The translations under genes were made by a program, and so were the position numbers. Below the pieces are notes generated by a model, which searched no databases, was not told the origin of the DNA, and saw only the letters and a program-made list of their open reading frames with translations. DNA of 64,000 nucleotides, taken from positions 11,124 to 75,123 of the forward strand of contig DDBW01000020.1 in assembly GCA_002335495.1 (NCBI GenBank), given 5' to 3'. The DNA is from Candidatus Dojkabacteria bacterium UBA2022. GTDB taxonomy: Bacteria; Patescibacteriota; Dojkabacteria; SC72. Shown piece after piece: positions 1 through 64,000 of the stretch (the stretch's first letter is position 1; each line of letters opens with the position of its first letter).

Positions 1-1
1 C

Positions 2-1093
2 TTGCTAACATCTAATCCTCAGGCTATCCCCGCTGGTATTATTATCGCTTGTGAAGCTGATAATAAGTGTTATTTGAAAAAAATTCCTACAGAGACCCAA
101 CTTACAGAGCAGTCCGATAATATAAAAAAAGAAATTGAGAAGCTTAATCTTCTTCAGCAATCTCTAGGAGGTCCAGGAAGCTTCCTCCGAAAACTTATTG
201 TTAGAACTACATTTGCAGCTGAGGATAATACTGCAAGTGAAGGTGCCTTATTCTTCCTACCAGAGTATGGAATGTTCAGTTTGCAACTAGGGGAGTTTGA
301 GTTTGAGAAAGAAATCTCTGATGGTCTAACTTTCTACGTCTTCTATCTTGAAGTAAACGGAAAAGAAGGTTTCCAAATGCCAGTCAATCCTGATAGCCCA
401 ACAATCCATGAGGATATAATGATTAAGTCTAGAAGTTTCGAAATCAACTATGAGAAGAAAGCTGAAGTTAAGAAATATGATCTTCAGGCCGGTATAAATA
501 TAATATCTTTTGATTTTGTACCTGTTCCAACGACGTTGGGTGCATATACTGTAAGTGAATTAGTAGAAAATGCTAGAAAGAACGGAACCAATATTGAATA
601 TGTCTCATACTTTGACGGTGGAAGATGGGTTGAAGGATATAAATGCACGGCTGAATCATGTATTGGTAGTAATTTCGCAATCCTCCCTGGAAAAGGATAC
701 GTTCTTAAAACTTCCAAAAAGGGATCATTCACAGTTTCTGCCTACAACCTCAAATCGGCTATCCCTCTTAACCTATCAGCAGGTTGGAACCTAATAGGAG
801 TTCATGGATATAGTAGTGCATATACAGCTAAATCCTTAATTAATTCTATAAATAAAGTTGAAGGTTTAACCGCAGATAATGTATCTTGGTATCCAACTTC
901 CAAAGGAAGATATGAAGGACTACAGGTTACAGAAGGGGTCGAGTATGGATTTGATTTCCCAATCAATCCAATGAATGGATATTTTGTAAGAATTAAGAAG
1001 TTTACTCCAAAGGATGAAGCTTGTAAGTCTATTATCTGGCATGACGGTAATGATCTTAACGGAACCTGTGGAGACTCTAAATCAATATTTTAA
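2..1093 (+). CDS. hypothetical secreted/surface protein (5' partial; the start lies upstream of the window)
   Basis: The ORF runs in from the window edge for 363 codons. It is Cys-containing, beta-rich and Gly/Asn/Ser-rich with no catalytic motif recognised. It is co-directional with the downstream envelope genes. Confidence 0.5.
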   Translation: MLTSNPQAIPAGIIIACEADNKCYLKKIPTETQLTEQSDNIKKEIEKLNLLQQSLGGPGSFLRKLIVRTTFAAEDNTASEGALFFLPEYGMFSLQLGEFEFEKEISDGLTFYVFYLEVNGKEGFQMPVNPDSPTIHEDIMIKSRSFEINYEKKAEVKKYDLQAGINIISFDFVPVPTTLGAYTVSELVENARKNGTNIEYVSYFDGGRWVEGYKCTAESCIGSNFAILPGKGYVLKTSKKGSFTVSAYNLKSAIPLNLSAGWNLIGVHGYSSAYTAKSLINSINKVEGLTADNVSWYPTSKGRYEGLQVTEGVEYGFDFPINPMNGYFVRIKKFTPKDEACKSIIWHDGNDLNGTCGDSKSIF

Positions 1094-1112
1094 TTATAAT
1101 TAATAAATACAA

Positions 1113-1424
1113 ATGGAAACTATACCCGCCTGGTACTGGATGCTTGTTGTTACAGCTTTGACCGTAATGGTCTGTCTAATATTGTACTATGTTGCAATGT
1201 TAGTAAAAGAATCTACCAGAACAATGGTAGAAGTTAGAGAGACTATAGGAGACTCTAGAAAAATAATTCAATCTTCGACTAAAATTGTAGAAGATGCCTC
1301 AGAGATTGTCGCTTCTGTTAAAGGCACTGTAGATGAATTTAATAATTCTGTTGTAGAACCTGTAAAAGGGATCGGGGATACTCTAAAAGGAGTTCTCTCA
1401 TTCATTAGAGGTATTGTTGGCTAG
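1113..1424 (+). CDS. small membrane-anchored protein (N-terminal TM helix plus amphipathic tail)
   Basis: 103 codons. It has a hydrophobic N-terminal helix (WYWMLVVTALTVMVCLILYYVAMLV). The rest is charged and helical. It is tightly spaced after the upstream ORF. Confidence 0.45.
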   Translation: METIPAWYWMLVVTALTVMVCLILYYVAMLVKESTRTMVEVRETIGDSRKIIQSSTKIVEDASEIVASVKGTVDEFNNSVVEPVKGIGDTLKGVLSFIRGIVG

Positions 1425-1472
1425 TCTCCTAAAGTATTTGTATAACAGAATTATATTTTGTAATATGTATCC

Positions 1473-3116
1473 ATGTATATAACTCCTCGTCAGAGAAAGA
1501 AAAATATTACAACGACAATTATTCTCGCCGTCGCCATCCCTTTTACAGTTGTTGCTGCATACTTTGTTACTCAGTTAATGATCGGAGCTGCTGGAGAAAC
1601 TGACCCCAAGAATGTTGTTGTGAGTAACGTAACCTCTAACTCAATTACCATCTCATGGTCTACCGATGCCGACGCCACTGGATCTGCTATTGTTAAAAAG
1701 GGAGGAGTCGATAGCAAGCCATATCTGGATATAAGAGGAAGCGACAGAAGAAAAACTCACTATGTAGAAGTTACAGATCTTGAACCAAATGTTGAATACT
1801 CCTTTACCATTATTTCGAATACCACCAAATACACAGATGAAAAGGGTAGTGCATTCAAATTTAAAACTACCCCAATTACAGGAGAAACTCCTGTCCCACA
1901 ACCCGTTTTCGGCGGGATCACAGGCTCAACTTCAAATGATAATATTGCTTACGTCATGATTGATGGGAATTCCAATGTGTATCCTGCTTCTGGAGTTGTG
2001 AATTCTTCTGGCAATTGGATTATTGACCTCTCTGGTCTCCGGGACGGTACAAACTCACTTGTTAAGGTTGAAAAGGATACTAAGCTTCTTGTTGTCATAA
2101 GGGGGAAGGATAATACGGGTGCGAAAGTTGCGGGTACGTACAATGATCTTTTCGATGTTGATGGGAAACTTAAGGACTCTTCTAAGTTATCAATGGGGAC
2201 TTTATCAAATGTTTCCTCCCTATTTCCGGATAAGTCTGTAATTACGAGGGTTGTCGCGTATACTCCTCCAACTCCTACCCCGACTCCCACTCCAACGCCG
2301 ACACCTACCCCTACACCCACGCCAACTCCTACCCCTACACCAACCCCAGAAACTCGACAGTTTAGAATTGTTCAGGATGTGAAATGGGTTGTTATTTCTG
2401 GTACAAATGTAAATGGAGATGTTACAGAAGAACCTACTGTTGTAACGGGTAAAGAATCTATTCAAGTTACAAATTTAACCGATACGGGCTTTACTGTTAT
2501 CTGGTTAACTGCAGAAAAACAAGCCGGATCTATTGTTTATGGGACCACGGAGGATTCTCAGATTACAACTGCAAATGATGAAAGAGATGGTCTTCTTGAA
2601 AAGAAAACGTACTACGCCCACAGCGTAAAAGTTACAAAGTTACAGCCTGAAAAGAAATACTACTTTAAAGTTAAATCTGGAGAGCAAACGCTGGATAATG
2701 CTGGTAAGGCATTTGAAGTTACTACTCATAAGACGCTAAGTAATCCTCCTGAGTTTAAAACTATTTCGGGGAAGATTAATAATCTTGTTGGAGATGCCGT
2801 TGTATTTGCAAGAATAATCAATAAAGATACGAGCGGAAGCGTTGGTAATTCTTCGGTAACGTCTGCGGTGGTAGATGAAAACGGTAACTGGATTGCTACA
2901 TACGGAGATATGCGAAATGAGAGTGGTGCCGAGTACTTTAATCCTTCTGAATCAGACGTTATGGAAGTCAAACTTATGGCTTATCAAAATTCTTCTACGG
3001 TCTCTGAAAGCATGAAGAATATTGACTCCAAAACTATATCTATTGATCTTTCCAGCTCGTCTTCAGTTCGAGAGATTATTAAGGTTGCTAGATTAGGTAA
3101 CTACGGGGTTAAATAA
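1473..3116 (+). CDS. membrane-anchored surface protein with fibronectin-III-like repeats and a (Thr-Pro)13 linker
   Basis: 547 codons. It has an N-terminal TM anchor. Two segments have the FN3 pattern (SNVTSNSITISWST...YSFTI and TNLTDTGFTVIWLT...YYFKV). A long TPTPTP linker separates them. Confidence 0.6.
   Translation: MYITPRQRKKNITTTIILAVAIPFTVVAAYFVTQLMIGAAGETDPKNVVVSNVTSNSITISWSTDADATGSAIVKKGGVDSKPYLDIRGSDRRKTHYVEVTDLEPNVEYSFTIISNTTKYTDEKGSAFKFKTTPITGETPVPQPVFGGITGSTSNDNIAYVMIDGNSNVYPASGVVNSSGNWIIDLSGLRDGTNSLVKVEKDTKLLVVIRGKDNTGAKVAGTYNDLFDVDGKLKDSSKLSMGTLSNVSSLFPDKSVITRVVAYTPPTPTPTPTPTPTPTPTPTPTPTPTPTPETRQFRIVQDVKWVVISGTNVNGDVTEEPTVVTGKESIQVTNLTDTGFTVIWLTAEKQAGSIVYGTTEDSQITTANDERDGLLEKKTYYAHSVKVTKLQPEKKYYFKVKSGEQTLDNAGKAFEVTTHKTLSNPPEFKTISGKINNLVGDAVVFARIINKDTSGSVGNSSVTSAVVDENGNWIATYGDMRNESGAEYFNPSESDVMEVKLMAYQNSSTVSESMKNIDSKTISIDLSSSSSVREIIKVARLGNYGVK
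2262..2348 (+). repeat. low-complexity (Thr-Pro)n linker-coding repeat inside the FN3 surface protein gene
   Basis: 29 consecutive codons encode TPP(TP)13. The synonymous codons are deliberately mixed (act/acc/aca/acg with cct/cca/ccg/ccc). The antisense frame gives a spurious (GV)n ORF. Confidence 0.85.
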
Positions 3117-3154
3117 TAGAGTTTTATACTCAATTGTTGTACAATATCGACTAG

Positions 3155-4612
3155 ATGGTAAAAGTAATGTCAAGGCACAATCCGTTATTATATCTTATCG
3201 TAATAGTCTCGTTTAGCGTTTTATCCGCTTTAGTTGTCGATGCCCTGAACTCCGATCGTAAAGTTATTCAACAGGTTAATGCTGCTGCCTCTATAAGCAC
3301 AGAATCAACTACCGAACTTACAAGAATCTCCGCTCCTGTACCAGTTGAAGTTGAAGAGAGAGAGGCTGATGTAACCGCCCTCCCAATTCAAGCCTATACT
3401 GAGGTTGATATTAAATACAATGAGGATGGGACCGCTAACGTTGAAGAGGTTTTGGGCTGTGGTGTAAATGGTAGTGAAACTGGATGTACATCTGGTCCAA
3501 GCATCTACTATCAACCAATCTGTTCGAGAAGTGATGTTAGCATAACGGTTGGTGACGGACAGGAAGTTGGTAGCACTGGTAATGGCGTTAAGGTAACTAA
3601 GAACTCTGTGATTGAAGTGTGGAAAGTTACTGTCCCTATGGCCCTCCTTTCGGGTAGTGAATATGTGAAAGATAGTAGGATGGCGATTCAGGATGCAGAT
3701 GAAGGATTTCAAGGTACCTTTAAGCCTGCCTATGATGTGATTACTGATTATGAAGCAAGGGCTTACTGTGTGCCTGGAGTTGACTGTGATGACTTTGATG
3801 AAGGTATTGCTTCTGGTCCAATGGGTCCGTACTGGGTGAATGTGCATGCCGAGCTTGAAGCTGAAGCGACAAATGCCCCAGCTCCCGATAAGGCTACAAT
3901 TACTCCTAGACTGAACTCGGCCTGTCCTGATGTTCAGAGATCGAAGCCAAATCCGATTAAGTCTAACCGAAAAGGTATGTTTGTAGAAGCTAATTATCAG
4001 TTGCCAGGTCAGCATGCTTTCGGTAGAAACTTTAGTTCATTAGTTTGTATGAAGTCTGCTGGAGTAGAGACTTCTAATCATGCGGCTTGTCTTGAAAAAA
4101 GAACGTCATTTAACTTCCTGGTTTACGCAATCGTTCAAATCGAAGATTGGATTGACTGTACTATTGGAAGATATAATGAAGAAACTAAGGAATGGCAAGC
4201 TCCTGATCCAGAACTTTGTAAAGAAAGCGTAATCACTAACTTGAAAATTGACGGTCTTTTCGGATCGACATTTAAGTGTGTTAGAAATCACTGTGCAAGT
4301 AGGTATATGGATCTTTCAAGACAAGGAACAAAGCCTCCGGGAGTTGCTCAAGCTATGGCCCCTGAAGGTTTAACCCCTCTTTATAATCAACCTGTTGTTG
4401 AACCTTTCTATGTGAGTACACCTTGTATGGTTAGAGTTGATGGTATACACTTTGTGGATATTCCTTGTATCTGGGATATGAGTGTTTATGAAGCTGATTA
4501 TCAGAGGCAAAAACAAAACGCAGTCCCAGGCTCAGAAGATATGCCTGCTACTTTCGAGGAGTATTGGAAGATGGTAGAAGAACAGATAAAGAATAGAGGT
4601 GAAAAGTGTTAA
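3155..4612 (+). CDS. Cys-rich secreted protein, unknown function
   Basis: 485 codons. It has an N-terminal signal/anchor (LLYLIVIVSFSVLSALVV). More than 25 Cys are spread through the mature part. There is no catalytic motif. Confidence 0.5.
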   Translation: MVKVMSRHNPLLYLIVIVSFSVLSALVVDALNSDRKVIQQVNAAASISTESTTELTRISAPVPVEVEEREADVTALPIQAYTEVDIKYNEDGTANVEEVLGCGVNGSETGCTSGPSIYYQPICSRSDVSITVGDGQEVGSTGNGVKVTKNSVIEVWKVTVPMALLSGSEYVKDSRMAIQDADEGFQGTFKPAYDVITDYEARAYCVPGVDCDDFDEGIASGPMGPYWVNVHAELEAEATNAPAPDKATITPRLNSACPDVQRSKPNPIKSNRKGMFVEANYQLPGQHAFGRNFSSLVCMKSAGVETSNHAACLEKRTSFNFLVYAIVQIEDWIDCTIGRYNEETKEWQAPDPELCKESVITNLKIDGLFGSTFKCVRNHCASRYMDLSRQGTKPPGVAQAMAPEGLTPLYNQPVVEPFYVSTPCMVRVDGIHFVDIPCIWDMSVYEADYQRQKQNAVPGSEDMPATFEEYWKMVEEQIKNRGEKC

Positions 4613-4644
4613 TTATTTTAAGTTAATTTAAATATTCATAGTTT

Positions 4645-6144
4645 ATGTCAGTAGTATCAAGTTTGTATTCTCGTATTAGAAGGGTGAACTCTAAAGTTGT
4701 AGTTACTAAAACTTTAAATATCCTTACTCTCTTGCTTGTAATGTATATGTCCTTTAACACTCTTAATACGTATGCGATTAGTGCTGAAGAAATTATGAAT
4801 ACAAAAATCGATATTCAGGAGAGTTATAAAGACGCTGAAGCAGTAAACTCTGCTGCTGCAAAGGATACTGGTCCTAACTTACATAAAACTAGCTACTTAA
4901 ACACTCTTGCTGGAGCTTTTACAGGTGTATCAGTTTTTATGGGAGTAGAAGTGTTTACTAATTCAGAATCTGTTATGAATGATCCCGAGATCAGCCCTCT
5001 TTCAAAAAGAGGATTGCTTGGTTATTCTGATGATGCTGTTATGGCTTTATATCAAAATCAGCCAAATATAAATGTCCCTCAGCACATGGCGAGACAGTGG
5101 ATTCCTGGGTATGATCAAAGCGCTCGTTCAACTATTGCTGCTGAGGATGGATACGACTTACTCGTTTCCACTGGTGTCGATCAGATGTGGGAACAAATGA
5201 GAATGATTGCATACATACTTTTTGTAATCGTTTTGATGGCAGCTGGATTCATGATTATGTTTAGACAAAAAATTGGTGGGCAACTAATGGTTACGGTATT
5301 TAATACTTTGCCAGGAGTTGTAATTGGTCTTGTCACAGTGACATTTAGTTTCGCAATTGTCGGTTTCGTTTTGAATATAGGCATGTTGCTGGTTAATGTA
5401 ATTGCAGCTTTACTCGATCCATCGGGACAGAGTCTCCTCTCTATAAACGGCCCTTTCAGTCTTTTGAGTTTAAAAAATATCGGTGGATTTATAACGGAGT
5501 CTAGTCAGGCTAGATCCTTTACGATTGGAAGTTCTTCGTTGATTGCTGTCTTTATGGGCTCTATTGCTGCTATTTTTCAAGGGGCTGGATTGTTAGCTAC
5601 TGGCGCTGGTTTAGGCCCTGTTATTGCGGTTGGTATGATTGCATTTTTTATAATAATCCTTTTTATAGCTTTTGCGGTACTTTGGGCATCAGTAAAGGTA
5701 TTTATAACTGTTTTGACGGCTTATATAGGTATTATAATTGATACGGTCTTAGGGCCTCTTTATCTTGTAGCTTCTGCATTGCCTGGTAAGGGATATATAG
5801 GAGGTGATTGGTTTAAGAGAATATTAAGAAATACACTTGCTTTCCCAGTTGTCTTTTTCTTTGTTAACTTGGGTGGATATATCCTCAAACAAGAAATTGA
5901 TTTTTCGTTCCCATCTGGTTTAGTTGGAGCTGAAGGTAGCGGTGTAGATGCTGCTCTTACGGATGGAGTAGGTTGGTTCTTAAAGGCCTCACTTACTTTG
6001 ATCCTTTTCTTTGTTGCAGCAGAATCACCTAAGTTCCTTACTGATATTCTACCTACTAATGGTGGAAAAGGAGCTGAAGCTGTTATCGGAGGAACAAAAG
6101 CTTCTCTTAGTAAAATCCCTCTCATCGGTGGCTTCTTTGGTTAA
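4645..6144 (+). CDS. polytopic integral membrane protein, possibly VirB6/TrbL-like
   Basis: 499 codons. It has an N-terminal signal, a ~130-aa soluble segment, then 6-8 Gly-rich TM helices and a hydrophilic tail. This architecture is typical of TrbL/VirB6-family channel proteins. No sequence motif confirms that. Confidence 0.45.
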   Translation: MSVVSSLYSRIRRVNSKVVVTKTLNILTLLLVMYMSFNTLNTYAISAEEIMNTKIDIQESYKDAEAVNSAAAKDTGPNLHKTSYLNTLAGAFTGVSVFMGVEVFTNSESVMNDPEISPLSKRGLLGYSDDAVMALYQNQPNINVPQHMARQWIPGYDQSARSTIAAEDGYDLLVSTGVDQMWEQMRMIAYILFVIVLMAAGFMIMFRQKIGGQLMVTVFNTLPGVVIGLVTVTFSFAIVGFVLNIGMLLVNVIAALLDPSGQSLLSINGPFSLLSLKNIGGFITESSQARSFTIGSSSLIAVFMGSIAAIFQGAGLLATGAGLGPVIAVGMIAFFIIILFIAFAVLWASVKVFITVLTAYIGIIIDTVLGPLYLVASALPGKGYIGGDWFKRILRNTLAFPVVFFFVNLGGYILKQEIDFSFPSGLVGAEGSGVDAALTDGVGWFLKASLTLILFFVAAESPKFLTDILPTNGGKGAEAVIGGTKASLSKIPLIGGFFG

Positions 6145-6168
6145 ATCTAATAGTGTGAAAATTATAAA

Positions 6169-9100
6169 ATGGCTGGAAAGAGGAAAGATAAATATGAAAA
6201 CGCTTTGCAGTCTATTTCTGACTTCATATTCAAAAATTCTGGTAAACGGGTAAAAGTTAAGCCCGGAAAAATTTCAGGGGCGTCTGGTACAGATCAGATG
6301 GCAAAAGCTCTTGCTGAAATTGCCTCCAAACCTGGGCTATACATAAGTGATTCATTGATGAAGTCAATTAATGAGACGATTGGTAGTCAGGCTTTGCTTC
6401 AATTTTATGTTGATCAACTGAACGAAGAAAAACATATAGGTGCTGATAAAAATGAAGGGCGTTTTAGAGTCCGAGGTTTTGAAACCGCTAATGTTATTGC
6501 TAACCCTAGGAAATACGTAAAGAGTATTTTCGACAAAGCTAAGGCAGAAAGAGAATGGGCAAGTAAAGTTGGAATGGCAGGCTACATTGACGGCGCAGCT
6601 GCCCTTTTATGGGCTAAAAAACAGGGCTTAAGTTGGCAGGAAGGAATGAAGATGTTTTCTGCTGCCAACTACGACTTACAGCCTATCCATAGGGAGGATG
6701 CTCATAAACTTATGGCTGAAACAGCTGGCTATCAAAGTTTCAAAGACCGTAAGAAAGCAGAGGAGGCTGGTAAGGACCTTTATTCAGCAATTAATAGCTC
6801 TGCTTTAACACGTGGGGGTAAAGTTAGTACTGCTAGTGGTGCTTTAGGCAATGACTTCATGCAGACTCTTTCTCCTTCGGAAAGAAAACTTCTAAAAGAT
6901 GGTATGGATGCTCTAAGTGCTGGGCAAAAACTCCCAGATGTTACGAGTAGATCTAAATTTGATGATTTACTTAAGCGACAGGCCCAGTTTGGAAAGCCTG
7001 GGGATAAATACTCAGGTCGTTATAATGCGATCCAAGGGCAACTAAAAAAACTTGAAGTCTCACCTGGTGTAAGGAAGTACACAGATTCTGAGGTAGACGC
7101 TATTTTAAAAAATTATGTTGAATCTCGGGATATCTCAAAGCTTGATCTTACGGGTGCTGAGTTCAAAAACTTAGATAAATATGCTGGTCTTAATCCTACA
7201 ACGTATAGAAGGCTCCTGATGAAAAATATTGATGCAAAGTTAAGGGTTATGGATCCTGTGAAAGACAAGGATGAAATGAAAGCTCTTACTACTTCAATGG
7301 GTGTTATAAGTTTGTGGCAAAGGGCATATGGAGGACCTGTCCCAGAGGATTATGCTGTTTTGATGGATAAAGTTAAATCAGAGATGGGTAATCCCTCTAC
7401 CTCTTCTGGACGAAAAGCTGAGCTTCAAAAAATACTCGACCAAATTAATAAAGAGAATAACGCCATTGGTGATAGAACAAATCGTCTTGGGGCATATACG
7501 GGTGTCTCAGATATACCTAAAATCGGAGCTCTTCGTAAAGATCTTGCCAATTATATAGGAATTGAGAAAGAGTTTTGGGAAGGTAAATTTAGAGAACTCT
7601 CGGATCTCCGTGCAAAAGGAACTATCACTCCAGATCAGGAACGTGAACTGGCTAAAGTAGGGCGAAGGCTTTCTTTGCTTTCTGTTGAACAAGATGGACT
7701 TAGAACACTACCCTGGGCGGGAGCGCGTATTACAGTAGGGCAGGTGTCAAATATGTTCAGAGCGTATAAGAATATATTTCAAGGTGGACCAGGTAGCATG
7801 CTTATGAACGGAATGTTCTGGGTTAGTGATGCGGCAGGTCCTTTTGCACCAGGAGCTATGGGTAAAATTAAGCTTATGTCACGTAAATTTGAAAATGGTC
7901 TTATTACTGAGGCCGTTATGCCTACTATGCGAGGAGATATTCACCCCTCATATGCGCAACTTACTGCTCTTTACTATCTCTCTCCCGCTAGTTTGCTTAA
8001 AACTTTTTTCTTTACAGGAGAAGGTTGGGCATATATGGGACATATTAAAGAAAGTGGAGCCAAAAATCTCCTAAATCATTATAAAAAAGATATTATCGGA
8101 GTTTTGGGAATTACGGAAGATGCTTTTAACGAATCGATGTCGAAGAATTACCTAAATATTGTAGATCAGCTTAAGGGAAGTACTAATCCTCTTATAAAGA
8201 AATTTATTGGTAGGGTCGAGTCCCTCTCTAATGCCGCTGAGAAACTTGCATCGAGGGTGGATTTTTATAATCGTTACCTTTACGGGCCTTATAGTAAGAT
8301 GGCATCAAATATAAACCAATGGATAATGTCGCGAGTAGGTCGTTTGTTGAAAGGTAGGATTCAAAGCGAGATGTGGAATAGTGCTGTTGATAAGTTTGTT
8401 GCCGGTGCAATCGGTCTTAAACAACTAATCTATTATGGAGTAGAAGCGGTTTTGCAGGCTGCTAATATCACCGTTAGTGGAGGAGCTTTGAGTATGTTGG
8501 TCGGATTTGTTTCTTACGTAGTTACTGAAGGCATTTATAAATTCGCACAGCCTATTCTTGAAGTTTTAGCAGGAATTTTCTCTATGTTTGGTATTTTACT
8601 CTTTGCCTTGATACTGTTTTTGGTAGGAGCCGCGAATGGAGCCTTCTCCAGGAAGTCAGATCCATATCGTGCATACTACCCTGGCTCTGCTATTGCCTGT
8701 ACTACCTACAACCCCCATGCAGGCATGTACCCACCTCCTCCTGATGACGTTCCTAGTACAGGATACCCACCATCTGATTCAAGCTGTCCATTTACCTTCA
8801 CTCCAGCTATCTGTACACAAGGAGATGGAGGAAACAGCTCTAGCTACCACCAACAAACAAAGGCAATTGACATTGGAACTAACTCTGTTCCCGTTAATGA
8901 AGATGTCTGGCACGCCCCAGCAGATGGAAAGATTACCAAATTCCAGGCTACCAACATATGTCAGGGAACTGGAAAGAACTATGGAGGATGGTTAGTCTTC
9001 CAAGATAACAGTGGAAATGTATATACACTATTACACGTAAAAGCCCTTGCCCCAGTTGGAGCTGTAAAGAAAGGAACTGCAGTCGCTATTACCCAAAGAG

Positions 9101-9231
9101 ACCTCACTCCAGACGGATGGTGTTGGACTGGACCTCACTTCCACCTCCATGTAACATCAAATGGAAGTTATGTTGATTCTGAAGACTGGTATAGAAATAA
9201 ATTGAAGTGCAGCTTCTCTGTATGTCCATAA
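6169..9231 (+). CDS. 1020-aa multidomain protein with a long helical N-region, a hydrophobic segment and a C-terminal M23 (LytM-type) metallopeptidase domain
   Basis: The C-terminal ~130 aa carry M23 hallmarks (HQQTKAIDIG ... GGWLVFQDNSGNVYTLLHV ... GPHFHLHV, i.e. the HxxxD and HxH motifs). Two or three TM helices lie around nt 8400-8640. There is no signal peptide. Confidence 0.65.
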   Translation: MAGKRKDKYENALQSISDFIFKNSGKRVKVKPGKISGASGTDQMAKALAEIASKPGLYISDSLMKSINETIGSQALLQFYVDQLNEEKHIGADKNEGRFRVRGFETANVIANPRKYVKSIFDKAKAEREWASKVGMAGYIDGAAALLWAKKQGLSWQEGMKMFSAANYDLQPIHREDAHKLMAETAGYQSFKDRKKAEEAGKDLYSAINSSALTRGGKVSTASGALGNDFMQTLSPSERKLLKDGMDALSAGQKLPDVTSRSKFDDLLKRQAQFGKPGDKYSGRYNAIQGQLKKLEVSPGVRKYTDSEVDAILKNYVESRDISKLDLTGAEFKNLDKYAGLNPTTYRRLLMKNIDAKLRVMDPVKDKDEMKALTTSMGVISLWQRAYGGPVPEDYAVLMDKVKSEMGNPSTSSGRKAELQKILDQINKENNAIGDRTNRLGAYTGVSDIPKIGALRKDLANYIGIEKEFWEGKFRELSDLRAKGTITPDQERELAKVGRRLSLLSVEQDGLRTLPWAGARITVGQVSNMFRAYKNIFQGGPGSMLMNGMFWVSDAAGPFAPGAMGKIKLMSRKFENGLITEAVMPTMRGDIHPSYAQLTALYYLSPASLLKTFFFTGEGWAYMGHIKESGAKNLLNHYKKDIIGVLGITEDAFNESMSKNYLNIVDQLKGSTNPLIKKFIGRVESLSNAAEKLASRVDFYNRYLYGPYSKMASNINQWIMSRVGRLLKGRIQSEMWNSAVDKFVAGAIGLKQLIYYGVEAVLQAANITVSGGALSMLVGFVSYVVTEGIYKFAQPILEVLAGIFSMFGILLFALILFLVGAANGAFSRKSDPYRAYYPGSAIACTTYNPHAGMYPPPPDDVPSTGYPPSDSSCPFTFTPAICTQGDGGNSSSYHQQTKAIDIGTNSVPVNEDVWHAPADGKITKFQATNICQGTGKNYGGWLVFQDNSGNVYTLLHVKALAPVGAVKKGTAVAITQRDLTPDGWCWTGPHFHLHVTSNGSYVDSEDWYRNKLKCSFSVCP

Positions 9232-10289
9232 CAATTGTTGACAACATAAAAAGCATTATAAAAGAGAGACCCATTGTTGCCGTTATGGCTATTGCGGTAG
9301 TGGTTCTACTCCTCGTTCTCATTTACAATCTTTTCTTTCAAAGAGAGGAAGAAGAAAAGCCTCAAAACGGAAAATACCTAATTGAAACCCCTATGCAGTA
9401 TGAGGGGAGTCATAGCGTTGTTATTCCAAAGCAAGTATATGAAGAGAAAACTTTTCCAGATCAGTTACCCATATTCCAGCTGGTAGATACGAACCATTCG
9501 TCAGATATTGATAGATTTCTAATTAAAATTGGGAAAACAGGTCTAACAAAGGATGTCGTAGGAGACTCTCTGTACTCTTGGATTGGAAGCGATAGTAAGT
9601 TGGAATACATCAAATTCCAGCAAAGTCTTTCATTTACCTTTAGCAACCCATTTACAATTTCTTTGCCTACTCAGTTCGTTGATGCTGATAGCGCTGAGAA
9701 ATTTTTCTCACAGTTTATTAAAGAGTACTTTGGTCTCGAATATGAATATACAAATGCCAAAATCTCAACTGAAGGACAAAGGATTGTTTTACAGGTTAAT
9801 AGAAAAGTTAATGATTACCCCATCTACCTTCAAAATCATTTCACCTATACCGATACTTTGACCGTAGACGCTGATGGAAATGTATACTCCGGATCTCTTA
9901 CCTTGTTCGATTATAATTCTGCTGAGAAAGAAGATATTAAACTTGTGAAGGTCCCAAACCTTTCTCAATTAATGTCTAATCCATCATATCCAAAAGATCT
10001 ATTTAAAGGATTTAGTGAAGATCTTCGAAAAATATTGAGCGAACCGGGGGTTGAACTTTTAGACGGAGCTGACCAGTTAATTGAACTTCCTGAACCTGTG
10101 TTTTCAGACGTGAAAAGCATTGAGCTTGTGTATTATTACTCAAGTGATGCATATAAACAACTTATTCCTATATACAGATTAGAAGCTGAAGGAGTTATTA
10201 CCTATTTAGGCAAGAATGCTAGGATTCCAATAGTAATTTACGCTAATGCCCTTGATCCAGATAGAGTTTATATAGAAAGTGGAGAGTAA
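9207..10289 (+). CDS. membrane-anchored hypothetical protein
   Basis: 360 codons. It has an N-terminal TM helix (IVAVMAIAVVVLLLVLIYNLFF) followed by a soluble domain. It overlaps the upstream stop by 25 nt, so the true start may be an internal Met. Confidence 0.45.
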   Translation: MQLLCMSITIVDNIKSIIKERPIVAVMAIAVVVLLLVLIYNLFFQREEEEKPQNGKYLIETPMQYEGSHSVVIPKQVYEEKTFPDQLPIFQLVDTNHSSDIDRFLIKIGKTGLTKDVVGDSLYSWIGSDSKLEYIKFQQSLSFTFSNPFTISLPTQFVDADSAEKFFSQFIKEYFGLEYEYTNAKISTEGQRIVLQVNRKVNDYPIYLQNHFTYTDTLTVDADGNVYSGSLTLFDYNSAEKEDIKLVKVPNLSQLMSNPSYPKDLFKGFSEDLRKILSEPGVELLDGADQLIELPEPVFSDVKSIELVYYYSSDAYKQLIPIYRLEAEGVITYLGKNARIPIVIYANALDPDRVYIESGE

Positions 10290-11223
10290 TATGGTTAAAA
10301 GTATTCTAAATCTTTTTAGAGTAAAGCAGTGGGTAAAAAATCTTATGATCTACATCCCACTGTTCTTTTCCGGTAATCTTCTTGATTCTGCATCTTTTTA
10401 TAAAACGACATATGCATTTATAGCATTATGTTTTCTTTCGTCTGCCGTCTATATATTTAATGATATCCTAGATAGAAAACGAGATTCTCTCCATCCAAAA
10501 AAGAAAACCAGACTTATAAGCTCAGGGAAAATCTCCGTATTCTCTGCCGTTATCTTGCTTCTATCAATTCTCTCTTTTGCATTTGTAATCTCATCTTTGT
10601 ACGTTCAGTCCGAGTACTTTAATGCTTTTATGATCCTTTATGCTTCAATGATGCTATTTTATACGCTATTTTTTAAACACATAGGGATCGTAGATGCAAT
10701 CGTTATTGCCCTAGGATTCGTTCTTCGAGTAGTTGCTGGAGCCGTGCTTTTGGAACTCTCCCTTTCCGCGATGCTAGTTGTTGCTATGATTGGCGCTGCT
10801 ATATTAATATCCTTCGGTAAAAGAAAGGCTGAAATATCTTCAATGGGGTGGGAGTTGGCGATCAAACACAGACCTGCACTTATTGTTTATCCAAAAGGTG
10901 TGCTGGATATAATTATATCGACTGTCACATCCGTAACCTTTTTCGCATATATCATGTATTGCTATGGGTATAAAACCGAAGGCCTAATTACATTGCTCGA
11001 ACCATATCTTCCTCCTCGTTTTCAGGACCCCCAGTGGTTACTACTTACAATTCCTGTGGCTTTCTACGTTCTCACCCGTTATTTAATCCTTATATATAAA
11101 GGAGAAAGCATTATCCCAGAGGATATATGGGTAAAAGATTCTTCTCTTAGATATGGACTAGTTCTATGGATATTATTAATGTTTCTCTTGATATATTTCG
11201 AACAGTTATCTAGAATGTTCTAG
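10279..11223 (+). CDS. UbiA-family polyprenyl-phosphate phosphoribosyltransferase-like membrane enzyme (DPPR-synthase-like)
   Basis: 314 codons with multiple TM helices. It has the UbiA NDxxDxxxD motif (NDILDRKRD). The N-terminus VKQWVKNLMIYIPLFFSG resembles the decaprenyl-phosphate phosphoribosyltransferase family. Confidence 0.6.
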   Translation: MESNMVKSILNLFRVKQWVKNLMIYIPLFFSGNLLDSASFYKTTYAFIALCFLSSAVYIFNDILDRKRDSLHPKKKTRLISSGKISVFSAVILLLSILSFAFVISSLYVQSEYFNAFMILYASMMLFYTLFFKHIGIVDAIVIALGFVLRVVAGAVLLELSLSAMLVVAMIGAAILISFGKRKAEISSMGWELAIKHRPALIVYPKGVLDIIISTVTSVTFFAYIMYCYGYKTEGLITLLEPYLPPRFQDPQWLLLTIPVAFYVLTRYLILIYKGESIIPEDIWVKDSSLRYGLVLWILLMFLLIYFEQLSRMF

Positions 11224-12417
11224 ATGAAAAAACTGTCTCATTTTGTTTTCAAAATTTGTCTAACTGTTTTCTTTGTATTGGCACTGCCAACTTCCATGTA
11301 TGCTGCTGAGTATAGTAGGGAACAATCAGGGATAGACACTTCGATTTCGGATCAAACAACAAGGCAATTTGCGCAACCGACCAAGATATATATGATTCAA
11401 ATTACAACTCAAGAGTCCCTGCTACAAAAAGATTCTAGGGCGTGGTTTAAAACCCTTTACTACTACTTTATCACCCGCCTTGGATACGTAGATCTCCCAT
11501 TTACCTACGTTGTTGACCGAGATGGAAATGTATATAAGGGTAGGGATGGAGGTCCTAACGTGTCTCCTGAAATCTCAGGTTCCCAAGGAGCTGTTGTCGT
11601 AGGATATCTCTCAAACCCAACCGATATCACAGTTCCAGCCGGTGATGCAATTAAAAAACTCGTAACGGATCTCTCATATACATATGGAATAGAAGGGAAA
11701 GAATTACAGACCGTGACAATGAAGATGATTAAAGAAGATGGGAAGTCTACTAAATCCGTTTTCACTCCTGTAAATAATCTTTTTGCGCTAAATATCGCTA
11801 CAGTTATTGAAAATGTGAAGTTCTCGGACAAAGAGCATATTGATTATAAAGCAGAAATAGCCCTTGTAAACTATGAAAAAACCGTTAAATCAGGGGAGAA
11901 GTTAAAGGTAACTGTGGGTATAAAGAATAATAATGATTTTCCATGGTTTACAGATAAAGATTATATATATGTTTCTACTAAGGGATCTAAGAATAGCAAG
12001 TTTGCAATAAACGGTGTTTGGGATAGCTTCAGCAAGCCTGTAAGCATATCGAAGCGCACTGTTCAGCCAGGAGAGACCGTTAATGTCGAGTTTGAACTCC
12101 AAGCACTACTACTCCCTGGAAAACAGAGTGAGTCATACTATATCTTAAGATCCCCATCTACGGTATTTTCAAATACTGAATTCAAGATTGAGTTTGAGAT
12201 TCTCAAGGGTAGTGCGAAATTGGTTCAGGTGACCAACACTCCAGGGGGAGTTCTAAACGTTCGAGAATGTCCATCTGGTAACTGTAAATCCCTTACCCAG
12301 TTGGAAGAAGGGCAAGTTGTTGTTATGATAGAGAAGAGCTCGGCAGGTTGGTATAAGGTTAGGTATTCAGAAAGTAAAACTGGTTGGGTATATGGTCCGT
12401 ATATAAAAGAATTGTAA
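11224..12417 (+). CDS. secreted N-acetylmuramoyl-L-alanine amidase (amidase_2/PGRP-like) with a C-terminal SH3b domain
   Basis: It has a signal peptide. The LGYVDLPFTYVVDRDGNVYKGRDGG block matches the amidase_2 core. The C-terminus (GWYKVRYSESKTGWVYGPYIKEL) is SH3b-like. Confidence 0.6.
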   Translation: MKKLSHFVFKICLTVFFVLALPTSMYAAEYSREQSGIDTSISDQTTRQFAQPTKIYMIQITTQESLLQKDSRAWFKTLYYYFITRLGYVDLPFTYVVDRDGNVYKGRDGGPNVSPEISGSQGAVVVGYLSNPTDITVPAGDAIKKLVTDLSYTYGIEGKELQTVTMKMIKEDGKSTKSVFTPVNNLFALNIATVIENVKFSDKEHIDYKAEIALVNYEKTVKSGEKLKVTVGIKNNNDFPWFTDKDYIYVSTKGSKNSKFAINGVWDSFSKPVSISKRTVQPGETVNVEFELQALLLPGKQSESYYILRSPSTVFSNTEFKIEFEILKGSAKLVQVTNTPGGVLNVRECPSGNCKSLTQLEEGQVVVMIEKSSAGWYKVRYSESKTGWVYGPYIKEL

Positions 12418-12423
12418 GACTTC

Positions 12424-14430
12424 ATGTCAAAGGATTTAATCCTAGAAAATTTAAACCCTCCCCAGAGGGAAGCAGTTATGCATACTGATGGCCCATTGCT
12501 TGTTTTTGCAGGTGCTGGGTCTGGTAAAACTAAGGCTATAACTAGCCGTATCGCCTATTTGATCACTCAGCATGGTGTTGATCCCTCTTCAATCTTGGCT
12601 GTTACCTTCACAAAGAAGGCCTCAGAAGAGATGAGAGAGAGGGTTGAAAAGCTTCTTCATCAAGTTGGTGCAGGAGGAGATGATCTCCCTACGGTTGGCA
12701 CTTTTCATTCTTTAGGTGCAATGATATTAAGGCAGGAAGCTGCTACCCTCGGCTTTACTAAGGGGTTCTCGATATATGATTCTGATGATAGTGAGAACCT
12801 TATTAAAGAAATTCTCCTTTCGATGAATCTTGATATTAAACAGATTAAGCCTCAAGCCATTTCATGGCTCATTAGTGCCGCCAAAAACGAGATTATTTCC
12901 CCTGAAAACTTTACATATCATTACTCCGGGTATATTGAGGATATTGCTGCCGAGGTATATGCCAAATATCAAAAGCAGTTGCAGGATCAGAATTCGGTTG
13001 ATTTTGGAGATCTTATCTACCTGCCTGCAAAACTTCTTCTCGAAAACCAGGAAATTCTAAAAAAGTATCAGGATATGTATAAGTACCTGCTAATTGATGA
13101 GTACCAAGATACCAATAAAGCTCAGTACACCCTCTCTAAACTTTTGGCTGAAAAACATAGGAATATCTGTGTAGTAGGGGATGATGACCAGGGTATCTAC
13201 GGATGGAGAGGAGCTGATATTCAGAACATCCTTTCCTTTGAAAAAGATTTTCCGGAAGTTAAGGTTGTAAAGCTTGAACAGAACTACCGATCTGTTGCCA
13301 ACGTAATACACGCAGCTGTATCAGTGATTGGGCAGAATACATCAAGAGCTGAGAAAACCCTTTGGACTGATAAAGAGGATGGAGATAAAATTACCATATA
13401 TCAAGCGAGAGATCCTGAAGATGAAGCTCAATACGTTGTTGATGAGCTTATTACATTTAGAAACTCAGGTAGAAGTTTTGGTGAAGCAGCTATTTTGTAC
13501 CGTACTAACTTCCAATCTCGATCTATAGAAGAAGCTCTCTTGCGTAGAGGCATATCTTATAAATTAGTGGGCGGATTTCGCTTCTACGAGAGAAAAGAGG
13601 TAAAGGATATTATTAGCTATCTGCGTTTTATACACAATATTAAGGATGATCTTAGTCTTTCCAGGGTGTTAAACATTCCTCCGCGTAAGGTAGGTCCTAA
13701 GAGTGTTGCGGATATCTATAGAGTTGCTAGAGAGGTACAGGCTTCCGTGGGAGAAACTTTAGTTGCTTCTTACATTGTTGCTCACGATATTCCTAACGCA
13801 GGTATTGTTGATGATAGTCTTTTGGAAAAGGTTAAAGGGGTAGGCGATGCTCTTAGTAAATTTAGAGGCCTCTCTGATACTTTCGGTGAGATATATGTTT
13901 CCTGCAAGGATAAGAATGCTCTGGAGGCGATATCAGAAATAATGGAAATAATCAGATACGAGTCTTTTATTGATGATGGAAGCGAAGCCGCAGAGTCTCG
14001 GCTTGAAAACCTGACGGAGTTAAAAAATGTAGCGGCTAGTTATGTCGCTAAGTCCGCGGATAACTCCATTGCTCTCTTTCTTCAAGAAATAACTTTGATT
14101 GAGCAGGAACAAGATAAAAAGGGGAGAGAAGGAGGAGAAAGCGTCACCCTTATGACAATGCACTCTTCCAAAGGTTTAGAATTCCCTGCCGTATTTATTA
14201 TTGGTATGGAAGAAGGGATTTTCCCTCATTCCCGATCCTTCACTGATGCTAGCGGTTTAGAAGAGGAAAGACGGTTATGTTATGTAGGAATTACGAGAGC
14301 AAGAGAGAAACTCTGGCTTACTTTCTCTGAAGGAAGGACGCAAATGGGTGGATACTCTTCACAAATTCCATCGCGCTTCTTGGCTGAGATACCTCAGGAC
14401 CTATGTGAATACTACAGCTGGAATGCGTAA
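12424..14430 (+). CDS. pcrA: ATP-dependent DNA helicase PcrA/UvrD family
   Basis: Walker A GAGSGKT is present. UvrD helicase motifs are conserved throughout (DEYQDTN, VGDDDQ, the QNYRS block, and the C-terminal YVGITRA). Confidence 0.85.
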   Translation: MSKDLILENLNPPQREAVMHTDGPLLVFAGAGSGKTKAITSRIAYLITQHGVDPSSILAVTFTKKASEEMRERVEKLLHQVGAGGDDLPTVGTFHSLGAMILRQEAATLGFTKGFSIYDSDDSENLIKEILLSMNLDIKQIKPQAISWLISAAKNEIISPENFTYHYSGYIEDIAAEVYAKYQKQLQDQNSVDFGDLIYLPAKLLLENQEILKKYQDMYKYLLIDEYQDTNKAQYTLSKLLAEKHRNICVVGDDDQGIYGWRGADIQNILSFEKDFPEVKVVKLEQNYRSVANVIHAAVSVIGQNTSRAEKTLWTDKEDGDKITIYQARDPEDEAQYVVDELITFRNSGRSFGEAAILYRTNFQSRSIEEALLRRGISYKLVGGFRFYERKEVKDIISYLRFIHNIKDDLSLSRVLNIPPRKVGPKSVADIYRVAREVQASVGETLVASYIVAHDIPNAGIVDDSLLEKVKGVGDALSKFRGLSDTFGEIYVSCKDKNALEAISEIMEIIRYESFIDDGSEAAESRLENLTELKNVAASYVAKSADNSIALFLQEITLIEQEQDKKGREGGESVTLMTMHSSKGLEFPAVFIIGMEEGIFPHSRSFTDASGLEEERRLCYVGITRAREKLWLTFSEGRTQMGGYSSQIPSRFLAEIPQDLCEYYSWNA

Positions 14431-14438
14431 TGTTTATT

Positions 14439-15365
14439 CTATCTTGAAAGGTATTTAGCGTTACATGCTGGCCAGTGCCATGCCCTATTTCCTGGGGTAT
14501 CATACATCTTTGATACTATCTCAATCTGTTCTGTCCCATCCCAGATGTTCGTCCCCCCGTATGCAGTATAAGTCTTCTTATTAAACTGGTATAGACCTAG
14601 GTATACATTGCGGGTATTTTGACCGGAATCACACCAGGTCTCGCATCTCATTATGAATTTCATCCAGTCGTTTTTCTGTTTGAAAAGAGTTGGGTCTACG
14701 TATCTATCTATTACCGCATCCCAGTATCCACAACTTTGTATTGTTACTGGCTTTGTTCCAATAAGCACAATCTTATCGATTGCTTTCTTGGTTACCTCTG
14801 ACTTTACAACACTGGACTTAAAAGCTACTCCATCACGGTAAATTACTTTGATAGTTTTTACGAGTAGTCCGTTAGATCCTTCTTGATCTATTTTAACAGT
14901 TCCCGTGTTTAGCTCCTCGGTTTTCTTCTCTACCAGAGTGAAAGGGATAATCTCCTCTCTGTTTTTATACTCCACATCAACTTTGATTACTTGGATTACT
15001 CTTTTTTCTGTTATTACTTCTTCTATATCAGGGATGGTCAAGTCATCTTCATCTAGGGATATTTTCATCTCTGAAAGCACCTCTCCAACCGTTCTGCCAT
15101 ATACTAACGCCTTAAAAGTTCCTGCTTTAGAAGTTACTGCTACCACCTTAGGCGCAAATATCGACCTGTTTTTTTTAGGAAGTGTTGAAGTGTCGATACT
15201 TAAAGCCGATGACTTATCATTTCTTGTTTCTCCTGCATAAGCATATGAAGCGCCAAATTCAAGTCCAGTTACAATCAGGACTGCAACAGTTAATACCAAA
15301 AGCGTAAATGTGAAGAGGTAGGTTTTGAGTCGAGCACTTCCGTTTACACGGATTGACCGGTCCAT
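14439..15365 (-). CDS. rpf: RpfB-like resuscitation-promoting-factor/lytic transglycosylase with G5 domain and N-terminal TM anchor
   Basis: The C-terminus CETWCDSGQN...YLGLYQFNKKTYTAYGG is the Rpf transglycosylase-like signature. A G5-like beta domain lies upstream and a TM helix follows the MDRSIRV start. The ORF track extends to 15449, but the Met at 15365 is chosen because it directly precedes the anchor. Confidence 0.65.
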   Translation of the reverse strand: MDRSIRVNGSARLKTYLFTFTLLVLTVAVLIVTGLEFGASYAYAGETRNDKSSALSIDTSTLPKKNRSIFAPKVVAVTSKAGTFKALVYGRTVGEVLSEMKISLDEDDLTIPDIEEVITEKRVIQVIKVDVEYKNREEIIPFTLVEKKTEELNTGTVKIDQEGSNGLLVKTIKVIYRDGVAFKSSVVKSEVTKKAIDKIVLIGTKPVTIQSCGYWDAVIDRYVDPTLFKQKNDWMKFIMRCETWCDSGQNTRNVYLGLYQFNKKTYTAYGGTNIWDGTEQIEIVSKMYDTPGNRAWHWPACNAKYLSR

Positions 15366-15469
15366 TTGTTTACTTAAAAATGTTATTCCTGTGGGATTAG
15401 TTGAGATGTGGTATCCACAAGACAAAAAATTGTAACAGATATTTGACAATAATGCACACCTAAACTAAC

Positions 15470-16942
15470 ATGAAATTAATGAAAAAATCATTTAAATATA
15501 TTGCAATATTTCTTGTTTTTGTAACTATAACTCTCTCAGTTCTATACCTTTTAAGGTCAAATATCACCCAGCAGGAGAAATCTGAGTATGCGACATTGAT
15601 TGAAGAGGGAGATAAGGCGCTGGATCGAAAAGAGTACGGAAAGGCTATTACTACATATTCAAAAGCTGCTGAGGTGATTCCTCAAAACTTGGATGCGTAT
15701 GAAAAGATTGTTGATACTTTATCCTTAAAAGGTAGGTTTGATGATGCTAAGAGCGTGGTAGAGCAATCTGGTAAAGTTCTTAATGCTTCAAAAAAGAGTT
15801 CCTTGTACTCCAGACTCGCATCCCATTACTACGAAGCAGAGATTTATAATAAGGCTGAAGAGTTTTACCTTGACGCTAACAATCTAAAAGCTTCAGACTC
15901 TATAGAATTGAACCTTGCAAAGGTATATCTAAAGCTGAATGATATTAGTAAAAGCAAAAAATACCTGGAAAAGGTGAGCAAGGACGCTTCAGGCTCAGTA
16001 GGTTTAGATGCTGATCTCTTGCGCGCCTATAATGCTAAGGCCGATGTCACGGCTGCAAAACAGTTTTTTGATAAGTGGGATTTAGCTTTGGAGGATGATA
16101 AAACCTTAGCGTCAAAAGCTACTGCTTATCAGAAGGCTTTAGGTTCTGTTACAAATGATGATCTATATAGTAGAGCGATCCTTTCTAGGGAGATTATAAA
16201 TGCAGGGTATCCTGTCCTTGCAATTGATCTTTTGGAATCTGAAGTTGAAAAAATGAAAGACTATCCCGATGGTATGTACTTCCTCGCTCGTGCCTATTAT
16301 GACTCAGGTAAATACTCTTCTGCATTAGATATCTTAAACAAATCCTTGGGTTTTGATACCTACTCAGGAGAGATATATCTTATGGTTGCTAGGATAAATA
16401 TCATAAATGGAGATATTAACTCTGCGTTCGAAGCTTACGATAAGGCAGTTGTTTTTGCTTCTGAGGAGATAAAGGGTGAATTTTACAAAGAGTATATTGA
16501 AATTTTGATTGCGGAAAAGTCGTATAGTGAGGCGAAGTCTAATCTGGATAAGGTAATTAAGGGTAAAGTTACTGATACAATATGGCCATACACACTCTAT
16601 TTGGAAATGTATTACGATCAGAAAAATTACGATGAAATGGCCTCCGTCCTATCTACTCTTGCTAAGCTATCGAACCTAACTGATCAAGAAAAAATGGAAT
16701 ATTTGAGATGGCAGATTGTATACAGCATTGAAAACGACAAGTTGGCATCCGCAAAAGAACTTTTAACGACGCTAAGATCCTTAGATCGTTACAACCCGTA
16801 TTACTATCTTCTTTCTGGTCGAATAAACTTGATTGAAGGTAATAATGATAAGGCTAAAGAGGAACTTGAGCTTGCTCTTAATTATGATTTGGAGGGGAGT
16901 GTGACTGAAAGTGCAAAGAAACTGCTTGGAAGAATAGAATAA
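15470..16942 (+). CDS. TPR-repeat protein with N-terminal TM anchor
   Basis: 490 codons. It has an N-terminal hydrophobic helix. After that come repeated 34-residue helical units with the TPR small/large residue pattern (YGKAITTYSKAAEV..., the LARAYYDSGKY... block). Confidence 0.6.
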   Translation: MKLMKKSFKYIAIFLVFVTITLSVLYLLRSNITQQEKSEYATLIEEGDKALDRKEYGKAITTYSKAAEVIPQNLDAYEKIVDTLSLKGRFDDAKSVVEQSGKVLNASKKSSLYSRLASHYYEAEIYNKAEEFYLDANNLKASDSIELNLAKVYLKLNDISKSKKYLEKVSKDASGSVGLDADLLRAYNAKADVTAAKQFFDKWDLALEDDKTLASKATAYQKALGSVTNDDLYSRAILSREIINAGYPVLAIDLLESEVEKMKDYPDGMYFLARAYYDSGKYSSALDILNKSLGFDTYSGEIYLMVARINIINGDINSAFEAYDKAVVFASEEIKGEFYKEYIEILIAEKSYSEAKSNLDKVIKGKVTDTIWPYTLYLEMYYDQKNYDEMASVLSTLAKLSNLTDQEKMEYLRWQIVYSIENDKLASAKELLTTLRSLDRYNPYYYLLSGRINLIEGNNDKAKEELELALNYDLEGSVTESAKKLLGRIE

Positions 16943-16966
16943 CCTCTTCCTTTTCTTGTTGCCCTT

Positions 16967-16975
16967 TGTTATAAT
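16967..16975 (+). promoter_or_regulatory. extended -10 element (TGnTATAAT) upstream of fusA
   Basis: tgtTATAAT lies 60 nt upstream of the fusA ATG. No good -35 is present. Confidence 0.35.
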
Positions 16976-17034
16976 CCCACCGGAAGTATAAATTCCCCCA
17001 GTTGTACTGGAAGATAAAATTTTAATCAATCTAT

Positions 17035-19143
17035 ATGGGTGTTCAAACGTACGATGTTAAGTTCGACCTCGATAAAATAAGAAATATTGGTATTATCGCG
17101 CACATTGACGCTGGTAAAACTACTACTACAGAGAGGTTGCTATTTTTCACCGGACAGAAGCATAAGATTGGAGAGGTACATGAGGGAGCTGCAACTACAG
17201 ATTTCATGGAGCAGGAGCAGGAAAGAGGAATTACTATTATGTCTGCTGCTGTTACGTGTTTCTGGAAACTTAATGGAGTCGATTACCGAATCAACATCAT
17301 TGATACCCCAGGTCACGTAGATTTCACCGCAGAAGTAGAGAGATCTCTTAGAGTCCTTGACGGAGCTGTTGTTATATTCGATGGTAAGATGGGTGTTGAG
17401 CCTCAGTCTGAGACAGTATGGAGACAGGCAAACAAGTACCATGTACCAAGAATCTGTTTTGTAAACAAATTAAACCTATTAGGTGGAGATTTCGATATGA
17501 GTCTTGCTTCAATCAAGGAAAGATTGAGTCCAAGAGCTGTTCCTCTAGTTGTTCCAATTGGAAAAGAGACTCAGCTTAGAGGTTTTGTAGATTTGATTGA
17601 TATGAAGGCTTATATGTATGATTCCGTTGAGTCAATGGAGCTTAAGGAAGCACCTATTCCAGATGACTTGAAGGATAAGGTTAATAAGCTAAGAGAGGAG
17701 TTAGTTGAGAAACTTGTTGAGCAAGATGATGTATTAATGGAGAAGTACTTCGCAGGAGAAGAGCTCTCTGTTGATCAACTCCGAATGGCTCTTCGAAAGG
17801 GTACTCTATCCGGCCAGTTATTCCCAGTACTCGGAGGAGACTCCCGAACCGTTATTACTCGAAAATTGCTTGACTATATTACAATATGTCTTCCAAGTCC
17901 TAAGGATTTACCTCCTGTTAAAGGTGTTCATCCAAAGACTGGCGAAGAAATTGAAAGAAAACTTGATGATACGGATCCATTCTCATCATTGGTATTCAAG
18001 ATTGTTTCTGACCCACATATCGGTACCTTGTCTTACTTCAGAGTGTACTCTGGAAAGATAGCTGCAGGATCCTATGTCTTTAACTCTACTAAGAATCTAA
18101 GAGAGAGAGTTGGAAGACTTGTTCTTATGCATGCTAAGGAGAGAGAAGAAGTTCAGATGCTTAGAGCGGGTGATATCGGGGCTATTGTTGGTTTGAAGGA
18201 CTCTTTCACTGGAGATACTCTTTGTGAAGATTCTAATCCAATAATTTTGGAGCAGATCCAGTTTGCAGAGCCAGTTATCTCTCAGGCTATTGAGCCTGCA
18301 ACCAAGTCAGACGAAGAGAAGATGGGTATGGCATTGGCAAGATTAGTTAAAGAAGATCCTACATTTAGAGTTCAGAGTAATCATGAGACAGGCCAAACTC
18401 TTATCTCAGGAATGGGTGAGTTACACCTTGAAATCATGGTTGACAGGTTGAAGAGGGAATATAATGTTATTGCTAATGTAGGAAAGCCACAGGTAGCATA
18501 TAGAGAAACTGTAAAAGCCACTGCAGAAGCAGAGGGTAAGTATATTAAGCAGTCAGGAGGTAAAGGACAGTATGGTCACTGTTATCTCAGGGTTGAGCCA
18601 AATGAGCCTGGAAAAGGATTTGAGTTCATCAATGCTATCAAGGGTGGAGCTATTCCAAGGGAGTATATTCCTGCTGTTGAAAAGGGTGTTGTAGAAACTA
18701 TGCAATCAGGAGTTGTTGCTGGTTATCCAGTTGTAGATATAAAAGTAACTCTTTATGATGGTTCGTACCATGATGTTGACTCATCTGAGGCGGCATTCAA
18801 GGTTGCTGGTTCAATGGCATTTAAGGATGCATGTAGAATGGCAAGTCCAATTCTCTTAGAGCCTATTATGGATGTTGAAGTTGCTGCACCTGATAAATTT
18901 GTTGGTGATGTAACCGGATCTTTGAGTAGTAAGAGAGGTCAGATTCAGAAGACTGAGGTAAAAGGAAATCTTCACCTTATCAATGCAAAAGTTCCATTGT
19001 CAGAGCTTTTCGGTTATACTACCGAGCTTAGATCTATTACTAGCGGTCGAGGAAGTGCAACTATGGAGCCTTCTAACTACGCTGAAGTACCAAGATCATT
19101 AGCTGAGGAGATTGCACTTGGAAGAGGGAAGGGAAATAGTTAA
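17035..19143 (+). CDS. fusA: translation elongation factor G
   Basis: [17 protein letters not shown]-domain and DTPGHVDF are present. The ORF is full length at 702 aa with EF-G domains conserved throughout. Confidence 0.95.
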
Positions 19144-19161
19144 AAATATTGAAGAAAGTGC

Positions 19162-19190
19162 TTGAAACTGTCGTGAGTTTCTGTTAATAT
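19162..19190 (+). promoter_or_regulatory. sigma70-type promoter for tuf (TTGAAA-17-TAATAT with an upstream TG)
   Basis: -35 TTGAAA is at 19162-19167 and -10 TAATAT at 19185-19190 with a TGn extension. It overlaps the inverted repeat GAAACT/AGTTTC. Confidence 0.5.
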
Positions 19191-19266
19191 ACCATGCAGT
19201 TTCAAATGGAGAGTTCTCCATACTATATTAAGGAACCAAATAATTTAAATTAATATTTATTTAAAA

Positions 19267-20439
19267 ATGGCTAACGAGTTCATTAGGACAAAGCCTCACA
19301 TGAACATTGGTACCCTTGGTCACGTGGACCACGGTAAGACCACTTTTGTTCGAGGTATTCTTAGAGCTTTTGCATCTGACGATGTAAAGGAGAAAATGAT
19401 TGATAAGTTGGATAAAGATCCAAACTCAAGAGCAAAGAGTATTACAATTGCTGTTGCTCACGTAGAGTTTGAAACCGAAAGTAGACACTATGCATTGGTA
19501 GATTGCCCAGGTCACAGAGACTATATCAAGAACATGATTACTGGTGCGGCACAGATGGACGGTGCAATCTTGGTTGTATCTTCTACTGACGGTGCTATGC
19601 CTCAGACCAAGGAGCACTTGCTTCTTGCTAAGCAGGTTGGAGTTCCAAAGATTGTTGTTTTCATCAATACTTTCGGTGCTGCTGACGAGGAAATTCTCGA
19701 GCTTATTAAGTCTGATATTCAAGATCTTCTTAAGAAGTATGGATATGATGAGAATGCTCCTATTATTGTAGGTGATGCTCTTAAAGCTCAAGAAGGTGAC
19801 GAAGCCGGACTTGCAGCTGCTAGAGAAGTAATGAAGGCAGTTGATGAGTATATTCCTGTTCCAGAGAGATCAGTTGATCAGCCATTCTTGATGCCTGTTG
19901 AGGATGTATTCTCAATTGAAGGTAGAGGAACAGTTGTAACTGGTAGAGTTGAGAGAGGAAAGCTTTCAGTTGGATCTGAAGTTGAAATCCTCGGAATGGG
20001 TAGAGATGCTCAGAAGACTGCTGTTACTGGAGTTGAAATGTTCAACAAGTCAATGCAGGAAGCTCTTGCAGGTGATAATGTTGGTCTTTTGCTCAGAGGT
20101 TTGAAGAGAGAAGATGTTGAAAGAGGTCAGGTAGTTGTTGCTCCTGGATCTGTTAAGACTCATACTGAATTCAAGGCAGAGGTTTATGTTCTTACCAAAG
20201 AGGAAGGTGGAAGACATACTCCATTTGTATCTGGATATAAGCCACAGTTCTATATCAGAACTGCTGATGTAACTGGTGAAGTTACCTTGGATAACGTAGA
20301 AATGGTGTCTCCTGGAGACAATACTCAGTTTAACGTTAAACTTATGGCTCCTGTTTCTATTGAAGTTGGGGTAAGGTTTGCTATCCGAGAGGGTGGTCAG
20401 ACTGTAGGTCAGGGAATTGTTACTGAGATTATTAAGTAA
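19267..20439 (+). CDS. tuf: translation elongation factor Tu
   Basis: [17 protein letters not shown] and NKxD motifs are present. The ORF is 390 aa. Confidence 0.95.
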
Positions 20440-20450
20440 GAATTGAAGTT

Positions 20451-20474
20451 AGGGAGAGGCACTCGCCTCTCCCT
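20451..20474 (+). terminator. stem-loop after tuf (10-bp perfect stem AGGGAGAGGC/GCCTCTCCCT)
   Basis: It is a perfect inverted repeat with a 4-nt loop, followed by AT-rich sequence with no clean U-tract. Confidence 0.5.
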
Positions 20475-20510
20475 AATTATAGATAATTTAAATTAGCTCT
20501 TTATAAGATA

Positions 20511-20822
20511 ATGGCAAGTGCAGCTGCAAAAATACGGGTAAAGTTAAGAGGGTATGACTCCATAGTTTTGGATAAATCCTCTCGCAGCATTATCGAAACC
20601 GCGATTAGTACTGGTGCAAAAGTTGCCGGTCCTATTCCTCTACCAACAAAAAGTAGAAAAGTTGCGGTAAATCGTTCGACATTCATTTACAAAAGCTCTG
20701 TAGAGCATTTCGAGATTAAAACGCATAAAAGAATCATTGATATAATTGAGCCTACTCCAAAGACAATAGATGCTTTACAGCATCTACAAATGCCTGCTGG
20801 AGTTGACATTGAGATACAATAA
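20511..20822 (+). CDS. rpsJ: 30S ribosomal protein S10
   Basis: [10 protein letters not shown]...S10 signature. It is the first gene of the S10 operon. Confidence 0.9.
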
Positions 20823-20824
20823 AT

Positions 20825-21406
20825 ATGAAAGCAATTATTGGAATAAAAAAAGGAATGACAAGAGTATTCAAGGGAGAGAAATCTGTTCCTGTTACTGTTG
20901 TCGATGTTTCAGGGTGTGTTGTTTCTTTGAAAGATAGTAATGGTGTTGAACTTGCCGTTGGAAAGAAAGTTAAAAGTAATAAAGCTCTTACTGGTAAGTA
21001 TAAGACAATTGGTTTTGTTCCTATGTATAGAGAATACTTTCATGGATTGACCCAGGAAGCTGAAGTAGGAACAGAAGTAAAACCAGAAGTATTTACTCAG
21101 GGAGAAAAAGTTACTATTACAGGGATTACAAAGGGTAAAGGATTTGCAGGTGTTGTTAAGAGATATGGATTTGCTGGTGGACCTAGAACTCACGGTCAGT
21201 CCGACCGACAGAGAGCTCCAGGATCAATTGGTGCAGGTACTACACCAGGTAGAGTTTTGAAAGGTAAGAGAATGGCAGGACATTTAGGAACAAAGACTGT
21301 TACCTTGAATGATAGAGAAGTTGTTGATATTATTGACTCCTACATTTTGCTTTCTGGACCTGTTCCAGGAAACAATGGAGATAAGGTTGTAATTTATACT
21401 AAATAA
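20825..21406 (+). CDS. rplC: 50S ribosomal protein L3
   Basis: The GMTRVF start and conserved L3 core are present. It sits in the canonical position. Confidence 0.9.
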   Translation: MKAIIGIKKGMTRVFKGEKSVPVTVVDVSGCVVSLKDSNGVELAVGKKVKSNKALTGKYKTIGFVPMYREYFHGLTQEAEVGTEVKPEVFTQGEKVTITGITKGKGFAGVVKRYGFAGGPRTHGQSDRQRAPGSIGAGTTPGRVLKGKRMAGHLGTKTVTLNDREVVDIIDSYILLSGPVPGNNGDKVVIYTK

Positions 21407-21408
21407 GC

Positions 21409-22053
21409 ATGGCTACTGAAAAAATAAAAAAGACAACTGAAAAGAAAGTTGCAAAGAGTACAAAGGTTGAAGCTCCAAAGGGTATGGATTTAAATCCAGC
21501 TATCTGGGATGTAAAACTTAACCCTGACTTAGTTGCTCAGGTTTTGTATGTTCAGCAATCAAATGCAAGGCAGGGTAATGCTCATGCTAAGAGTAGAGCT
21601 GATGTCTCTGGTGGTGGAAGAAAACCATGGAGGCAGAAAGGAACTGGTAGAGCAAGGCACGGATCTATCCGATCTCCATTGTGGAGAAAGGGTGGTGTTA
21701 CCTTCGTTCCAAATAATAGAAATTGGTCAAAGAAGGTTAATAAGCAGATGGTTAAGAAAGCTATTTGCATGCTTCTTTCTGAAAGATTGAAATCTGGAAA
21801 TCTTGAGTTTGTTAATGTCGAAACTAAAGGTACTAAGGAATTGAGAACAACATTGACCAATCAATTTGGAAAAGTTAGAGGTCTGGTTATTTCTAACAAT
21901 ACTGATGTAAAAATGTCATTATCAAACGTACAGAAAGTTGATTTTGCTGTTCCATCTGTATTCTCAGTCAGTAACCTTATAAAAGCAAAGAAAATTATCG
22001 TTGATAATGCAGTAGTTAATATAATTGAAGAGAGGCTTAGCAATGGAAAGTAA
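21409..22053 (+). CDS. rplD: 50S ribosomal protein L4
   Basis: The KPWRQKGTGRAR L4 motif is present. Confidence 0.9.
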   Translation: MATEKIKKTTEKKVAKSTKVEAPKGMDLNPAIWDVKLNPDLVAQVLYVQQSNARQGNAHAKSRADVSGGGRKPWRQKGTGRARHGSIRSPLWRKGGVTFVPNNRNWSKKVNKQMVKKAICMLLSERLKSGNLEFVNVETKGTKELRTTLTNQFGKVRGLVISNNTDVKMSLSNVQKVDFAVPSVFSVSNLIKAKKIIVDNAVVNIIEERLSNGK

Positions 22054-22333
22054 TATCCTTCTACAACCAGTTGTTTCAGAAAAGAGCTATATTTTAGCTA
22101 ATGCAGCTAATAAATATACTTTCTTTGTTGATGCCAAAGCTACTAAAGTTGATGTAAAGAACGCTGTAAGTAAAAAGTATAAAGTTACAGTAACTGATGT
22201 AAACATTGTTACAGTACCTGGAAAGTTGAAAACCGATTGGGTTCGAAGATTGCAGTTTAGAAAGAGCGATATGAAAAAGGCAATTGTTCAACTTAAAAAG
22301 GGAGATAAGATAGAAGAATTTTTAAACGTATAA
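22043..22333 (+). CDS. rplW: 50S ribosomal protein L23
   Basis: L23 fold sequence (YTFFVDAKATKVDVKNAV) is present. The start was moved to the internal Met at 22043 to limit overlap with rplD. Confidence 0.85.
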   Translation: MESNILLQPVVSEKSYILANAANKYTFFVDAKATKVDVKNAVSKKYKVTVTDVNIVTVPGKLKTDWVRRLQFRKSDMKKAIVQLKKGDKIEEFLNV

Positions 22334-22336
22334 ACC

Positions 22337-23185
22337 ATGGGAGTAAAAAGCTTTAAACCAAAAACTGCATCATTGAGAGGAACCAAATTAGCTGACAGAT
22401 CAATGTTAGTTAAGGACGGCGGTCCAAAGTCTTTAACTCTTCCAAAGAAGAAGAGATCAGGAAGAAACTCTCAGGGAAAGATTACTATCCGACATCAGGG
22501 AGGTGGATTCAAGAGAAGAATAAGAATTGTTGATTTTAAAAGAGAGAAGTATGGAGTACCTGCTAAAGTTGAAGGTCTATACTTTGACCCTAATAGATCC
22601 GCTCATCTTGCTCTTTTGCAGTATGCAGACGGAGAAAAAAGATATATAATTGCGCCTAGAGGTTTGAAGGTTGGTGATAGCGTTGTTTCAGGTGAGAAAG
22701 AAGATATCCTAGTCGGAAATGCAATGAAGATTAAGAATATTCCTTCTGGTACAATGGTTAACTCCGTTGAGATTGAGCCTGGAAAGGGAGCTGTTTTTGG
22801 AAGGTCCGCAGGTAACGCAGTCACAGTTCAAGGAGTTGATCCATCAGGAAGATATGTTCAAATTAGTCTTCCATCTGGTGAAATCAGACTTGTACACGGT
22901 GACTGTATGGCAACTATCGGTGAGGTAGGTAACGAAGAGAATCTTAACGTCAAGCTTGGAAAAGCTGGACGAAGTAGAAATCTTGGAATTCGACCAACTG
23001 TTAGAGGTATGGTTATGCATCCTGCTCAGCACCCACACGGTGGTGGTGAAGGTAAAGGTACTATTGGTAAGGCCAAGGATAAATGGGGTAGAAGAATTGG
23101 AACTAGAACTAGAAATAGTAAGAGAACTGATAAGTTCATTATTAAGAGAAGAAGACCGGCTACAAGGCCGTTTGCTAAGAAATAA
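22337..23185 (+). CDS. rplB: 50S ribosomal protein L2
   Basis: The GRNSQGKITIRHQGGG and HPHGGGEGK L2 motifs are present. Confidence 0.95.
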   Translation: MGVKSFKPKTASLRGTKLADRSMLVKDGGPKSLTLPKKKRSGRNSQGKITIRHQGGGFKRRIRIVDFKREKYGVPAKVEGLYFDPNRSAHLALLQYADGEKRYIIAPRGLKVGDSVVSGEKEDILVGNAMKIKNIPSGTMVNSVEIEPGKGAVFGRSAGNAVTVQGVDPSGRYVQISLPSGEIRLVHGDCMATIGEVGNEENLNVKLGKAGRSRNLGIRPTVRGMVMHPAQHPHGGGEGKGTIGKAKDKWGRRIGTRTRNSKRTDKFIIKRRRPATRPFAKK

Positions 23186-23201
23186 TTTATTGTAAACAGA
23201 T

Positions 23202-23507
23202 ATGTCAAGATCACTTAAAAAAGGACCATATGTAGATGAGAAATTGATGAAGAAGGTTGCTAAGGCAATTGAGACCGGTTCTCGATCTCCAATTAAAACC
23301 TGGGCAAGAGCTTCTACAATTACCCCTGAGATGGTAGGTCTTACATTTGCTGTGCACAATGGAAAGAAACATGAAAACGTTTTGGTACAGGAATCAATGG
23401 TTGGACATAAACTAGGTGAATTCGTGCTGACAAGAACCTTCAGAGGTCATGCTAAGAAAGGTAAGCTCTCTAAGGTATATGGAAGCAGTGGAAGATTTGA
23501 AGAGTAA
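23202..23507 (+). CDS. rpsS: 30S ribosomal protein S19
   Basis: The [12 protein letters not shown] start and GHKLGEF motif are present. Confidence 0.9.
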
Positions 23508-23523
23508 TTTTTAAGAGACCAAT

Positions 23524-23865
23524 ATGGAACAGAAAGTAATTAGATCACAATCAAAGAATGTTCAGGTCAGCCCTCAGAAGATGAGATTGGTTGCCGACGT
23601 TGTAAGAGGATTGAACGTTGAGAAAGCTCTGGATGTATTGAAGTTTATGAATAAGAAAGGTGCTGCATTCCTTCGAAAAGTAGTTGCAACTGCAGCTGCT
23701 AACGCTAAGGATCTTCATGGAGTTGATGCAGGTAATCTTGAGATTTCCAAACTCACAATTGATGAGGGAGTGAAGTACAGAAGACCTAAATTTGCTTCAA
23801 GAGGAAGAGTATCGATGCTACATAAGAGGAGATCTAATATTAATTTAGAAGTTAAAGTTAAGTAA
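23524..23865 (+). CDS. rplV: 50S ribosomal protein L22
   Basis: The L22 core SPQKMRLVADVVRG is present. Confidence 0.9.
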   Translation: MEQKVIRSQSKNVQVSPQKMRLVADVVRGLNVEKALDVLKFMNKKGAAFLRKVVATAAANAKDLHGVDAGNLEISKLTIDEGVKYRRPKFASRGRVSMLHKRRSNINLEVKVK

Positions 23866-24512
23866 TGGGAAATAAGATTGTACCTACATCAGTAAGATTG
23901 GGTGTAAATAAAACTTGGGGTGCAGTTTGGTTTGCAAAGAAGAAAGACTTCGGAAAGGTTTTGATGTCTGATATTCTTGTAAAAAAAGAACTTAAAAAAG
24001 TACTAAACCCAGCTGGCTTAGACAGTATTAATATATATAGAACTCCAGGTAATATTGAAATTGAGGTCCATGTCGCTAGACCAGGAGTCGCTATCGGAAG
24101 AGGTGGATCTGGAATTGATGATTTACAAAAGCACTTGAAAAAACTTACCAAATCAAATGTTGAAATTAAGATTAAAGAGGTTAAGAAGCCTGATATGTCT
24201 GCGAGAATAATTGCAAGGACGATTGCAGATGGAATTGAGAGAAGGCAGCCTTCAAAGTTGTTAATTGCAGCTGCAAAGGAGAAAGCTATGTTGGCAGGAG
24301 CTAAGGGTATTAAAATCCTCGTTTCTGGTCGTATTAACAATGCTTCTCAAGCTCGATCCCAGAAAGATGTAGATGGCCCAGTACCAACCCAGACATTGAA
24401 AGCAAATATTGACTATGCAGAAGAAACCGCCGCATCAGCAGATGCAGGTTTGTATGGTGTAAAAGTGTGGGTATACAAAGGAAAGGATAATTTAGATGAG
24501 AAGAATGCTTAA
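23865..24512 (+). CDS. rpsC: 30S ribosomal protein S3
   Basis: The KH domain and the conserved S3 C-terminal domain are present. Confidence 0.9.
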   Translation: MGNKIVPTSVRLGVNKTWGAVWFAKKKDFGKVLMSDILVKKELKKVLNPAGLDSINIYRTPGNIEIEVHVARPGVAIGRGGSGIDDLQKHLKKLTKSNVEIKIKEVKKPDMSARIIARTIADGIERRQPSKLLIAAAKEKAMLAGAKGIKILVSGRINNASQARSQKDVDGPVPTQTLKANIDYAEETAASADAGLYGVKVWVYKGKDNLDEKNA

Positions 24513-24517
24513 ATATT

Positions 24518-24928
24518 ATGATGCAACCTAAGCAAAGAAAATACAGGAAAGACTTTAGAGGAAAGATGGGTGGTATTGCCACTTCAAACAACGATTTGGC
24601 ATTTGGTGAGTATGGTTTGAAATCTGTTGATAGAGGTTGGGTACATGCAAGAGAGATTGAAGCCGCAAGAAGAGCTATTACCGGTCATATTAAAAGAAAA
24701 GGAAAGGTTTGGATAAAGATTTTCCCACACAAACCATTTACTAAAAAGCCAAATAATACAAAGATGCTTGGTGGTAAGGGTGATATTGAGGGATATGTAT
24801 CAGTAGTCGTACCAGGAACAATGTTGTTTGAATTAAGTGGTGTTGATGAGACTACAGCAAGAGAAGCTTTGAGATTAGCTGCACACAAGCTATCAGTACT
24901 AACTAAATTTGTTGTTAGCAGAAAGTAA
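24518..24928 (+). CDS. rplP: 50S ribosomal protein L16
   Basis: The L16 signature (RKGKVWIKIFPHKPFTKKP) is present. Confidence 0.9.
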   Translation: MMQPKQRKYRKDFRGKMGGIATSNNDLAFGEYGLKSVDRGWVHAREIEAARRAITGHIKRKGKVWIKIFPHKPFTKKPNNTKMLGGKGDIEGYVSVVVPGTMLFELSGVDETTAREALRLAAHKLSVLTKFVVSRK

Positions 24929-25119
24929 TGAGAGCAGATGATATTAGGAAAATGACAGTAGAGGAGATTAAGAAGGAAATTACCAGAGCTTACATGGAAT
25001 TAAAGAATACTACTGAAGCTATAAAGACCGGAAAAGAGAAAAATGTAAATAAGAGCTTGAATATGAGAAGAAATATTGCTAGAATGCTCACTGTTTTACA
25101 ACAGAAAACCAATAATTAA
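24928..25119 (+). CDS. rpmC: 50S ribosomal protein L29
   Basis: It is a 63-aa helical protein in the canonical position between rplP and rpsQ. Confidence 0.85.
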   Translation: MRADDIRKMTVEEIKKEITRAYMELKNTTEAIKTGKEKNVNKSLNMRRNIARMLTVLQQKTNN

Positions 25120-25123
25120 TTAA

Positions 25124-25399
25124 TTGAACTTTTTAATGGCTACTAAGAAAACAACAAAACCAGAAGTTAAGAGCTCAAACAGAAGAGTTATTGAGGCTAA
25201 AGTTGTAAGTAACAAAATGGAGAAAACCGTTAAGGTTGTGGTGGAAACAAAGACCATGCATCCTGTTTATAAGAAAGTTATGAACAAGAGAAAGGTATAC
25301 TTTGCTCACACCGAAAAGCCTTTGAATGAAGGTGATATGGTTAAGATTAAAGAATCAAGACCATATTCTAAAAATGTAAAATGGGTAGTTGTTGAATAA
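25124..25399 (+). CDS. rpsQ: 30S ribosomal protein S17
   Basis: The S17 OB-fold sequence ([17 protein letters not shown]) is present. The start may be the internal Met at 25136. Confidence 0.9.
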
Positions 25400-25767
25400 T
25401 GGTTCAGTTAAACAGTTTATTAAAAGTTGCAGATAATAGTGGAGCCAGAATGGTTAAGCTTATTGGAGTTCCAGGTTTCTCTAAGAGAAAGTGGGCAAGA
25501 ATAGGTGATGTCATAACTGTTTCTGCTGTTGATACAGTCCCTAACTCTGATATTGAGGAGCATGCTGTATTAAAGGCAGTTGTAGTTAGAACAACCAAAG
25601 AGGTTAGAAGAAAAGATGGGTCTTACATTCGATTTGGAGATAATGCAGTTGTTATAATTGACTCCAAGAAAGCTCCTAAGGGAACTAGAATGTTTGGACC
25701 AATTGCAAGAGAGTTAAAAGAAAAAGGTTTTGATAAAATAATTTCTTTAGCACCAGAAGTACTATAA
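25399..25767 (+). CDS. rplN: 50S ribosomal protein L14
   Basis: The [11 protein letters not shown]14 signature is present. Confidence 0.95.
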
Positions 25768-26141
25768 TGAAAATCAGAAAGTCAGATACAGTTAAAATAC
25801 TATACGGAAAAGATTCTGGAAAAACCGGTAAGGTTGTTTTAGTTGATCCTAAGAATAGTAAATTGGTAGTTGAAGGAGTCAACGTTTTTAAGAAGCATGT
25901 TAAAGGTGATGGTCAGACTAGAAAGTCAGAAATTGTTAATGTTATGAGGCCAGTTGCATCTTCTAAGGTAGCTCTTGTATGTCCACACTGTGGAAAACCA
26001 ACTAGAGTAGTAATGACAAAAGAAGGTAATAACTTCGTGAGAACATGCAAGAAGTGCGGTAAAGGATTGGATGTTAAGGTTGCTAAAGTCGAAGAGAAAA
26101 AGGAAGAGACTAAATCTAAGAAAGTAAGTAAAAAGAAATAA
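25767..26141 (+). CDS. rplX: 50S ribosomal protein L24 (Cys4 zinc-knuckle variant with a Lys-rich tail)
   Basis: The KOW region matches L24. CPHC...CKKC replaces the usual C-terminal beta hairpin. A K/E-rich tail follows. Confidence 0.9.
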   Translation: MKIRKSDTVKILYGKDSGKTGKVVLVDPKNSKLVVEGVNVFKKHVKGDGQTRKSEIVNVMRPVASSKVALVCPHCGKPTRVVMTKEGNNFVRTCKKCGKGLDVKVAKVEEKKEETKSKKVSKKK

Positions 26142-26143
26142 TT

Positions 26144-26698
26144 ATGACAAGATTACAGGATTTATACAATAAAACATATAGAAACGAGCTCATGAAAGAG
26201 TTAGGTCTTGATAATGTTATGGCAGTGCCTACCATTACTAAGATTGTTATTAACTCTGGTGTTGGTGAGGCAGTAAACAATAGCAATGCTATTGAAGAGA
26301 TGGCTGAAATTCTCGAAAGGATTTCAGGTCAGAAACCTGTTATTAACAAAGCTAAGAAAGCTATCTCTGCATTCAAAATTAGAGAAGGGTTGGAAATTGG
26401 TGTTTCTGTTACCCTTCGTGGTGCAAAAATGTGGCAGTTTTTTGATAAACTTGTTAACGTTGTATTCCCAAGAACCAAGGATTTCAGAGGTGTAAATCCA
26501 AACGCTTTTGATGGAGCTGGTAACTACTCAATTGGTATTACTGAGCATACTGTATTCCCTGAGATTGATCCTAATAAAGTTCAGAAAATTAGACCTTTAC
26601 AATTAACAATTGTTACAAATACTAGAAGTAATGAATATGCGAGAGCATTATTAAATAAATTTGGTTTCCCATTTAAGAAGGATGGCAACAAGAGCTAA
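26144..26698 (+). CDS. rplE: 50S ribosomal protein L5
   Basis: The conserved L5 core is present in the canonical position. Confidence 0.9.
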
Positions 26699-26876
26699 GG
26701 AAGTACAAGAGAAAAAGTTAAAGCAGAAGGCAAAGTTTTCCGCTAGGGTGTATAATAGATGCCAGAATTGTGGGAGAGCAAGAGCATATTTGAGACATTA
26801 TGGAGTTTGTAGAATTTGTTTTAGGAAGCTAGCTAGCCATGGAGAAATTCCAGGCGTAAAGAAAGCTATTTGGTAA
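26682..26876 (+). CDS. rpsN: 30S ribosomal protein S14, zinc-binding Z type
   Basis: The [22 protein letters not shown] Cys4 motif is present. The start was set at the internal Met (MATRAK). Confidence 0.85.
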
Positions 26877-26892
26877 TTTTATATTTAGAAAA

Positions 26893-27270
26893 ATGAACGA
26901 TACACTATCAGATCTATTGGCAAGATTACAAAACGGAATAATTGCAAAAAGAGATTACGTTACTGTTCCTGTTACCAAAATGGTTAAGGCAGTACTTGAT
27001 ATTTTGAAGAAGGAGGAGATGATTGTTGATTATACACAAGAAGATGGTGTTTATACTGTTGAGTTAAAGTATGATAATGGTGAACCTGTTGTTACTAAGT
27101 TTGTTAGAGTTAGCAAGCCTGGGTTAAGAAAGTATGTTTCTTCATACGAACTTAAGCCTGTTATGAACGGAAGAGGTATTAGTATTGTAAGTACCTCAAA
27201 GGGATTAATGTCAGGTGCTCTTGCTAAATCCAAGAAGCTTGGTGGTGAATTAATATGTGAAGTCTGGTAA
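26893..27270 (+). CDS. rpsH: 30S ribosomal protein S8
   Basis: DTLSDLLARLQN opens the S8 start. Confidence 0.9.
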   Translation: MNDTLSDLLARLQNGIIAKRDYVTVPVTKMVKAVLDILKKEEMIVDYTQEDGVYTVELKYDNGEPVVTKFVRVSKPGLRKYVSSYELKPVMNGRGISIVSTSKGLMSGALAKSKKLGGELICEVW

Positions 27271-27274
27271 TAGA

Positions 27275-27820
27275 ATGTCTAAAGTAGGATACAATCCAAT
27301 TACAATTACAGAAGGAGTAACTGTTACCGTTGACGGAAAGAAGGTTACAGCTAAAGGTCCAAAAGGAGAACTTTCAGTAACCGTTCCTTATATGATTGAT
27401 GTTGAAGTTAAAGATAATCAGATTCTCTTAACTAGAAAGAACGAAGAAAAACTTACAAAGTCTCTTCATGGAACAAACCGAGCTCTTGTTGCAAATATTG
27501 TAAAAGGAGTAAAGGATGGTTTCTCAAAGAAACTTGAGGTTATTGGTGTAGGTTATAGAGTTAGAATGGAGGGAACAACTCTTGTTATGAACCTTGGTTG
27601 GAATCACCCTGTGAAGGTTGCTTCCCCAGAGGGAATTACAATTGAAGCTCCAGACGAGAATACCATTATAGTTAGCGGAGCTGATAAGCAGAGGGTGGGT
27701 GAGGTAGCAGCGAGTATAAAAGAAATTAGAAAACCAGAACCATATAAAGGAAAAGGTATTAGGTACGAGGGAGAGTATGTTAAAAGAAAGAGTGCTAAAG
27801 CAGGAGTATCTTCTAAATAG
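27275..27820 (+). CDS. rplF: 50S ribosomal protein L6
   Basis: The SKVGYNPI L6 start is present, set at the internal Met. The two-domain L6 sequence is complete. Confidence 0.9.
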   Translation: MSKVGYNPITITEGVTVTVDGKKVTAKGPKGELSVTVPYMIDVEVKDNQILLTRKNEEKLTKSLHGTNRALVANIVKGVKDGFSKKLEVIGVGYRVRMEGTTLVMNLGWNHPVKVASPEGITIEAPDENTIIVSGADKQRVGEVAASIKEIRKPEPYKGKGIRYEGEYVKRKSAKAGVSSK

Positions 27821-27833
27821 TTAGACAATAAAT

Positions 27834-28163
27834 ATGATAAAGACAAAGAAAGAAAATAGAATAAGAAGAAAAATAAGAGTAAGAAAGAACGTGAGTGGTA
27901 CTTCTGAGAAGCCAAGAATTTTTGTCTTCAAGAGCAATAGATACCTTCATGTAGGTGTTTCTGATGATACTACTGGCGTAGTACTAATGGGAGGAAGAGC
28001 TAAAAGAACTTCTAAGGAAGTTGAAGGTCTTGGTTCCAAACTCGCTGGACAGTTAGAGAAAAAGAAACTCTCTACTGCAGTATTTGATAGAAGTGGATAT
28101 AAGTACCATGGGTTGATTGCGAAGTTTGTTGAAAGCTTAAGATCAAATGGAATTAAAATATAG
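27834..28163 (+). CDS. rplR: 50S ribosomal protein L18
   Basis: The L18 pattern (RIRRKIRVRK ... NRYLHVGVSDD) is present. Confidence 0.9.
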   Translation: MIKTKKENRIRRKIRVRKNVSGTSEKPRIFVFKSNRYLHVGVSDDTTGVVLMGGRAKRTSKEVEGLGSKLAGQLEKKKLSTAVFDRSGYKYHGLIAKFVESLRSNGIKI

Positions 28164-28173
28164 TTTTAAATAG

Positions 28174-28785
28174 ATGGAAAGAAGAAGCGAACCAAAAAAT
28201 TATGAGAAGCGAGCAGTTGCAATAAGAAGAGTTGCAAAGGTTAACGCAGGTGGAAAGAGATTAAGATTCTCAGCAATGGTTGTTGCTGGAGACAGGAATG
28301 GATCTGTTGGAGTTGCTTTAGGAAGAGGAGTTGATACTAGAAGTGCAATGGAGAAGGCTGAGAAAAAGGCTGTTAAGACTATGAAGAAAATTGAGGTCAT
28401 TGGTGATACTATTCCACATGAAATCAGAATGAAGTTCGGAGCAGCTCAGGTTATTCTTAGACCTGCTAAACCAGGTACTGGAATCATTGCTGGCTCTGCA
28501 TCAAGAATTGTTTTGGAGATGGCAGGTATTCAAAATGTGTACTGCAAGCAGTTAGGTTCAAATGATATTATTGCTAATACATACTGTACTTACGAAGCCC
28601 TCCTTGGATTGAGAAAGGCTAGAGTATTGAAGAAGATGAGAATCATGCAGGATAGAATTGGACTTAAGGAGAAGATGGATGCCGAAAGAAAAGCTAAAGA
28701 AGCAAAATTAAGAAAAGCAAAGAAAACAGATAATATAAATAAGGGAAAGCATGCAACTAGAAAGTTTACCACAAAGAAAAAATAG
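28174..28785 (+). CDS. rpsE: 30S ribosomal protein S5 (with a Lys-rich C-terminal extension)
   Basis: The S5 dsRBD and C-terminal domain are present. An extra K-rich tail of ~35 aa follows. It is followed directly by rplO with no rpmD between. Confidence 0.9.
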   Translation: MERRSEPKNYEKRAVAIRRVAKVNAGGKRLRFSAMVVAGDRNGSVGVALGRGVDTRSAMEKAEKKAVKTMKKIEVIGDTIPHEIRMKFGAAQVILRPAKPGTGIIAGSASRIVLEMAGIQNVYCKQLGSNDIIANTYCTYEALLGLRKARVLKKMRIMQDRIGLKEKMDAERKAKEAKLRKAKKTDNINKGKHATRKFTTKKK

Positions 28786-29191
28786 AAAACACGCTTCTAA
28801 GAGATTAGGACGAGGATATGGATCTGGAGTAGGTGGGCACACTGTAGGTAGAGGTACTAAAGGTCAGAAATCTAGATCTGGACATAAATCTACAGTATTC
28901 TTTGAAGGGGGAAACAGACCATTCTTTAGCAGAATTCCTAAGTTCAAGGGATTTAAGAGTAGGGCTGAAAAGTATCATCCAGTGAATCTTGTGTCAATTG
29001 AAGATGAGTATAAAGCAGGTGAAACTGTAAATATTGAGACTCTCAAAGAGAAGAAACTTGCTAAAAAGAGAACTAAACTTGTTAAAGTTCTTGGAGTTGG
29101 TGAAATTACCAAGAAGCTTACATTTGAAGGACTTAGTATTTCTGAGACTGCCAAGGCAAAGATTGAAAAAGCAGGCGGTACTATAAAGTAA
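28751..29191 (+). CDS. rplO: 50S ribosomal protein L15
   Basis: The RLGRGYGSGVGGHT L15 signature is present. It overlaps the rpsE 3' end. Confidence 0.85.
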   Translation: MQLESLPQRKNRKHASKRLGRGYGSGVGGHTVGRGTKGQKSRSGHKSTVFFEGGNRPFFSRIPKFKGFKSRAEKYHPVNLVSIEDEYKAGETVNIETLKEKKLAKKRTKLVKVLGVGEITKKLTFEGLSISETAKAKIEKAGGTIK

Positions 29192-29198
29192 ACACGCA

Positions 29199-30470
29199 AT
29201 GTTTAAAAATATATTCAATAACATTAGCCTCTATCTGAGGACTGAAGAAATAAGAAATAGAATATTTTTCTCCATATTGATTCTTGTTGTCTTTAGAGTG
29301 TTGGCATCTATACCTGTAGTAGGTATCCCTGCTGATGCTATATCCCAACTTTTTTCAGGAAGTAACTTTGGGGATCTCCTTTCTACCATATCTGGTGGTG
29401 TCTTAGAAACTGCTTCTATTGCCGCAATCGGTTTAACGCCGTATATTAATGCTTCCATCACACTTCAGCTTCTCACTCCTGTTATTCCGAAACTCGCGGA
29501 GTTAAAGAAAGAGGGTTCTAACGGAAGGAGAACTATAAGTATGTATACAAGATTACTAACAGTTCCTCTCGCAATCCTTCAATCATTTATCATCTACTCT
29601 ACCCTAAGAGGGTTCGGTTTGATGGATGTTCTCCAGCCCCTTGAACTTGTTGCGATGTCAGCTACCCTAACTACTGGATCTATCGTTATAATGTGGTTAG
29701 GAGAGCTTGTTTCTGAAAGCGGACTTGTCTCCGGTGGGAGCTCATACCTAATATTCCTTGGCATCCTTGCCGGTATCCCTGGATCTCTAACCAGTAACTT
29801 CCAATTTATGGATCCAACCCAGAAGGTTGTATTTATACTATTGAACATTATTCTAATCGCAGTCGTTGTACTTATTACTGAAGCTGAACGCAGGGTTAAG
29901 GTTCAGTATTCAAGGAGAGTTAGAGAGGGAGGAGCTATGGATAGTTACATTCCTCTTAAGCTTACTCAGTCAGGAGTTATGCCTGTTATCTTTGCTATAT
30001 CACTGATGTCCTTTCCGGATTTGATTGCTAGGTTCTTAATAAGTAGGGATATAAATGATACCGTGAACCTCTGGTCAAATAACACAATTCAATTTCTAGC
30101 AGATCCATATGTTCAGAATATTGGTACTTTCATATTCATAATTCTATTCTCGTTCTTCTATGTGACAGTTGTATTTAATACAGATGAAATCGCAGAAAAT
30201 CTTCAGAAGAACGGAGGATTTATACAGGGTATAAGGCCAGGAAAGTCCACGTCTAAGTACCTTAGGAATCTCTCTTTCAAATTAACAGCTGTTGGAGCTG
30301 GAATCCTTGCAATCATGTCTATTCTTCCTAATATTCTGCTTGCAATCGGTGTTGTAAATCAGTCACTGATTACAGGGACAGGCCTTTTGATTATTGTAGG
30401 TGTAGTACTTGATATCCGCCGTAAAATTAAATCTATGGCTGTTGTTAAAGATTACGGTAGATATATCTAA
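29199..30470 (+). CDS. secY: preprotein translocase subunit SecY
   Basis: It has 10 TM helices and conserved SecY blocks. Confidence 0.95.
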   Translation: MFKNIFNNISLYLRTEEIRNRIFFSILILVVFRVLASIPVVGIPADAISQLFSGSNFGDLLSTISGGVLETASIAAIGLTPYINASITLQLLTPVIPKLAELKKEGSNGRRTISMYTRLLTVPLAILQSFIIYSTLRGFGLMDVLQPLELVAMSATLTTGSIVIMWLGELVSESGLVSGGSSYLIFLGILAGIPGSLTSNFQFMDPTQKVVFILLNIILIAVVVLITEAERRVKVQYSRRVREGGAMDSYIPLKLTQSGVMPVIFAISLMSFPDLIARFLISRDINDTVNLWSNNTIQFLADPYVQNIGTFIFIILFSFFYVTVVFNTDEIAENLQKNGGFIQGIRPGKSTSKYLRNLSFKLTAVGAGILAIMSILPNILLAIGVVNQSLITGTGLLIIVGVVLDIRRKIKSMAVVKDYGRYI

Positions 30471-30508
30471 AACTTTTGTCACTATATAACTTAAAGTGGT
30501 ACAAGGTT

Positions 30509-31171
30509 ATGAAGACTTATCTATTTCACGGTCAGATAGGGGCGGGTAAGGATACCCAGGTAGAAATGCTCTTAAAAAAGTTTGATGTAGAAAGAGTCTC
30601 AACAGGAGAGATGTTTCGTAAAATGACAGAGGAAGGTGATCAAGAGGCTGCAGATCTGTTTAATAATAAAGTAAAACACGGAATCTGGCCATCCCCAGAA
30701 GAAACCTTTAGTCTTGTTAAAAGGTGGTTGAAGAGGTTTGATTCGAGTAAGGATTGGGTTCTACTCTCTGTCGCTAGATATGCAGAACAGATTCCTTTTC
30801 TTGATGAAGCGCTTAAAGAATATGGAAGAAGCTTGGATAAAGCAGTCCATTTTACAATCCCTGAAGAGGTTGCCTTAGATCGGCTTGCAGGTCGTCAGAT
30901 ATGTCCGAACTGTCAGGCAACGTACCATCCTAAATACAAGCCTGAAAAAGTCAAAGGGGTTTGTGACTTGTGCGGAAGCAAGCTGGAAGTAAGAAAAGAT
31001 GATACTCCTGAGGGCGTAAAGATGAGGTTTGAACAGTATTCTAAATCAGTTCAGCCATGGCTTGATGCATATAAACAAAGGGGTATTTTAATCGAAATAG
31101 ATGCGACACCTTCTATTGAGGATATACATAACGAAGTAATTAAAAATTTAGAATTTACTAATGTACGATAA
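30509..31171 (+). CDS. adk: adenylate kinase with a Cys4 zinc lid and a divergent P-loop
   Basis: The P-loop GQIGAGKDTQ is present. The lid CPNC...CDLC is present. The start was set at the internal Met MKTYLF. The ORF track begins at 30476. Confidence 0.8.
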   Translation: MKTYLFHGQIGAGKDTQVEMLLKKFDVERVSTGEMFRKMTEEGDQEAADLFNNKVKHGIWPSPEETFSLVKRWLKRFDSSKDWVLLSVARYAEQIPFLDEALKEYGRSLDKAVHFTIPEEVALDRLAGRQICPNCQATYHPKYKPEKVKGVCDLCGSKLEVRKDDTPEGVKMRFEQYSKSVQPWLDAYKQRGILIEIDATPSIEDIHNEVIKNLEFTNVR

Positions 31172-31898
31172 AGTTAAGATAAAAAGAATGCAGGTTGCTG
31201 GAGATATTCTTTCAGCTATTCTAAAAGAGTTGCAGGAAGCTGCGGTGGTCGGAACTAACCTTCTGGAATTGGAATATCTCGCTAATGAGCTGTGTTCAAA
31301 TTATAAAGTAAAACCTGCCTTCAAAGGGTATGAAGGATATCCAGCGGCTTTATGTCTTGGTGTAAACGATGTCGTTAATCATGGAATTCCGTATGATTAT
31401 GAACTTGAGGATGGTGATATTATAGGCATTGATATGGGGATTAAGTATCAGAATGTATATTCTGATTGTGCCTACACGGTCATGGTTGGAAACGTATCCG
31501 AGGAGACTAAAAAGTTCGTAGAGACAACTAAACAAGCTGTTATGAATGCAATTAAATTTGCAAAACCAGGTAATACCGTAGGAGACTTAGGGTATGCAAT
31601 GCAATCAACCGTAGAGGCTCAAGGATATTCTGTTGTAAAAGAGATGGTAGGTCATGGTATTGGCTACGAGTTGCACGAAGATCCTTATATCCCAGGATAT
31701 GGGGAAAAAGGAGAGGGTGAAGTGCTTGAAAAAGGTCAGACTATTGCTATTGAAGCTATTATTAATCAAGGCAGTCCTAAAATCTTAATTTCTAAGGAAG
31801 ATGGGTGGACAAGCTTCACTAAAGATGGTATGCTTTCAGCACTATTTGAACACACTGTGGTTGTAGACGATAGTCCCAAGGTTTTAACCAAATGGTAA
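31161..31898 (+). CDS. map: methionine aminopeptidase type I
   Basis: The pita-bread fold and metal ligands are conserved (D..D..H..E..E pattern). It sits in the canonical position after adk. Confidence 0.85.
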   Translation: MYDKVKIKRMQVAGDILSAILKELQEAAVVGTNLLELEYLANELCSNYKVKPAFKGYEGYPAALCLGVNDVVNHGIPYDYELEDGDIIGIDMGIKYQNVYSDCAYTVMVGNVSEETKKFVETTKQAVMNAIKFAKPGNTVGDLGYAMQSTVEAQGYSVVKEMVGHGIGYELHEDPYIPGYGEKGEGEVLEKGQTIAIEAIINQGSPKILISKEDGWTSFTKDGMLSALFEHTVVVDDSPKVLTKW

Positions 31899-31962
31899 TT
31901 GCATAGAAGATTACTCTTTGATATAATCCGAAGGATTTATCTTATTCTTATAGTGAGACTTT

Positions 31963-32196
31963 ATGTCAAACAAAGACAGGAATGTTATTGAACTAAGCGG
32001 TGTGGTTAAAGAGTGTTTACCTGATACGAAATTTGTAGTAGAGGTAGATGTAAACGGTCAGAAGCATGATATTGTAGGATATCTGTCTGGTAAGATGAGG
32101 ATGCATTATATTAGGATTCTCGAAGGAGACAAGGTAAAGATTGAAATAACTCCTTACGACCCTAAACAAGGTAGAATAATATATAGAGATAAATAA
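31963..32196 (+). CDS. infA: translation initiation factor IF-1
   Basis: It is a 77-aa S1-like OB fold protein in the canonical position. Confidence 0.9.
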
Positions 32197-32198
32197 AA

Positions 32199-32315
32199 AT
32201 GAAGGTTCAGGCTTCGGTTAAAAAAAGATGTGCAGATTGTTATGTAGCAAAGCGAAAGGGTCGTGTTTACGTTTACTGCAAAAAGAATGCTAATCATAAG
32301 CAGAGACAAGGTTAA
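32199..32315 (+). CDS. rpmJ: 50S ribosomal protein L36
   Basis: It was translated manually as [38 protein letters not shown] (38 aa). This is the classic L36 zinc ribbon. It is absent from the ORF track because it is too short. Confidence 0.9.
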
Positions 32316-32332
32316 TTTTGATATATTTTTGA

Positions 32333-32716
32333 ATGGCAAGAGTCGCAGGAATTGAAATACCAGATAATAAGAGAGTATGGGTTTCCCTTACTAATATCTA
32401 TGGTATTGGGCCTATTACCGCTAAAAAGGTAATCGGTGTCCTTAACATTAAAGATACTGTTATGCTAGGCGATCTTAGCACAGCGCAACTTGATGTTCTT
32501 CGAAAGTATGTTGAAGAGAATTTTACTGTAGAGGGAGAGTTGAAGCAGAGGATATTTAGAGATATTAAAAGATTGAAAGATATTAGAAGTTATAGAGGAG
32601 TTAGACATAAGCTTGGCTTGCCAGTAAGAGGTCAGAGAACTAGACATAACGCACATACTCGAAAGGGTAGGTCTCAGCCTGTTGGTGGTTTGAAGCATAA
32701 ACTTGAAAAGACTTAA
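32333..32716 (+). CDS. rpsM: 30S ribosomal protein S13
   Basis: ARVAGIEIPDNKRV opens the S13 start. Confidence 0.9.
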   Translation: MARVAGIEIPDNKRVWVSLTNIYGIGPITAKKVIGVLNIKDTVMLGDLSTAQLDVLRKYVEENFTVEGELKQRIFRDIKRLKDIRSYRGVRHKLGLPVRGQRTRHNAHTRKGRSQPVGGLKHKLEKT

Positions 32717-32732
32717 CGTAATATTATAAAAA

Positions 32733-33119
32733 ATGGCTAACACAAAAGTTAAAAAAACTACTAAGAAGAATGTTGCAACAGGGTATGTAAGTATCCAGTC
32801 TACTTTCAACAATACTATTATCTCAATCTGTGATGAAAATGGAGAGTTGTTAGTTCAGGGTTCACCTGCAGTTGTCGGATTTAAAGGATCCAAGAGAAGT
32901 ACCGCTTTTGCAGCAACTAAAGCTGCTATGCACGCTGGAGAGATTGCTGTTAAAAAGTATGGTCTTAAAGAGGTTAAAGTTGTAATTAAAGGTCCAGGAG
33001 CAGGTAGAAACGCTGCTGTTAAGGGACTCGACTCAGTTGGAATTAAAGTTACTCAGTTAATAGATAAAACACCTTTGCCTCACAATGGTTGTAGGCCAAG
33101 AAAATTACCTAGAAAATAA
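32733..33119 (+). CDS. rpsK: 30S ribosomal protein S11
   Basis: The S11 core (NNTIISICDENGELLVQGS) is present. Confidence 0.9.
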   Translation: MANTKVKKTTKKNVATGYVSIQSTFNNTIISICDENGELLVQGSPAVVGFKGSKRSTAFAATKAAMHAGEIAVKKYGLKEVKVVIKGPGAGRNAAVKGLDSVGIKVTQLIDKTPLPHNGCRPRKLPRK

Positions 33120-33135
33120 CATTTATTAAATAATT

Positions 33136-33747
33136 ATGGGAAGATATACAGGAGCAAAAGAGAAATTAAGTAGACGAGAGGGAATTAACCTCTTTTTGAA
33201 AGGTGCTAGATCATACTCACAGAAAGCAGGTGTTGTAAGAAAACCATATGCTCCTGGTCAGCACGGTAATGCTAAGAAAACAAGATTATCTAACTACGGA
33301 ATTCAGTTAAGAGAGAAGCAGAAGGTTAAGAGAATGTATGGAGTTCGAGAGAGACAGTTCAAGAATATGGTTAATGAAGCAACTAGAATTGCAAGAGTAA
33401 GAAATACAGATAGAGGTCTTGAACTATTGAAGCTTCTTGAAATGAGATTGGATAATGTTGTTTACATGCTAGGTTTTGCTCCTTCAAAGAATGCCGCAAG
33501 ACAGTATGTTACTCACAAGCATGTTATGGTAAATGGAAAGGTATTAAATATCCCATCCTACACAGTTAATGTAGAAGATGTTATCGAGTTGAAGAATACA
33601 AAGCTTGCTCCTGAGCAGGTACTAGTAAAGGTTCCAATGTGGTTGGAAACTGATAAGAATAAAGGAAAGGTTGTAAAGGAGCCAGTAAGGGAAGATATTG
33701 ACGAAGGAATTAAAGAGAACTTAATAATTGAGTTCTACTCTAGATAA
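33136..33747 (+). CDS. rpsD: 30S ribosomal protein S4
   Basis: GRYTGAKEKLSRREG opens the S4 start. Confidence 0.9.
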   Translation: MGRYTGAKEKLSRREGINLFLKGARSYSQKAGVVRKPYAPGQHGNAKKTRLSNYGIQLREKQKVKRMYGVRERQFKNMVNEATRIARVRNTDRGLELLKLLEMRLDNVVYMLGFAPSKNAARQYVTHKHVMVNGKVLNIPSYTVNVEDVIELKNTKLAPEQVLVKVPMWLETDKNKGKVVKEPVREDIDEGIKENLIIEFYSR

Positions 33748-33766
33748 ATTTTATAACTATAACGAA

Positions 33767-34732
33767 ATGCTTAGCTTTGAAGATATTGCCGTAAAAGTTG
33801 TCGCAGAGGAAGGAAATTCCGGTCAGTATGAAATAACTCCTTTGCCAAAAGGATATGGACATACATTAGTAAACTCATTGAGAAGAATTCTTCTTTCCAG
33901 TCTTGCTGGTAGCGCTATTACAAGCGTAAGAATTAAGGGAGTTGAACATGAGTACTCCGCTCTTGAGGGAGTAAAAGAGGATGTTGTTGAGATTATCTTG
34001 AACTTGAAGCAGATTAAGTTCAATGTATCAGCTGATGAACCACAGATTTGTAAGTTAGAAGTTAAGGGTAAGGGTGTTGTTACAGCTAAGGACTTAAAGC
34101 TTCCAGCAGGAGTTGAAGTTTCCAGTCAGAACGTAGAGATTGCTACCATTACTGATGAGAAAGCTTCCTTGGTTATGGAGATTGTTGTAGAAAGAGGAGT
34201 TGGTTATAAAGAAGCTAACGATGACGTTAGATCTGAAGTTGGAAGAATTCCTGTTGATGCAGACTTCTCCCCAATCGTAAATGTAAAGTTTGAAGTTACT
34301 GATGCTCGAAAAGGTCAGATTACTAACTTGGATGCAGTAAAGATTGCTATTGAAACTGATGGAAGCATTGCTCCAAAGCAGGCTTTACTAGAGAGTGCAA
34401 AGATTTTACAAGACTTCGCAGGTAAGGTAATGGTTGCTCTTGGAGTATCAAAGAAGGAAGTTGAGCAGAGAGCTGAAGAAACAAGTGCTATTCCAGAAGT
34501 TGTAGATACAGTAGCAGCAGTTGAAGATGAAGTAAGTGGATGGAAAGTTGAAGATCTCCCTATTTCAAAGAGATCTAAGTCAGGACTATTAGCAGGAGGA
34601 TTCCAAACAGTTGGAGATCTCTCAAATGCTAAGGTTGCTGATCTGCTAGAATTGCCAGGATTTGGTAATAAGTCTCTCAACGAGGTTGTAGAGCTTATGA
34701 AGCAGTACGGAATTGATATTAAAGCTGAGTAA
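33767..34732 (+). CDS. rpoA: DNA-directed RNA polymerase alpha subunit
   Basis: The alpha-NTD and CTD are conserved. The start was set at the internal Met MLSFEDI to avoid overlap with rpsD. Confidence 0.9.
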   Translation: MLSFEDIAVKVVAEEGNSGQYEITPLPKGYGHTLVNSLRRILLSSLAGSAITSVRIKGVEHEYSALEGVKEDVVEIILNLKQIKFNVSADEPQICKLEVKGKGVVTAKDLKLPAGVEVSSQNVEIATITDEKASLVMEIVVERGVGYKEANDDVRSEVGRIPVDADFSPIVNVKFEVTDARKGQITNLDAVKIAIETDGSIAPKQALLESAKILQDFAGKVMVALGVSKKEVEQRAEETSAIPEVVDTVAAVEDEVSGWKVEDLPISKRSKSGLLAGGFQTVGDLSNAKVADLLELPGFGNKSLNEVVELMKQYGIDIKAE

Positions 34733-34737
34733 TAATT

Positions 34738-35250
34738 ATGTTTAAGAGACAAGGATTTAAAAAATTAGGAAAGAAGGCTTCTCACAGAAATGCTATGAGT
34801 AAGAATCTTTTGAGATCAATCTTCCAGAGTGGTTATGTTACTACCACTACTCCAAAGGCAAAGATGCTTAAGGGAGAGGTTGAGAGCTTGATAAGCCGAG
34901 TGAAGAAAGCTGATAAAGGATTAAACCTTTATAAGTATCTTGAAACCGTAATGGGAAATAGAAAACTTTCAGAAGCAGTTATTAACTATGTAGAAGGAAA
35001 TGGGATTGTTAAACTTGTTAAGGTCGGATATAGAGCTGGAGACAATGCACAGAAGAGTAAAGTTGAACTAGTTGGTTTTAAAGTAGAGAAAAAAGAAGCT
35101 AAGAGTGCAAAAACTGAAGCTAAGAAAGTTGTCGCAGAACCTAAAAAAGTTGAGAGAAGAGGATTAAAGAATGTTTTGGGAGGAAATAAGTCAGTAAGTA
35201 AGAACGTTGCTGTTAAAAAAGAGAGATCTAGAACTAGATCAGGTATTTAA
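34738..35250 (+). CDS. rplQ: 50S ribosomal protein L17 (with a Lys-rich C-terminal extension)
   Basis: The L17 core is followed by a K/E-rich tail. Confidence 0.9.
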   Translation: MFKRQGFKKLGKKASHRNAMSKNLLRSIFQSGYVTTTTPKAKMLKGEVESLISRVKKADKGLNLYKYLETVMGNRKLSEAVINYVEGNGIVKLVKVGYRAGDNAQKSKVELVGFKVEKKEAKSAKTEAKKVVAEPKKVERRGLKNVLGGNKSVSKNVAVKKERSRTRSGI

Positions 35251-35268
35251 TTGTTATTGTAAAACGCC

Positions 35269-35700
35269 GTGCAGAAGACTAAGTGGACAAAAAGTGAAGA
35301 TATTAAAAGAGAGTGGTATGTTGTTGATGCTAAGGACCAGATTTTGGGAAGAGTTGCATCAAAAGTAGCTTCTTTGCTTATTGGTAAAGGAAAAGTTAAT
35401 CAGGTTCCAAATATGGATTGTGGAGATCATGTTATTGTTATCAATAGTAAGGATATAAAAATGACCCGAAACAAAGAGGTAAAGAAGATGTACTATAGTC
35501 ACACTGGCTTTCCAGGTGGATTTAAGGAGATTCGCTTTGATAAGCTACTTGATAAGGATCCAAAAGCTCCTATCAGAATGGCTGTTGAAAAGATGCTCCC
35601 AAAGAACAAACTTAGGCCTCTTATGTTAAAGAGACTTTATGTCTTTGCAGATGATAAACATAATCATAATGCACAGGCACCTAAAACTATTAATTTGTAA
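35269..35700 (+). CDS. rplM: 50S ribosomal protein L13
   Basis: The L13 signature (KREWYVVDAKDQILGRVAS) is present. Confidence 0.9.
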   Translation: MQKTKWTKSEDIKREWYVVDAKDQILGRVASKVASLLIGKGKVNQVPNMDCGDHVIVINSKDIKMTRNKEVKKMYYSHTGFPGGFKEIRFDKLLDKDPKAPIRMAVEKMLPKNKLRPLMLKRLYVFADDKHNHNAQAPKTINL

Positions 35701-35711
35701 ATTAGAACGCA

Positions 35712-36107
35712 GTGAGTAAGATCGAATACTTTGAAGGAATTGGAAGAAGAAAAACATCTATAGCTAGAGTTAGAGTTCAAAGTGGTAAGGCCGTTTCTAC
35801 AATTAATGGTATTCCTTATAACGAGTATTTTAAAGTTGAAGCAAATTCTAAGGCTGTATTAAAGCCAATCAGCACAGTCGGGCTTGATGATAAAGTGTAT
35901 TTCACAGCTAAGGTAGCTGGAGGTGGAATTACTGGTCAGGTAGAGGCTATTCAGCTTGGAGTTGGTCGTGCTTTATACGAAATGTCATCTGATATGAAAT
36001 CTCCTCTCAGAAAAGCTGGGTTTGTAACAAGAGATCCAAGAATGGTTGAGAGAAAGAAATATAACCAGAGAAAAGCAAGAAAGAAACCACAGTTCTCAAA
36101 GAGATAG
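35712..36107 (+). CDS. rpsI: 30S ribosomal protein S9
   Basis: The S9 signature is present, ending in the conserved ...KKPQFSKR. Confidence 0.9.
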   Translation: MSKIEYFEGIGRRKTSIARVRVQSGKAVSTINGIPYNEYFKVEANSKAVLKPISTVGLDDKVYFTAKVAGGGITGQVEAIQLGVGRALYEMSSDMKSPLRKAGFVTRDPRMVERKKYNQRKARKKPQFSKR

Positions 36108-36183
36108 TTTGGTTCTCTATTCGTTATTGCAGTTTTCATAAATTAATCGCATAATAGGGTAAGTAAATTTACTGCCTTTATTT

Positions 36184-37092
36184 ATGCTTAAGAATTTTAG
36201 TGTACCTAAGAATTTCGGTTTTGTTATAACCGTCGTTTCATTAGGTCTAGTTCTAATCTCCCTTCTTATCTTCCTATATAACTCCTTCTTTGCAACTCCA
36301 AATGATGAGAGGGTTGTTGGATCTAATTCAGGTTCTGTCGATTATGATATGGGTGAGGAAGTTATAGCGCCGGACAAAGGTGGTTACTACCCACCGGTAG
36401 ATGGAGGTGGTAGTGCGGATAGCGAAGATGAGCAAAAGCTAATCAAAACAGGATCCTTTGATATATTGGTCGATGATTTTGATGAGGTATTAGGTAATGT
36501 TAAACAGAGTGCTAAGCAGTTAGGCGGCTTGGTTGTTTCTACAAACGACTCAGGAGTTGGTGAGGATAGATCTGTAATGATTACTATTAAGGTTCCTGCT
36601 ACAGCCTTTGATACCTTTGTTGAGAAAGTAAAGGGATACGCCTCTGTTGTGAACTCATATACTGAAGATACTACTGATGTAACCAAAACCTATCAGGATT
36701 TGGAAGCAAGATTGAAGAATGAAAAGGCTTTGGAGAGTAAGCTAGTTGAAATATTAGGTAAGGCTACCAAAGTATCGGAAATTCTCGAAGTGCAAAGAGA
36801 GCTATCTCAAGTCCAGCAGAATGTTGAAGTTATGGAATCTCAGTTGAAGTACTATAATTCTCAAATTGAGATGTCCTCCGTTACGATCTCAATGGAGTTA
36901 AGCTCCGAATCTCTTGAAGTAACTGGGGATAAGTGGCAGCCAGTAGGGGTCTTTAAAGAGGCTGTAGCCTCCTTGGTGATGCTTTTGAAGGATCTAGGTA
37001 CCTTTGTAATATGGGCAGCAGTTTTCTCTCCTGTGTTGCTTCTGTTATATCTGGTTGCAAGATTGGTCTCAAAGCGTGTAACCATCAAATAG
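36184..37092 (+). CDS. membrane protein with N- and C-terminal TM helices flanking a coiled-coil region (DUF4349-like architecture)
   Basis: 302 codons. A hydrophobic helix is present at each end. The centre has heptad-like charged repeats. Confidence 0.45.
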   Translation: MLKNFSVPKNFGFVITVVSLGLVLISLLIFLYNSFFATPNDERVVGSNSGSVDYDMGEEVIAPDKGGYYPPVDGGGSADSEDEQKLIKTGSFDILVDDFDEVLGNVKQSAKQLGGLVVSTNDSGVGEDRSVMITIKVPATAFDTFVEKVKGYASVVNSYTEDTTDVTKTYQDLEARLKNEKALESKLVEILGKATKVSEILEVQRELSQVQQNVEVMESQLKYYNSQIEMSSVTISMELSSESLEVTGDKWQPVGVFKEAVASLVMLLKDLGTFVIWAAVFSPVLLLLYLVARLVSKRVTIK

Positions 37093-37101
37093 TGGTATAA
37101 T
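37093..37101 (+). promoter_or_regulatory. extended -10 (TGgTATAAT) driving RNase P RNA
   Basis: tggTATAAT lies immediately after the upstream stop codon. It is ~7 nt upstream of the predicted rnpB 5' end. Confidence 0.4.
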
Positions 37102-37106
37102 ATAAC

Positions 37107-37420
37107 GCACAAGTATCCTATGCAGTTGCTGTGGCAATATTTGTTTTGCCATAGAGGAAAGTCCGGACTTCGTGTCGGTCTCGAATATTATCGAGATAGA
37201 TGCCAACGCGAGTTGGGAGGGAGTGATCTCTCGGATAAAAGGGCCACAGAGAATATACCGCCCGCAAGGGTAAGGGTGAAAAGGTAGTGTAAGAGACTAC
37301 CGGGATAAACAGTAATGTTTATTTGCTTTGTAACCCCCTTCTGAAGCAAGGTGATATATAACACCGCATAGATAGATAACTGCATAAAACAGAATCCGGC
37401 TTATGGGGTGCTTGTGCCTT
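37107..37420 (+). ncRNA. rnpB: RNase P RNA (bacterial type)
   Basis: The universally conserved P4 strands GAGGAAAGUCCGG (37154-37166) and ACAGAAUCCGGCUUA (37389-37403) are present. So is the AGGGUGAAAAGGUAGUGUAAGAGACUACC (P10-P12) block. The P1 pairing is gcacaag/cttgtgc. Protein ORFs called across it are spurious. Confidence 0.85.
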
Positions 37421-37461
37421 CTCTGACGACATCTTCGTCGTTAAAAATCCTCTTTATATCG

Positions 37462-37489
37462 TTGATTTTTCATTTATGCGTCGTATAAT
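37462..37489 (+). promoter_or_regulatory. sigma70-type promoter (TTGATT-16-TATAAT) upstream of the TrmB-like regulator gene
   Basis: -35 TTGATT is at 37462-37467 and -10 TATAAT at 37484-37489. Confidence 0.45.
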
Positions 37490-37517
37490 GTACTGTTAAT
37501 ATATTAACAGAGTAGTT

Positions 37518-38318
37518 ATGGACATATTGGATGTCTTTAAGGAGTTTGGATTAAAAGAAGATCATTTTAAAATCTATAAAGCTAGTTTGGAGTGGGGAGA
37601 AACGACTATTTCCAATCTTGCATATAAATCAAAGGTTGCTAGAAGTACAGTTTACGAACTAATTGGTGCTCTAATTAACTTGGGACTAATTAAAGTGTCC
37701 TTGAAAAATGATACTAAACTGTATTCACCAGCTGATCCTGAGAGAATATATGAGCTTCTTGAAAAGAAAAACTCTGAAATTACTCAGTTAATTTCAGTTA
37801 CAAAAAATAAAATGAAAGAGTTAAAAGCCATTCAGAATGTAAGTAAAAGTAAGCCTAAAATATATCTGCTTGAAGGAGCTGATGGAATTAAGCAGGCATA
37901 CGAAATGACCCTTCATACAGATGAGGTTCTTGTTCAGTGTCTCACCGATGACTATGGAGATGTTCCATCTAGTTTCTTTGATGATTATTTCGATCGCTTC
38001 TTTTTAAAGTCTAATGTAAAGTCCAAAGAAATTCTTAGAGAGAACGAGGATGATGAGTATTTACAAAAATATGGATCTAAGAAGAACTTGCAGATTAGAA
38101 TTCCAGTGGAGGGAGAAACTAGTACCGATTTTATGGTGTTTGACGATAAAGTTATATTTGTTTCTTTTGTTAAAGGTGGTTCATACGCCCTTGTAGTGGA
38201 AGATTCTAAGGTGGCTTCTTGTATGAAAAATCTCTTCAATCAGGCCTGGGAGACTGCGGCCAAGAAAGATGATAGAGTTAAGAGAGGTGAAAAAGTGATG
38301 ATTGAGTACGGAGTTTAG
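37518..38318 (+). CDS. TrmB-like winged-helix transcriptional regulator
   Basis: The N-terminal HTH (TISNLAYKSKVARSTVYELIGALINLGLIKV) is typical of TrmB/sugar-specific regulators. A C-terminal effector-like domain follows. Confidence 0.5.
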   Translation: MDILDVFKEFGLKEDHFKIYKASLEWGETTISNLAYKSKVARSTVYELIGALINLGLIKVSLKNDTKLYSPADPERIYELLEKKNSEITQLISVTKNKMKELKAIQNVSKSKPKIYLLEGADGIKQAYEMTLHTDEVLVQCLTDDYGDVPSSFFDDYFDRFFLKSNVKSKEILRENEDDEYLQKYGSKKNLQIRIPVEGETSTDFMVFDDKVIFVSFVKGGSYALVVEDSKVASCMKNLFNQAWETAAKKDDRVKRGEKVMIEYGV

Positions 38319-38330
38319 TTGTTGAATATC

Positions 38331-38355
38331 AGGGAGGGTTACTCCTCCCTGGTAA
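38331..38355 (+). terminator. stem-loop (CAGGGAGGG/CCTCCCTG) after the TrmB-like gene
   Basis: It is a 9-bp stem with a 4-nt loop. There is no U-tract. Confidence 0.3.
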
Positions 38356-38385
38356 CTATTAATATTAGTTTATTTTCCAATCGCA

Positions 38386-39123
38386 ATGAAAGATAGTTTT
38401 GAAAAGGTATTTGAAGATGTTAAAACTGTGATTGTAATCACAGCCCATCCCGACGACCTTGAATTATATGCTGGAGGAACTATTGCTAGGTGTTTAGACC
38501 TTGGAATTAGAGTTGTGAGTGTAAGAATGACGTTAGGAGAGAAAGGGTCTCGTGAAGATTATATTGCTGAGAGCGAGCTTAAAGCTATTCGAAAAGGTGA
38601 GGACACTCAGGCTATGAGTGAATTGGGTGTACCAGCTCGTGATTGTGAATATCTGGATCTAGGAGATGGGGCTGTTGAGTATAGTATTGAAAATATCAGT
38701 AAACTTTCATATCTATTTAGAAAGTATCAGCCAGACCTTCTAATTACTCACAACCCTGAAGATAAAATAATTAGATTTGCGAAAGACGTTAACTGGATAA
38801 ATCATAGGGATCATCAGAATACAGGTTTGTTAGCTATTGATGCAGCCTATCCATATTCAAGGGATCGTAATTTCTTTTCTCATCATTTTAGTGAAGATAT
38901 AAAACCTGCGAGATGCACCAAATTCCTACTTGTAGACTATTATGACCATGAGGATACTGTAAATATCGATGTTACAGATTTTATTAGCCGAAGGATTAAT
39001 GCTCATGCCAAGCACGTATCTCAATACTCTCTTGAAGATGCAAAAGCTTCTGCCGATTTCTTTACCCTTAAAGAGGGTAGTGATAGACGGTGGGAATCTT
39101 TCCGTTATGTTGTTGCTGATTAG
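38386..39123 (+). CDS. PIG-L/LmbE-family N-acetylglucosaminyl deacetylase
   Basis: The N-terminal VIVITAHPDDLELYAGG motif (AHPDDE-type zinc-binding signature) is present. Confidence 0.7.
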   Translation: MKDSFEKVFEDVKTVIVITAHPDDLELYAGGTIARCLDLGIRVVSVRMTLGEKGSREDYIAESELKAIRKGEDTQAMSELGVPARDCEYLDLGDGAVEYSIENISKLSYLFRKYQPDLLITHNPEDKIIRFAKDVNWINHRDHQNTGLLAIDAAYPYSRDRNFFSHHFSEDIKPARCTKFLLVDYYDHEDTVNIDVTDFISRRINAHAKHVSQYSLEDAKASADFFTLKEGSDRRWESFRYVVAD

Positions 39124-40055
39124 TTTCTACCTGCTAAATATTGAGATGCGGTCATGAGTCTCTTTCCCTCTGGCTGAAGCTCAAGAATCTCAATCTGATC
39201 CTCTTTGCAACCTAATATTAGCCTGGCTCTATCATCTAATCTTTCCCCCGGATTTAGCTGAGGAAATACATTTAATACTCTAGTTTTATATATCTTCACT
39301 CTTTCTCCCTCGATCATTGTCCATGCTACTGGCCATGGAATTGATGCTCTTACGAGTCTTTCTATATATACAGCGTTCATACTTGTAAAATCAATCTCCA
39401 TTTTCTCTTTCGCAATGTCTTTCTTGTAACAGTATGTGGCCTCTGAATCGTTTTGGGCCATTGCAGTAATCTCTCCTTTTACCCATCTAATCAAAAGATC
39501 GGTAATAATCTGAGCCCCTTTTATTACAAGTCTCTCCCTTAACGATTGATTCGTATCGTCCTCACTAATATGCTCCTTATATATACTTAGTATATCCCCA
39601 GTGTCCATGCCTCCATCCATTTTCATTACCGTTATACCAGTCTCCTTCTCTCCATTCATAATCGAGGCTTGTATCGGTACCGCCCCTCTATATTTAGGAA
39701 GAATTGAAAAGTGGATATTTATAGATCCATACTTAGGTGCAAGCAGAAATTCCTCTTTGATGATCTCACCAAAAGCAATGCAAACAACTAAATCAGGTTT
39801 ATATTTATCTAAAGATTGGGAGTATATATCCTCTGTTTTACTAGTTTCAACAATATTAATTCCTCTATCTAATGCAAATTCTTTTACCTCAGTCGGAGTT
39901 AATATCTGTTTTCTACCTACAGGTTTATCAGGAGGTGTTATGACTGCCTGGATTTCAAATCTATTATCTTTGTAGATTGCTTTAAGTATCTCAAGGGATT
40001 CCCAGTTGGATCCTAAAAAGATGGTTTTAATTCTTTCCATAACCCGATTATACAT
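39120..40055 (-). CDS. fmt: methionyl-tRNA formyltransferase
   Basis: The formyl transferase N-domain (IFLGSNWESL...) and the C-terminal Fmt domain are present. The start may be the Met at 40040. Confidence 0.85.
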   Translation of the reverse strand: MYNRVMERIKTIFLGSNWESLEILKAIYKDNRFEIQAVITPPDKPVGRKQILTPTEVKEFALDRGINIVETSKTEDIYSQSLDKYKPDLVVCIAFGEIIKEEFLLAPKYGSINIHFSILPKYRGAVPIQASIMNGEKETGITVMKMDGGMDTGDILSIYKEHISEDDTNQSLRERLVIKGAQIITDLLIRWVKGEITAMAQNDSEATYCYKKDIAKEKMEIDFTSMNAVYIERLVRASIPWPVAWTMIEGERVKIYKTRVLNVFPQLNPGERLDDRARLILGCKEDQIEILELQPEGKRLMTASQYLAGRN

Positions 40056-40082
40056 GAGAATATCAAATGGTATAATCTTCCC

Positions 40083-41138
40083 ATGAAATTATCTGAATTT
40101 GACTACAATCTACCCGAAGAGAGAATTGCCAAGTTCCCTCCCGAAATTAGAGGGACCACTAATCTAATGGTTTTAGATAGGGGGGATAGTTCTATCGTAC
40201 ATAGGAAATACTCTGATATTGTTGAGTATATTAAACCAGGTGATATCCTTGTTCTAAATAATACTAAGGTTGAAAAAGTTAGAGTCTTTTTTACAAATCA
40301 AACTAATTCAAAACGAATCGAAGCTTTATTTCTTAACAAAGTGTATCGAGGAGGAGATCTTAATACCGAATACTGGGAGTGCATTTTAGGACGGGCAAAA
40401 AACGTTAGAGAGGGTGATATCCTTGTGTCTGTTGAAAGTGATGGCGAGATAAAGGTGGAGGGGAGAATTGAAGATAGTATTTTTCTTGTTACCGCTTCCA
40501 TAGGGGTTATAGATAGCATCTTTGAAAAAGAAGGGCATGTCCCTCTTCCCCCATATCTTCGACGGGAGGATACTAAAGAGGATTATGTAAGGTATAATAC
40601 GGTTTTTGCTAAGAAGACCGGCTCCTCTGCCGCTCCAACCTCCGGCCTTAATTTCACCCCTCAGATGTTAGAATTATTAAAAAATAAGGGGGTTGAAATT
40701 GTTGAGGTTAGTTTAAATGTAGGGTGGGGAACTTTTGCTCCCATTCGAGTTGATGAAATTGAAAAACATAAAATACACTCGGAGTATATTGAAGTTACTC
40801 AGGAAGTTGCTGATAAAATAAATGATGTTATTAGTAACAGGGGAGACGTATGGGCCCTAGGTACAACTGCCGCAAGAACCTTGGAAAGCGTAGCAGAAAG
40901 TACTGAGGATGGGTTTAGAGTTAAGGCTTTTAAGGGAGATACCTCCATATACATATATCCTGGGTATCAGTGGAAGGTGGTTAAGCATTTAATTACCAAT
41001 TTTCATGCTCCTAAAAGTAGTCTTTTGGTTATGATTGCTTCTTTGCTCGGTTATGATTTCATGATGGATGCATATAAAGAAGCACTAGAGAAAGAGTATA
41101 ACTTTTTAAGCTATGGTGATAGCATGATAATACTATGA
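40083..41138 (+). CDS. queA: S-adenosylmethionine:tRNA ribosyltransferase-isomerase
   Basis: The QueA N-terminus (FDYNLPEERIAKFP) is present and the ORF is full length. Confidence 0.85.
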   Translation: MKLSEFDYNLPEERIAKFPPEIRGTTNLMVLDRGDSSIVHRKYSDIVEYIKPGDILVLNNTKVEKVRVFFTNQTNSKRIEALFLNKVYRGGDLNTEYWECILGRAKNVREGDILVSVESDGEIKVEGRIEDSIFLVTASIGVIDSIFEKEGHVPLPPYLRREDTKEDYVRYNTVFAKKTGSSAAPTSGLNFTPQMLELLKNKGVEIVEVSLNVGWGTFAPIRVDEIEKHKIHSEYIEVTQEVADKINDVISNRGDVWALGTTAARTLESVAESTEDGFRVKAFKGDTSIYIYPGYQWKVVKHLITNFHAPKSSLLVMIASLLGYDFMMDAYKEALEKEYNFLSYGDSMIIL

Positions 41139-42166
41139 AATTAGAAGATTTTGGCAAAACAATTACATTTATGCCCGACGCCACAAGGGGGGCGGTGCGT
41201 TTCTTAACTGCAGATCAGTTAAAAAGCACTGGAACTAAAAACGTAGTCGTGAATACCCTGCATTTAATGATTCATCCTGGTTCGGAAACTATTCAGAAGC
41301 TTGGGGGGATACATTCTTTTATGAACTGGCACGAAGGCTTTATGCTTAGTGATTCCGGAGGTTTTCAAGTTTTCTCGCTTCTTCACTCTAAAAAGTGGGA
41401 AGGAAAGATTGATAACAATGGGGCCACTTTCAAGTCTCCTAGGGAGGGTAAAAAGTATGTGCTAACTCCTGAATCTTCAATAGAAATTCAAATGCAACTT
41501 GGTACTGATATTCTTGTCGCATTGGATGACTGCAGAGATGCGCAGGTTGATAGGAAAGAAGCCGAGATCTCTGTTGAAAGAACCTTGGAATGGGGGAGAA
41601 GGTCGTTGGAGCATTTTAAAAAATTGAAAGGGCATGAAAATGGTAAGATTATATCTGCTGTAGTTCAGGGTGCAAATTACCTTGATCTTAGAGAGTATTG
41701 TGCAAAAGAGCTTTCCAAAATGGGATTTGATGGTTATAACTTTGGGGGATATGTAATCGATAGTGATGGGAAGCTGGTTGTTGAAGAGATGAAGGTTGTT
41801 ATAGAGAATACTCCTAAGGATAAGTTTAAGTATGCAATGGGAGTTGGTAAGCCTCAGGATATTATTGATGCTGCAAAGCTAGGGTATACTGTCTTTGATA
41901 CAGTTCTTGTTACTAGGAATGCTCGTCATGGTACATTATATTCTTTCAATGAAGAGAATCTAACTATGCGTATTAAGAATGCAAAGTATTCCAACGACCT
42001 TTTTCCAATTGAAGATGGTTGTGATTGTGAGGCATGTAGAAATCATACAAGAGCGTATGTTCATCATATGATTAGGATTGGCGAAGCGACAGGTATGACA
42101 TTAGCAACAATTCATAACCTTCGCTTCTATCAGAGACTTGTAGAGAAGCTTAGTATAGAAGTATAA
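41135..42166 (+). CDS. tgt: queuine tRNA-ribosyltransferase
   Basis: The TGT TIM-barrel motifs and a CxCxxC zinc site (CDCEAC) are present. The start overlaps the queA stop. Confidence 0.85.
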   Translation: MKLEDFGKTITFMPDATRGAVRFLTADQLKSTGTKNVVVNTLHLMIHPGSETIQKLGGIHSFMNWHEGFMLSDSGGFQVFSLLHSKKWEGKIDNNGATFKSPREGKKYVLTPESSIEIQMQLGTDILVALDDCRDAQVDRKEAEISVERTLEWGRRSLEHFKKLKGHENGKIISAVVQGANYLDLREYCAKELSKMGFDGYNFGGYVIDSDGKLVVEEMKVVIENTPKDKFKYAMGVGKPQDIIDAAKLGYTVFDTVLVTRNARHGTLYSFNEENLTMRIKNAKYSNDLFPIEDGCDCEACRNHTRAYVHHMIRIGEATGMTLATIHNLRFYQRLVEKLSIEV

Positions 42167-42193
42167 TATATACTATAAGATAGATATCGAGAC

Positions 42194-42532
42194 ATGGGCA
42201 ATCATATATACGAAACAGTTATTTGGGATAAACTAGGTGTAAAAGCAGAAGGCCCTGAAGAGCCTGTCTATCTATCTAGAGTAGATGGGTACATGGAAGA
42301 AGGTTTTGCGCCTGTATTTGTATATGGAGATATCGTGTTAAATCAGGTTGAACCTCAGGACGTTGAAACTGTTAACAATGAATTTATCCTAGTATCATCC
42401 AGTCAAAGAATTGATCCTCTTGATAACGGTATGTTTTTAGTTAGAGTTTTACGAAACCAAGATGGTGTTCATAAGGGGTATCTTGTTAAGGGAAATAGTG
42501 ACTTAACCCTTGTTCTCATGTTGCATGAGTAG
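42194..42532 (+). CDS. hypothetical protein
   Basis: It is a 112-codon ORF with plausible coding composition and no recognisable motif. Confidence 0.35.
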   Translation: MGNHIYETVIWDKLGVKAEGPEEPVYLSRVDGYMEEGFAPVFVYGDIVLNQVEPQDVETVNNEFILVSSSQRIDPLDNGMFLVRVLRNQDGVHKGYLVKGNSDLTLVLMLHE

Positions 42533-43775
42533 GGTCTACAGTCTTACTGATTCTAGCGTCGTAGAATGGGATGCTTTTAGGGGAGAAAATAAGAAGTAAT
42601 ATGGATATCGTTATTCCAAATAGTGCTAAGTACTTAAAGGCTTCTAACCCTGTGGTATGATCTAACATGACCCCGGTCAATAAGGGGCCAACTATATATC
42701 CAATATTTTCGAATACATCCTTTGCGCTTAATATGTATATATCATTTGACTTTGATTCTTTTAGGTAGTCTGCGATAGCCCCCCCCATGGCTGGAAAAGT
42801 TATTGCCTGTAGTGCGTTGCTAATAAATACGAGTATTATGATTATAATGGGGCTGGTAGTAAGGGGTATTAAAAGCAAGAAAAACGAACTCAGGAAAAAA
42901 GACGCGTATGCCGATTTTTTCTTCCCAAAGTACTTAGTGATTGGTCCGACACTCCAACTTACGAATAAAGATGGGACCATTGAAACGGCTAGGATTATAC
43001 CTCCGATTCCGTTTAGTAAAGGGGAAACTTTATCTAAAATTGGAGATACTATCCAAAATACTGACTCCATTATGTTAAGGCTCATGGTTAAAACTAGGAT
43101 AGGCCATAACCTCTTGCATACCTTTAGAAAACTCAATATGCTTCCTCCTCCGTGCTCGTATATTGGCCGTTCGCGTGGATTGCTAGTTTTACGGTATCTC
43201 ATAAGTGTTATCAGGGAAAAAAGAGCTAAAAGGGTAGTTACGAGCGGGATTAGAGCATCCTTCCACCACACTGATGTTATAGCTATAGTGCCCGCTATCA
43301 AGGGTGCTATTACATACCCTAAATCGTTATAAATATAAAGAGTTGCGCTCGAAGAGGAATGGTCTTTCTTTGGTACCTCTCTAGCTATAAAGTCGTAATA
43401 TCCAAAAGCACTCAAGTTAGAGTATAAACTCCATAGGGCCATTGCGAGTAGAAAGAGTATATAAATGTTATGTGAAAGGAGAAACAGTGGGAATAAAAGC
43501 ACGAGGGATAGTGAGTATAGGTACAGTCTGAAGTAGTCGACTCTTTTCAGATACTTAACGAGTAATAGATCGAATGCTATTCCAAAAATTGATGAACTGG
43601 CCATCAGCAACCCCATCTCAGTATTAGTAAATCCAGCATCAGTTATGACAATCGGAGCAAAATAGCTGTATATTCCGTTTGAAATAGCAAAGAAGAAAGT
43701 TGTCAATCCGAATAAAAAAAGCGTTTTTTTGGGTCTAGAAACAATGTTCGTTGTATCCTGATTAAGGTTAATCAT
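42516..43775 (-). CDS. MFS-family transporter
   Basis: It has ~12 TM helices in a 6+6 arrangement. Confidence 0.7.
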   Translation of the reverse strand: MINLNQDTTNIVSRPKKTLFLFGLTTFFFAISNGIYSYFAPIVITDAGFTNTEMGLLMASSSIFGIAFDLLLVKYLKRVDYFRLYLYSLSLVLLFPLFLLSHNIYILFLLAMALWSLYSNLSAFGYYDFIAREVPKKDHSSSSATLYIYNDLGYVIAPLIAGTIAITSVWWKDALIPLVTTLLALFSLITLMRYRKTSNPRERPIYEHGGGSILSFLKVCKRLWPILVLTMSLNIMESVFWIVSPILDKVSPLLNGIGGIILAVSMVPSLFVSWSVGPITKYFGKKKSAYASFFLSSFFLLLIPLTTSPIIIIILVFISNALQAITFPAMGGAIADYLKESKSNDIYILSAKDVFENIGYIVGPLLTGVMLDHTTGLEAFKYLALFGITISILLLIFSPKSIPFYDARISKTVDPTHAT

Positions 43776-44081
43776 CAGTTAGATGTTAGCTTATCCGTTA
43801 AGTTATCAATTTATTATAGTATATTTTTTCACTCTTTAATTGCCCTTCCCCCTATAAAATGATATTATAGTACAGTAAATATTTAGGTATATTTACATTT
43901 GCTGTAAGTATTAAAAAGTTTGATATATAAAGAAATTTGAAATATATGTTTGTATTAAATATACATAGAAATAATCCTAATAAAGGTTTAGCGGGAAGAT
44001 AATTCCTGGCTTTTTCACATATACAATTTTCTTCTCAAAAATACTTTCAGCTATATAGTTTAATTAAGTATTGTTAAAGCT

Positions 44082-45602
44082 ATGGAAGCTGTAATTGCAA
44101 TAGTTGCGGCACTCGCTGCAGCAGGAGGTACATTCACATACCTCAAGTACGTTACCAAATGGGTAAACGTAAAAAATATTCCTGAAGATGTAATTTTAGA
44201 AACTGCAAATAAAAAGATTGCAGAGAAGATGTCTCAAGTAAATGAGGAAGTAGAAAGTGCCCGAAGAGAGACAGAAGAAAGAATGAGAAAAGCTCGTAAG
44301 GAGATGATGGAACAGGAAGAGCTCCTGATCGAAAGGGAAAGAAAGCTCAATGGAAGAGCAAAGATGCTCGATGAGAAGAGCGAAGAGTTAGAAAAACAAA
44401 CTGAAGATGTTAAGAACTTGCAAAGAGGCGTTGAAAGTACACGAGCCAAACTTAAAACCGAACTTGAAAAAATCTCAGGCTTAACTAGAGATGAGGCTAA
44501 GAAGAAGCTGATGCAGGAAGTTGAGGCCGATATGGCTGACTACGAGGCTCAATTAATTAGAAAAGCCGAAAAGAAAGCAGAAGAAATTGCTGACGATAAG
44601 GCAAAGCATATTTTGGTTGAAGCTATGCAGAAGGTTGAAACTGATTATGTAGGTGAAACTACAACTACATCGGTTAAGATTGAGGATGATAAGGTTAAGG
44701 GGAGAATTATAGGTAAAGAAGGACGAAATATTAGAGCCTTCGAAAAAGCTACAGGAGTTGATGTCATAGTTGATGATTCTCCAACCACAATTGGACTCTC
44801 ATCCTTTGACCCTCTAAGAAGAGAGATCGCAAGAGTTTCTTTGAGTAAACTTGTAGGAGATGGAAGAATTCACCCAGGTTCAATTGAAGAAGCTATACGG
44901 AAAGCTAAGAATGAGATTGCCCAGGAGATTAAAAAGAATGGACAGATTCTTGCTGAGGAAGCAGGATGGCCAGGAATCGATATCGGTCTTCTCAAGCTAA
45001 TTGGTAAGATGAAGTATAGAACCAGTTACGGCCAAACCCTTATGTCTCACACCATTGAGGTTATAAGAATTGGTGCTGCAATTGCTGCCGAACTTAAGGC
45101 TGATGTTGACCTAGTAAAGAAGGCCTGTTTACTACATGATGTAGGTAAGATACTAAGCCACAAACTTGATCTGCCACATCACCATATCTCTGGACAGGTC
45201 GCTCGAAAGTACGGATTGGATGAGAAGTTGGTGAATGCTATTGAAGCTCATCACTTGGATATTGAGCCACAGTCAGTAGAAGCCTTGGTTGTTCATATTG
45301 CTGACGCTATATCTGGAGCAAGACCAGGAGCTAGAAAGGATAGTTATGAACAGTATATTAAGAGAATTGAAGGTATTGAGAATGTTGCTAAAGAGATCGG
45401 TGGAGATAAAGTACACGAAGTTTTTGCTATTAGAGCTGGTAGAGAATTAAGGGTCATTGTTGATCCAAATACTACTAACGATAGTGAGATAAAAGTAATG
45501 GCTAAAAAGATTGTTGAACAGATACAGAAGACGCAAAACTACCCTGGAAATATTGAGGTGTCTGTTATTAGAGAGAGTCGAGCCGTGGAGGTAGCTAGAT
45601 AA
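44082..45602 (+). CDS. rny: ribonuclease Y
   Basis: It has an N-terminal TM helix, a coiled coil, a KH domain (KGRIIGKEGRNIRAFE) and an HD domain (LLHDVGK ... HH). Confidence 0.9.
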   Translation: MEAVIAIVAALAAAGGTFTYLKYVTKWVNVKNIPEDVILETANKKIAEKMSQVNEEVESARRETEERMRKARKEMMEQEELLIERERKLNGRAKMLDEKSEELEKQTEDVKNLQRGVESTRAKLKTELEKISGLTRDEAKKKLMQEVEADMADYEAQLIRKAEKKAEEIADDKAKHILVEAMQKVETDYVGETTTTSVKIEDDKVKGRIIGKEGRNIRAFEKATGVDVIVDDSPTTIGLSSFDPLRREIARVSLSKLVGDGRIHPGSIEEAIRKAKNEIAQEIKKNGQILAEEAGWPGIDIGLLKLIGKMKYRTSYGQTLMSHTIEVIRIGAAIAAELKADVDLVKKACLLHDVGKILSHKLDLPHHHISGQVARKYGLDEKLVNAIEAHHLDIEPQSVEALVVHIADAISGARPGARKDSYEQYIKRIEGIENVAKEIGGDKVHEVFAIRAGRELRVIVDPNTTNDSEIKVMAKKIVEQIQKTQNYPGNIEVSVIRESRAVEVAR

Positions 45603-46393
45603 TGATTAAGGCTCTCTTCATAGGTGATGTATGTGGAAAGCCGGGTAGGAGGGCCGTAAGGGACCTCCTACCTGCTATTAAGAAGGAAGAGGGTATTGAT
45701 GTCGTTATTACTAATATCGAAAACCTTGCTCACGGTAGAGGAGCTACAGTTGAGACTGTAAATGAGTTGATGTATTACGGAGTTGATTTCATGACTGCTG
45801 GAAATCATATATGGAGACGTCCAGATTTCCATGAGTTGCTTGGCGGTGATTTCCCAATCATTCGATCTCTAAATTACCCCGATGATCTTCCTGGAAAGGG
45901 CTATGGAGAGATAGATTTGGGAGAAAAGGGGAAACTTCTAGTAATATCTGTTATAGGTTACGCTTTCATGAATGAGCGTACTATAACCGAACCTTTTAGA
46001 AGTTTAGATGCGTTTTTAAAGGGGATTGATAGTTCCAAATATGCTGGTATTCTTGTTGAAATCCATGCCGAATCTACCTCTGAAAAACTCTCTTTTGCAT
46101 TGTATTTTGATGGGAAAGTTAGCGGGATTGTAGGTACTCATACCCACATCCCAACTGCTGATGAAAGACTGTTGCCGCAAGGTTCTTCGTATATTAACGA
46201 CATCGGTATGGTTGGACCTTTGAACTCATCTTTATGGGTAAAAAAGGAAATTGTTTTTCAGCAGAGTATGTATCCATATTCACCTCGATATGAAATTGAA
46301 GAAGAGGGGCCGGTGAGGTTTGATGCTGTAGTTATTGAGATCGATGGTCCTACATCTTCTAAAAGTATAAAGCGTATAAACAAAATCCTATAA
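45602..46393 (+). CDS. ymdB: YmdB-like metallophosphoesterase (2',3'-cyclic-nucleotide phosphodiesterase family)
   Basis: The MIKALFIGDVCGKPGRRAV start is present. The calcineurin-like motifs GNHIW and GTHTH are present. It shows the conserved rny-ymdB linkage. Confidence 0.85.
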   Translation: MIKALFIGDVCGKPGRRAVRDLLPAIKKEEGIDVVITNIENLAHGRGATVETVNELMYYGVDFMTAGNHIWRRPDFHELLGGDFPIIRSLNYPDDLPGKGYGEIDLGEKGKLLVISVIGYAFMNERTITEPFRSLDAFLKGIDSSKYAGILVEIHAESTSEKLSFALYFDGKVSGIVGTHTHIPTADERLLPQGSSYINDIGMVGPLNSSLWVKKEIVFQQSMYPYSPRYEIEEEGPVRFDAVVIEIDGPTSSKSIKRINKIL

Positions 46394-46405
46394 TTACACG
46401 CAATA

Positions 46406-46467
46406 TTGACTTTTTTGCTTAATTCCAATATTTTAAGAATAGATAGTGTAACTATTATTGTTAATAT
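46406..46467 (+). promoter_or_regulatory. promoter region for hup (TTGACT-17-TATTTT, and a downstream extended -10 TGtTAATAT)
   Basis: The two candidate elements are at 46406-46434 and 46459-46467. A strong SD AAGGAGGT lies 8 nt before the hup ATG. Confidence 0.4.
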
Positions 46468-46513
46468 AACAATAGTTCGCTTTCTATCTCTTTAAGAAAG
46501 GAGGTTTACAAAT

Positions 46514-46786
46514 ATGTTAAAGCAACAAGTTGTTGATGCCGTTGCAGCTGCAGCTGGTCTCACAAAGAAGCAAGCAACTATGGCTGTAGATGCTATGCTT
46601 GACGCAGTCACTGATTCTTTAAAGAAGGGTGACTCTGTTCTTCTCACAGGCTTCGGTAAGTTCGAAGTTCGAACCAGAGCAGCAAGAGTAGGAATCAATC
46701 CTAAGACTTTGTCTAAGATTAATCTTCCTGCTTCTAAAGTTCCTGCTTTCAAAGCTGGAAAAGCTCTTAAGATGGCTGTTAAGTAA
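46514..46786 (+). CDS. hup: DNA-binding protein HU
   Basis: The HU/IHF fold signature (GFGKFEVRTRAARVGINPKT) is present. Confidence 0.9.
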   Translation: MLKQQVVDAVAAAAGLTKKQATMAVDAMLDAVTDSLKKGDSVLLTGFGKFEVRTRAARVGINPKTLSKINLPASKVPAFKAGKALKMAVK

Positions 46787-46823
46787 TAGCTGCCGGTATT
46801 TCTCTGTATAGAGAGGTATTACT

Positions 46824-46878
46824 GGGGCCCTGATTCTTATAGATAGAATATATCTGTAAGATTGCAGGGCCCCTTTTT
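46824..46878 (+). terminator. rho-independent terminator after hup
   Basis: A GGGGCCC...GGGCCCC stem with an inner CTTATAG/CTGTAAG pairing is followed by TTTTT. Confidence 0.6.
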
Positions 46879-46907
46879 ACTCTTCGATTTCATGATTGTA
46901 CACTCCG

Positions 46908-46936
46908 TTGACAGCAAGAACTGTGTATGTAATTAT
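46908..46936 (+). promoter_or_regulatory. sigma70-type promoter (TTGACA-17-AATTAT) upstream of the GNAT-like gene and the peptide locus
   Basis: A consensus -35 TTGACA is at 46908-46913. A plausible AT-rich -10 lies 17 nt downstream. Confidence 0.4.
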
Positions 46937-46964
46937 TATAATAAATATTTAGCCTGAATAATCA

Positions 46965-47411
46965 ATGAAAGTTATTAAAGGTGAAGTTAAGCATACTGAA
47001 GATATTTCAAACCTTCTCGCTGATCATTTTTCCCGACTAAACTCAAGATTCGGTTATAACAAGTATAAGACGAATCTATCTAGAATGACTGAAATTGTGC
47101 ATGAAAGGCTGTCTGACGATAAGAATTTATACAAGTATATTGTTCTAGAGTCCGACGATGGTACATTTGCAGGGTTTATAAACCTTCTCTTTGCAAAAGA
47201 TATCTCGGAGATTCTTCTCCTTGAATTGCTTCCTGAGTTTAATAATTATGATAATGCTAAAATTTTGTTGGAAACTGCTCTTGGTGAATTCAAAAGACTA
47301 GGGGTTAAAAGGATTATTACTGAAATATCGCCGGAAGAGCCTAATTATAAAAAGGCATTTGAGGAACTTAATAGTGAAGTCTTACTCTGGACTGCAGCAT
47401 ATAATTTATAA
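46965..47411 (+). CDS. small GNAT-fold-like protein (degenerate), first gene of the putative RiPP locus
   Basis: 148 codons. The C-terminal RLGVKRIITEI...NYKKAFEELN resembles the GNAT motif A/B region. A clear acetyl-CoA Gly loop is lacking. Confidence 0.35.
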   Translation: MKVIKGEVKHTEDISNLLADHFSRLNSRFGYNKYKTNLSRMTEIVHERLSDDKNLYKYIVLESDDGTFAGFINLLFAKDISEILLLELLPEFNNYDNAKILLETALGEFKRLGVKRIITEISPEEPNYKKAFEELNSEVLLWTAAYNL

Positions 47412-47422
47412 ATTTTTCTAAT

Positions 47423-47551
47423 ATGGTGTATGAGTCAGCTATTATTGCGCTAGGCTTTGATGAGTTTTTATTAGATGTACTTCCAGAGCTAGCTCACATG
47501 GGGGGAACTGGTGAAACTTCACAATGCTGTGCATCAGGTACTAAGGACTGA
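47423..47551 (+). CDS. candidate RiPP precursor peptide (42 aa: leader ending in Gly-Gly, then a Thr/Ser/Cys-rich 14-aa core)
   Basis: It was translated manually as MVYESAIIALGFDEFLLDVLPELAHMGG-TGETSQCCASGTKD. It is missing from the ORF track. Its stop TGA overlaps the downstream start as TGATG. Confidence 0.55.
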   Translation: MVYESAIIALGFDEFLLDVLPELAHMGGTGETSQCCASGTKD

Positions 47552-48900
47552 TGTTACTGAGATCGTCTATTAATTATGAGAGACATCTTAAGGATAAGCT
47601 TTTAGAGCTTTCTGCTTATGTAAATGTAGATAGCTCTTGTAAAATAGATCCTTCTTTTTTAAGAGAATATTATTATAAATTCTATGCTCAAACACTAGTT
47701 TATAATTTTTATGTTGAGAAACAGGATAACTTCGTTGAGTATGTCGATTCGCTTTCAAAAGAGTATCTTCATAGTTTTAAGGTCCCAACCTCTTTTGTAT
47801 CAGCCGTTTTGAGCCAAGTTTTCGATGATGCCAAAAAATTAAATTTGCAGAATGAAGTTGTGCCTTTGGGTGATGTTCATTATAAAGGAGGTACAAAGTA
47901 TCTGAATAATAAGAAAATATCTTTTCATAATTATCCTAACTATGACACTCTTGTGAGAACGATTGCAGATATCGTAAATGTAATCCCTGTATCCTGTCTT
48001 CCCCTGCAGAACAATGAATCCGGCGCTTTAAGTAGGGAATTTATAGACGTAAACAATGTTACAGATGACGAAAAGAAAGTCGAAGAATATTTTTATAACT
48101 TAGGAGTTGTTATACCATTTCTGCTGTTACTTAGAGCCATTGATGTATACGCCGAAAATATTCTTGTAAATTTACCCTATCCGGTATTATTTGATCTTGA
48201 ATGTATCTTTACAGGAGTTCATGAAAAGGATCCTAATTATTCTTTATTCCATACTGGTATTATAAAGGTACCGGAAAACAACGATGTTAGCGCTCTGACT
48301 GGTGGTATGGAGCAGATCTATAGCTATTTGCATCCATCATTGCATAATGAAAATGGATTACCAAAAATAAAGTGGAAGATCAAATCTGATCTTAAAGCTG
48401 ACAATCTTGTTCTGTTACGAGGAAACTATGTAGACGTTACAAAATATATAGATATTTTACTAAAAGGTTTTGATTGTTCTTCTAATCAAATTTCTAAGAG
48501 GATGGCTGATGTCCGAAAAGCTGTTTTAGAGATTCCCACATATATTCGCTATATTCATCGTCCTACATATATTTATAGCTCTCGTATTCAACACTACCTA
48601 TTCCCGAATGTATATGAGACCCAAGACTCTATTAAATTTATGCGTGAAGGTTTGCAGTCTCATTCACCTATGTTTGCAGTTACCGAAAGCGAAGGTATTC
48701 TTAATTACGAGTCAGAAAGTATGTCCAAGGGCATGGTCCCCGTATTTTATAATGAGATCCACTCTAATGATGTTTTTAATTCGAATGGAGATCTAATTAC
48801 GAAGAATAAAGTTAAACCTGTAGATGTATGGCTCTCTCATATTACTAATATTGAGGAATTTTTTTATAAACAAAGGAAAATCCTCCGCGATTCTATCTAG
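47551..48900 (+). CDS. 449-aa protein with a kinase-like (APH/protein-kinase-like) catalytic core, a candidate peptide-modifying enzyme
   Basis: The catalytic-loop-like IDVYAENILVN (D-x4-N followed by NILV) is present. The metal-binding-like FDLECIF (DxE) is present. The Gly-rich GDVHYKGGTKY is present. It is translationally coupled to the peptide ORF. Confidence 0.5.
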   Translation: MLLRSSINYERHLKDKLLELSAYVNVDSSCKIDPSFLREYYYKFYAQTLVYNFYVEKQDNFVEYVDSLSKEYLHSFKVPTSFVSAVLSQVFDDAKKLNLQNEVVPLGDVHYKGGTKYLNNKKISFHNYPNYDTLVRTIADIVNVIPVSCLPLQNNESGALSREFIDVNNVTDDEKKVEEYFYNLGVVIPFLLLLRAIDVYAENILVNLPYPVLFDLECIFTGVHEKDPNYSLFHTGIIKVPENNDVSALTGGMEQIYSYLHPSLHNENGLPKIKWKIKSDLKADNLVLLRGNYVDVTKYIDILLKGFDCSSNQISKRMADVRKAVLEIPTYIRYIHRPTYIYSSRIQHYLFPNVYETQDSIKFMREGLQSHSPMFAVTESEGILNYESESMSKGMVPVFYNEIHSNDVFNSNGDLITKNKVKPVDVWLSHITNIEEFFYKQRKILRDSI

Positions 48901-48914
48901 ATAGTTGAGAATGT

Positions 48915-49979
48915 CTAATTTTCTTTTCCGTAATAGTTAGCAGCAATATATGTCGTTATTGGTATTGCAATGATTAACCCTATGCTTCCTACCAATGTCC
49001 TTACTACCTCCTCCGTTATCACCTCTAGGTTTACAAGCTGGCCGAGTGGGTACTGGGAATTAGTGAAAAGAATCAGCAGTGGAAGAGATGATCCTGCATA
49101 TACCAAAACTAAGGTGTTAACCATTGATGAAATATGATCCTTCCCAACCTCCATAGCTCGCTTGTATAAGTCAAATGCTTTCATTTTTCTGTTAGTTTCG
49201 TTTAACTGTTGAACTATAGAAACTTGAGAAATTGTTGCATCATCAAGAATGCCGCTCAAACTGATAATTACCCCTGCTATATAGATACTCTTTAAATCAA
49301 AGCTTCCCCCATTGAAAAATTGTAGGAATATCGTGTCGTCATCAGTTAAACCTGTGATATTTGTTAGGTTTACAAATATTCTGGTTAGAAGCGAAGTTAC
49401 AATTATCGCTGCCAATACGCCTATAATTGCAATGTGGGCTTTCTTGGTAAAGCCGTGGGATATATAGAAAATGGTCGGAATTAGAATTAAGGATGTAATC
49501 GTTGTTACGAATATTGCATCTCGCCCGTCAATTATCATTGGCAGGGTCACCTGCGAGATTATGATGAAAGAGATTACCATAGAAATCACCGCCCTGAACC
49601 CATGTTTACCAGCCACAATAACTGTTACGAGAATAAATAAACCAAAGAGGAGGAGTAGGGCGTCGGATCTGTAGTAGTCAGTTATGTAAAAGGTCTCTCC
49701 TCCGTCTAAATCTTTCGCCTCTGTTAAAAGCACCTTATCACCCTTTTTATATTCGATGGTTGTTTCTCCTGTAAGGAGTTGTTGATTTATTACAACCTCA
49801 TCTCCCTTTCTTTCCCCGTCCAAAATAACTACTTTAGCTTTAAAGTCGATAACCCCAGGATTAGTTTCACTACGACTAGCCTCAGTAATTTCTCCCTTAT
49901 AAAGCTGGGAATCTCCATTTGCCAATACCCCCGTAGACATAGAAAGAAATAACATTAGTGCAATTACTATCTTTTTCAT
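48915..49979 (-). CDS. YibE/F-family-like integral membrane protein with an N-terminal extracytoplasmic domain
   Basis: It has a signal peptide, a ~100-aa soluble region, then ~7 TM helices. This resembles the YibE/F architecture. Confidence 0.45.
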   Translation of the reverse strand: MKKIVIALMLFLSMSTGVLANGDSQLYKGEITEASRSETNPGVIDFKAKVVILDGERKGDEVVINQQLLTGETTIEYKKGDKVLLTEAKDLDGGETFYITDYYRSDALLLLFGLFILVTVIVAGKHGFRAVISMVISFIIISQVTLPMIIDGRDAIFVTTITSLILIPTIFYISHGFTKKAHIAIIGVLAAIIVTSLLTRIFVNLTNITGLTDDDTIFLQFFNGGSFDLKSIYIAGVIISLSGILDDATISQVSIVQQLNETNRKMKAFDLYKRAMEVGKDHISSMVNTLVLVYAGSSLPLLILFTNSQYPLGQLVNLEVITEEVVRTLVGSIGLIIAIPITTYIAANYYGKEN

Positions 49980-50087
49980 CTCTCATTAATCCAATTTAAT
50001 ACTAAATCATACCGTCATTTCTTTTAATTGCCAATTAAGTATATATATCCTAATATGTAGATAATTACTTGAACATTACTGCCGTAA

Positions 50088-51440
50088 TTGCGTAACTGGT
50101 TTATACCGAACAAAAGGAACAGCTTTAAGCCTTACCTGCTTAGAAATACAGCTCTGTCTGTTTATACATTCATCCTTTTTACCGTAAATATTTTAGGAGG
50201 TTTTCTAGGAATCCCTGAAGTTTCAGCAAGTTCAATTGCTAAGGACAATATCATTCGACTAACCAATGCAGAAAGACAGAAATTTGGATTAAATGCACTA
50301 AAAGAGAACTCTAGACTGAGTTCCGCAGCTTTAGCCAAGGCAAATAATATGATTGAAGAACAGTATTGGGATCACTTTGGTCCCAATGGAGAGACTCCCT
50401 GGCAGTTTATAAAAGCATCAGGATATCAGTACATTTATGCAGGTGAGAACCTTGCGAAAGGCTTTAAAAGTTCCGAAGGGGTTGTACAGGCATGGATGGC
50501 AAGCCCAACTCACAGAGAAAATATTTTGAGCGGTAATTATAAAGAGATTGGTATTGCAACTGTTACCGGTGAACTTCTTGGAGAGAATATTATTTTGGTA
50601 GTTCAGATGTTTGGAAACACTACTTCCGAGGTGACACCTTCTGCTCCTCCAACCACGCCGGTTGTTCCAGAACCTAGTGAAAACGGAGATATAAAGAGTA
50701 TTAAAATTACATATCCTGCTGAGGGTTCCGTCGTTACCGACCCTTCTGCCGATATTAAAGGTGAAGTTTTCAACGTTGAAGGGGAATATAAAGTCGAGGT
50801 TTACGATAAAAATAAAGTGGTAGGTAATCTCTCCACCAACGGATCTTTATGGGATTTTAGAAAAGATGCAGATTGGAGTGAAGGGTCACATAACATCACA
50901 GCAACTCTTGTGGATAGTGAAAATAAAGTTGAGGATAGTGTTACCTTTGAGGTTGATAGCACACCTCCACAGATTGATGAGTTCGATATTGCAGTTGAGG
51001 CCAAAGAACCAGGATGGGTAGTTACGATTAATGTAGAAGAGGATTCTCCTGATGTTACAGTCGTTGTTGGATCCAAAACCTATCCATCATCCTTTGTAGA
51101 CAACCTATATAAAGTTGAAATTGAAGAATTGAATTCAGGAGCTAAGGTGGTGATTGTTGCGAGTGATAAACATGGTAATACTTTGGAATATGAAATTACT
51201 GATCTATTTGAAGTTGATGATGGGCAGGTTTTAGGCGGATTTCTCAATAATATAGACATAAAGGATACTGTTAATACAGTTTTTGTTATCTTCATATTTA
51301 TCCTTCTACTTATTGAAATCGTTGTGTATGCTAGAAAGGGTCTCATAAAGGAAAAAAGATCTAGTTTGTTTTCAATTTCAATGTGGTGGCTTTTGATGCT
51401 AATAGGTACTTTAAATGGATTTGAAGGAGTTATCATATAG
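50088..51440 (+). CDS. secreted CAP/SCP (PR-1-like, YkwD-type) domain protein with Ig-like repeats and a C-terminal TM anchor
   Basis: The CAP domain (LTNAERQKFGLNAL ... HFGPNGE ... GENLAKGF ... WMASPTHRENIL) is present. Beta-rich repeats and a terminal hydrophobic helix follow. Confidence 0.65.
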   Translation: MRNWFIPNKRNSFKPYLLRNTALSVYTFILFTVNILGGFLGIPEVSASSIAKDNIIRLTNAERQKFGLNALKENSRLSSAALAKANNMIEEQYWDHFGPNGETPWQFIKASGYQYIYAGENLAKGFKSSEGVVQAWMASPTHRENILSGNYKEIGIATVTGELLGENIILVVQMFGNTTSEVTPSAPPTTPVVPEPSENGDIKSIKITYPAEGSVVTDPSADIKGEVFNVEGEYKVEVYDKNKVVGNLSTNGSLWDFRKDADWSEGSHNITATLVDSENKVEDSVTFEVDSTPPQIDEFDIAVEAKEPGWVVTINVEEDSPDVTVVVGSKTYPSSFVDNLYKVEIEELNSGAKVVIVASDKHGNTLEYEITDLFEVDDGQVLGGFLNNIDIKDTVNTVFVIFIFILLLIEIVVYARKGLIKEKRSSLFSISMWWLLMLIGTLNGFEGVII

Positions 51441-51442
51441 CT

Positions 51443-52240
51443 ATGTTTACCCTCATAAAACAATTTAAAAGAGAATTTGTGTATGGGTCGTATCTTTTCC
51501 TTATTCTCGAACTGTTAGCAACTAAACAGTTGATGGTCACTCCTTTGCTTTATCTCTTTATTACCTTCATTGGTTTGCTCATCATCTTCTTATGGTTTCT
51601 GTATTCAATGATGGTTTTTGGTAGAAAGAAGGTATCCAAGAAGAGTACTGTATACATGACTGTTAACCTTAAAGCTCGAATGTATGCCTATGTAGTAATG
51701 CCTATCGTTCTCTGGTTTTCACTCTCTATCTTCCTTTTCCTTAATGAAAACCCGTATATTAATCAGGCTGTTATTGTTGCCAGTGTCTTTATCTTCTTCT
51801 TTCTTTTCTTAAGAACAAGATCTTCTTTTGAAAAACTATATTCAGTAGATGCAATTACCAGATTTGTATATGATGCTGCAAATATTGTTATCTTTTATCT
51901 CTTCATCGCAGTTCTCAACCGCATTGGCTTGAGTGATCTGTATCTTCTCGCTGTTGTTTTCTTCTTCTCTCTAATATCTCTACATCATATGCTCTACATC
52001 CATAGAAAGGTTAATCTTGAGGCCTCTCTTGTCTCTATCGGATGTAGCATATTGATTACGGTTGTTACATGGGTAACTAAGGATCTGAATATCTACATGC
52101 AGCCCGCAATTCTGGGCGTCTTGTACTACCTAATTGTTACCCTTTGGAATGTAAGATTTGGTGGATCAAGGAGATTTGAGGACTATATCCCTGCAATTAT
52201 GTATGCATTGATGTCAGTTATATTAATTTTAAGTCTATAA
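51443..52240 (+). CDS. integral membrane protein, unknown function
   Basis: 265 codons with ~7 TM helices. Confidence 0.5.
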   Translation: MFTLIKQFKREFVYGSYLFLILELLATKQLMVTPLLYLFITFIGLLIIFLWFLYSMMVFGRKKVSKKSTVYMTVNLKARMYAYVVMPIVLWFSLSIFLFLNENPYINQAVIVASVFIFFFLFLRTRSSFEKLYSVDAITRFVYDAANIVIFYLFIAVLNRIGLSDLYLLAVVFFFSLISLHHMLYIHRKVNLEASLVSIGCSILITVVTWVTKDLNIYMQPAILGVLYYLIVTLWNVRFGGSRRFEDYIPAIMYALMSVILILSL

Positions 52241-52241
52241 C

Positions 52242-52946
52242 ATGGGAAAGAACATTGTTATAAAAGTGGGAGGGTCGTTGATGTATAAAGATGGTCTCCA
52301 GCTTAATACCGTTTTTCTAGATATGCTTAAAGATTGGTATAAAAGGAATCGTGATAACTACGATATGATCGTGATCGTTGTCGGAGGGGGGAAGTTATCC
52401 AGGGAAATAGGTTCTGTTGTTAAGTCACATATAAAAAATATTGATGATGTTCACTCCGTTAGTATGGAATTGACTCAAACCAACGCATACATTTTAAAGG
52501 GGTACATAGGGGATAAAAATATCTTCAATCCTGAGTCTCTAGGAGACGCCTACGAGTTCCTAATGCACGGAAAAGGTACAATGATCTCTGGAGGTTTGAA
52601 ACACGGCTGGAGTACCGACATGGACGCCGCAGTGTTTGCAGATGTTATTGCATGTAAGAAGGTTTATAAACTTTCAGATATTGAAGGTATTTATACGGAT
52701 GACCCTAAGAAGAATGAAGATGCAAGATTGATTAGTGATATCACTTGGGAAAAGTATAGAAAGATGTTTAAGATTAGTAATCGTAATGACGAGCATACTC
52801 CGAATCTACATATCCCAATAAGTGTTGAATGTGCTTTATTCAGCGAAAACAAAAAGATTACCTTCTGGGTATCAGGAGGTAGTTCCATCTACAATAGAAA
52901 GAAGTTAGATGGTGCATTCGAATCTGGAACGCATATACACCTTTAA
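52242..52946 (+). CDS. pyrH: uridylate (UMP) kinase-like amino-acid-kinase-family protein
   Basis: IVIKVGGSL and VVGGG are present. GWSTDMDAAVFADVI...YTDDPKKN matches the PyrH GxxTDxxAA ... DPKKD pattern. Confidence 0.65.
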   Translation: MGKNIVIKVGGSLMYKDGLQLNTVFLDMLKDWYKRNRDNYDMIVIVVGGGKLSREIGSVVKSHIKNIDDVHSVSMELTQTNAYILKGYIGDKNIFNPESLGDAYEFLMHGKGTMISGGLKHGWSTDMDAAVFADVIACKKVYKLSDIEGIYTDDPKKNEDARLISDITWEKYRKMFKISNRNDEHTPNLHIPISVECALFSENKKITFWVSGGSSIYNRKKLDGAFESGTHIHL

Positions 52947-52968
52947 TATTTAGGAAATTTTAGAAAGT

Positions 52969-53427
52969 TTATATTTTCTTGACGGTATATTGAATTTTCC
53001 CTCTTGGGGTTGTAATTTCAACCTTGTTACCAAGCTTCTTGCCTATAAGGGCGTGCCCTAGAGGTGAGTCACTTGAGATAATATTGTGGATTGGATTGCT
53101 TTCACCAACTCCACCAATTTTAAAGGTAGTTTCTTTACCTGTTTCGTCTTCAACAGTTACGCTATCACCAATCTCAACGACATCCTTTTTTACAGCTTTT
53201 ACTATTTTTGCGTTTGCAATCATATCTTTGATCTTAGCAATCTCCTGCTCGTTAGATTTGTAATCTTCAACTGCAAGAGTATATCCGTCGTTTTCTCTCA
53301 GGTCTCCCTGTGCGCGCATTTCTTCTAAAATCTGTTTAATTTCGTCTTTTTTAGGTCCTTCTCTATATAGGAGTTCTTCCTTTAATTTGTCGAGTCCCTC
53401 TTTTGTTACTAAATATTCGTTTTTCAT
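52969..53427 (-). CDS. greA: transcription elongation factor GreA
   Basis: The N-terminal coiled-coil carries the acidic tip (RENDGY). The C-terminal FKBP-like domain is present. The ORF is 152 aa. Confidence 0.85.
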   Translation of the reverse strand: MKNEYLVTKEGLDKLKEELLYREGPKKDEIKQILEEMRAQGDLRENDGYTLAVEDYKSNEQEIAKIKDMIANAKIVKAVKKDVVEIGDSVTVEDETGKETTFKIGGVGESNPIHNIISSDSPLGHALIGKKLGNKVEITTPRGKIQYTVKKI

Positions 53428-53540
53428 AATAGTATCTTCAAAATATCAATAAATAAATGTGGGAAAAATACTAATGTAAATAATCATAACTCTTCTAGAT
53501 TATAATGTCAATTTCTGGTAAAATCGCAAAGTATTGTCAC

Positions 53541-53615
53541 GCCGCTATCGTCTATCGGCTAGGACACATGATTCTCAATCATGTAAGCAGGGTTCGATTC
53601 CCTGTAGCGGCACCA
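53541..53615 (+). tRNA. tRNA-Glu (anticodon CUC) with encoded CCA
   Basis: It was folded by hand. The acceptor is GCCGCUA/UAGCGGC. The D-stem is GUCU/GGAC. The anticodon stem is CAUGA/UCAUG with loop UUCUCAA. The variable loop is 4 nt. The T-arm is CAGGG-UUCGAUU-CCCUG. The discriminator is A, followed by CCA. Confidence 0.85.
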
Positions 53616-53640
53616 TTCCAATATTTATATCCACAGTTAT

Positions 53641-55401
53641 ATGAAAAAGTTTCTATCTTTGTACTTAAGGACTGTAAAAATAGCCTGGCGTAAGAAGTGG
53701 CATTATATAGCCGGAGTAACCTTTGGCATTTTGCTTGTAGCCTTTTCTAACTACGCAGTTTTCAAGATTAAAGATATTGTAAATGCGATTGAAAGTGGTG
53801 GAGACATTGTTCGCCCTCTGGTAGAAATGGCTATTATCCTAATTGTTCCAATCATTGTCCAACCAATATCGTACTTCTATAAATCATACGTATATTCAAT
53901 TGTAACTGGGGATATTATTAACTCTTTGTATAAGAAAGTAATGTCTTTGGATTATGCCTACCATACTAATAAGGAAACGGGGCGGGTAGTATCTTTAATT
54001 ATGAATTCCCACGAAGTTCCAATGCTTTTTCTCTGGAATTTAGAGATATTTGCCTTTGAACAGATTGCCTCAATAGCAATCCCACTTATTCTTTTAGGAA
54101 CTATCTCCCCCGAATTAGCTTTGTACACAGGCCTTTTTATTCTTGTTCTTCTACCTCTCTACGGTAAGCTTGTGAAGTTTGGTGTTAAGGAAAGAAATAA
54201 ACTGAAAGAGGTAGAATATAAAAGAAACAGTGCAATTATCGATGGAGTTACTAACTATGAAACAGTGAGAATCTTTGCCAGGAAGAAGGATGAAATGCAC
54301 TACCTCAGCGGGTTAGTTGATGAAAATGTTAAGGCTATTGATCGATATCAAACCTCTTTTAGAATTTTAGATTTTGCTTCTCATATAGGAGGTCTTGCTA
54401 TTTTTGGAATAGGAGCCGGTTTTATTTATATTAACCGGTTAACACTTTCAATCGGTGAGATAGTAGTTATTGTTACTTATATGCTTCAGCTCTCTCGTAA
54501 AATTCTTGACGTTGTTTTTAGTAGTAGGACTATTCTTAAGAACTTGCCTCTCGTAGAGGATATCTATTCTCTTATGGACCGTAAATCTACAATTAACGAG
54601 CCAAAACGTCCTAAAAAGATTGAAAAACCTAGAGGGAAAGTGAAGTTTGATCATGTAACATTCTCATATAACAAAGGTAAGGGTAATGGGGTACTGCATG
54701 ATGTGAGCTTTAACATCAATGCAGGTGAAACCGTTGCATTTGTTGGCCCATCTGGAGGAGGAAAGTCTACCATTGCGAGGTTAATCCTTAGGTACTTTGA
54801 TGTAAATAAGGGTAAAGTTTTGATAGATGGAGTTAATGTTAAAGCTCTGGGTACAGAGAATGTAAACTCCATAATCGGGGTAGTTCCTCAGGAGCCTGTT
54901 CTGTTCAATCGAAGTTTGAAATACAACATTGGTTACGGTTTCTCAGCTGATGAGGATGAACTTGATAAATATATGGATCAAATTGTTGATGCCGCTAAAA
55001 AAGCTCAAATATACGACTTTATACTCTCACTTCCAGATGGATTTGATACTGTAGTAGGTGAGAGAGGTCTAAAACTCAGCGGTGGGCAAAAACAAAGAGT
55101 TGCAATTGCTAGGGTTATTATCAAGAATCCAAAGATTATTATCTTTGATGAAGCTACAAGTATGTTGGATAGTGAGAGTGAAGAAGCAATCCAAAAGGCT
55201 TTCCATGAGTTGAGTCGCCATGCTACTACTGTTGTTATCGCTCACAGATTAAGCACTATAAAAAATGCTGATAGAATATTTGTGGTTGATGGAGGTAATA
55301 TTGTTGAATCAGGCAACCATAAACAACTTGTTCAAAACGGTAACTTGTATGCCAAGCTTTGGAGAATGCAGAGTGAAGGGTTTATTAAAACTGATAATTA
55401 A
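53641..55401 (+). CDS. ABC exporter, fused permease and ATPase (MsbA/lipid A-type family)
   Basis: It has 6 TM helices. Walker A GPSGGGKST, signature LSGGQKQRVAIARV and Walker B IIIFDEATS are present. Confidence 0.85.
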   Translation: MKKFLSLYLRTVKIAWRKKWHYIAGVTFGILLVAFSNYAVFKIKDIVNAIESGGDIVRPLVEMAIILIVPIIVQPISYFYKSYVYSIVTGDIINSLYKKVMSLDYAYHTNKETGRVVSLIMNSHEVPMLFLWNLEIFAFEQIASIAIPLILLGTISPELALYTGLFILVLLPLYGKLVKFGVKERNKLKEVEYKRNSAIIDGVTNYETVRIFARKKDEMHYLSGLVDENVKAIDRYQTSFRILDFASHIGGLAIFGIGAGFIYINRLTLSIGEIVVIVTYMLQLSRKILDVVFSSRTILKNLPLVEDIYSLMDRKSTINEPKRPKKIEKPRGKVKFDHVTFSYNKGKGNGVLHDVSFNINAGETVAFVGPSGGGKSTIARLILRYFDVNKGKVLIDGVNVKALGTENVNSIIGVVPQEPVLFNRSLKYNIGYGFSADEDELDKYMDQIVDAAKKAQIYDFILSLPDGFDTVVGERGLKLSGGQKQRVAIARVIIKNPKIIIFDEATSMLDSESEEAIQKAFHELSRHATTVVIAHRLSTIKNADRIFVVDGGNIVESGNHKQLVQNGNLYAKLWRMQSEGFIKTDN

Positions 55402-55438
55402 CTCTGAATTAGCCTCTCTTTTATAGTATAATATCTAT

Positions 55439-56119
55439 ATGAAAATTGATGTTATAACAATATTTCCAGAACAGATTGAGTCTTTTGCCAAATTCGGCAT
55501 TTTCAGAATTGCTAAAGAGAAAGGAGTTTTGGATTTTAATGTTCATGATCTCAGAAAATGGACTACGGATAAACATAAGAGTGTTGATGATAAGCCTTAT
55601 GGGGGAGGGGCGGGGATGGTGTTAAAGGTAGAGCCTATTTATAACGCAATCGAAGAGCTAAAAACTGATAAATCCATTGTTATTGCGGCCACTCCACAAG
55701 GGACTCCTTTATCCCAGAAGTACTTAAGAGAACTATCGGATAATAATGATGCACACTATATCTTTATATGTGGACATTACGAAGGCTTTGATCAAAGAAT
55801 TTTGGATAATTATATCGATGTAGAAATCTCTATAGGGGATTACATTCTCTCTGGGGGTGAGCTAGCTTCTCTTGTAATTATAGATGGAATATTAAGGCTT
55901 CTTCCCAATGTTTTAGGCAATTCTCAATCTCCAGTCTCCGAGTCTTTTACCGAAAATATGTTGGAATATCCACAATATACACGACCAGAAGATTTTAAAG
56001 GTTTGAAAGTTCCAGAGGTTTTGCTTCGTGGAAACCACAGTCAAATTGCTCTATGGAGGGATAATAAGGCAAGAGAGAATACCCTCAAAAAACGTCCTGA
56101 TATTGTAAAAAAAGTGTAA
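55439..56119 (+). CDS. trmD: tRNA (guanine37-N1)-methyltransferase
   Basis: The TrmD SPOUT-knot motifs (MKIDVITIFPE ... PYGGGAGMV ... ICGHYEGFDQR) are present. Confidence 0.85.
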   Translation: MKIDVITIFPEQIESFAKFGIFRIAKEKGVLDFNVHDLRKWTTDKHKSVDDKPYGGGAGMVLKVEPIYNAIEELKTDKSIVIAATPQGTPLSQKYLRELSDNNDAHYIFICGHYEGFDQRILDNYIDVEISIGDYILSGGELASLVIIDGILRLLPNVLGNSQSPVSESFTENMLEYPQYTRPEDFKGLKVPEVLLRGNHSQIALWRDNKARENTLKKRPDIVKKV

Positions 56120-56198
56120 TTGTGATTTAATCGCACTTGAGCTGATATCTGATAGAGATAATCTTTCGGATATTAGGCTAAATTATGAATTTAGTCTA

Positions 56199-56666
56199 AT
56201 GATATTTGGCAAGAAATATAAGATAACGTCGCAGAAGAAAGCTGAGTTAGAAAAAGAACTCCATAAGCTTGAAACTTCCGGACGTGATGAGATTGCTGAT
56301 CGTTTAGATTTCATTCGACAACAGCCCGCGGATGAAGATGATTACCCATTTGTTGATGTCCTTGATGATAAGGAATATTTAGAGAAAAGAATCCTTGAGA
56401 TAAAGGATATACTTTCTAACTCTCAAATCATTGAAGACGAGAGTAAACATGATAAGGTTGAGGTCGGATCAAAGGTTAAGGTCGGATTTGAAGGTTTTGA
56501 GGATGAGTATTTGATTGTATCTTCAGTTGAGGCAGATCCACTTTCCAAAAAGATCTCTGATGAGTCTCCTGTTGGACAGGCCTTGGTTGGAGCAAAAGTG
56601 GGTGATACCGTTGATGTACAGATTGGTCACGTTCAGAAAAAGTTTAGAGTTTTAAAAATCACTTAA
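56199..56666 (+). CDS. second Gre-family factor (GreA/GreB paralog)
   Basis: 155 aa. The N-terminus is coiled-coil-like with an acidic region (PADEDDYPFVD). The C-terminus is a Gre FKBP-like domain (PLSKKISDESPVGQALVGAKVGDTVDV). Confidence 0.6.
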   Translation: MIFGKKYKITSQKKAELEKELHKLETSGRDEIADRLDFIRQQPADEDDYPFVDVLDDKEYLEKRILEIKDILSNSQIIEDESKHDKVEVGSKVKVGFEGFEDEYLIVSSVEADPLSKKISDESPVGQALVGAKVGDTVDVQIGHVQKKFRVLKIT

Positions 56667-56684
56667 TTTAATATTAAGATATAA

Positions 56685-58022
56685 ATGGCAGCTATTAGTT
56701 CTTTCCCTTTCGATTCTAGTTACCTTCCAAAAAGTGAAAGAGATACCTTAAAAGTTTTGGAAAAATTAGGGGAGGTTGTCCATCGGGTGTGGGAAAAACA
56801 GGTCGATTCTAAAACCGGCTCTACAACCTTCTATCCTGAAGACCTAAGTCGGGAGGAGTTAATGGTCGCTGCAAAGAAGAATCCTAAGCTTATTTCTCCT
56901 TATACTGTAGTTAAGAGAGATAAAAATAGAAAGCTTGTCGCTGTGAATTTCAGAGATGAATATAGCAAGGAGCATGACAGAATGGTTGAGCTCCTTACTC
57001 TTGCCGCAAAAACTACTAAAGAAAAGAGACTTTCTGCATATCTCTCAAGAACAGCTACCTACATTAATAAGGGGGATTTCGACTCTGTTATGAAATTATT
57101 CTTAACGGTTCCAAACACAAGTATCGATATTCTTGTTGGACCTATTGAATCGTATAATGATAGCTTTATGGGGGTAAAAAAGAGTTACCAATACTCTCTA
57201 AGAGTATTAAGGACTCAGGAAACTCAAGAGGTTGTTGAAATGACAAAAATTGTGGAAAAGCTCGGCATTCTTAAACCTTCTAAGTCAGTTGCCGCTAAAC
57301 TAAAATCAGATAAAATCAAGGTTAGAGTTGATGATGTACTGATGTTTGCAGGACGACAGGCTGGGAGTATGCCTTCGAGTACCAATCTTCCAAATCAGCC
57401 TGAGTGGGTTGCCAAATATGGTACTAAGATTGTTGTATATCACAACGCTCTACTCAAGAAGTTTGACACACAGTTAAAACAGTATCTTAAGAATGTCAAG
57501 AAATTTGATCCTAAGAGAACGAAAGATGCGATGTCTCAGGCAAACTATAGACTCATAGTTCTTCATGAAATTGCAGAAGGAATTGTTAAATATAAAGGAA
57601 TGGAGAATAGGTTAGGAGAGTATATTGATGTTATAAGAGAATTGAACGCAGACCTTTTCGGAGTTAGAAGTGCTAAGTATCATGTGTTAAATGGGCTCAT
57701 TTCTATTGAGCAGTACAACGAACTGTTAATTGCTTTCCTAGTGTTTGCAATTAACGTTTGTCATAAGGCAAAGAAAGAACCTTCAATTATGGTTTATGCG
57801 AGGGGCTTCTATGTTGCATTTAACTACTTTATGAAATCAAAGTCGGTAGTATTTAAAGATAATACGATGACGGTTGATTTTGCAAAACTTTCTGTAGACA
57901 TAGATGTCTTGTCCAACCTTGTAGTTGGTCTTATGGAAAATGGTACTTCTGATGATGCTAGAAAGATGTTCGACAAGTGGAGTGATGCCTCGATTACTGA
58001 GAAGTTAATTAAGGCAAACTAG
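56685..58022 (+). CDS. hypothetical protein
   Basis: It is a 445-codon ORF with coding-like composition and no motif recognised. Confidence 0.4.
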   Translation: MAAISSFPFDSSYLPKSERDTLKVLEKLGEVVHRVWEKQVDSKTGSTTFYPEDLSREELMVAAKKNPKLISPYTVVKRDKNRKLVAVNFRDEYSKEHDRMVELLTLAAKTTKEKRLSAYLSRTATYINKGDFDSVMKLFLTVPNTSIDILVGPIESYNDSFMGVKKSYQYSLRVLRTQETQEVVEMTKIVEKLGILKPSKSVAAKLKSDKIKVRVDDVLMFAGRQAGSMPSSTNLPNQPEWVAKYGTKIVVYHNALLKKFDTQLKQYLKNVKKFDPKRTKDAMSQANYRLIVLHEIAEGIVKYKGMENRLGEYIDVIRELNADLFGVRSAKYHVLNGLISIEQYNELLIAFLVFAINVCHKAKKEPSIMVYARGFYVAFNYFMKSKSVVFKDNTMTVDFAKLSVDIDVLSNLVVGLMENGTSDDARKMFDKWSDASITEKLIKAN

Positions 58023-58025
58023 TAT

Positions 58026-58050
58026 AAGAGCTTAAAAGCTCTTTTTTATT
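58026..58050 (+). terminator. rho-independent terminator (AAGAGCTT-AAA-AGCTCTT followed by a T run)
   Basis: It has a perfect 8-bp stem with a 3-nt loop, then TTTTTTATTT. It lies directly after the stop codon of the 445-aa gene. Confidence 0.6.
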
Positions 58051-58067
58051 TCAATTTATTTAATACT

Positions 58068-58420
58068 ATGTTTGGTGGAGACCCGGTTCCTTCTTACAAA
58101 GATAACGAGTTTCCAGCTTACATGCGTTCCGAGGAAGATTTACGAAACTTTTTAAAAGGTAGGTCAAAAGGAAAAACCCTTTTTGCTTGTGTAGCGGGAC
58201 TTTCTCGGTCGGGATATCTAAAAAACAAGCTAAGAAAGTTGATATTGATGTTGAAGGACAGATTAAGGATAAACTATTCCAGGCATAGGTGACTTTGAAT
58301 CCTTAATTTTAGCTTGCAATGAGGCGGAAGAGAAAGATACGGCAATCTATGTTCAAAGGCTACTTGAGGGGAAAATTCCAGTTAGTATTGTATATATGTC
58401 AGAGAGTGATATCCCTTAAT
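58068..58420 (+). pseudogene. degraded gene fragment carrying a protein-tyrosine-phosphatase P-loop motif (CxAGxxRSG)
   Basis: Frame 1 is 74 codons and contains FACVAGLSRSG. The Cys lies only ~40 aa from the start, with no room for the usual N-terminal half. Coherent reading continues in two other frames after an A6 run at 58216-58221. Confidence 0.3.
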
Positions 58421-59718
58421 TATTTTAACTCTTCTCCGAGTTCTTCAACCTTTACTCTCTTCTGTTCCATAGTATCTCTGTCTCTCACGGTAACAGTTCC
58501 GTCTTCAAGAGTTTGGTAGTCAATTGTTACACACTTAGGAGTTCCAATTTCATCTTGGTATCTATATCTCTTTCCAATGTTTCCTCTGTCATCCCACATT
58601 GTACGCATTTGAGATTTTAGCTGCAGGTATACTTCTCTCGCTTTATTTGTAATATCCTCTTTGTTTGAAACTAATGGAAATACAGCAACTTTATATGCAG
58701 CAATATCTTTATGAAGCTTAAGCACTGTTCGAGTCTCTCCATTCGCAAGCTTCTCTTCTTCATATGCATCAAAAAGCATGTATAGGAATGTTCTATCAAC
58801 TCCTCCAGATGTTTCAACAATCCAAGGAACGAACTTTTCATTAGTGTGAGGATCTCTATAACTAAGATCTTTTCCTGAAAACTTGCTGTGTTGAGTCAAG
58901 TCGTAATCTCCTCTCCAATGTACTCCTTCATTTTCGGCCCACCCCCATGGAGTATTATATTCGATGTCGAACGCTACTTTAGCGTAAAAGGCTAGCTCAT
59001 CATCCGCATGCTGTCTTAGTCTAAGATTCTCGTGCTTTCTATAAAGCTTTTTAAAGAAGTCCATTCTGTCATTCTTCCAGTATTCGTACCATTTTTCCAT
59101 CTCGTCTGGATGTACGAAAAACTGCAAATCCCACTGTTCAAACTCGCGAGACCGATACAGGAGTTTTCCTGGAGTGATTTCATTTCTAAAAGCTTTTCCA
59201 ATTTGTGCAATACCAAATGGTACTTTGACTCTTGAATTGTCGACTACATTTTGGAAATCCAAATATATAGTTTGGCATGCCTCGGCTCTAAGGTAAGCAT
59301 CAACCTTTTCACCCTCTACAACACCAATCTCAGTTTTAAACATAAGGTTGTACTTTTTGGGTACTGTCAGCTCTCCTCCGCACTCTGGACACTCTTTTGC
59401 AAAGTTGATTAGGTCAGGTCTAAACCTTTTATGACACTTTTTGCATTCGACTAGCTCATCATTAAAGTTGGCAACATGCCCACTAGCCTCCCATACTCTT
59501 GGATGGGTGATTATTGATCCATCGATACCAACTACATCCTCTCTATCGTCTACCATATGCTTCCACCACATTCTCTTGAGATTGTTCTTCATCTCGACTC
59601 CAACTGGTCCGTAGTCAAAGAACCCTCCTATACCGCCGTATATTTCAGAGTTTTGAAATAGTATTCCGCGTCTTTTGGTGAGCGCAGTAATTTTGGCGAG
59701 AAGGTCTTGTTCCTGCAT
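58420..59718 (-). CDS. glyQS: glycyl-tRNA synthetase, dimeric alpha2 type
   Basis: It has class II aaRS motifs and the GlyRS N-terminus (ILFQNSEIYGGIGGFFDYGPVG). The C-terminal anticodon-binding domain is present. Confidence 0.85.
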   Translation of the reverse strand: MQEQDLLAKITALTKRRGILFQNSEIYGGIGGFFDYGPVGVEMKNNLKRMWWKHMVDDREDVVGIDGSIITHPRVWEASGHVANFNDELVECKKCHKRFRPDLINFAKECPECGGELTVPKKYNLMFKTEIGVVEGEKVDAYLRAEACQTIYLDFQNVVDNSRVKVPFGIAQIGKAFRNEITPGKLLYRSREFEQWDLQFFVHPDEMEKWYEYWKNDRMDFFKKLYRKHENLRLRQHADDELAFYAKVAFDIEYNTPWGWAENEGVHWRGDYDLTQHSKFSGKDLSYRDPHTNEKFVPWIVETSGGVDRTFLYMLFDAYEEEKLANGETRTVLKLHKDIAAYKVAVFPLVSNKEDITNKAREVYLQLKSQMRTMWDDRGNIGKRYRYQDEIGTPKCVTIDYQTLEDGTVTVRDRDTMEQKRVKVEELGEELK

Positions 59719-59852
59719 ATGATTAATTAATTATTTAACTGAGAAAGTATAACCAAAAAAGCCTTTTAAATCAATTTCAATAATCTCCTTAACTCAATCT
59801 CTGTTTAGAGGTATACTAATGTAGAAATATTATATTTTTAAAAATACAAAAA

Positions 59853-60377
59853 ATGGAGAAGAAAAGTAAAAAGAGTGAGGGTAAGAAAGAGACTAAAAAG
59901 GCTGCCTATGTTGCCCCAAAAAGATTGGTAAGATCAAAGACCGATCAAATCATCGCCGGTGTATGTGGTGGAATTGCAGAATATTTTGAGATTGATCCGA
60001 TAATTGTGCGATTGCTCTTTGCACTGCTAGTCTTCTCTGGAGGATCCGGAGTTCTTATATACATAATTCTTTGGATAATTATGCCTGAGAAAGGAGACGA
60101 AAATAAAAGCCATAATCAAGTTGTGAAAGAAAATGCAAAGGATTTTGAACAGAAGGTCGAACAGTGGGCTGATAGCATGGATAAACCTGATAACAGAAAG
60201 AAGACTCAGCTATGGTTTGGAGTTGCTATTGTTGTATTGGGAACCTACCTTACCCTGCAAAACTTTGGTATCGGTAGTATGTTTAACCTTGGCTGGTATA
60301 TTGGTAAATTTTGGCCATTAATAATTGTTGGACTAGGAGTAATAATTTTAGTCAAAAGAGATAATGGAAATAAATAA
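59853..60377 (+). CDS. PspC-domain membrane protein
   Basis: The PspC signature (DQIIAGVCGGIAEYFEIDPIIVRLLFALLVFSGG) is followed by TM helices. Confidence 0.7.
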   Translation: MEKKSKKSEGKKETKKAAYVAPKRLVRSKTDQIIAGVCGGIAEYFEIDPIIVRLLFALLVFSGGSGVLIYIILWIIMPEKGDENKSHNQVVKENAKDFEQKVEQWADSMDKPDNRKKTQLWFGVAIVVLGTYLTLQNFGIGSMFNLGWYIGKFWPLIIVGLGVIILVKRDNGNK

Positions 60378-61365
60378 TAAAGTTGTAGAAAGAATCTCTC
60401 TTGCCATTACCCTTATATTTGTAGGCTCTCTCTTTCTTCTGGGTAATCTAGGATATATCACTTTCAAGTCTGTAATACAGTTCTTCCTTGATTTCTGGCC
60501 ACTATTTATCGTGTTGGCAGGAGTAAAGCTGATAATTGGTGCCTTTAAGTATGGTGGGGTTATAAACTTGCTTATTGACCTTGTTGTAAATGTAATAATT
60601 GTTCTGTCTCTCCTTGCTTTAACTTCTGGTTCAATGGACTCATATCGTGCAAAAGATGCTTGGTGGAAAAACTATATGGAAAAAGTGAAAATAGTTAATA
60701 TCGACGAATCGTATAACGTAACCGAGCAAGAGTATCCCCGATCTGACATTAGCAGTATTAAGTATTATTTTGATATAGGCTTTGGAGACTTCTCTGTTAA
60801 ACAAACTACAGGAAAGGACTATCTTGAGATAAGTGGGACATACCCTGAAAAGTTGGTTGTACCTGAGATGACCACTGGATTGAATGATGGTCTTTTAGAT
60901 ATCCGTTTCTCGCAGACTAGTGAATCGAAGAAACTGTTCGCGCCATGGTACTGGGGCGATGCTAGTACTGTACTAGGTTTAAGTCAGACTAATCTACCTA
61001 TTAAATTTGTATTAAAAGTAGGGGCGGGAGATGGAGATGTTGATCTAAGAGGTATGGACCTTACAAAAGCATCTGTTGATCTAGGTGCAGGCAACATCGA
61101 CGTTAAGATGGATTCAATTCCCAAAGAAGGGCTTAAATTAAACGTAGGGGCTGGAGATTTAAGTCTCTATCTGCCTAAAGAAGCTAAGTTCACAATGAAA
61201 TATGGTGTAGGAGCTGGTAATCTTGGATATAGTGAAAAGGGAGGTGAGTCAAAAAGTTTTGGTGGATTGGGTTCAAACGGTAGTTTAAATAGAGGAACTG
61301 GAGATGTGTTACCTGTACTTGAAATATCTGTTGGGGCGGGAAATGTTGATCTGTATTTTGAGTAG
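60364..61365 (+). CDS. membrane protein with DUF4097/LiaG-like putative-adhesin beta-helix repeats
   Basis: It has N-terminal TM helices. A repetitive VGAGD/LGAGN/VGAGN beta-solenoid-like C-terminal region follows. It is adjacent to the PspC-domain gene, as in cell-envelope stress modules. Confidence 0.5.
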   Translation: MEINNKVVERISLAITLIFVGSLFLLGNLGYITFKSVIQFFLDFWPLFIVLAGVKLIIGAFKYGGVINLLIDLVVNVIIVLSLLALTSGSMDSYRAKDAWWKNYMEKVKIVNIDESYNVTEQEYPRSDISSIKYYFDIGFGDFSVKQTTGKDYLEISGTYPEKLVVPEMTTGLNDGLLDIRFSQTSESKKLFAPWYWGDASTVLGLSQTNLPIKFVLKVGAGDGDVDLRGMDLTKASVDLGAGNIDVKMDSIPKEGLKLNVGAGDLSLYLPKEAKFTMKYGVGAGNLGYSEKGGESKSFGGLGSNGSLNRGTGDVLPVLEISVGAGNVDLYFE

Positions 61366-61399
61366 CTTTCTACATTACCTTGTTTTAGTGTATAATTGC

Positions 61400-61650
61400 C
61401 CAGGCGATGAAGAGAAAGTATCTCTGATCTCACTTTAGTGAGCCCTGTTTAGTGTAAAAGGGTAGCGAGTAAGAAGATATGCAAGGTCTCTGAGCTGAGG
61501 AAAGAAAACTTTTTGGTGAGTAGAATCCTTCGTTGACTGCGATAAAGTTTAAATAAGTCTAGCACTGCTAGAGAATGAAGGTGGTACCGTGTTTATATAC
61601 ACCCTTCGTAAGTATCTAATTAGGTATTTACGAAGGGTGTTTTTTATTAA
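61400..61650 (+). promoter_or_regulatory. T-box riboswitch leader (probable Lys specifier) with intrinsic terminator, regulating lysS
   Basis: The T-box sequence AATGAAGGTGGTACCGTG (61576-61593) matches the AAUUAGGGUGGNACCGCG consensus. The terminator is CACCCTTCGTAA...TTACGAAGGGTG plus T7 (61598-61648). A 5' stem carries a GA/K-turn-like AGAGA...AGTA. The candidate specifier is AAG-A. A TGTATAAT -10 is at 61389-61396. Confidence 0.65.
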
Positions 61651-61667
61651 TTTTATATATTCTAAAT

Positions 61668-63695
61668 ATGACAAACGATCAGAGAAGCGATTTGATTGGC
61701 CAAAGAAACGTAAGGTTGGAGAAAATTGAGAGAATGAAAGCTATGGGAATTGATCCATATCCTTCAAACTCATTAAGAAACGTATCCAACTCCGAGGTTA
61801 TTCAAAACTACAGTAAACATGAAGGACAGGTTGTTACAGTAGCCGGTCGATTAATGTCTATAAGAGAACACGGTCAGATAGTATTCGGACATATTCAAGA
61901 TCCTACAGATAGACTTCAGTTATATATCAAAGCTGATTCATTAGCATCTACAAGTAAAGAGAGCATCGGATTTGAAAATATGGACCTATTTGATATTGGA
62001 GATATTGTAGAAGCTACTGGAATTGTCACAAAGACTCAAAGAGGAGAAGTCTCTGTTCAGCCAACCACTTTGCGCATGCTTACCAAATCCATCCGTCCAC
62101 TTCCTGATAAATGGGCTGGTTTGCAAGATAAAGAAGCGAAATTTAGACAAAGATATCTAGATTTGATAATGGATCCTTCCAAGAAAAATAAATTTGTAGA
62201 CTCGGCCAGAATCCTTTTTGCAATAAGATCATTTTTAAATGAAAGAGGATTTCTTGAAATTAAAACACCTGTTATACAACCCCTTTATGGAGGAACAAAC
62301 GCACGTCCTTTTAGCACATACATGAATGCCTTAGGCACCGATTTCTATCTCGCAATTGCTCACGAATTGTATCTTAAAAGATTGATAACCGCGGGATTTG
62401 AAAACGTTTACAACATGACTGGATATTTCAGAAACGAAGGGATCGATAGGACTCACAATCCTGAGTTTCAGATGCTTGAAACTATGACCGCATATAAAAA
62501 TTACGAGTACAACATGGAGCTTCTTGAGAGCATGTATAAACATGTAGCAAAGAATGTAATGCAAAAAAATGTGTATAAAGTTGGAGGGCATGAAATAGAC
62601 CTAATGGGTAACTGGGAAAGAATAATGATGGTAGATGCTGTCCGAAAACATACGGGAGTAGATTTTAATAAGATTAGCAATCTAAAGGATGCACACCAAG
62701 CGTTGACGAGCATAGGATATAAAGGTGAGATGCCTGATTCTATTGGGGAATCTATGAAGGTAGTCTTTGAAGAAAAAGTAGAAGAGAAACTCATACAACC
62801 TACAATTATCTACGGACACCCTGTAGAGATATCTCCACTTGCAAAAAGAATGACATCTGATCCTAGATATGTTGAAAGATTTGAAATATTTATAGGCGGA
62901 ATTGAACAAGGAGATAACTGGAGTGAGTTAAATAACCCTGTTGAGCTTTTTGATAGATTTAAAGCACAGAGCTTGGCTAAAAAGATTGATGAGGACGATG
63001 TAGCTCATCCAATGGATATTGAATTTATTGAAACCATGGAGTACGGAATGCCTCCTACTACTGGCTTAGGGCCTGGTATTGAAAGATTCCAAATGCTATT
63101 TACTGAATCTGAGTATATTGATGATGTTATATTCTTCCCATTGATGAGACCAGCTCCTGTAACCAAACTTCAGAAAGAAATATACGGAGAAGACGCCTTG
63201 GAAGGAAATGAGAAATTGATAGGTCGAAACAGTAAGGGGGAAGTTAAAGCAAAAGCTTCGGGACCTAAGGTTCAGGATACATCTAAGAAAATAGTTTTGC
63301 TCCTAAACTCGGAGCTTTCTGGTTGGAAGGTTACAAACACGGTTGGACATCTATCCGCTCTTGTCGCTAACATGATCGATAGGGAGAGTTTTGCAAGTAC
63401 TGATTCATTTGAGTTTTCAGATGGTGTCCGAATTCCTGCTAACTCTCAGTATCCAATAGTGGCTTTGGGAGCAACCGATGCTCAGTTAAAGAACTTCTTT
63501 GCTAAAACCAAGGATATGAAAGACATTATTCTCACCGTTTACACTAAGGAAATGCTTGAAATAAAGTCAGATAATGAGATCACAGATGCGTTGCAAAAAA
63601 TAACAATCAATGATTCTGAAATATACGGAATTGGGTTGTTCGGTGATAATGATACTCTGAAGAGCTTAACAAACAAATTTAGTCTGTATAAATAG
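61668..63695 (+). CDS. lysS: lysyl-tRNA synthetase (class II) with a ~180-aa C-terminal PTH2/DUF2000-like extension
   Basis: The N-terminal OB anticodon-binding domain and class II motifs 1-3 are present through ...FFPLMRP at residue 495. An extra domain covers residues 496-675. Confidence 0.9.
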   Translation: MTNDQRSDLIGQRNVRLEKIERMKAMGIDPYPSNSLRNVSNSEVIQNYSKHEGQVVTVAGRLMSIREHGQIVFGHIQDPTDRLQLYIKADSLASTSKESIGFENMDLFDIGDIVEATGIVTKTQRGEVSVQPTTLRMLTKSIRPLPDKWAGLQDKEAKFRQRYLDLIMDPSKKNKFVDSARILFAIRSFLNERGFLEIKTPVIQPLYGGTNARPFSTYMNALGTDFYLAIAHELYLKRLITAGFENVYNMTGYFRNEGIDRTHNPEFQMLETMTAYKNYEYNMELLESMYKHVAKNVMQKNVYKVGGHEIDLMGNWERIMMVDAVRKHTGVDFNKISNLKDAHQALTSIGYKGEMPDSIGESMKVVFEEKVEEKLIQPTIIYGHPVEISPLAKRMTSDPRYVERFEIFIGGIEQGDNWSELNNPVELFDRFKAQSLAKKIDEDDVAHPMDIEFIETMEYGMPPTTGLGPGIERFQMLFTESEYIDDVIFFPLMRPAPVTKLQKEIYGEDALEGNEKLIGRNSKGEVKAKASGPKVQDTSKKIVLLLNSELSGWKVTNTVGHLSALVANMIDRESFASTDSFEFSDGVRIPANSQYPIVALGATDAQLKNFFAKTKDMKDIILTVYTKEMLEIKSDNEITDALQKITINDSEIYGIGLFGDNDTLKSLTNKFSLYK

Positions 63696-63727
63696 AATAT
63701 TTGTTGAATTGAGAGTAAAATCTCTAT

Positions 63728-64000
63728 ATGCAAAGCATTCAGGATTTAATCAAGATTAAAGAGAATCTGAAAAAAGAAGTTCTTGAGAAACGCCATTATA
63801 TTTCTCAAGAGTTCCAGGATTATGGCTTTAGAATAGCCTCTAAACTGGGTACGCTTAGTCAGTTATCGATGTACATAAAGCTTGCAAAAGATAAACCTCG
63901 AGCCTTGCTTGAGCAGGCTTTTAGTTTTGCAATTGATTATCCTAATGCAACTAACAAAGGCAAGATATTTATGTGGAAGCTCAAAGAACTTGAGCTTGAA
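63728..64000 (+). CDS. hypothetical protein (3' partial; runs off the window)
   Basis: The open frame begins at ATG 63728 and continues to the window end. Confidence 0.35.
   Translation, partial: MQSIQDLIKIKENLKKEVLEKRHYISQEFQDYGFRIASKLGTLSQLSMYIKLAKDKPRALLEQAFSFAIDYPNATNKGKIFMWKLKELELE

Follow-up and report, generated by a model that had tools for sequence, protein, structure and literature searches.

The window analyzed here is a 64,000-nucleotide stretch of DNA from Candidatus Dojkabacteria (CPR), a class of ultra-small bacteria, and all features described below lie on its + strand. At the center of the locus are two open reading frames, ORF5 (positions 4645–6144, 499 aa) and ORF6 (6169–9231, 1020 aa). 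Gene callers predict both identically on two public contigs, and the original prediction, made from the sequence alone, had their coordinates and lengths right. The cassette that contains them is flanked upstream by housekeeping genes for IF-2, S15, PNPase, and RsmB/RsmE, and downstream by those for UvrD, EF-G, and ribosomal genes. Its composition resembles that of the remaining window with no shift, and no integrase or repeats were found at the cassette locus. A G5-domain protein is encoded among the neighbors. As originally predicted, the scanned ORFs include no VirB4/VirD4, relaxase, or phage structural genes; the scan covered the cassette ORFs, ten ORFs at 36–64 kb, and the 8.5 kb upstream of the window. 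The ORFs at 15–36 kb resemble a ribosomal-protein cluster. VirB4, VirB3/PrgI, TrsD, and VirB2-like pilins were also not found within 10 kb of the cassette at any Dojkabacteria locus examined.

Several membrane-anchored proteins are encoded around this pair. O1 (2–1093) corresponds to the C-terminal portion of a giant surface protein with Fn3 domains, the gene for which begins before the first base of the window; the complete protein measures 1165–1179 aa at loci L001 and L002, with Pur_ac_phosph_N/Fn3 matches. O1 is a paralogue of O3, the HMM of which matches it, and is a variable member of the cassette (34 loci). The first universally conserved gene is O2 (1113–1424), which occupies the same position in 62 loci and encodes 103 residues with one N-terminal transmembrane (TM) helix (residues 10–28), a helical tail, and only weak, DUF948-like family matches. 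O3 (1473–3116, 547 aa; position conserved in 70 loci) is a membrane-anchored surface protein with a TM helix at residues 14–32 and two Fn3-type domains (Pfam fn3, 2.6e-13; Pur_ac_phosph_N, 2.8e-15) joined by a Pro-Thr repeat linker. O4 (3155–4612, 485 aa) lies directly upstream of ORF5 in 68–76 loci; it is anchored by residues 10–28, extracytoplasmic, and rich in cysteine (15 residues), and profile searches that included Pfam and PHROGs gave no family match. An ORF5 relative is encoded in 461 species-representative genome stretches, found with the GFMIMFRQK motif described below as the search pattern, and in the best 80 of the 461 the gene order is constant between rsmE/rsmB and uvrD. Synteny, which the original prediction had singled out for comparison, is conserved: the order O2-O3-O4-ORF5-ORF6-O7 is constant at one housekeeping-flanked site in ~80 species-level Dojkabacteria genomes. 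The genes are intact and tightly packed, and their products share 30–60% identity across the class, which argues for long-term purifying selection.

ORF5 encodes a polytopic membrane protein with a signal anchor (residues 18–36), an acidic segment of ~150 residues (37–187), six to eight hydrophobic helices, and a 40-residue tail. This topology bears out the VirB6/TrbL layout that had been predicted, but the corresponding profile match is absent. ORF5 has no Pfam match at E < 0.1; the TrbL/VirB6 family PF04610 does not match it and matches just 1 of 40 close homologues, with an E value of 0.73. An ORF5 profile searched against PDB sequences, solved VirB6 included, yielded 0 matches. The family is large and CPR-wide (3957 clusters at 50% identity), and PF04610 does match 2 of 49 remote members, the better with an E value of 4.8e-5, while other remote members weakly match TrbC or T4SS_pilin. 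The AF2 model of ORF5 (pLDDT 71) has TrwI/VirB6 as its top Foldseek match (8rt9_F; E 9.7e-3, probability 1.00, TM 0.44). A Foldseek probability above 0.4 was obtained only for TrwI/VirB6 chains (8rt9_F, 8rtd_L, and 7o3v_G; 0.99–1.00) and DotA-IcmX; the TrwI matches have E values of ~1e-2 and TM-scores below 0.5 and derive from a model with a pLDDT of 71.

Two conserved segments were examined in ORF5. The sequence G-F-M-I-M-F-R-Q-K (residues 201–209; 5245–5271) ends the first core TM helix, and its columns are invariant or near-invariant in two alignments of the ORF5 family (A1 and A8). When these alignments were compared by hhalign with an alignment of seven MPF_T VirB6 proteins (A9), the E values were 0.0028 for A1 (probability 11%) and 0.0078 for A8 (probability 5%), which are not significant alone. 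A G-P...W segment of ORF5 (residues 370–389; 5752–5811) aligns with G180-P181...W199 of the MPF_T proteins, in which G180, P181, and W199 are invariant; the ORF5 counterparts P371 and W389 are invariant and near-invariant, respectively, in A1. On the strength of the modeled fold, ORF5 can be regarded as a candidate for a highly diverged VirB6/TrbL-fold protein, putatively homologous at fold level, and is most likely a membrane platform or channel subunit. ORF5 and TrwI/VirB6 of R388 (7o3v, 8rt9, and 8rtd; PF04610) are both polytopic and helical, with an extracytoplasmic segment. They differ in length (499 versus 342 aa) and share no significant sequence similarity, and the invariant GFMIMFRQK is peculiar to ORF5. 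The organism is also single-membraned (monoderm-like), and a VirB5 partner was not found, unlike in R388.

T4SS genes accompany distant members of the ORF5 family, in contrast to the window and the Dojkabacteria cassette loci. Family members adjoin T4SS_pilin (VirB2-type) arrays at loci L005, L091, and L100, with PrgI also adjacent at L005, and pilin-domain proteins lie near another member at L099. At L100, an ATPase with DUF87, TrwB_AAD_bind, and TraG-D_C matches is encoded 7.5 kb from the ORF5-family gene. ORF5 and ORF6 are also duplicated as a pair within one genome (L017 and L006) and at L089 and L090; at L006, L089, and L090, a 603–605-aa ORF5 paralogue is followed by an ORF6-type N-domain. 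Housekeeping genes upstream of the cassette and the lack of TrbL profile homology count against the VirB6 assignment on the terms set by the original prediction, whereas the fold and these neighborhoods point toward it.

Chromosomal T4SSs without a relaxase are widespread in Patescibacteria, in which only 480 VirB6 proteins were found compared with 2,474 VirB4 homologues; few or no VirB6 proteins are recorded for some classes, and extreme divergence has been suggested (PMC12102498). At least two Dojkabacteria assemblies are listed as VirB4-positive in Table S1 of that study (PMC12102498). The same work describes peptidase and lysozyme homologues beside virB4, and some VirB1 homologues that carry Peptidase_M23 (PMC12102498). 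Southlakia epibionticum cannot grow as an epibiont without its T4SS (SEML1_0006-0019; Wang et al. 2023, PMC10633639). The Dojkabacteria cassette resembles the MPF_FATA-like T4SSs of its phylum in being chromosomal and relaxase-free and in combining a candidate VirB6-type polytopic protein with a predicted wall-degrading enzyme, and the VirB2-like pilin arrays typical of those systems are what distant ORF5 relatives adjoin. It differs in having no linked VirB4, TrsD, PrgI, or pilin, and in that ORF5 escapes the VirB6/PrgH profiles. Its partners O2–O4, the ORF6 N-domain, and O7 have not been described for Patescibacteria T4SSs.

ORF6 lacks a signal peptide. Its N-domain (residues 1–740; 6169–8388) is a helical orphan domain, inferred to be cytoplasmic, that has no Pfam match and yields only coiled-coil noise in PDB searches. 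A membrane anchor of two to three hydrophobic helices follows (residues 741–824; 8389–8640), conserved in an alignment of orthologues (A2), with hydropathy peaks at 767–785 and 799–817 and an amphipathic segment at 741–765. A juxtamembrane Pro/Cys-rich linker (residues 825–880; 8641–8808), the equivalent of which contains the swap breakpoint in orthologues, leads to a Cys-rich, C-terminal M23 (LytM-type) domain (residues 881–1010; 8809–9198; H894, D901, H956, H990, and H992). Hydropathy and family-level profiles accordingly agree with the long helical protein, internal TM helices, and C-terminal M23 domain first proposed. Taken alone, the window copy falls below the PF01551 cutoff (19.1–22 bits against 28.7; E 1.9e-4), but the domain is supported across the orthologue family: PF01551 matches the C-termini of 38 of the 67 orthologues with an E value below 0.01, the strongest with 3.8e-10. 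A profile of the 46 M23-type sequences recovers the solved M23 proteins 8s3m (2.7e-7), 9gy1 (2.9e-7), and 5kqb (1.2e-6), as well as ShyA (1.9e-5), LytM (9e-4), and LasA (0.05), with the HLHLE segment aligned. All 46 of these orthologues have D901, H956, H990, and H992, and nearly all have H894. The first M23 motif is H894-x6-D901 and not the canonical HxxxD, and the third is H990-F-H992. The HxxxD named in the original prediction is literally present as H915-APA-D919, but H915 is not conserved. As judged from profiles, the ORF6 C-terminus is a genuine but divergent M23 peptidase, an assignment established at the family level.

Pairs of a channel protein and a wall hydrolase are known from Gram-positive conjugation systems: PrgH/PrgK of pCF10, TcpH/TcpG of pCW3, and ConG/CwlT of ICEBs1. 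ORF5 and ORF6 are alike in that the gene for a VirB6-like polytopic protein adjoins one for a modular peptidoglycan hydrolase held in the membrane. From system to system, the Gram-positive proteins carry different hydrolase domains (SLT, CHAP, NlpC/P60, and LytM), and they are short, N-terminally anchored, and encoded on mobile elements in linkage with VirB4, a T4CP, and a relaxase. Neither a cytoplasmic domain of 740 aa nor a PepSY-like partner that is swapped together with the enzyme is known for any Gram-positive conjugation hydrolase. PrgK and TraG are both cited in the survey of Patescibacteria T4SSs (PMC12102498).

O7 (9222–10289, 355 aa) shares its first 10 nt with the end of ORF6 and encodes a membrane-anchored, extracytoplasmic protein with no Pfam match. 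Its AF2 model (pLDDT 80, pTM 0.70) matches YycI (2o3o, 1.8e-8), YycH (9a5d_B, 1e-6), and YpeB (5boi, 1.9e-5) in Foldseek, each with a probability of 1.00 and with TM-scores of 0.3–0.47. The modeled fold of O7 is of the YycI/YycH/YpeB kind, with tandem PepSY-type domains behind an N-terminal anchor. A VirB8-like (NTF2-fold) identity was considered and rejected; the VirB8-like OrfG ranks 33rd, with a probability of 0.11. In Bacillus, YycH and YycI regulate WalK and YpeB is the partner of the cortex-lytic enzyme SleB; like them, O7 combines an N-terminal anchor with tandem alpha/beta (PepSY-type) domains outside the cytoplasm and has a functional link to wall hydrolases. O7 differs from these proteins in that it has no Pfam match, that neither a WalK-type kinase nor SleB is encoded nearby, and that its candidate partner is the peptidase, M23 or HExxH, encoded by the gene before it.

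The peptidase domain of ORF6 and O7 constitute an exchangeable unit, a feature that the original prediction missed. Among 67 orthologues, the C-terminus of ORF6 is of the M23 type in 46, the HExxH type in 17, and the CHAP type in 2 (PF05257, 9e-10), and is truncated in 2. At matched ORF5 identity, O7 proteins share 0.38–0.59 identity when the peptidase type is the same versus 0.17 when it differs, whereas the identity of the ORF6 N-domain is similar in same-type and different-type pairs. Comparison of L041 and L059, the ORF5 proteins of which are 86% identical, reveals a clean replacement of the peptidase and O7, with a breakpoint ~35 aa past the last TM helix, after a shared NY.YGN.IP..V..C motif. 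At least 11 changes of peptidase type are needed on the tree. Homology between O7 proteins from M23- and HExxH-type loci extends from end to end (HMM E values of 1e-15 to 1e-25), and CHAP-type loci carry a shorter, different protein in its place. Joint swapping on this scale suggests that the peptidase and O7 are an interacting enzyme–regulator or enzyme–immunity pair, which is possibly a determinant of host specificity. Because the HExxH domain substitutes for M23 and CHAP, peptidoglycan is its predicted substrate.

Polymorphic effector–immunity systems provide one reading of this exchange, in which the cassette would serve antagonism or host attack: ORF6 is a delivered or surface toxin with a C-terminal peptidase directed at the wall of a neighboring or host cell, O7 is the immunity protein that shields the wall of the producer, and ORF5 is an export or presentation partner. 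T6SS amidase pairs, Xanthomonas T4SS effectors with immunity lipoproteins, and the C-terminal toxin swapping of CDI/Rhs systems are precedents. The resemblance is substantial: a conserved N-terminal carrier ends in an enzyme domain that can be exchanged (M23, HExxH, or CHAP), the adjacent gene co-varies and is replaced outright in CHAP-type loci, breakpoints are sharp even between genomes with 86% identical ORF5, and the type has switched at least 11 times. O7 is also exposed beyond the membrane on its anchor, which is where an enzyme that cuts the wall would have to be neutralized. However, immunity proteins for unrelated toxins are usually not homologous, whereas the O7 fold is constant across M23 and HExxH types. 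ORF6 appears to be integral to the membrane, lacks an evident site for release, and has a putative delivery mechanism only; the locus is a fixed housekeeping one, each cassette holds exactly one copy, and the cassette loci show no arrays of orphan C-termini or immunity genes. We consider this reading unlikely; it overlaps the T4SS-related module proposed below, but its primary purpose would be to kill or to breach the host wall rather than to assemble a secretion machine.

A role in housekeeping autolysin control with no tie to a T4SS, in which ORF5, ORF6, O7, and O9 cleave murein during growth or division, draws on the universal, fixed position of the cassette among housekeeping genes and on the absence of an ATPase and pilin in cis. 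O9 (11224–12417, 397 aa), which comes after O7 in 59 loci, is membrane-anchored, has a C-terminal SH3_3 domain (1.1e-12), and resembles the phage amidase family phrog_1794 (1.1e-10); its position makes it a possible additional part of the module that binds or cleaves the wall. Such SH3/amidase-like and G5-domain neighbors, and the likeness of O7 to YycI, YycH, and YpeB, all tied to wall-hydrolase control, would suit a system analogous to FtsEX-EnvC/PcsB, WalK-YycH/YycI, or YpeB-SleB. Replacement of a catalytic domain by unrelated folds between close relatives would be unusual for an essential autolysin, however, and Fn3 and Cys-rich surface proteins are unexpected in a divisome-type complex. 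The ORF5 fold and the neighborhoods of its relatives point instead to a T4SS. We therefore assign this alternative a low probability.

The remaining alternatives are effectively refuted. A decayed conjugative element that has lost its ATPases and relaxase would account for a channel-like protein and a wall hydrolase with no VirB4, VirD4, or relaxase in cis. The "decayed or partial module" that had been suggested is nevertheless very improbable given intact, tightly packed genes in an order conserved class-wide in ~80 genomes, at a position fixed between housekeeping genes that shows no integrase, repeats, or compositional shift. The phage-derived reading, which makes ORF6 the tape measure of a prophage remnant or of a tailocin-like element and its M23 part a lytic domain, appeals to the length, helical character, and hydrophobic segments of ORF6 along with its C-terminal M23, to the modularity that lytic domains on tape-measure proteins also have, and to a weak PHROG phage metallo-endopeptidase match in the M23 region only (1.3e-3). 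It is the least probable of all since no tape-measure, tail, capsid, portal, or terminase families appear in PHROG searches of the cassette or Pfam searches of its neighbors and since a single chromosomal site with window-like composition is used in ~80 species-level genomes.

Our preferred explanation, to which we give about an even chance as a whole, is that the cassette is an envelope module related to T4SSs, with a peptidoglycan peptidase that can be replaced, a cognate regulator or immunity protein, and any ATPase encoded elsewhere. In this explanation, it is a chromosomally fixed, vertically inherited envelope unit across the class Dojkabacteria, usually followed by O9. The TrwI/VirB6 fold matches, the T4SS neighborhoods of relatives, and a real M23 domain agree with the T4SS-like channel plus wall hydrolase first envisaged, and of the outcomes then offered, a lineage-specific envelope machine is the one favored. 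ORF5 would form a membrane platform or channel. ORF6 would be its obligate partner and may contact it physically, with topology suggesting a cytoplasmic domain of ~740 residues, an anchor, and a peptidase displayed outside the cell. The peptidase (M23 here, with predicted activity) would cut murein cross-links locally so that the apparatus can span the wall, which may be that of the cell itself or of an attached cell. O7, which always travels with its peptidase type, most likely binds this enzyme and would restrain, chaperone, or neutralize it. The membrane-anchored Fn3 or Cys-rich surface proteins O1–O4 are probably adhesion or scaffold parts. Energy, through cooperation with a VirB4, and pilins would be supplied from another locus. 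The repeated exchange of an outward-facing, wall-cutting enzyme with its partner suggests that the cassette serves to open cell walls.

The means by which Patescibacteria (CPR) make physical contact with hosts are of central interest. The one lineage tested needs its T4SS to grow as an epibiont, but in most classes little is defined of the channel subunit or of the enzymes that breach the wall. Among candidates for a divergent VirB6 of Dojkabacteria and their relatives, the large, unannotated ORF5 family ranks first. The joint exchange of an extracellular peptidase and its neighbor, at least 11 times, is a testable evolutionary signal, and it brought to light an uncharacterized HExxH domain as a substitute for M23 and CHAP. 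A defined envelope cassette, counted as seven genes and universal in one class, can now be targeted by omics or imaging. In a bolder and rather doubtful extension, a VirB6-based contact machine would be fixed in Dojkabacteria, and maybe in part of the wider CPR given the 3957-cluster family, with an exchangeable peptidase "warhead" and a matched self-protection protein. The epibiont would use it to open the wall of its host, swapping would tune it to host wall chemistries or countermeasures, and the ORF5 family would be the "missing" VirB6 of those CPR classes that yielded no VirB6.

The two genes lie where the original prediction placed them, on the forward strand at 4645-6144 (ORF5, 499 aa) and 6169-9231 (ORF6, 1020 aa), and the same gene calls were made independently on two public contigs with the same DNA. 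Homologues place the organism in Candidatus Dojkabacteria, a class of Patescibacteria/CPR formerly known as WS6. Both genes belong to a tightly packed, co-directional run that begins with the C-terminus of a giant Fn3 protein (O1, 2-1093) and continues with O2 (1113-1424), O3 (1473-3116; a pair of Fn3 domains plus a Pro-Thr linker), and O4 (3155-4612; 15 Cys). Downstream are O7 (9222-10289), which overlaps the ORF6 stop; a UbiA gene (10279-11223) 3' of O7; and O9 (11224-12417), an SH3-domain protein followed by UvrD. UbiA was rejected as a member of the cassette (O2-O3-O4-ORF5-ORF6-O7, usually then O9), being found in only four loci. Five of the proteins (O2, O3, O4, O7, and O9) have one hydrophobic helix, at the N-terminus, and are therefore probably anchored in the membrane with most of the chain outside the cell. 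The GC content of the cassette is similar to that of the remainder of the window; a promoter and terminator scan was uninformative, with sites no more numerous than expected by chance. In O3 the linker (2265-2350) repeats the dipeptide Pro-Thr perfectly, (PT)n, for ~14 units; read on the opposite strand, it gives a spurious ORF of Gly-Val repeats (1949-2320). In 59 loci O7 is followed by O9, which joins an N-terminal anchor to a phage-amidase-like region (phrog_1794, 1.1e-10) and, at its C-terminus, an SH3_3 domain; it may be an additional component of the module that targets the wall.

The first ~740 aa of ORF6 are helical and carry no signal peptide; 6-sequence and 37-sequence profiles of this N-domain returned only coiled-coil noise in Pfam and the PDB. 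Next come hydrophobic helices, two or three in number, at ~aa 741-824; a linker rich in Pro and Cys then leads to the C-terminal domain. Taken alone, the C-terminal domain from the window scores 19-22 bits against a Pfam M23 cut-off of 28.7. PF01551 is matched by 38 of 67 orthologous C-termini (best 3.8e-10), and a 46-sequence C-terminal profile matches the solved M23 enzymes 8s3m (2.7e-7), 9gy1, 5kqb, ShyA, LytM, and LasA. D901, H956, H990, and H992 are invariant, and H894 is nearly so. The original prediction, a VirB6/TrbL-like protein beside an M23 protein, was largely right as an observation but wrong in its motif assignment: the HxxxD that it named (H915...D919) is not conserved, the actual first motif being H894-x6-D901, and the HxH is H990-F-H992.

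The proposed kinship of ORF5 with TrbL/VirB6 did not emerge from a direct profile check in Pfam, and searches with the single protein or a 40-member profile gave no match in Pfam, PHROGs, NCBIfam, or PDB sequences. The AlphaFold2 model (pLDDT 71; membrane core 80-90) was compared with all PDB chains, and its three best matches are chains of TrwI, the VirB6 of the R388 type IV secretion system (T4SS), with E-values of 9.7e-3 to 0.13, probabilities of 0.99-1.00, ~317 aligned columns, and TM scores of 0.28/0.44. Further TrwI chains aside, DotA-IcmX, from the Dot/Icm T4SS, is the sole other match with a probability greater than 0.4. The family is large, an exhaustive profile search giving 3957 clusters at E<=1e-3, with 2550 left at E<=1e-30. 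Two of 49 more distant members match Pfam TrbL/VirB6 (best 4.8e-5), and a few weakly match TrbC or T4SS_pilin. Alignments of the family by hhalign with R388 TrwI alone and with seven MPF_T VirB6 proteins (E 0.003-0.008, probability 5-11%) are not significant. Within these non-significant alignments, both comparisons with the seven-protein set pair the conserved G370-P371...W389 of ORF5 with the VirB6 invariants G180-P181...W199 at equal spacing, which is suggestive.

Independent support for the VirB6 reading comes from the T4SS neighborhoods of ORF5 relatives, sampled in eight contexts outside the canonical cassette. Six or seven T4SS_pilin genes are arrayed directly upstream of the ORF5-family gene in three loci (L005, L091, and L100), and pilin-domain genes lie near it in a fourth (L099). 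L005 also has PrgI/VirB3, and L100 has a 725-aa ATPase (DUF87 + TrwB_AAD_bind + TraG-D_C) 7.5 kb distant. The VirB2-like arrays, at 2263-5151 of L005, 3511-5905 of L091, and 607-2831 of L100, consist of divergent genes and belong to other CPR lineages; two neighboring pilin ORFs of L005 overlap in different frames. An HMM built from seven L005 pilins found none in the window or the Dojkabacteria loci. We conclude that ORF5 probably represents a VirB6-type protein that has diverged very far, and is a candidate for the family.

ORF5 and the ORF6 N-domain form a unit, as indicated by a second, paralogous pair found elsewhere in a Dojkabacteria genome (L006 10001-13998) and also in L089 (8304-12301) and L090 (10001-13644). 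It comprises an ORF5 paralogue of ~604 aa and an ORF6 paralogue of 603-727 aa that ends just past the membrane helix and has no peptidase; the assembly containing L006 also has a canonical cassette (L017). A Cys-rich protein of ~240 aa precedes the pair. The L090 pair lies near dnaA-dnaN-rpmH-rnpA-yidC, the reported virB4 neighborhood in several CPR classes.

Patescibacteria widely carry a chromosomal T4SS that has no relaxase and is related to the conjugation systems of Gram-positive bacteria: VirB4 occurs in 2417 of 3035 genomes, whereas the VirB6 homologues detected number only 480, and some classes have few or no VirB6 proteins, a gap put down by the authors to divergence (PMC12102498). 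M23 domains occur on some VirB1 homologues, and the two Dojkabacteria assemblies in the part of Table S1 shown are VirB4-positive (PMC12102498). Southlakia cannot grow as an epibiont without its T4SS genes, pilins among them (PMC10633639). Read as a T4SS-related module for membrane and wall, with its ATPase encoded apart, the cassette fits this picture; a T4SS-like channel plus wall hydrolase, or lineage-specific envelope machine, is the half of the earlier interpretations that is supported. We give the T4SS-related reading roughly even chances. Its main rival is an independent device for wall remodeling or antagonism that would not work with a T4SS ATPase. A VirB4 for the window's genome was not located in the sequence scanned. 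VirB4/VirD4, relaxase, and phage structural genes were likewise not found in the scanned window ORFs or the upstream neighborhood.

Conservation was examined with one genome per GTDB species. An ORF5 relative is encoded in 461 genome stretches, the best 80 of which are nearly all from Dojkabacteria. By our own ORF calling, BLASTP, and HMM searches, the order O2-O3-O4-ORF5-ORF6-O7-O9-UvrD is kept in essentially all loci with a sufficiently long contig, between rsmE/rsmB and uvrD, with ORF5 identities of only 30-60%. O1 is variably present, and O4-ORF5-ORF6-O7 occupies a different housekeeping site in three loci (L025, L040, and L083; a further one, L080, is partly seen). This pattern indicates a vertically inherited module under long-term selection, neither decayed nor mobile. 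The decayed module once proposed, and with it a decayed mobile element, is rejected on synteny and composition, the gene order being fixed across Dojkabacteria at a housekeeping site. Some cassette contigs carry the public labels Lysobacteraceae, Prolixibacteraceae, Gammaproteobacteria, Clostridia, or Saccharibacteria (e.g., protein record P0064, loci L022, L024, and L033, and many 'uncultured Candidatus Saccharibacteria' records); these are probably binning or naming errors. At one locus, L072 (7883-11380), the ORF6 orthologue has 1132 aa and is preceded by two ORF5 paralogues in tandem, of 644 and 520 aa.

Upstream of the window are IF-2, S15, PNPase, RsmB, and RsmE; downstream of the cassette are UvrD, then an apparent EF-G, EF-Tu, and ribosomal-protein cluster (judged by size and position), then RNase P RNA. 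The RNase P RNA (37110-37418; class A, 163 bits) and a single tRNA-Glu(CTC) (53541-53615) confirm the remainder of the window as ordinary chromosomal housekeeping DNA, and QueA, Tgt, RNase Y, and an ABC exporter are among ten ORFs scanned at 36-64 kb. A tape-measure or prophage origin is rejected because the scanned sequence holds no phage structural gene and the cassette proteins match no tape-measure or tail family in PHROGs. A 336-aa membrane-anchored protein on the reverse strand (14439-15449), whose positional counterpart in locus L004 has a G5 domain, has a C-terminus (…RCETWCDSGQNTRNVYLGLYQFN…) that by eye resembles an Rpf-type transglycosylase; if so, it would be another wall enzyme beside the cassette. 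A DUF4135 protein resembling the N-domain of LanM-type lanthipeptide synthetases (47551-48900) and, a few kb away, an ABC exporter with a fused membrane domain (53641-55401) hint that this reduced genome encodes the modification and export of peptides. A 450-aa protein at 50088-51440 has a CAP (cysteine-rich secretory protein) domain (1.1e-19).

The C-terminal peptidase type of ORF6 differs between lineages. The domain is M23-type in 46 of 67 orthologues, an unrelated Cys-rich HExxH domain with an invariant H-E-x-x-H...E-W-G-A signature in 17, and CHAP (PF05257, 9e-10) in two; two more are truncated. The HExxH domain forms the last ~150 aa in L063, L032, L038, L023, L059, L081, L008, L085, L051, L034, L052, L074, L050, L021, L017, L037, and L040, at the same position as M23 or CHAP, with the consensus H-E-L-x-H-Q-x-Q ... 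R-E-W-G-A-D-Y-L-S-x-N-G-G-G-Y. Since it has no match in Pfam, NCBIfam, or the PDB, it is probably a new family, predicted to be a peptidoglycan metallopeptidase. A proposed relation to the HELGH C-terminus of a 1121-aa L005 protein was dropped, the two not being homologous by HMM. The orthologues ending before or inside the peptidase domain (L011 11498-14131, which is P0093, 877 aa; L067 11493-13892) could be natural truncations or assembly frameshifts. In the L045 ORF6, cut by the contig end, one stretch (…ETGIPCEIIMGIH) may represent a fourth type of module, similar to lytic transglycosylases.

Locus pairs were binned by ORF5 identity, and O7 and ORF6 N-domain identities were compared between pairs of the same and of different peptidase type. 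In the bins 0.25-0.35, 0.35-0.45, 0.45-0.60, and above 0.60, O7 identity is 0.20, 0.28, 0.38, and 0.59 for same-type pairs versus 0.16, 0.17, 0.17, and 0.17 for different-type pairs; the corresponding ORF6 N-domain values are 0.19, 0.25, 0.37, and 0.50 versus 0.20, 0.26, 0.36, and 0.43. These identities indicate that O7 changes together with the ORF6 C-terminal type. The clearest case is L041 (M23) versus L059 (HExxH), with ORF5 86% identical. Their ORF6 proteins share 67-95% identity in every 40-residue window but one over the first ~720 aa, dropping to 12-22% ~35 residues past the last membrane helix; across O7 identity is still 12-27%, and it rises again in O9 and UvrD. A neighbor-joining tree of ORF5 and the ORF6 N-domain (64 taxa) contains at least 11 peptidase-type changes.

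The O7 model (pLDDT 80, pTM 0.70) matches PepSY-type folds linked to control of wall hydrolases or peptidases: YycI (1.8e-8), WalK-complexed YycH (1e-6), the C-terminal domain of YpeB (1.9e-5), and a fungalysin propeptide (1.2e-3). A VirB8/TcpC-like role was rejected, the fold search giving no VirB8-like match. Co-swapping and the extracytoplasmic anchor mark O7 as the likely specific binding partner of the ORF6 peptidase, acting as an inhibitor, chaperone, or immunity protein. Relative to the systems described in PMC12102498 and PMC10633639, the cassette adds an orphan ORF6 N-domain, Fn3 and Cys-rich partners, the PepSY-like O7, and a swappable peptidase, which are undescribed there. The swapping of peptidase and partner is the most interesting of these results and the most directly testable.

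Follow-up and report, generated by a model that had tools for sequence, protein, structure and literature searches.

A three-gene cassette in the 64-kb stretch of Dojkabacteria DNA analyzed here (hereafter, the window) looks like an undescribed, stripped-down route to a modified peptide. It encodes a GNAT-fold protein, a 42-amino acid (aa) precursor-like peptide, and a 449-aa protein that, by sequence and predicted fold, is a stand-alone, cyclase-less member of the LanM-type (DUF4135) dehydratase family. Judging from the comparative evidence below, we consider it fairly probable that the cassette is a self-contained, Patescibacteria-specific RiPP system in which leader-guided, ATP-dependent dehydration of the peptide would be followed by thioether formation at an invariant Cys, without LanC. 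The original prediction of a lanthipeptide-like RiPP locus at this site is supported computationally, and none of the refuting outcomes that could be looked for in silico was observed.

The cassette follows the gene for HU (Pfam Bac_DNA_binding, 3.3e-31) and is bounded on its 5′ side, as had been proposed, by the intrinsic hup terminator on the forward strand (46795–46878), which consists of hairpins at 46795–46820 and 46824–46873 followed by a U-tract. The terminator scan gave no excess over shuffled sequences and, through a loop-size limit, missed this terminator, which was then confirmed by folding (minimum free energy of −43.9 kcal/mol, z = −6.2, with 0 of 200 shuffled sequences folding as well); a terminator 3′ of the DUF4135 gene was looked for and none was found. 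The consensus TTGACA promoter claimed for the locus exists as a site, TTGACA-17 nt-(TG)AATTAT at 46908–46936 of the forward strand, 29 nt ahead of the cassette's first gene, with 10 of 12 matches and the extended TG, but lacks statistical support: 11 promoter-like sites were found in the AT-rich region vs 11.3 expected from shuffled sequences, so that it is only a candidate. Downstream, and all on the forward strand, lie the genes for the GNAT-fold protein (148 aa, 46965–47411), the putative precursor (42 codons and a stop, 47423–47551), and the DUF4135 enzyme (449 aa, 47551–48900). The TGA of the peptide shares its A (47551) with the ATG of the enzyme, so that the TGATG overlap from which translational coupling had been suggested is present in the sequence, and the convergent gene expected on the 3′ side proved to encode a YibE/F membrane protein (48915–49979).

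Profile and structure comparisons bear out the kinase-like, LanM-related nature that the original prediction had assigned to the 449-aa protein from its motifs. The protein matches Pfam DUF4135 (PF13575) over residues 163–400 (8e-23; 81.7 bits vs a gathering score of 29), which places it in the LanM dehydratase family and not in an unrelated one. A profile of the enzyme family matches CylM (2.4e-21) and LicM2 (2.3e-15), and a Foldseek search with the AF2 model, in which confidence is low at residues 196–262 including the catalytic loop, yielded CylM (9e-11) and LicM2 (7e-9) as the top and sole significant PDB matches. The full-length LanM model TIGR03897 was matched only at positions 209–518 of 932 (87.9 bits vs a cutoff of 304), the LANC_like Pfam domain had no match in the 449-aa protein, and the protein stops about where the dehydratase/cyclase boundary of CylM falls. 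Excised LanM dehydratase domains are reported to suffice for dehydration (PMC10676384). Short DUF4135 proteins form a clade of their own, apart from the LanMs, that comprises about 70 clusters at 50% identity.

Mutagenesis of CylM covers both the elimination and the phosphotransfer residues and their roles (PMC4550811), and the window enzyme keeps all four of the former and three of the five of the latter. The elimination residues D252, H254, R506, and T512 of CylM correspond to D108, H110, R333, and T339 of the window enzyme and are found in 63, 62, 62, and 56 of the 63 short homologues, respectively, with Ser in the remaining sequences at the last position. The two motifs on which the original prediction relied, IDVYAENILVN and FDLECIF, are present and, in the profile alignment, fall on the CylM catalytic loop (D347–N352) and the Mg ligand D364; the equivalent phosphotransfer residues D198 and N203 (catalytic loop, nucleotides 48142–48159) and D215 are kept, for each of the three, in 62–63 of the 63 short homologues. 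The two others differ: K274 of CylM is replaced by H126 (Lys in only 20/63 short homologues), and H349 by Y200 (Asn in 34/63). K274A and H349A were the only CylM mutants of the phosphotransfer set with some remaining activity (PMC4550811). Given that both of these residues are LanM-invariant, activity of the window enzyme would depend on a putative compensation. Its P-loop, LGDVH..TK, carries D108 and H110 along with K116, a clade-specific position that is Lys or Arg in 61 of the 63 short homologues and Val in LanMs.

The peptide open reading frame (ORF) begins and ends where it had been predicted (ATG at 47423, TGA at 47549–47551) and encodes MVYESAIIALGFDEFLLDVLPELAHMGGTGETSQCCASGTKD. It had been described as unannotated, which does not hold, since a database entry from a Candidatus Dojkabacteria MAG, HRI05901.1 ("hypothetical protein"), has exactly the same 42 residues. 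An acidic and hydrophobic putative leader (M1–G28, 47423–47506) precedes a short putative core rich in Thr, Ser, and Cys (T29–D42, TGETSQCCASGTKD, 47507–47548). The leader motif of the family, G-[F/L]-[D/E]-E-[L/F]..[I/V]-E-x-E-L, takes the form GFDEFLLDVLPEL in the window, and its acidic E-L-x-x-x-E-L-like helix is one that we take to resemble class II leaders. The leader-core organization proposed for the peptide stands across the family (32–48 aa, with cores of 11–14 residues), whereas the double-glycine at the junction is not a general feature, being present in only 3 of 20 peptides (those of the window and of loci L018 and L009).

Core positions kept across the family are [T/S] at −4, Cys at 0, and then Ala, [T/S], Gly, and Thr; the conserved hydroxy residues are mostly Thr. 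Most members have a second pair, T(+2) and C(+5), in the arrangement T-x-x-C. In the subfamily of the window, +5 is occupied by Lys or Arg, a Cys-Cys pair is present instead, and the main family's C-terminal Cys is missing, so that a single predicted ring topology would not fit all members. Six-frame translation of the window and all fetched loci (305 kb) places C-A-[S/T]-G-T at the expected site 5′ of each DUF4135 gene and nowhere else, a signal that is well beyond chance.

The pairing of peptide and enzyme is conserved, as the original prediction required: a gene for a GNAT-fold protein of ~145 aa, a peptide of 32–48 aa at the same position, and a DUF4135 protein of ~450 aa recur together in 20 distinct loci with unrelated flanks, and in an all-against-all BLAST comparison of the flanking ORFs only the three cassette genes were common to the loci. 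A scan of metagenomes added three loci, two of them duplicates, and every locus with a named genome belongs to Patescibacteria. The movement of the three genes as a unit among unrelated contexts argues that the cassette is self-sufficient. In three loci (L022, L023, and L030), the DUF4135 gene is deleted and the start codon of the peptide is gone; in L022 and L030, the peptide is additionally frameshifted, with the invariant Thr and Gly mutated, and the GNAT gene of this lineage is still intact. An anti-phage defense function was also considered and rejected, a PADLOC search having produced no match for either cassette protein.

The claim that a small GNAT-like gene lies upstream holds for fold and position: the family profile of the 148-aa protein matches RimI (9mto, 6.7e-8), its 49 homologues are without exception short (142–148 aa for nearly all), and of the 19 intact cassettes for which upstream DNA is available, all 19 carry one. 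The canonical acetyltransferase motifs are lacking. The CoA pyrophosphate loop Q/RxxGxG/A at β4-α3 is absent from the family, which has no Gly motif there and is three residues shorter than RimI at this place; the motif-B Tyr is absent as well, with Leu aligned to the Tyr of "FYKKAG"; and conservation clusters in α1-α2, on the acceptor side, not in the cofactor half. These features count against an active acetyltransferase that would N-acetylate the mature peptide, a modification that occurs in some lanthipeptides, or would act as a self-immunity enzyme. We judge this reading to be somewhat unlikely; in its favor are weak Pfam Acetyltransf_1 matches for 16 of the 36 family members examined (18.7 bits for the window protein, under the cutoff of 20.7) and an acidic strand-β5 residue (E120) in 15 of 15 sequences. 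The intact gene in the DUF4135-less lineage might be taken as a further sign of independent function but says little, because that lineage is very recent (the loci differ by dS of 0.01–0.02). Most likely, the GNAT-fold protein would be a non-acetylating accessory that binds the precursor or takes part in a cyclization or immunity step.

That no LanC-like cyclase, C39 peptidase, or dedicated transporter is adjacent was part of the original prediction and is true of the entire window. Searches for partners covered the 64-kb window and flanks of 3–8 kb at the other loci: a Hidden Markov Model built from 46 LanM cyclase domains had no match in the window or at any locus (flanks totaling about 240 kb, from about 20 genomes); no RiPP enzyme turned up among the remaining window ORFs in Pfam scans that took in about 35 ORFs; neither Peptidase_C39 nor a conserved transporter was found in the window or any flank; and YcaO was found neither in the window nor among conserved neighbors. 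The sole ABC exporter in the window (53641–55401) is devoid of an N-terminal peptidase domain, and its link to the cassette is not conserved, with tblastn giving only ATPase-domain similarity in two lineages. The minimal, cyclase-less architecture, which had been pointed out as unusual, recurs across loci and is not an accident of the window genome.

In the mechanism that we propose, the 42-aa product, with its acidic hydrophobic leader and short Thr/Ser/Cys core, would be the precursor, bound by the enzyme that is co-translated with it. The enzyme would phosphorylate Thr and Ser residues of the core with ATP/Mg via D198, N203, and D215, Lys116 of the P-loop probably standing in for Lys274 of LanMs, and D108, H110, R333, and T339 would then eliminate the phosphate to yield dehydrobutyrine (Dhb) or dehydroalanine (Dha). 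The invariant Cys would most likely attack the dehydro residue at −4 and so close a (methyl)lanthionine ring, and in most family members T(+2) and C(+5) could be joined in another. Without LanC, the thioether step might be aided by the GNAT-fold partner or by the dehydratase itself, or be spontaneous. Leader removal and export would be performed by functions unlinked to the cassette. Non-enzymatic addition of thiols to Dhb is reported to be very slow, at least intermolecularly (PMC9934072), and as the conserved Thr residues would give rise to Dhb, ring formation without catalysis is questionable.

The product might instead be a linear dehydropeptide or a phosphopeptide in which the Cys is free, in a disulfide, or metal-bound, and no thioether ring forms. 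This would agree with the failure to find a cyclase in the window or the other loci, with the replacement of K274 and H349, which could change the chemistry, and with the precedent of CcaM, the DUF4135 enzyme of the dehydrazole clusters, which gives dehydro residues without lanthionines (PMC10676384). It is nevertheless an unlikely outcome, given that a free thiol beside Dha or Dhb in an 11–14-mer would be expected to react intramolecularly, and that the conservation of the elimination residues speaks against a phosphopeptide as the end product. The core sequences also oppose it: an invariant Cys always follows an invariant Thr/Ser at i+4, and most members have a T-x-x-C as well, which is classic lanthionine spacing.

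Another reading retains the thioether rings and has them closed in trans, by a LanC-type cyclase whose gene lies at another genomic location; the cassette would then belong to a canonical class II system in split form, in which the short DUF4135 protein only dehydrates. The slowness of uncatalyzed addition to Dhb and the confinement of the cyclase search to the window and flanks leave room for it, and in class I systems dehydratase and cyclase are indeed separate proteins. However, the lack of a LanC-like domain in the window and the flanks of about 20 genomes, the transfer of the cassette between unrelated contexts as a three-gene unit, and the gene-poor nature of patescibacterial genomes of about 1 Mb make such a trans-acting cyclase decidedly improbable.

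Finally, a non-coding reading of the small ORF, in which its conservation would stem from regulation or from an overlapping frame where the DUF4135 gene begins, is hardly credible and, on codon usage and substitution patterns, effectively refuted: the DUF4135 start as called at most loci (GVQQEPVHK...) does run, in a different frame, across the final 20–45 nt of the peptide ORF, but the whole ORF, leader included, is under purifying selection (dN/dS of 0.07–0.30, with dS of about 1–2, near saturation; 0.15–0.25 for the window peptide vs those of L018 and L009), its invariant residues vary synonymously (the terminal Ser is TCA, AGT, or TCT), and the ORF decays once the DUF4135 gene is lost. The overlapping-frame artifact (VQQEPVHK) is further ruled out by two loci in which the core is conserved with no overlap, the window, where a stop in the reading frame of the enzyme at 47542–47544, just 5′ of its ATG, means that core conservation is not a by-product of that frame, and L018, where 64 nt separate the peptide ORF from the DUF4135 gene. 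By these sequence criteria, the 42-codon ORF is a real gene.

No published description of the short DUF4135 clade or of the cassette was found in the full-text literature, a scope that excludes most subscription journals. One genome-mining survey began from LanC-like proteins. The network of the dehydrazole study left out proteins shorter than 500 aa (PMC10676384), so that the short clade would be missed by both. If active, the enzyme would be the smallest known LanM-type functional unit, at about 450 aa, and would imply that the kinase/lyase core works without a cyclase domain, about 140 N-terminal residues, and the canonical Lys and His. A further point of interest is the chemistry of thioether closure in the absence of LanC, and the GNAT-fold protein was perhaps recruited for that step or for leader recognition. 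Patescibacteria are thought to have very little specialized metabolism; the cassette would provide them with a conserved, mobile modified-peptide system, which bears on how episymbionts interact with hosts and competitors. The small enzyme and its 11–14-residue substrate would be attractive for peptide engineering. Taken to its full extent, our interpretation is tentative and, in this specific form, rather doubtful: a minimal LanM with the catalytic Lys moved into the P-loop and a GNAT-fold pseudo-enzyme, acting as a new precursor-binding or cyclization protein, would make a LanC-free (methyl)lanthionine peptide of 11–14 residues, the first Patescibacteria-specific RiPP class, and the product might be an envelope-targeting compound with nisin ring A/B-like structure used between episymbiont and host.

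Among known systems, the cassette is closest to the LanMs (CylM, LicM2, LctM, HalM2, and ProcM), with which it shares the DUF4135 dehydratase family and fold, the P-loop D-x-H, the D...N of the catalytic loop, the Mg-binding Asp, the R...T elimination residues, and a Ser/Thr/Cys-rich leader-core peptide encoded directly upstream. It differs in that the enzyme is about 450 rather than 900–1100 aa long, has no C-terminal LanC-like Zn cyclase domain, is about 140 residues shorter at the N-terminus (D252 of CylM is D108), and has a new conserved P-loop Lys where LanMs have Val, with K274 and H349 not conserved, and in that a dedicated GNAT-fold partner is present and a LanT/C39 transporter is not. 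In class I (LanB and LanC) and class V (LxmK/LxmX/LxmY) systems, dehydration and cyclization reside on separate small proteins, with dehydration by members of unrelated families, either a glutamyl-tRNA-dependent LanB or an APH-like kinase together with a HopA1-like lyase, and an identifiable cyclase accompanies them; the cassette has a LanM-type dehydratase and no recognizable cyclase. Unlike GNAT N-acetyltransferases (RimI, 9mto), the GNAT-fold family lacks the CoA loop and the motif-B Tyr and is confined to the cassette. LanMbC/CcaM is likewise a divergent DUF4135 dehydratase outside the classical LanM context that forms dehydroamino acids without Zn-dependent cyclization, but CcaM is about 1000 aa long, fused to a class III-type cyclase domain needed for activity, leader-independent, and active only beside YcaO-made azoles (PMC10676384). 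The dehydrazole (LanMbC-YcaO) clusters thus combine a fused cyclase with a YcaO/dehydrogenase neighbor, neither of which accompanies the single-domain, 449-aa cassette enzyme. With respect to the product, the cassette's putative rings, predicted from sequence, are separated by one more residue than rings A and B of nisin, the core has only 11–14 residues, and the second Cys is missing from its position in the subfamily of the window. In nisin, rings A (i, i+4) and B (i, i+3) bind the pyrophosphate of lipid II, and most cores of the family, in which T-x-x-x-C is closely followed by T-x-x-C, would presumably form rings of these same sizes.

The locus consists of three co-oriented ORFs on the forward strand, 3′ of the terminator of the HU gene (46514-46786). 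This intrinsic terminator is strong and has two hairpins (46795-46878; -43.9 kcal/mol, z = -6.2). It is followed by a 148-aa GNAT-fold ORF (46965-47411), a 42-codon peptide ORF that starts 11 nt past it (47423-47551), and a 449-aa ORF containing DUF4135 (47551-48900), whose ATG shares one base with the peptide stop as TGATG. A convergent YibE/F membrane-protein gene begins 14 nt beyond the stop of the 449-aa ORF. The original prediction had described this overlap and a locus delimited by the hup terminator on the 5′ side and a convergent gene on the 3′ side, and both features are present. The promoter it proposed also exists as a candidate site (TTGACA-17-AATTAT at 46908), but is not statistically distinguishable in AT-rich DNA.

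The 449-aa protein is a predicted LanM-type dehydratase without a cyclase domain. It scores 81.7 bits against Pfam DUF4135 (gathering score 29) and matches only positions 209-518 of the 932 in TIGR03897, the full-length LanM model, far under the cutoff. A profile built from eight family members matches CylM (5dzt, 2.4e-21) and LicM2 (6st5, 2.3e-15), covering CylM residues 211-590 approximately, and these two structures are also the only significant PDB matches of an AF2 model of the protein (pLDDT 72.5, pTM 0.77, with residues 196-262 at low confidence), in agreement with the LanM-like kinase relationship proposed from motifs. In the profile alignment, the CylM elimination tetrad D252/H254/R506/T512 corresponds to D108/H110/R333/T339 and the phosphotransfer residues D347/N352/D364 to D198/N203/D215 (roles in CylM: PMC4550811); H349 is replaced by Tyr200 and K274 by His126 (47926-47928). 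The protein ends at about the dehydratase/cyclase boundary of CylM, and its N-terminus is shorter by ~140 residues.

An exhaustive HMM search across 1.84 billion representatives yielded 71 clusters at E < 1e-30, nearly all of 420-480 aa, with the classical LanMs of 900-1100 aa beginning only at about 1e-29. By neighbour joining, 62 of the 64 short proteins, the window's among them, form one pure clade. The four elimination residues and D347/N352/D364 are each retained in 56-63 of 63 short sequences; the K274 position is Lys in just 20 of the 63, and the H349 position is mainly Asn (34), with His in 15 and Tyr in 5. Position 116, in the P-loop close to CylM V260, is Lys or Arg in 61/63 short sequences and Val in 43/48 LanMs (T115-K116 of the window enzyme is encoded at 47893-47898). 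We infer that Lys116 may be a relocated ATP-activating lysine, by a logic comparable to the lysine relocation of WNK kinases; the catalytic-loop region of the AF2 model is of low confidence. In CylM, H349A and K274A are the sole phosphotransfer mutants that keep some dehydration (PMC4550811). A second set of about 22 DUF4135 proteins shorter than LanM (P0084-P0155, 480-660 aa) retains K274 and H349, as is canonical, and clusters with LanMs; its members may be LanMs cut short at contig ends, or else dehydratases of other taxa that stand alone independently.

Context look-ups together with genome and metagenome scans gave 20 distinct cassettes, intact or contig-truncated (the window, L001, L002, L004-L009, L011-L018, L020, L024 and L026); the named source genomes all belong to Saccharibacteria, Dojkabacteria or other Patescibacteria. 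Judged by shared gene content, the three genes make up the whole cassette: all-against-all BLAST of flank ORFs found two protein families in common, DUF4135 and a ~145-aa GNAT-fold protein, the latter in 19/19 intact cassettes having upstream DNA, the flanks being otherwise unrelated. As originally noted, no LanC-like cyclase or C39 peptidase is adjacent: an HMM of the LanM cyclase domain (46 sequences; strong positive controls) had no match in the window or any locus, and a Pfam scan of the other window ORFs (housekeeping genes) found no LANC_like, C39, S8, radical-SAM or YcaO domain. A PADLOC search for anti-phage defence gave no match. A 586-aa ABC exporter (ABC_membrane + ABC_tran; 53641-55401, forward strand), 4.7 kb downstream, carries no C39 peptidase domain, and its linkage to the cassette is inconsistent across loci. 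ABC ATPase genes also occur near the cassette in two loci, immediately 5′ of it in L013 and ~3 kb 5′ of it in L026, and not in other loci.

Among other window genes, one located two genes downstream of the cassette (50088-51440, +) encodes a CAP/SCP-domain protein that also has bacterial Ig-like domains and, C-terminally, a membrane anchor. In the product of another, ~11 kb from the cassette (60364-61365, +), a LiaI/LiaF-like transmembrane region is combined with a DUF4097 'toastrack' domain; this family is tied elsewhere to cell-envelope stress sensing. Two GreA/GreB-family paralogues 3 kb apart (52969-53427, -; 56199-56666, +) flank the ABC exporter and trmD, and the order AA_kinase-GreA-TrmD-GreA-tRNA synthetase recurs in L024 and L025, with the cassette at another position there. 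A class II aminoacyl-tRNA synthetase (tRNA-synt_2 and OB anticodon domain) with a C-terminal DUF2000 domain is located at 61668-63695 (+). Four successive large ORFs of 485, 499, 1020 and 360 aa (3155-10289, +), lacking Pfam matches at 1e-5, are preceded by a gene for an fn3/purple-acid-phosphatase-N-domain protein (1473-3116).

The GNAT fold of the upstream protein, already suspected in the original prediction, is substantiated by a family profile match to RimI (6.7e-8). An active acetyltransferase is a rather unlikely alternative, given that, relative to RimI, the β4-α3 Q/RxxGxG/A CoA-pyrophosphate loop is absent through a three-residue deletion and the motif-B Tyr position is Leu. Conservation is concentrated in α1-α2 (FGYPKYK..Y.LM.KHVSKRI), not in the cofactor half, the 49 database homologues are all short (nearly all 142-148 aa), and every context examined for the family is this cassette. 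On these grounds, a putative non-acetylating accessory role is favoured. Such an accessory could bind the precursor and so stand in for the N-terminal region of LanM that the enzyme lacks; alternatively, it could serve cyclisation or immunity.

The 42-codon ORF is a real, conserved gene for a putative precursor peptide. A database entry from a Candidatus Dojkabacteria MAG, the 'hypothetical protein' HRI05901.1, has exactly the sequence of its product, and this match also places the window in the Patescibacteria (CPR). The proposed peptide-enzyme pairing extends to relatives, with an ORF of 32-48 codons directly upstream of the DUF4135 gene in all 20 cassettes. The peptides have in common the leader motif G-[F/L]-[D/E]-E-[L/F]..[I/V]-E-x-E-L. 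In the core, numbered from the invariant Cys (0), [T/S](-4) is invariant and [T/S](-3) nearly so, position -1 varies (C, D, A or G), and A(+1), [T/S](+2), G(+3) and T(+4) are invariant, followed by C(+5)-[S/D/N] throughout, save in the window, L018 and L009. These three form a GG subfamily, ...LPEL..[I/M]GG[T/S]GE(S)TS[Q/T]CCASGT[K/R](D), so that the double-glycine leader end originally described holds for the window peptide but is confined to this subfamily. Purifying selection is evident from a pairwise dN/dS of 0.07-0.30 (dS about 0.8-2) and from synonymous codons at invariant residues (Ser TCA/AGT/TCT; Gly GGT/GGA/GGC; Ala GCA/GCT; Thr ACN), and C-A-[S/T]-G-T is absent from the rest of the 305 kb (window and fetched loci) translated in six frames. 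The DUF4135 ORF as called begins, at most loci, inside the peptide ORF and in another frame (G/VQQEPVHK...), which gives 20-45 nt of dual coding (for example L002:3440-3462, L001:6001-6023 and L026:6515-6555). This frame is excluded as the source of core conservation by the window, where the overlap is 1 nt and a stop interrupts the DUF4135 frame at 47542-47544, and by L018, where a 64-nt spacer separates the two genes; the conserved core is thus a property of the peptide frame.

One lineage provides a natural knock-out. In L022 (106-900), L023 (43-1250) and L030 (6001-6640), homology to the intact sister L026 (6001-7909) extends exactly as far as the peptide ORF does, and a GT2 glycosyltransferase cluster stands in place of DUF4135. 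In all three, the peptide ORF lacks its ATG and has Ile instead of T(+2); L022 and L030 also have a frameshift, and L023 and L030 have Asp instead of G(+3). This decay fits dependence of peptide function on the DUF4135 enzyme. The GNAT-fold gene is intact in all three; because the event is recent (dS 0.01-0.02), its retention says little of its function. Upstream in L030 are an integrase fragment and the T4SS-like genes TraG, TraC and PrgI.

The cassette is well supported as a genetic unit: the analysis establishes family membership and fold of the enzyme, conservation of its catalytic residues, synteny, selection, and the local absence of a cyclase. Its chemistry is predicted: ATP-dependent phosphorylation and then elimination would occur at core Thr/Ser. 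Dehydratase domains excised from LanM reportedly suffice for dehydration (PMC10676384). A (Me)Lan ring would join position -4 to Cys(0), with a second from +2 to +5 in most members. With these spacings, the rings would be the size of rings A and B in nisin. The window subfamily has a Cys-Cys pair and no C(+5), and its topology must therefore differ from that of the main family. The main difficulty is ring closure, because the conserved hydroxy residues are mostly Thr, and in intermolecular reactions thiols reportedly add to Dhb very slowly without catalysis (PMC9934072). Intramolecular proximity might suffice, a cassette protein might help, a cyclase might act in trans, or the product might keep Dhb and free Cys.

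A full-text literature search, with subscription journals mostly outside its scope, returned no description of the cassette. It would escape two published surveys, because one began from LanC-like proteins and the other left out DUF4135 proteins < 500 aa (PMC10676384). The expectation of an unusually minimal or non-canonical system is borne out by a three-gene unit with no local cyclase, whose enzyme, compared with LanM by the defining tests, has no cyclase domain, falls under the full-length model cutoff and has two invariant residues replaced. The cassette is neither a dehydrazole LanMbC system nor one of the class I or class V split systems; its likeness is to class II lanthipeptide systems, at the predicted dehydration step.
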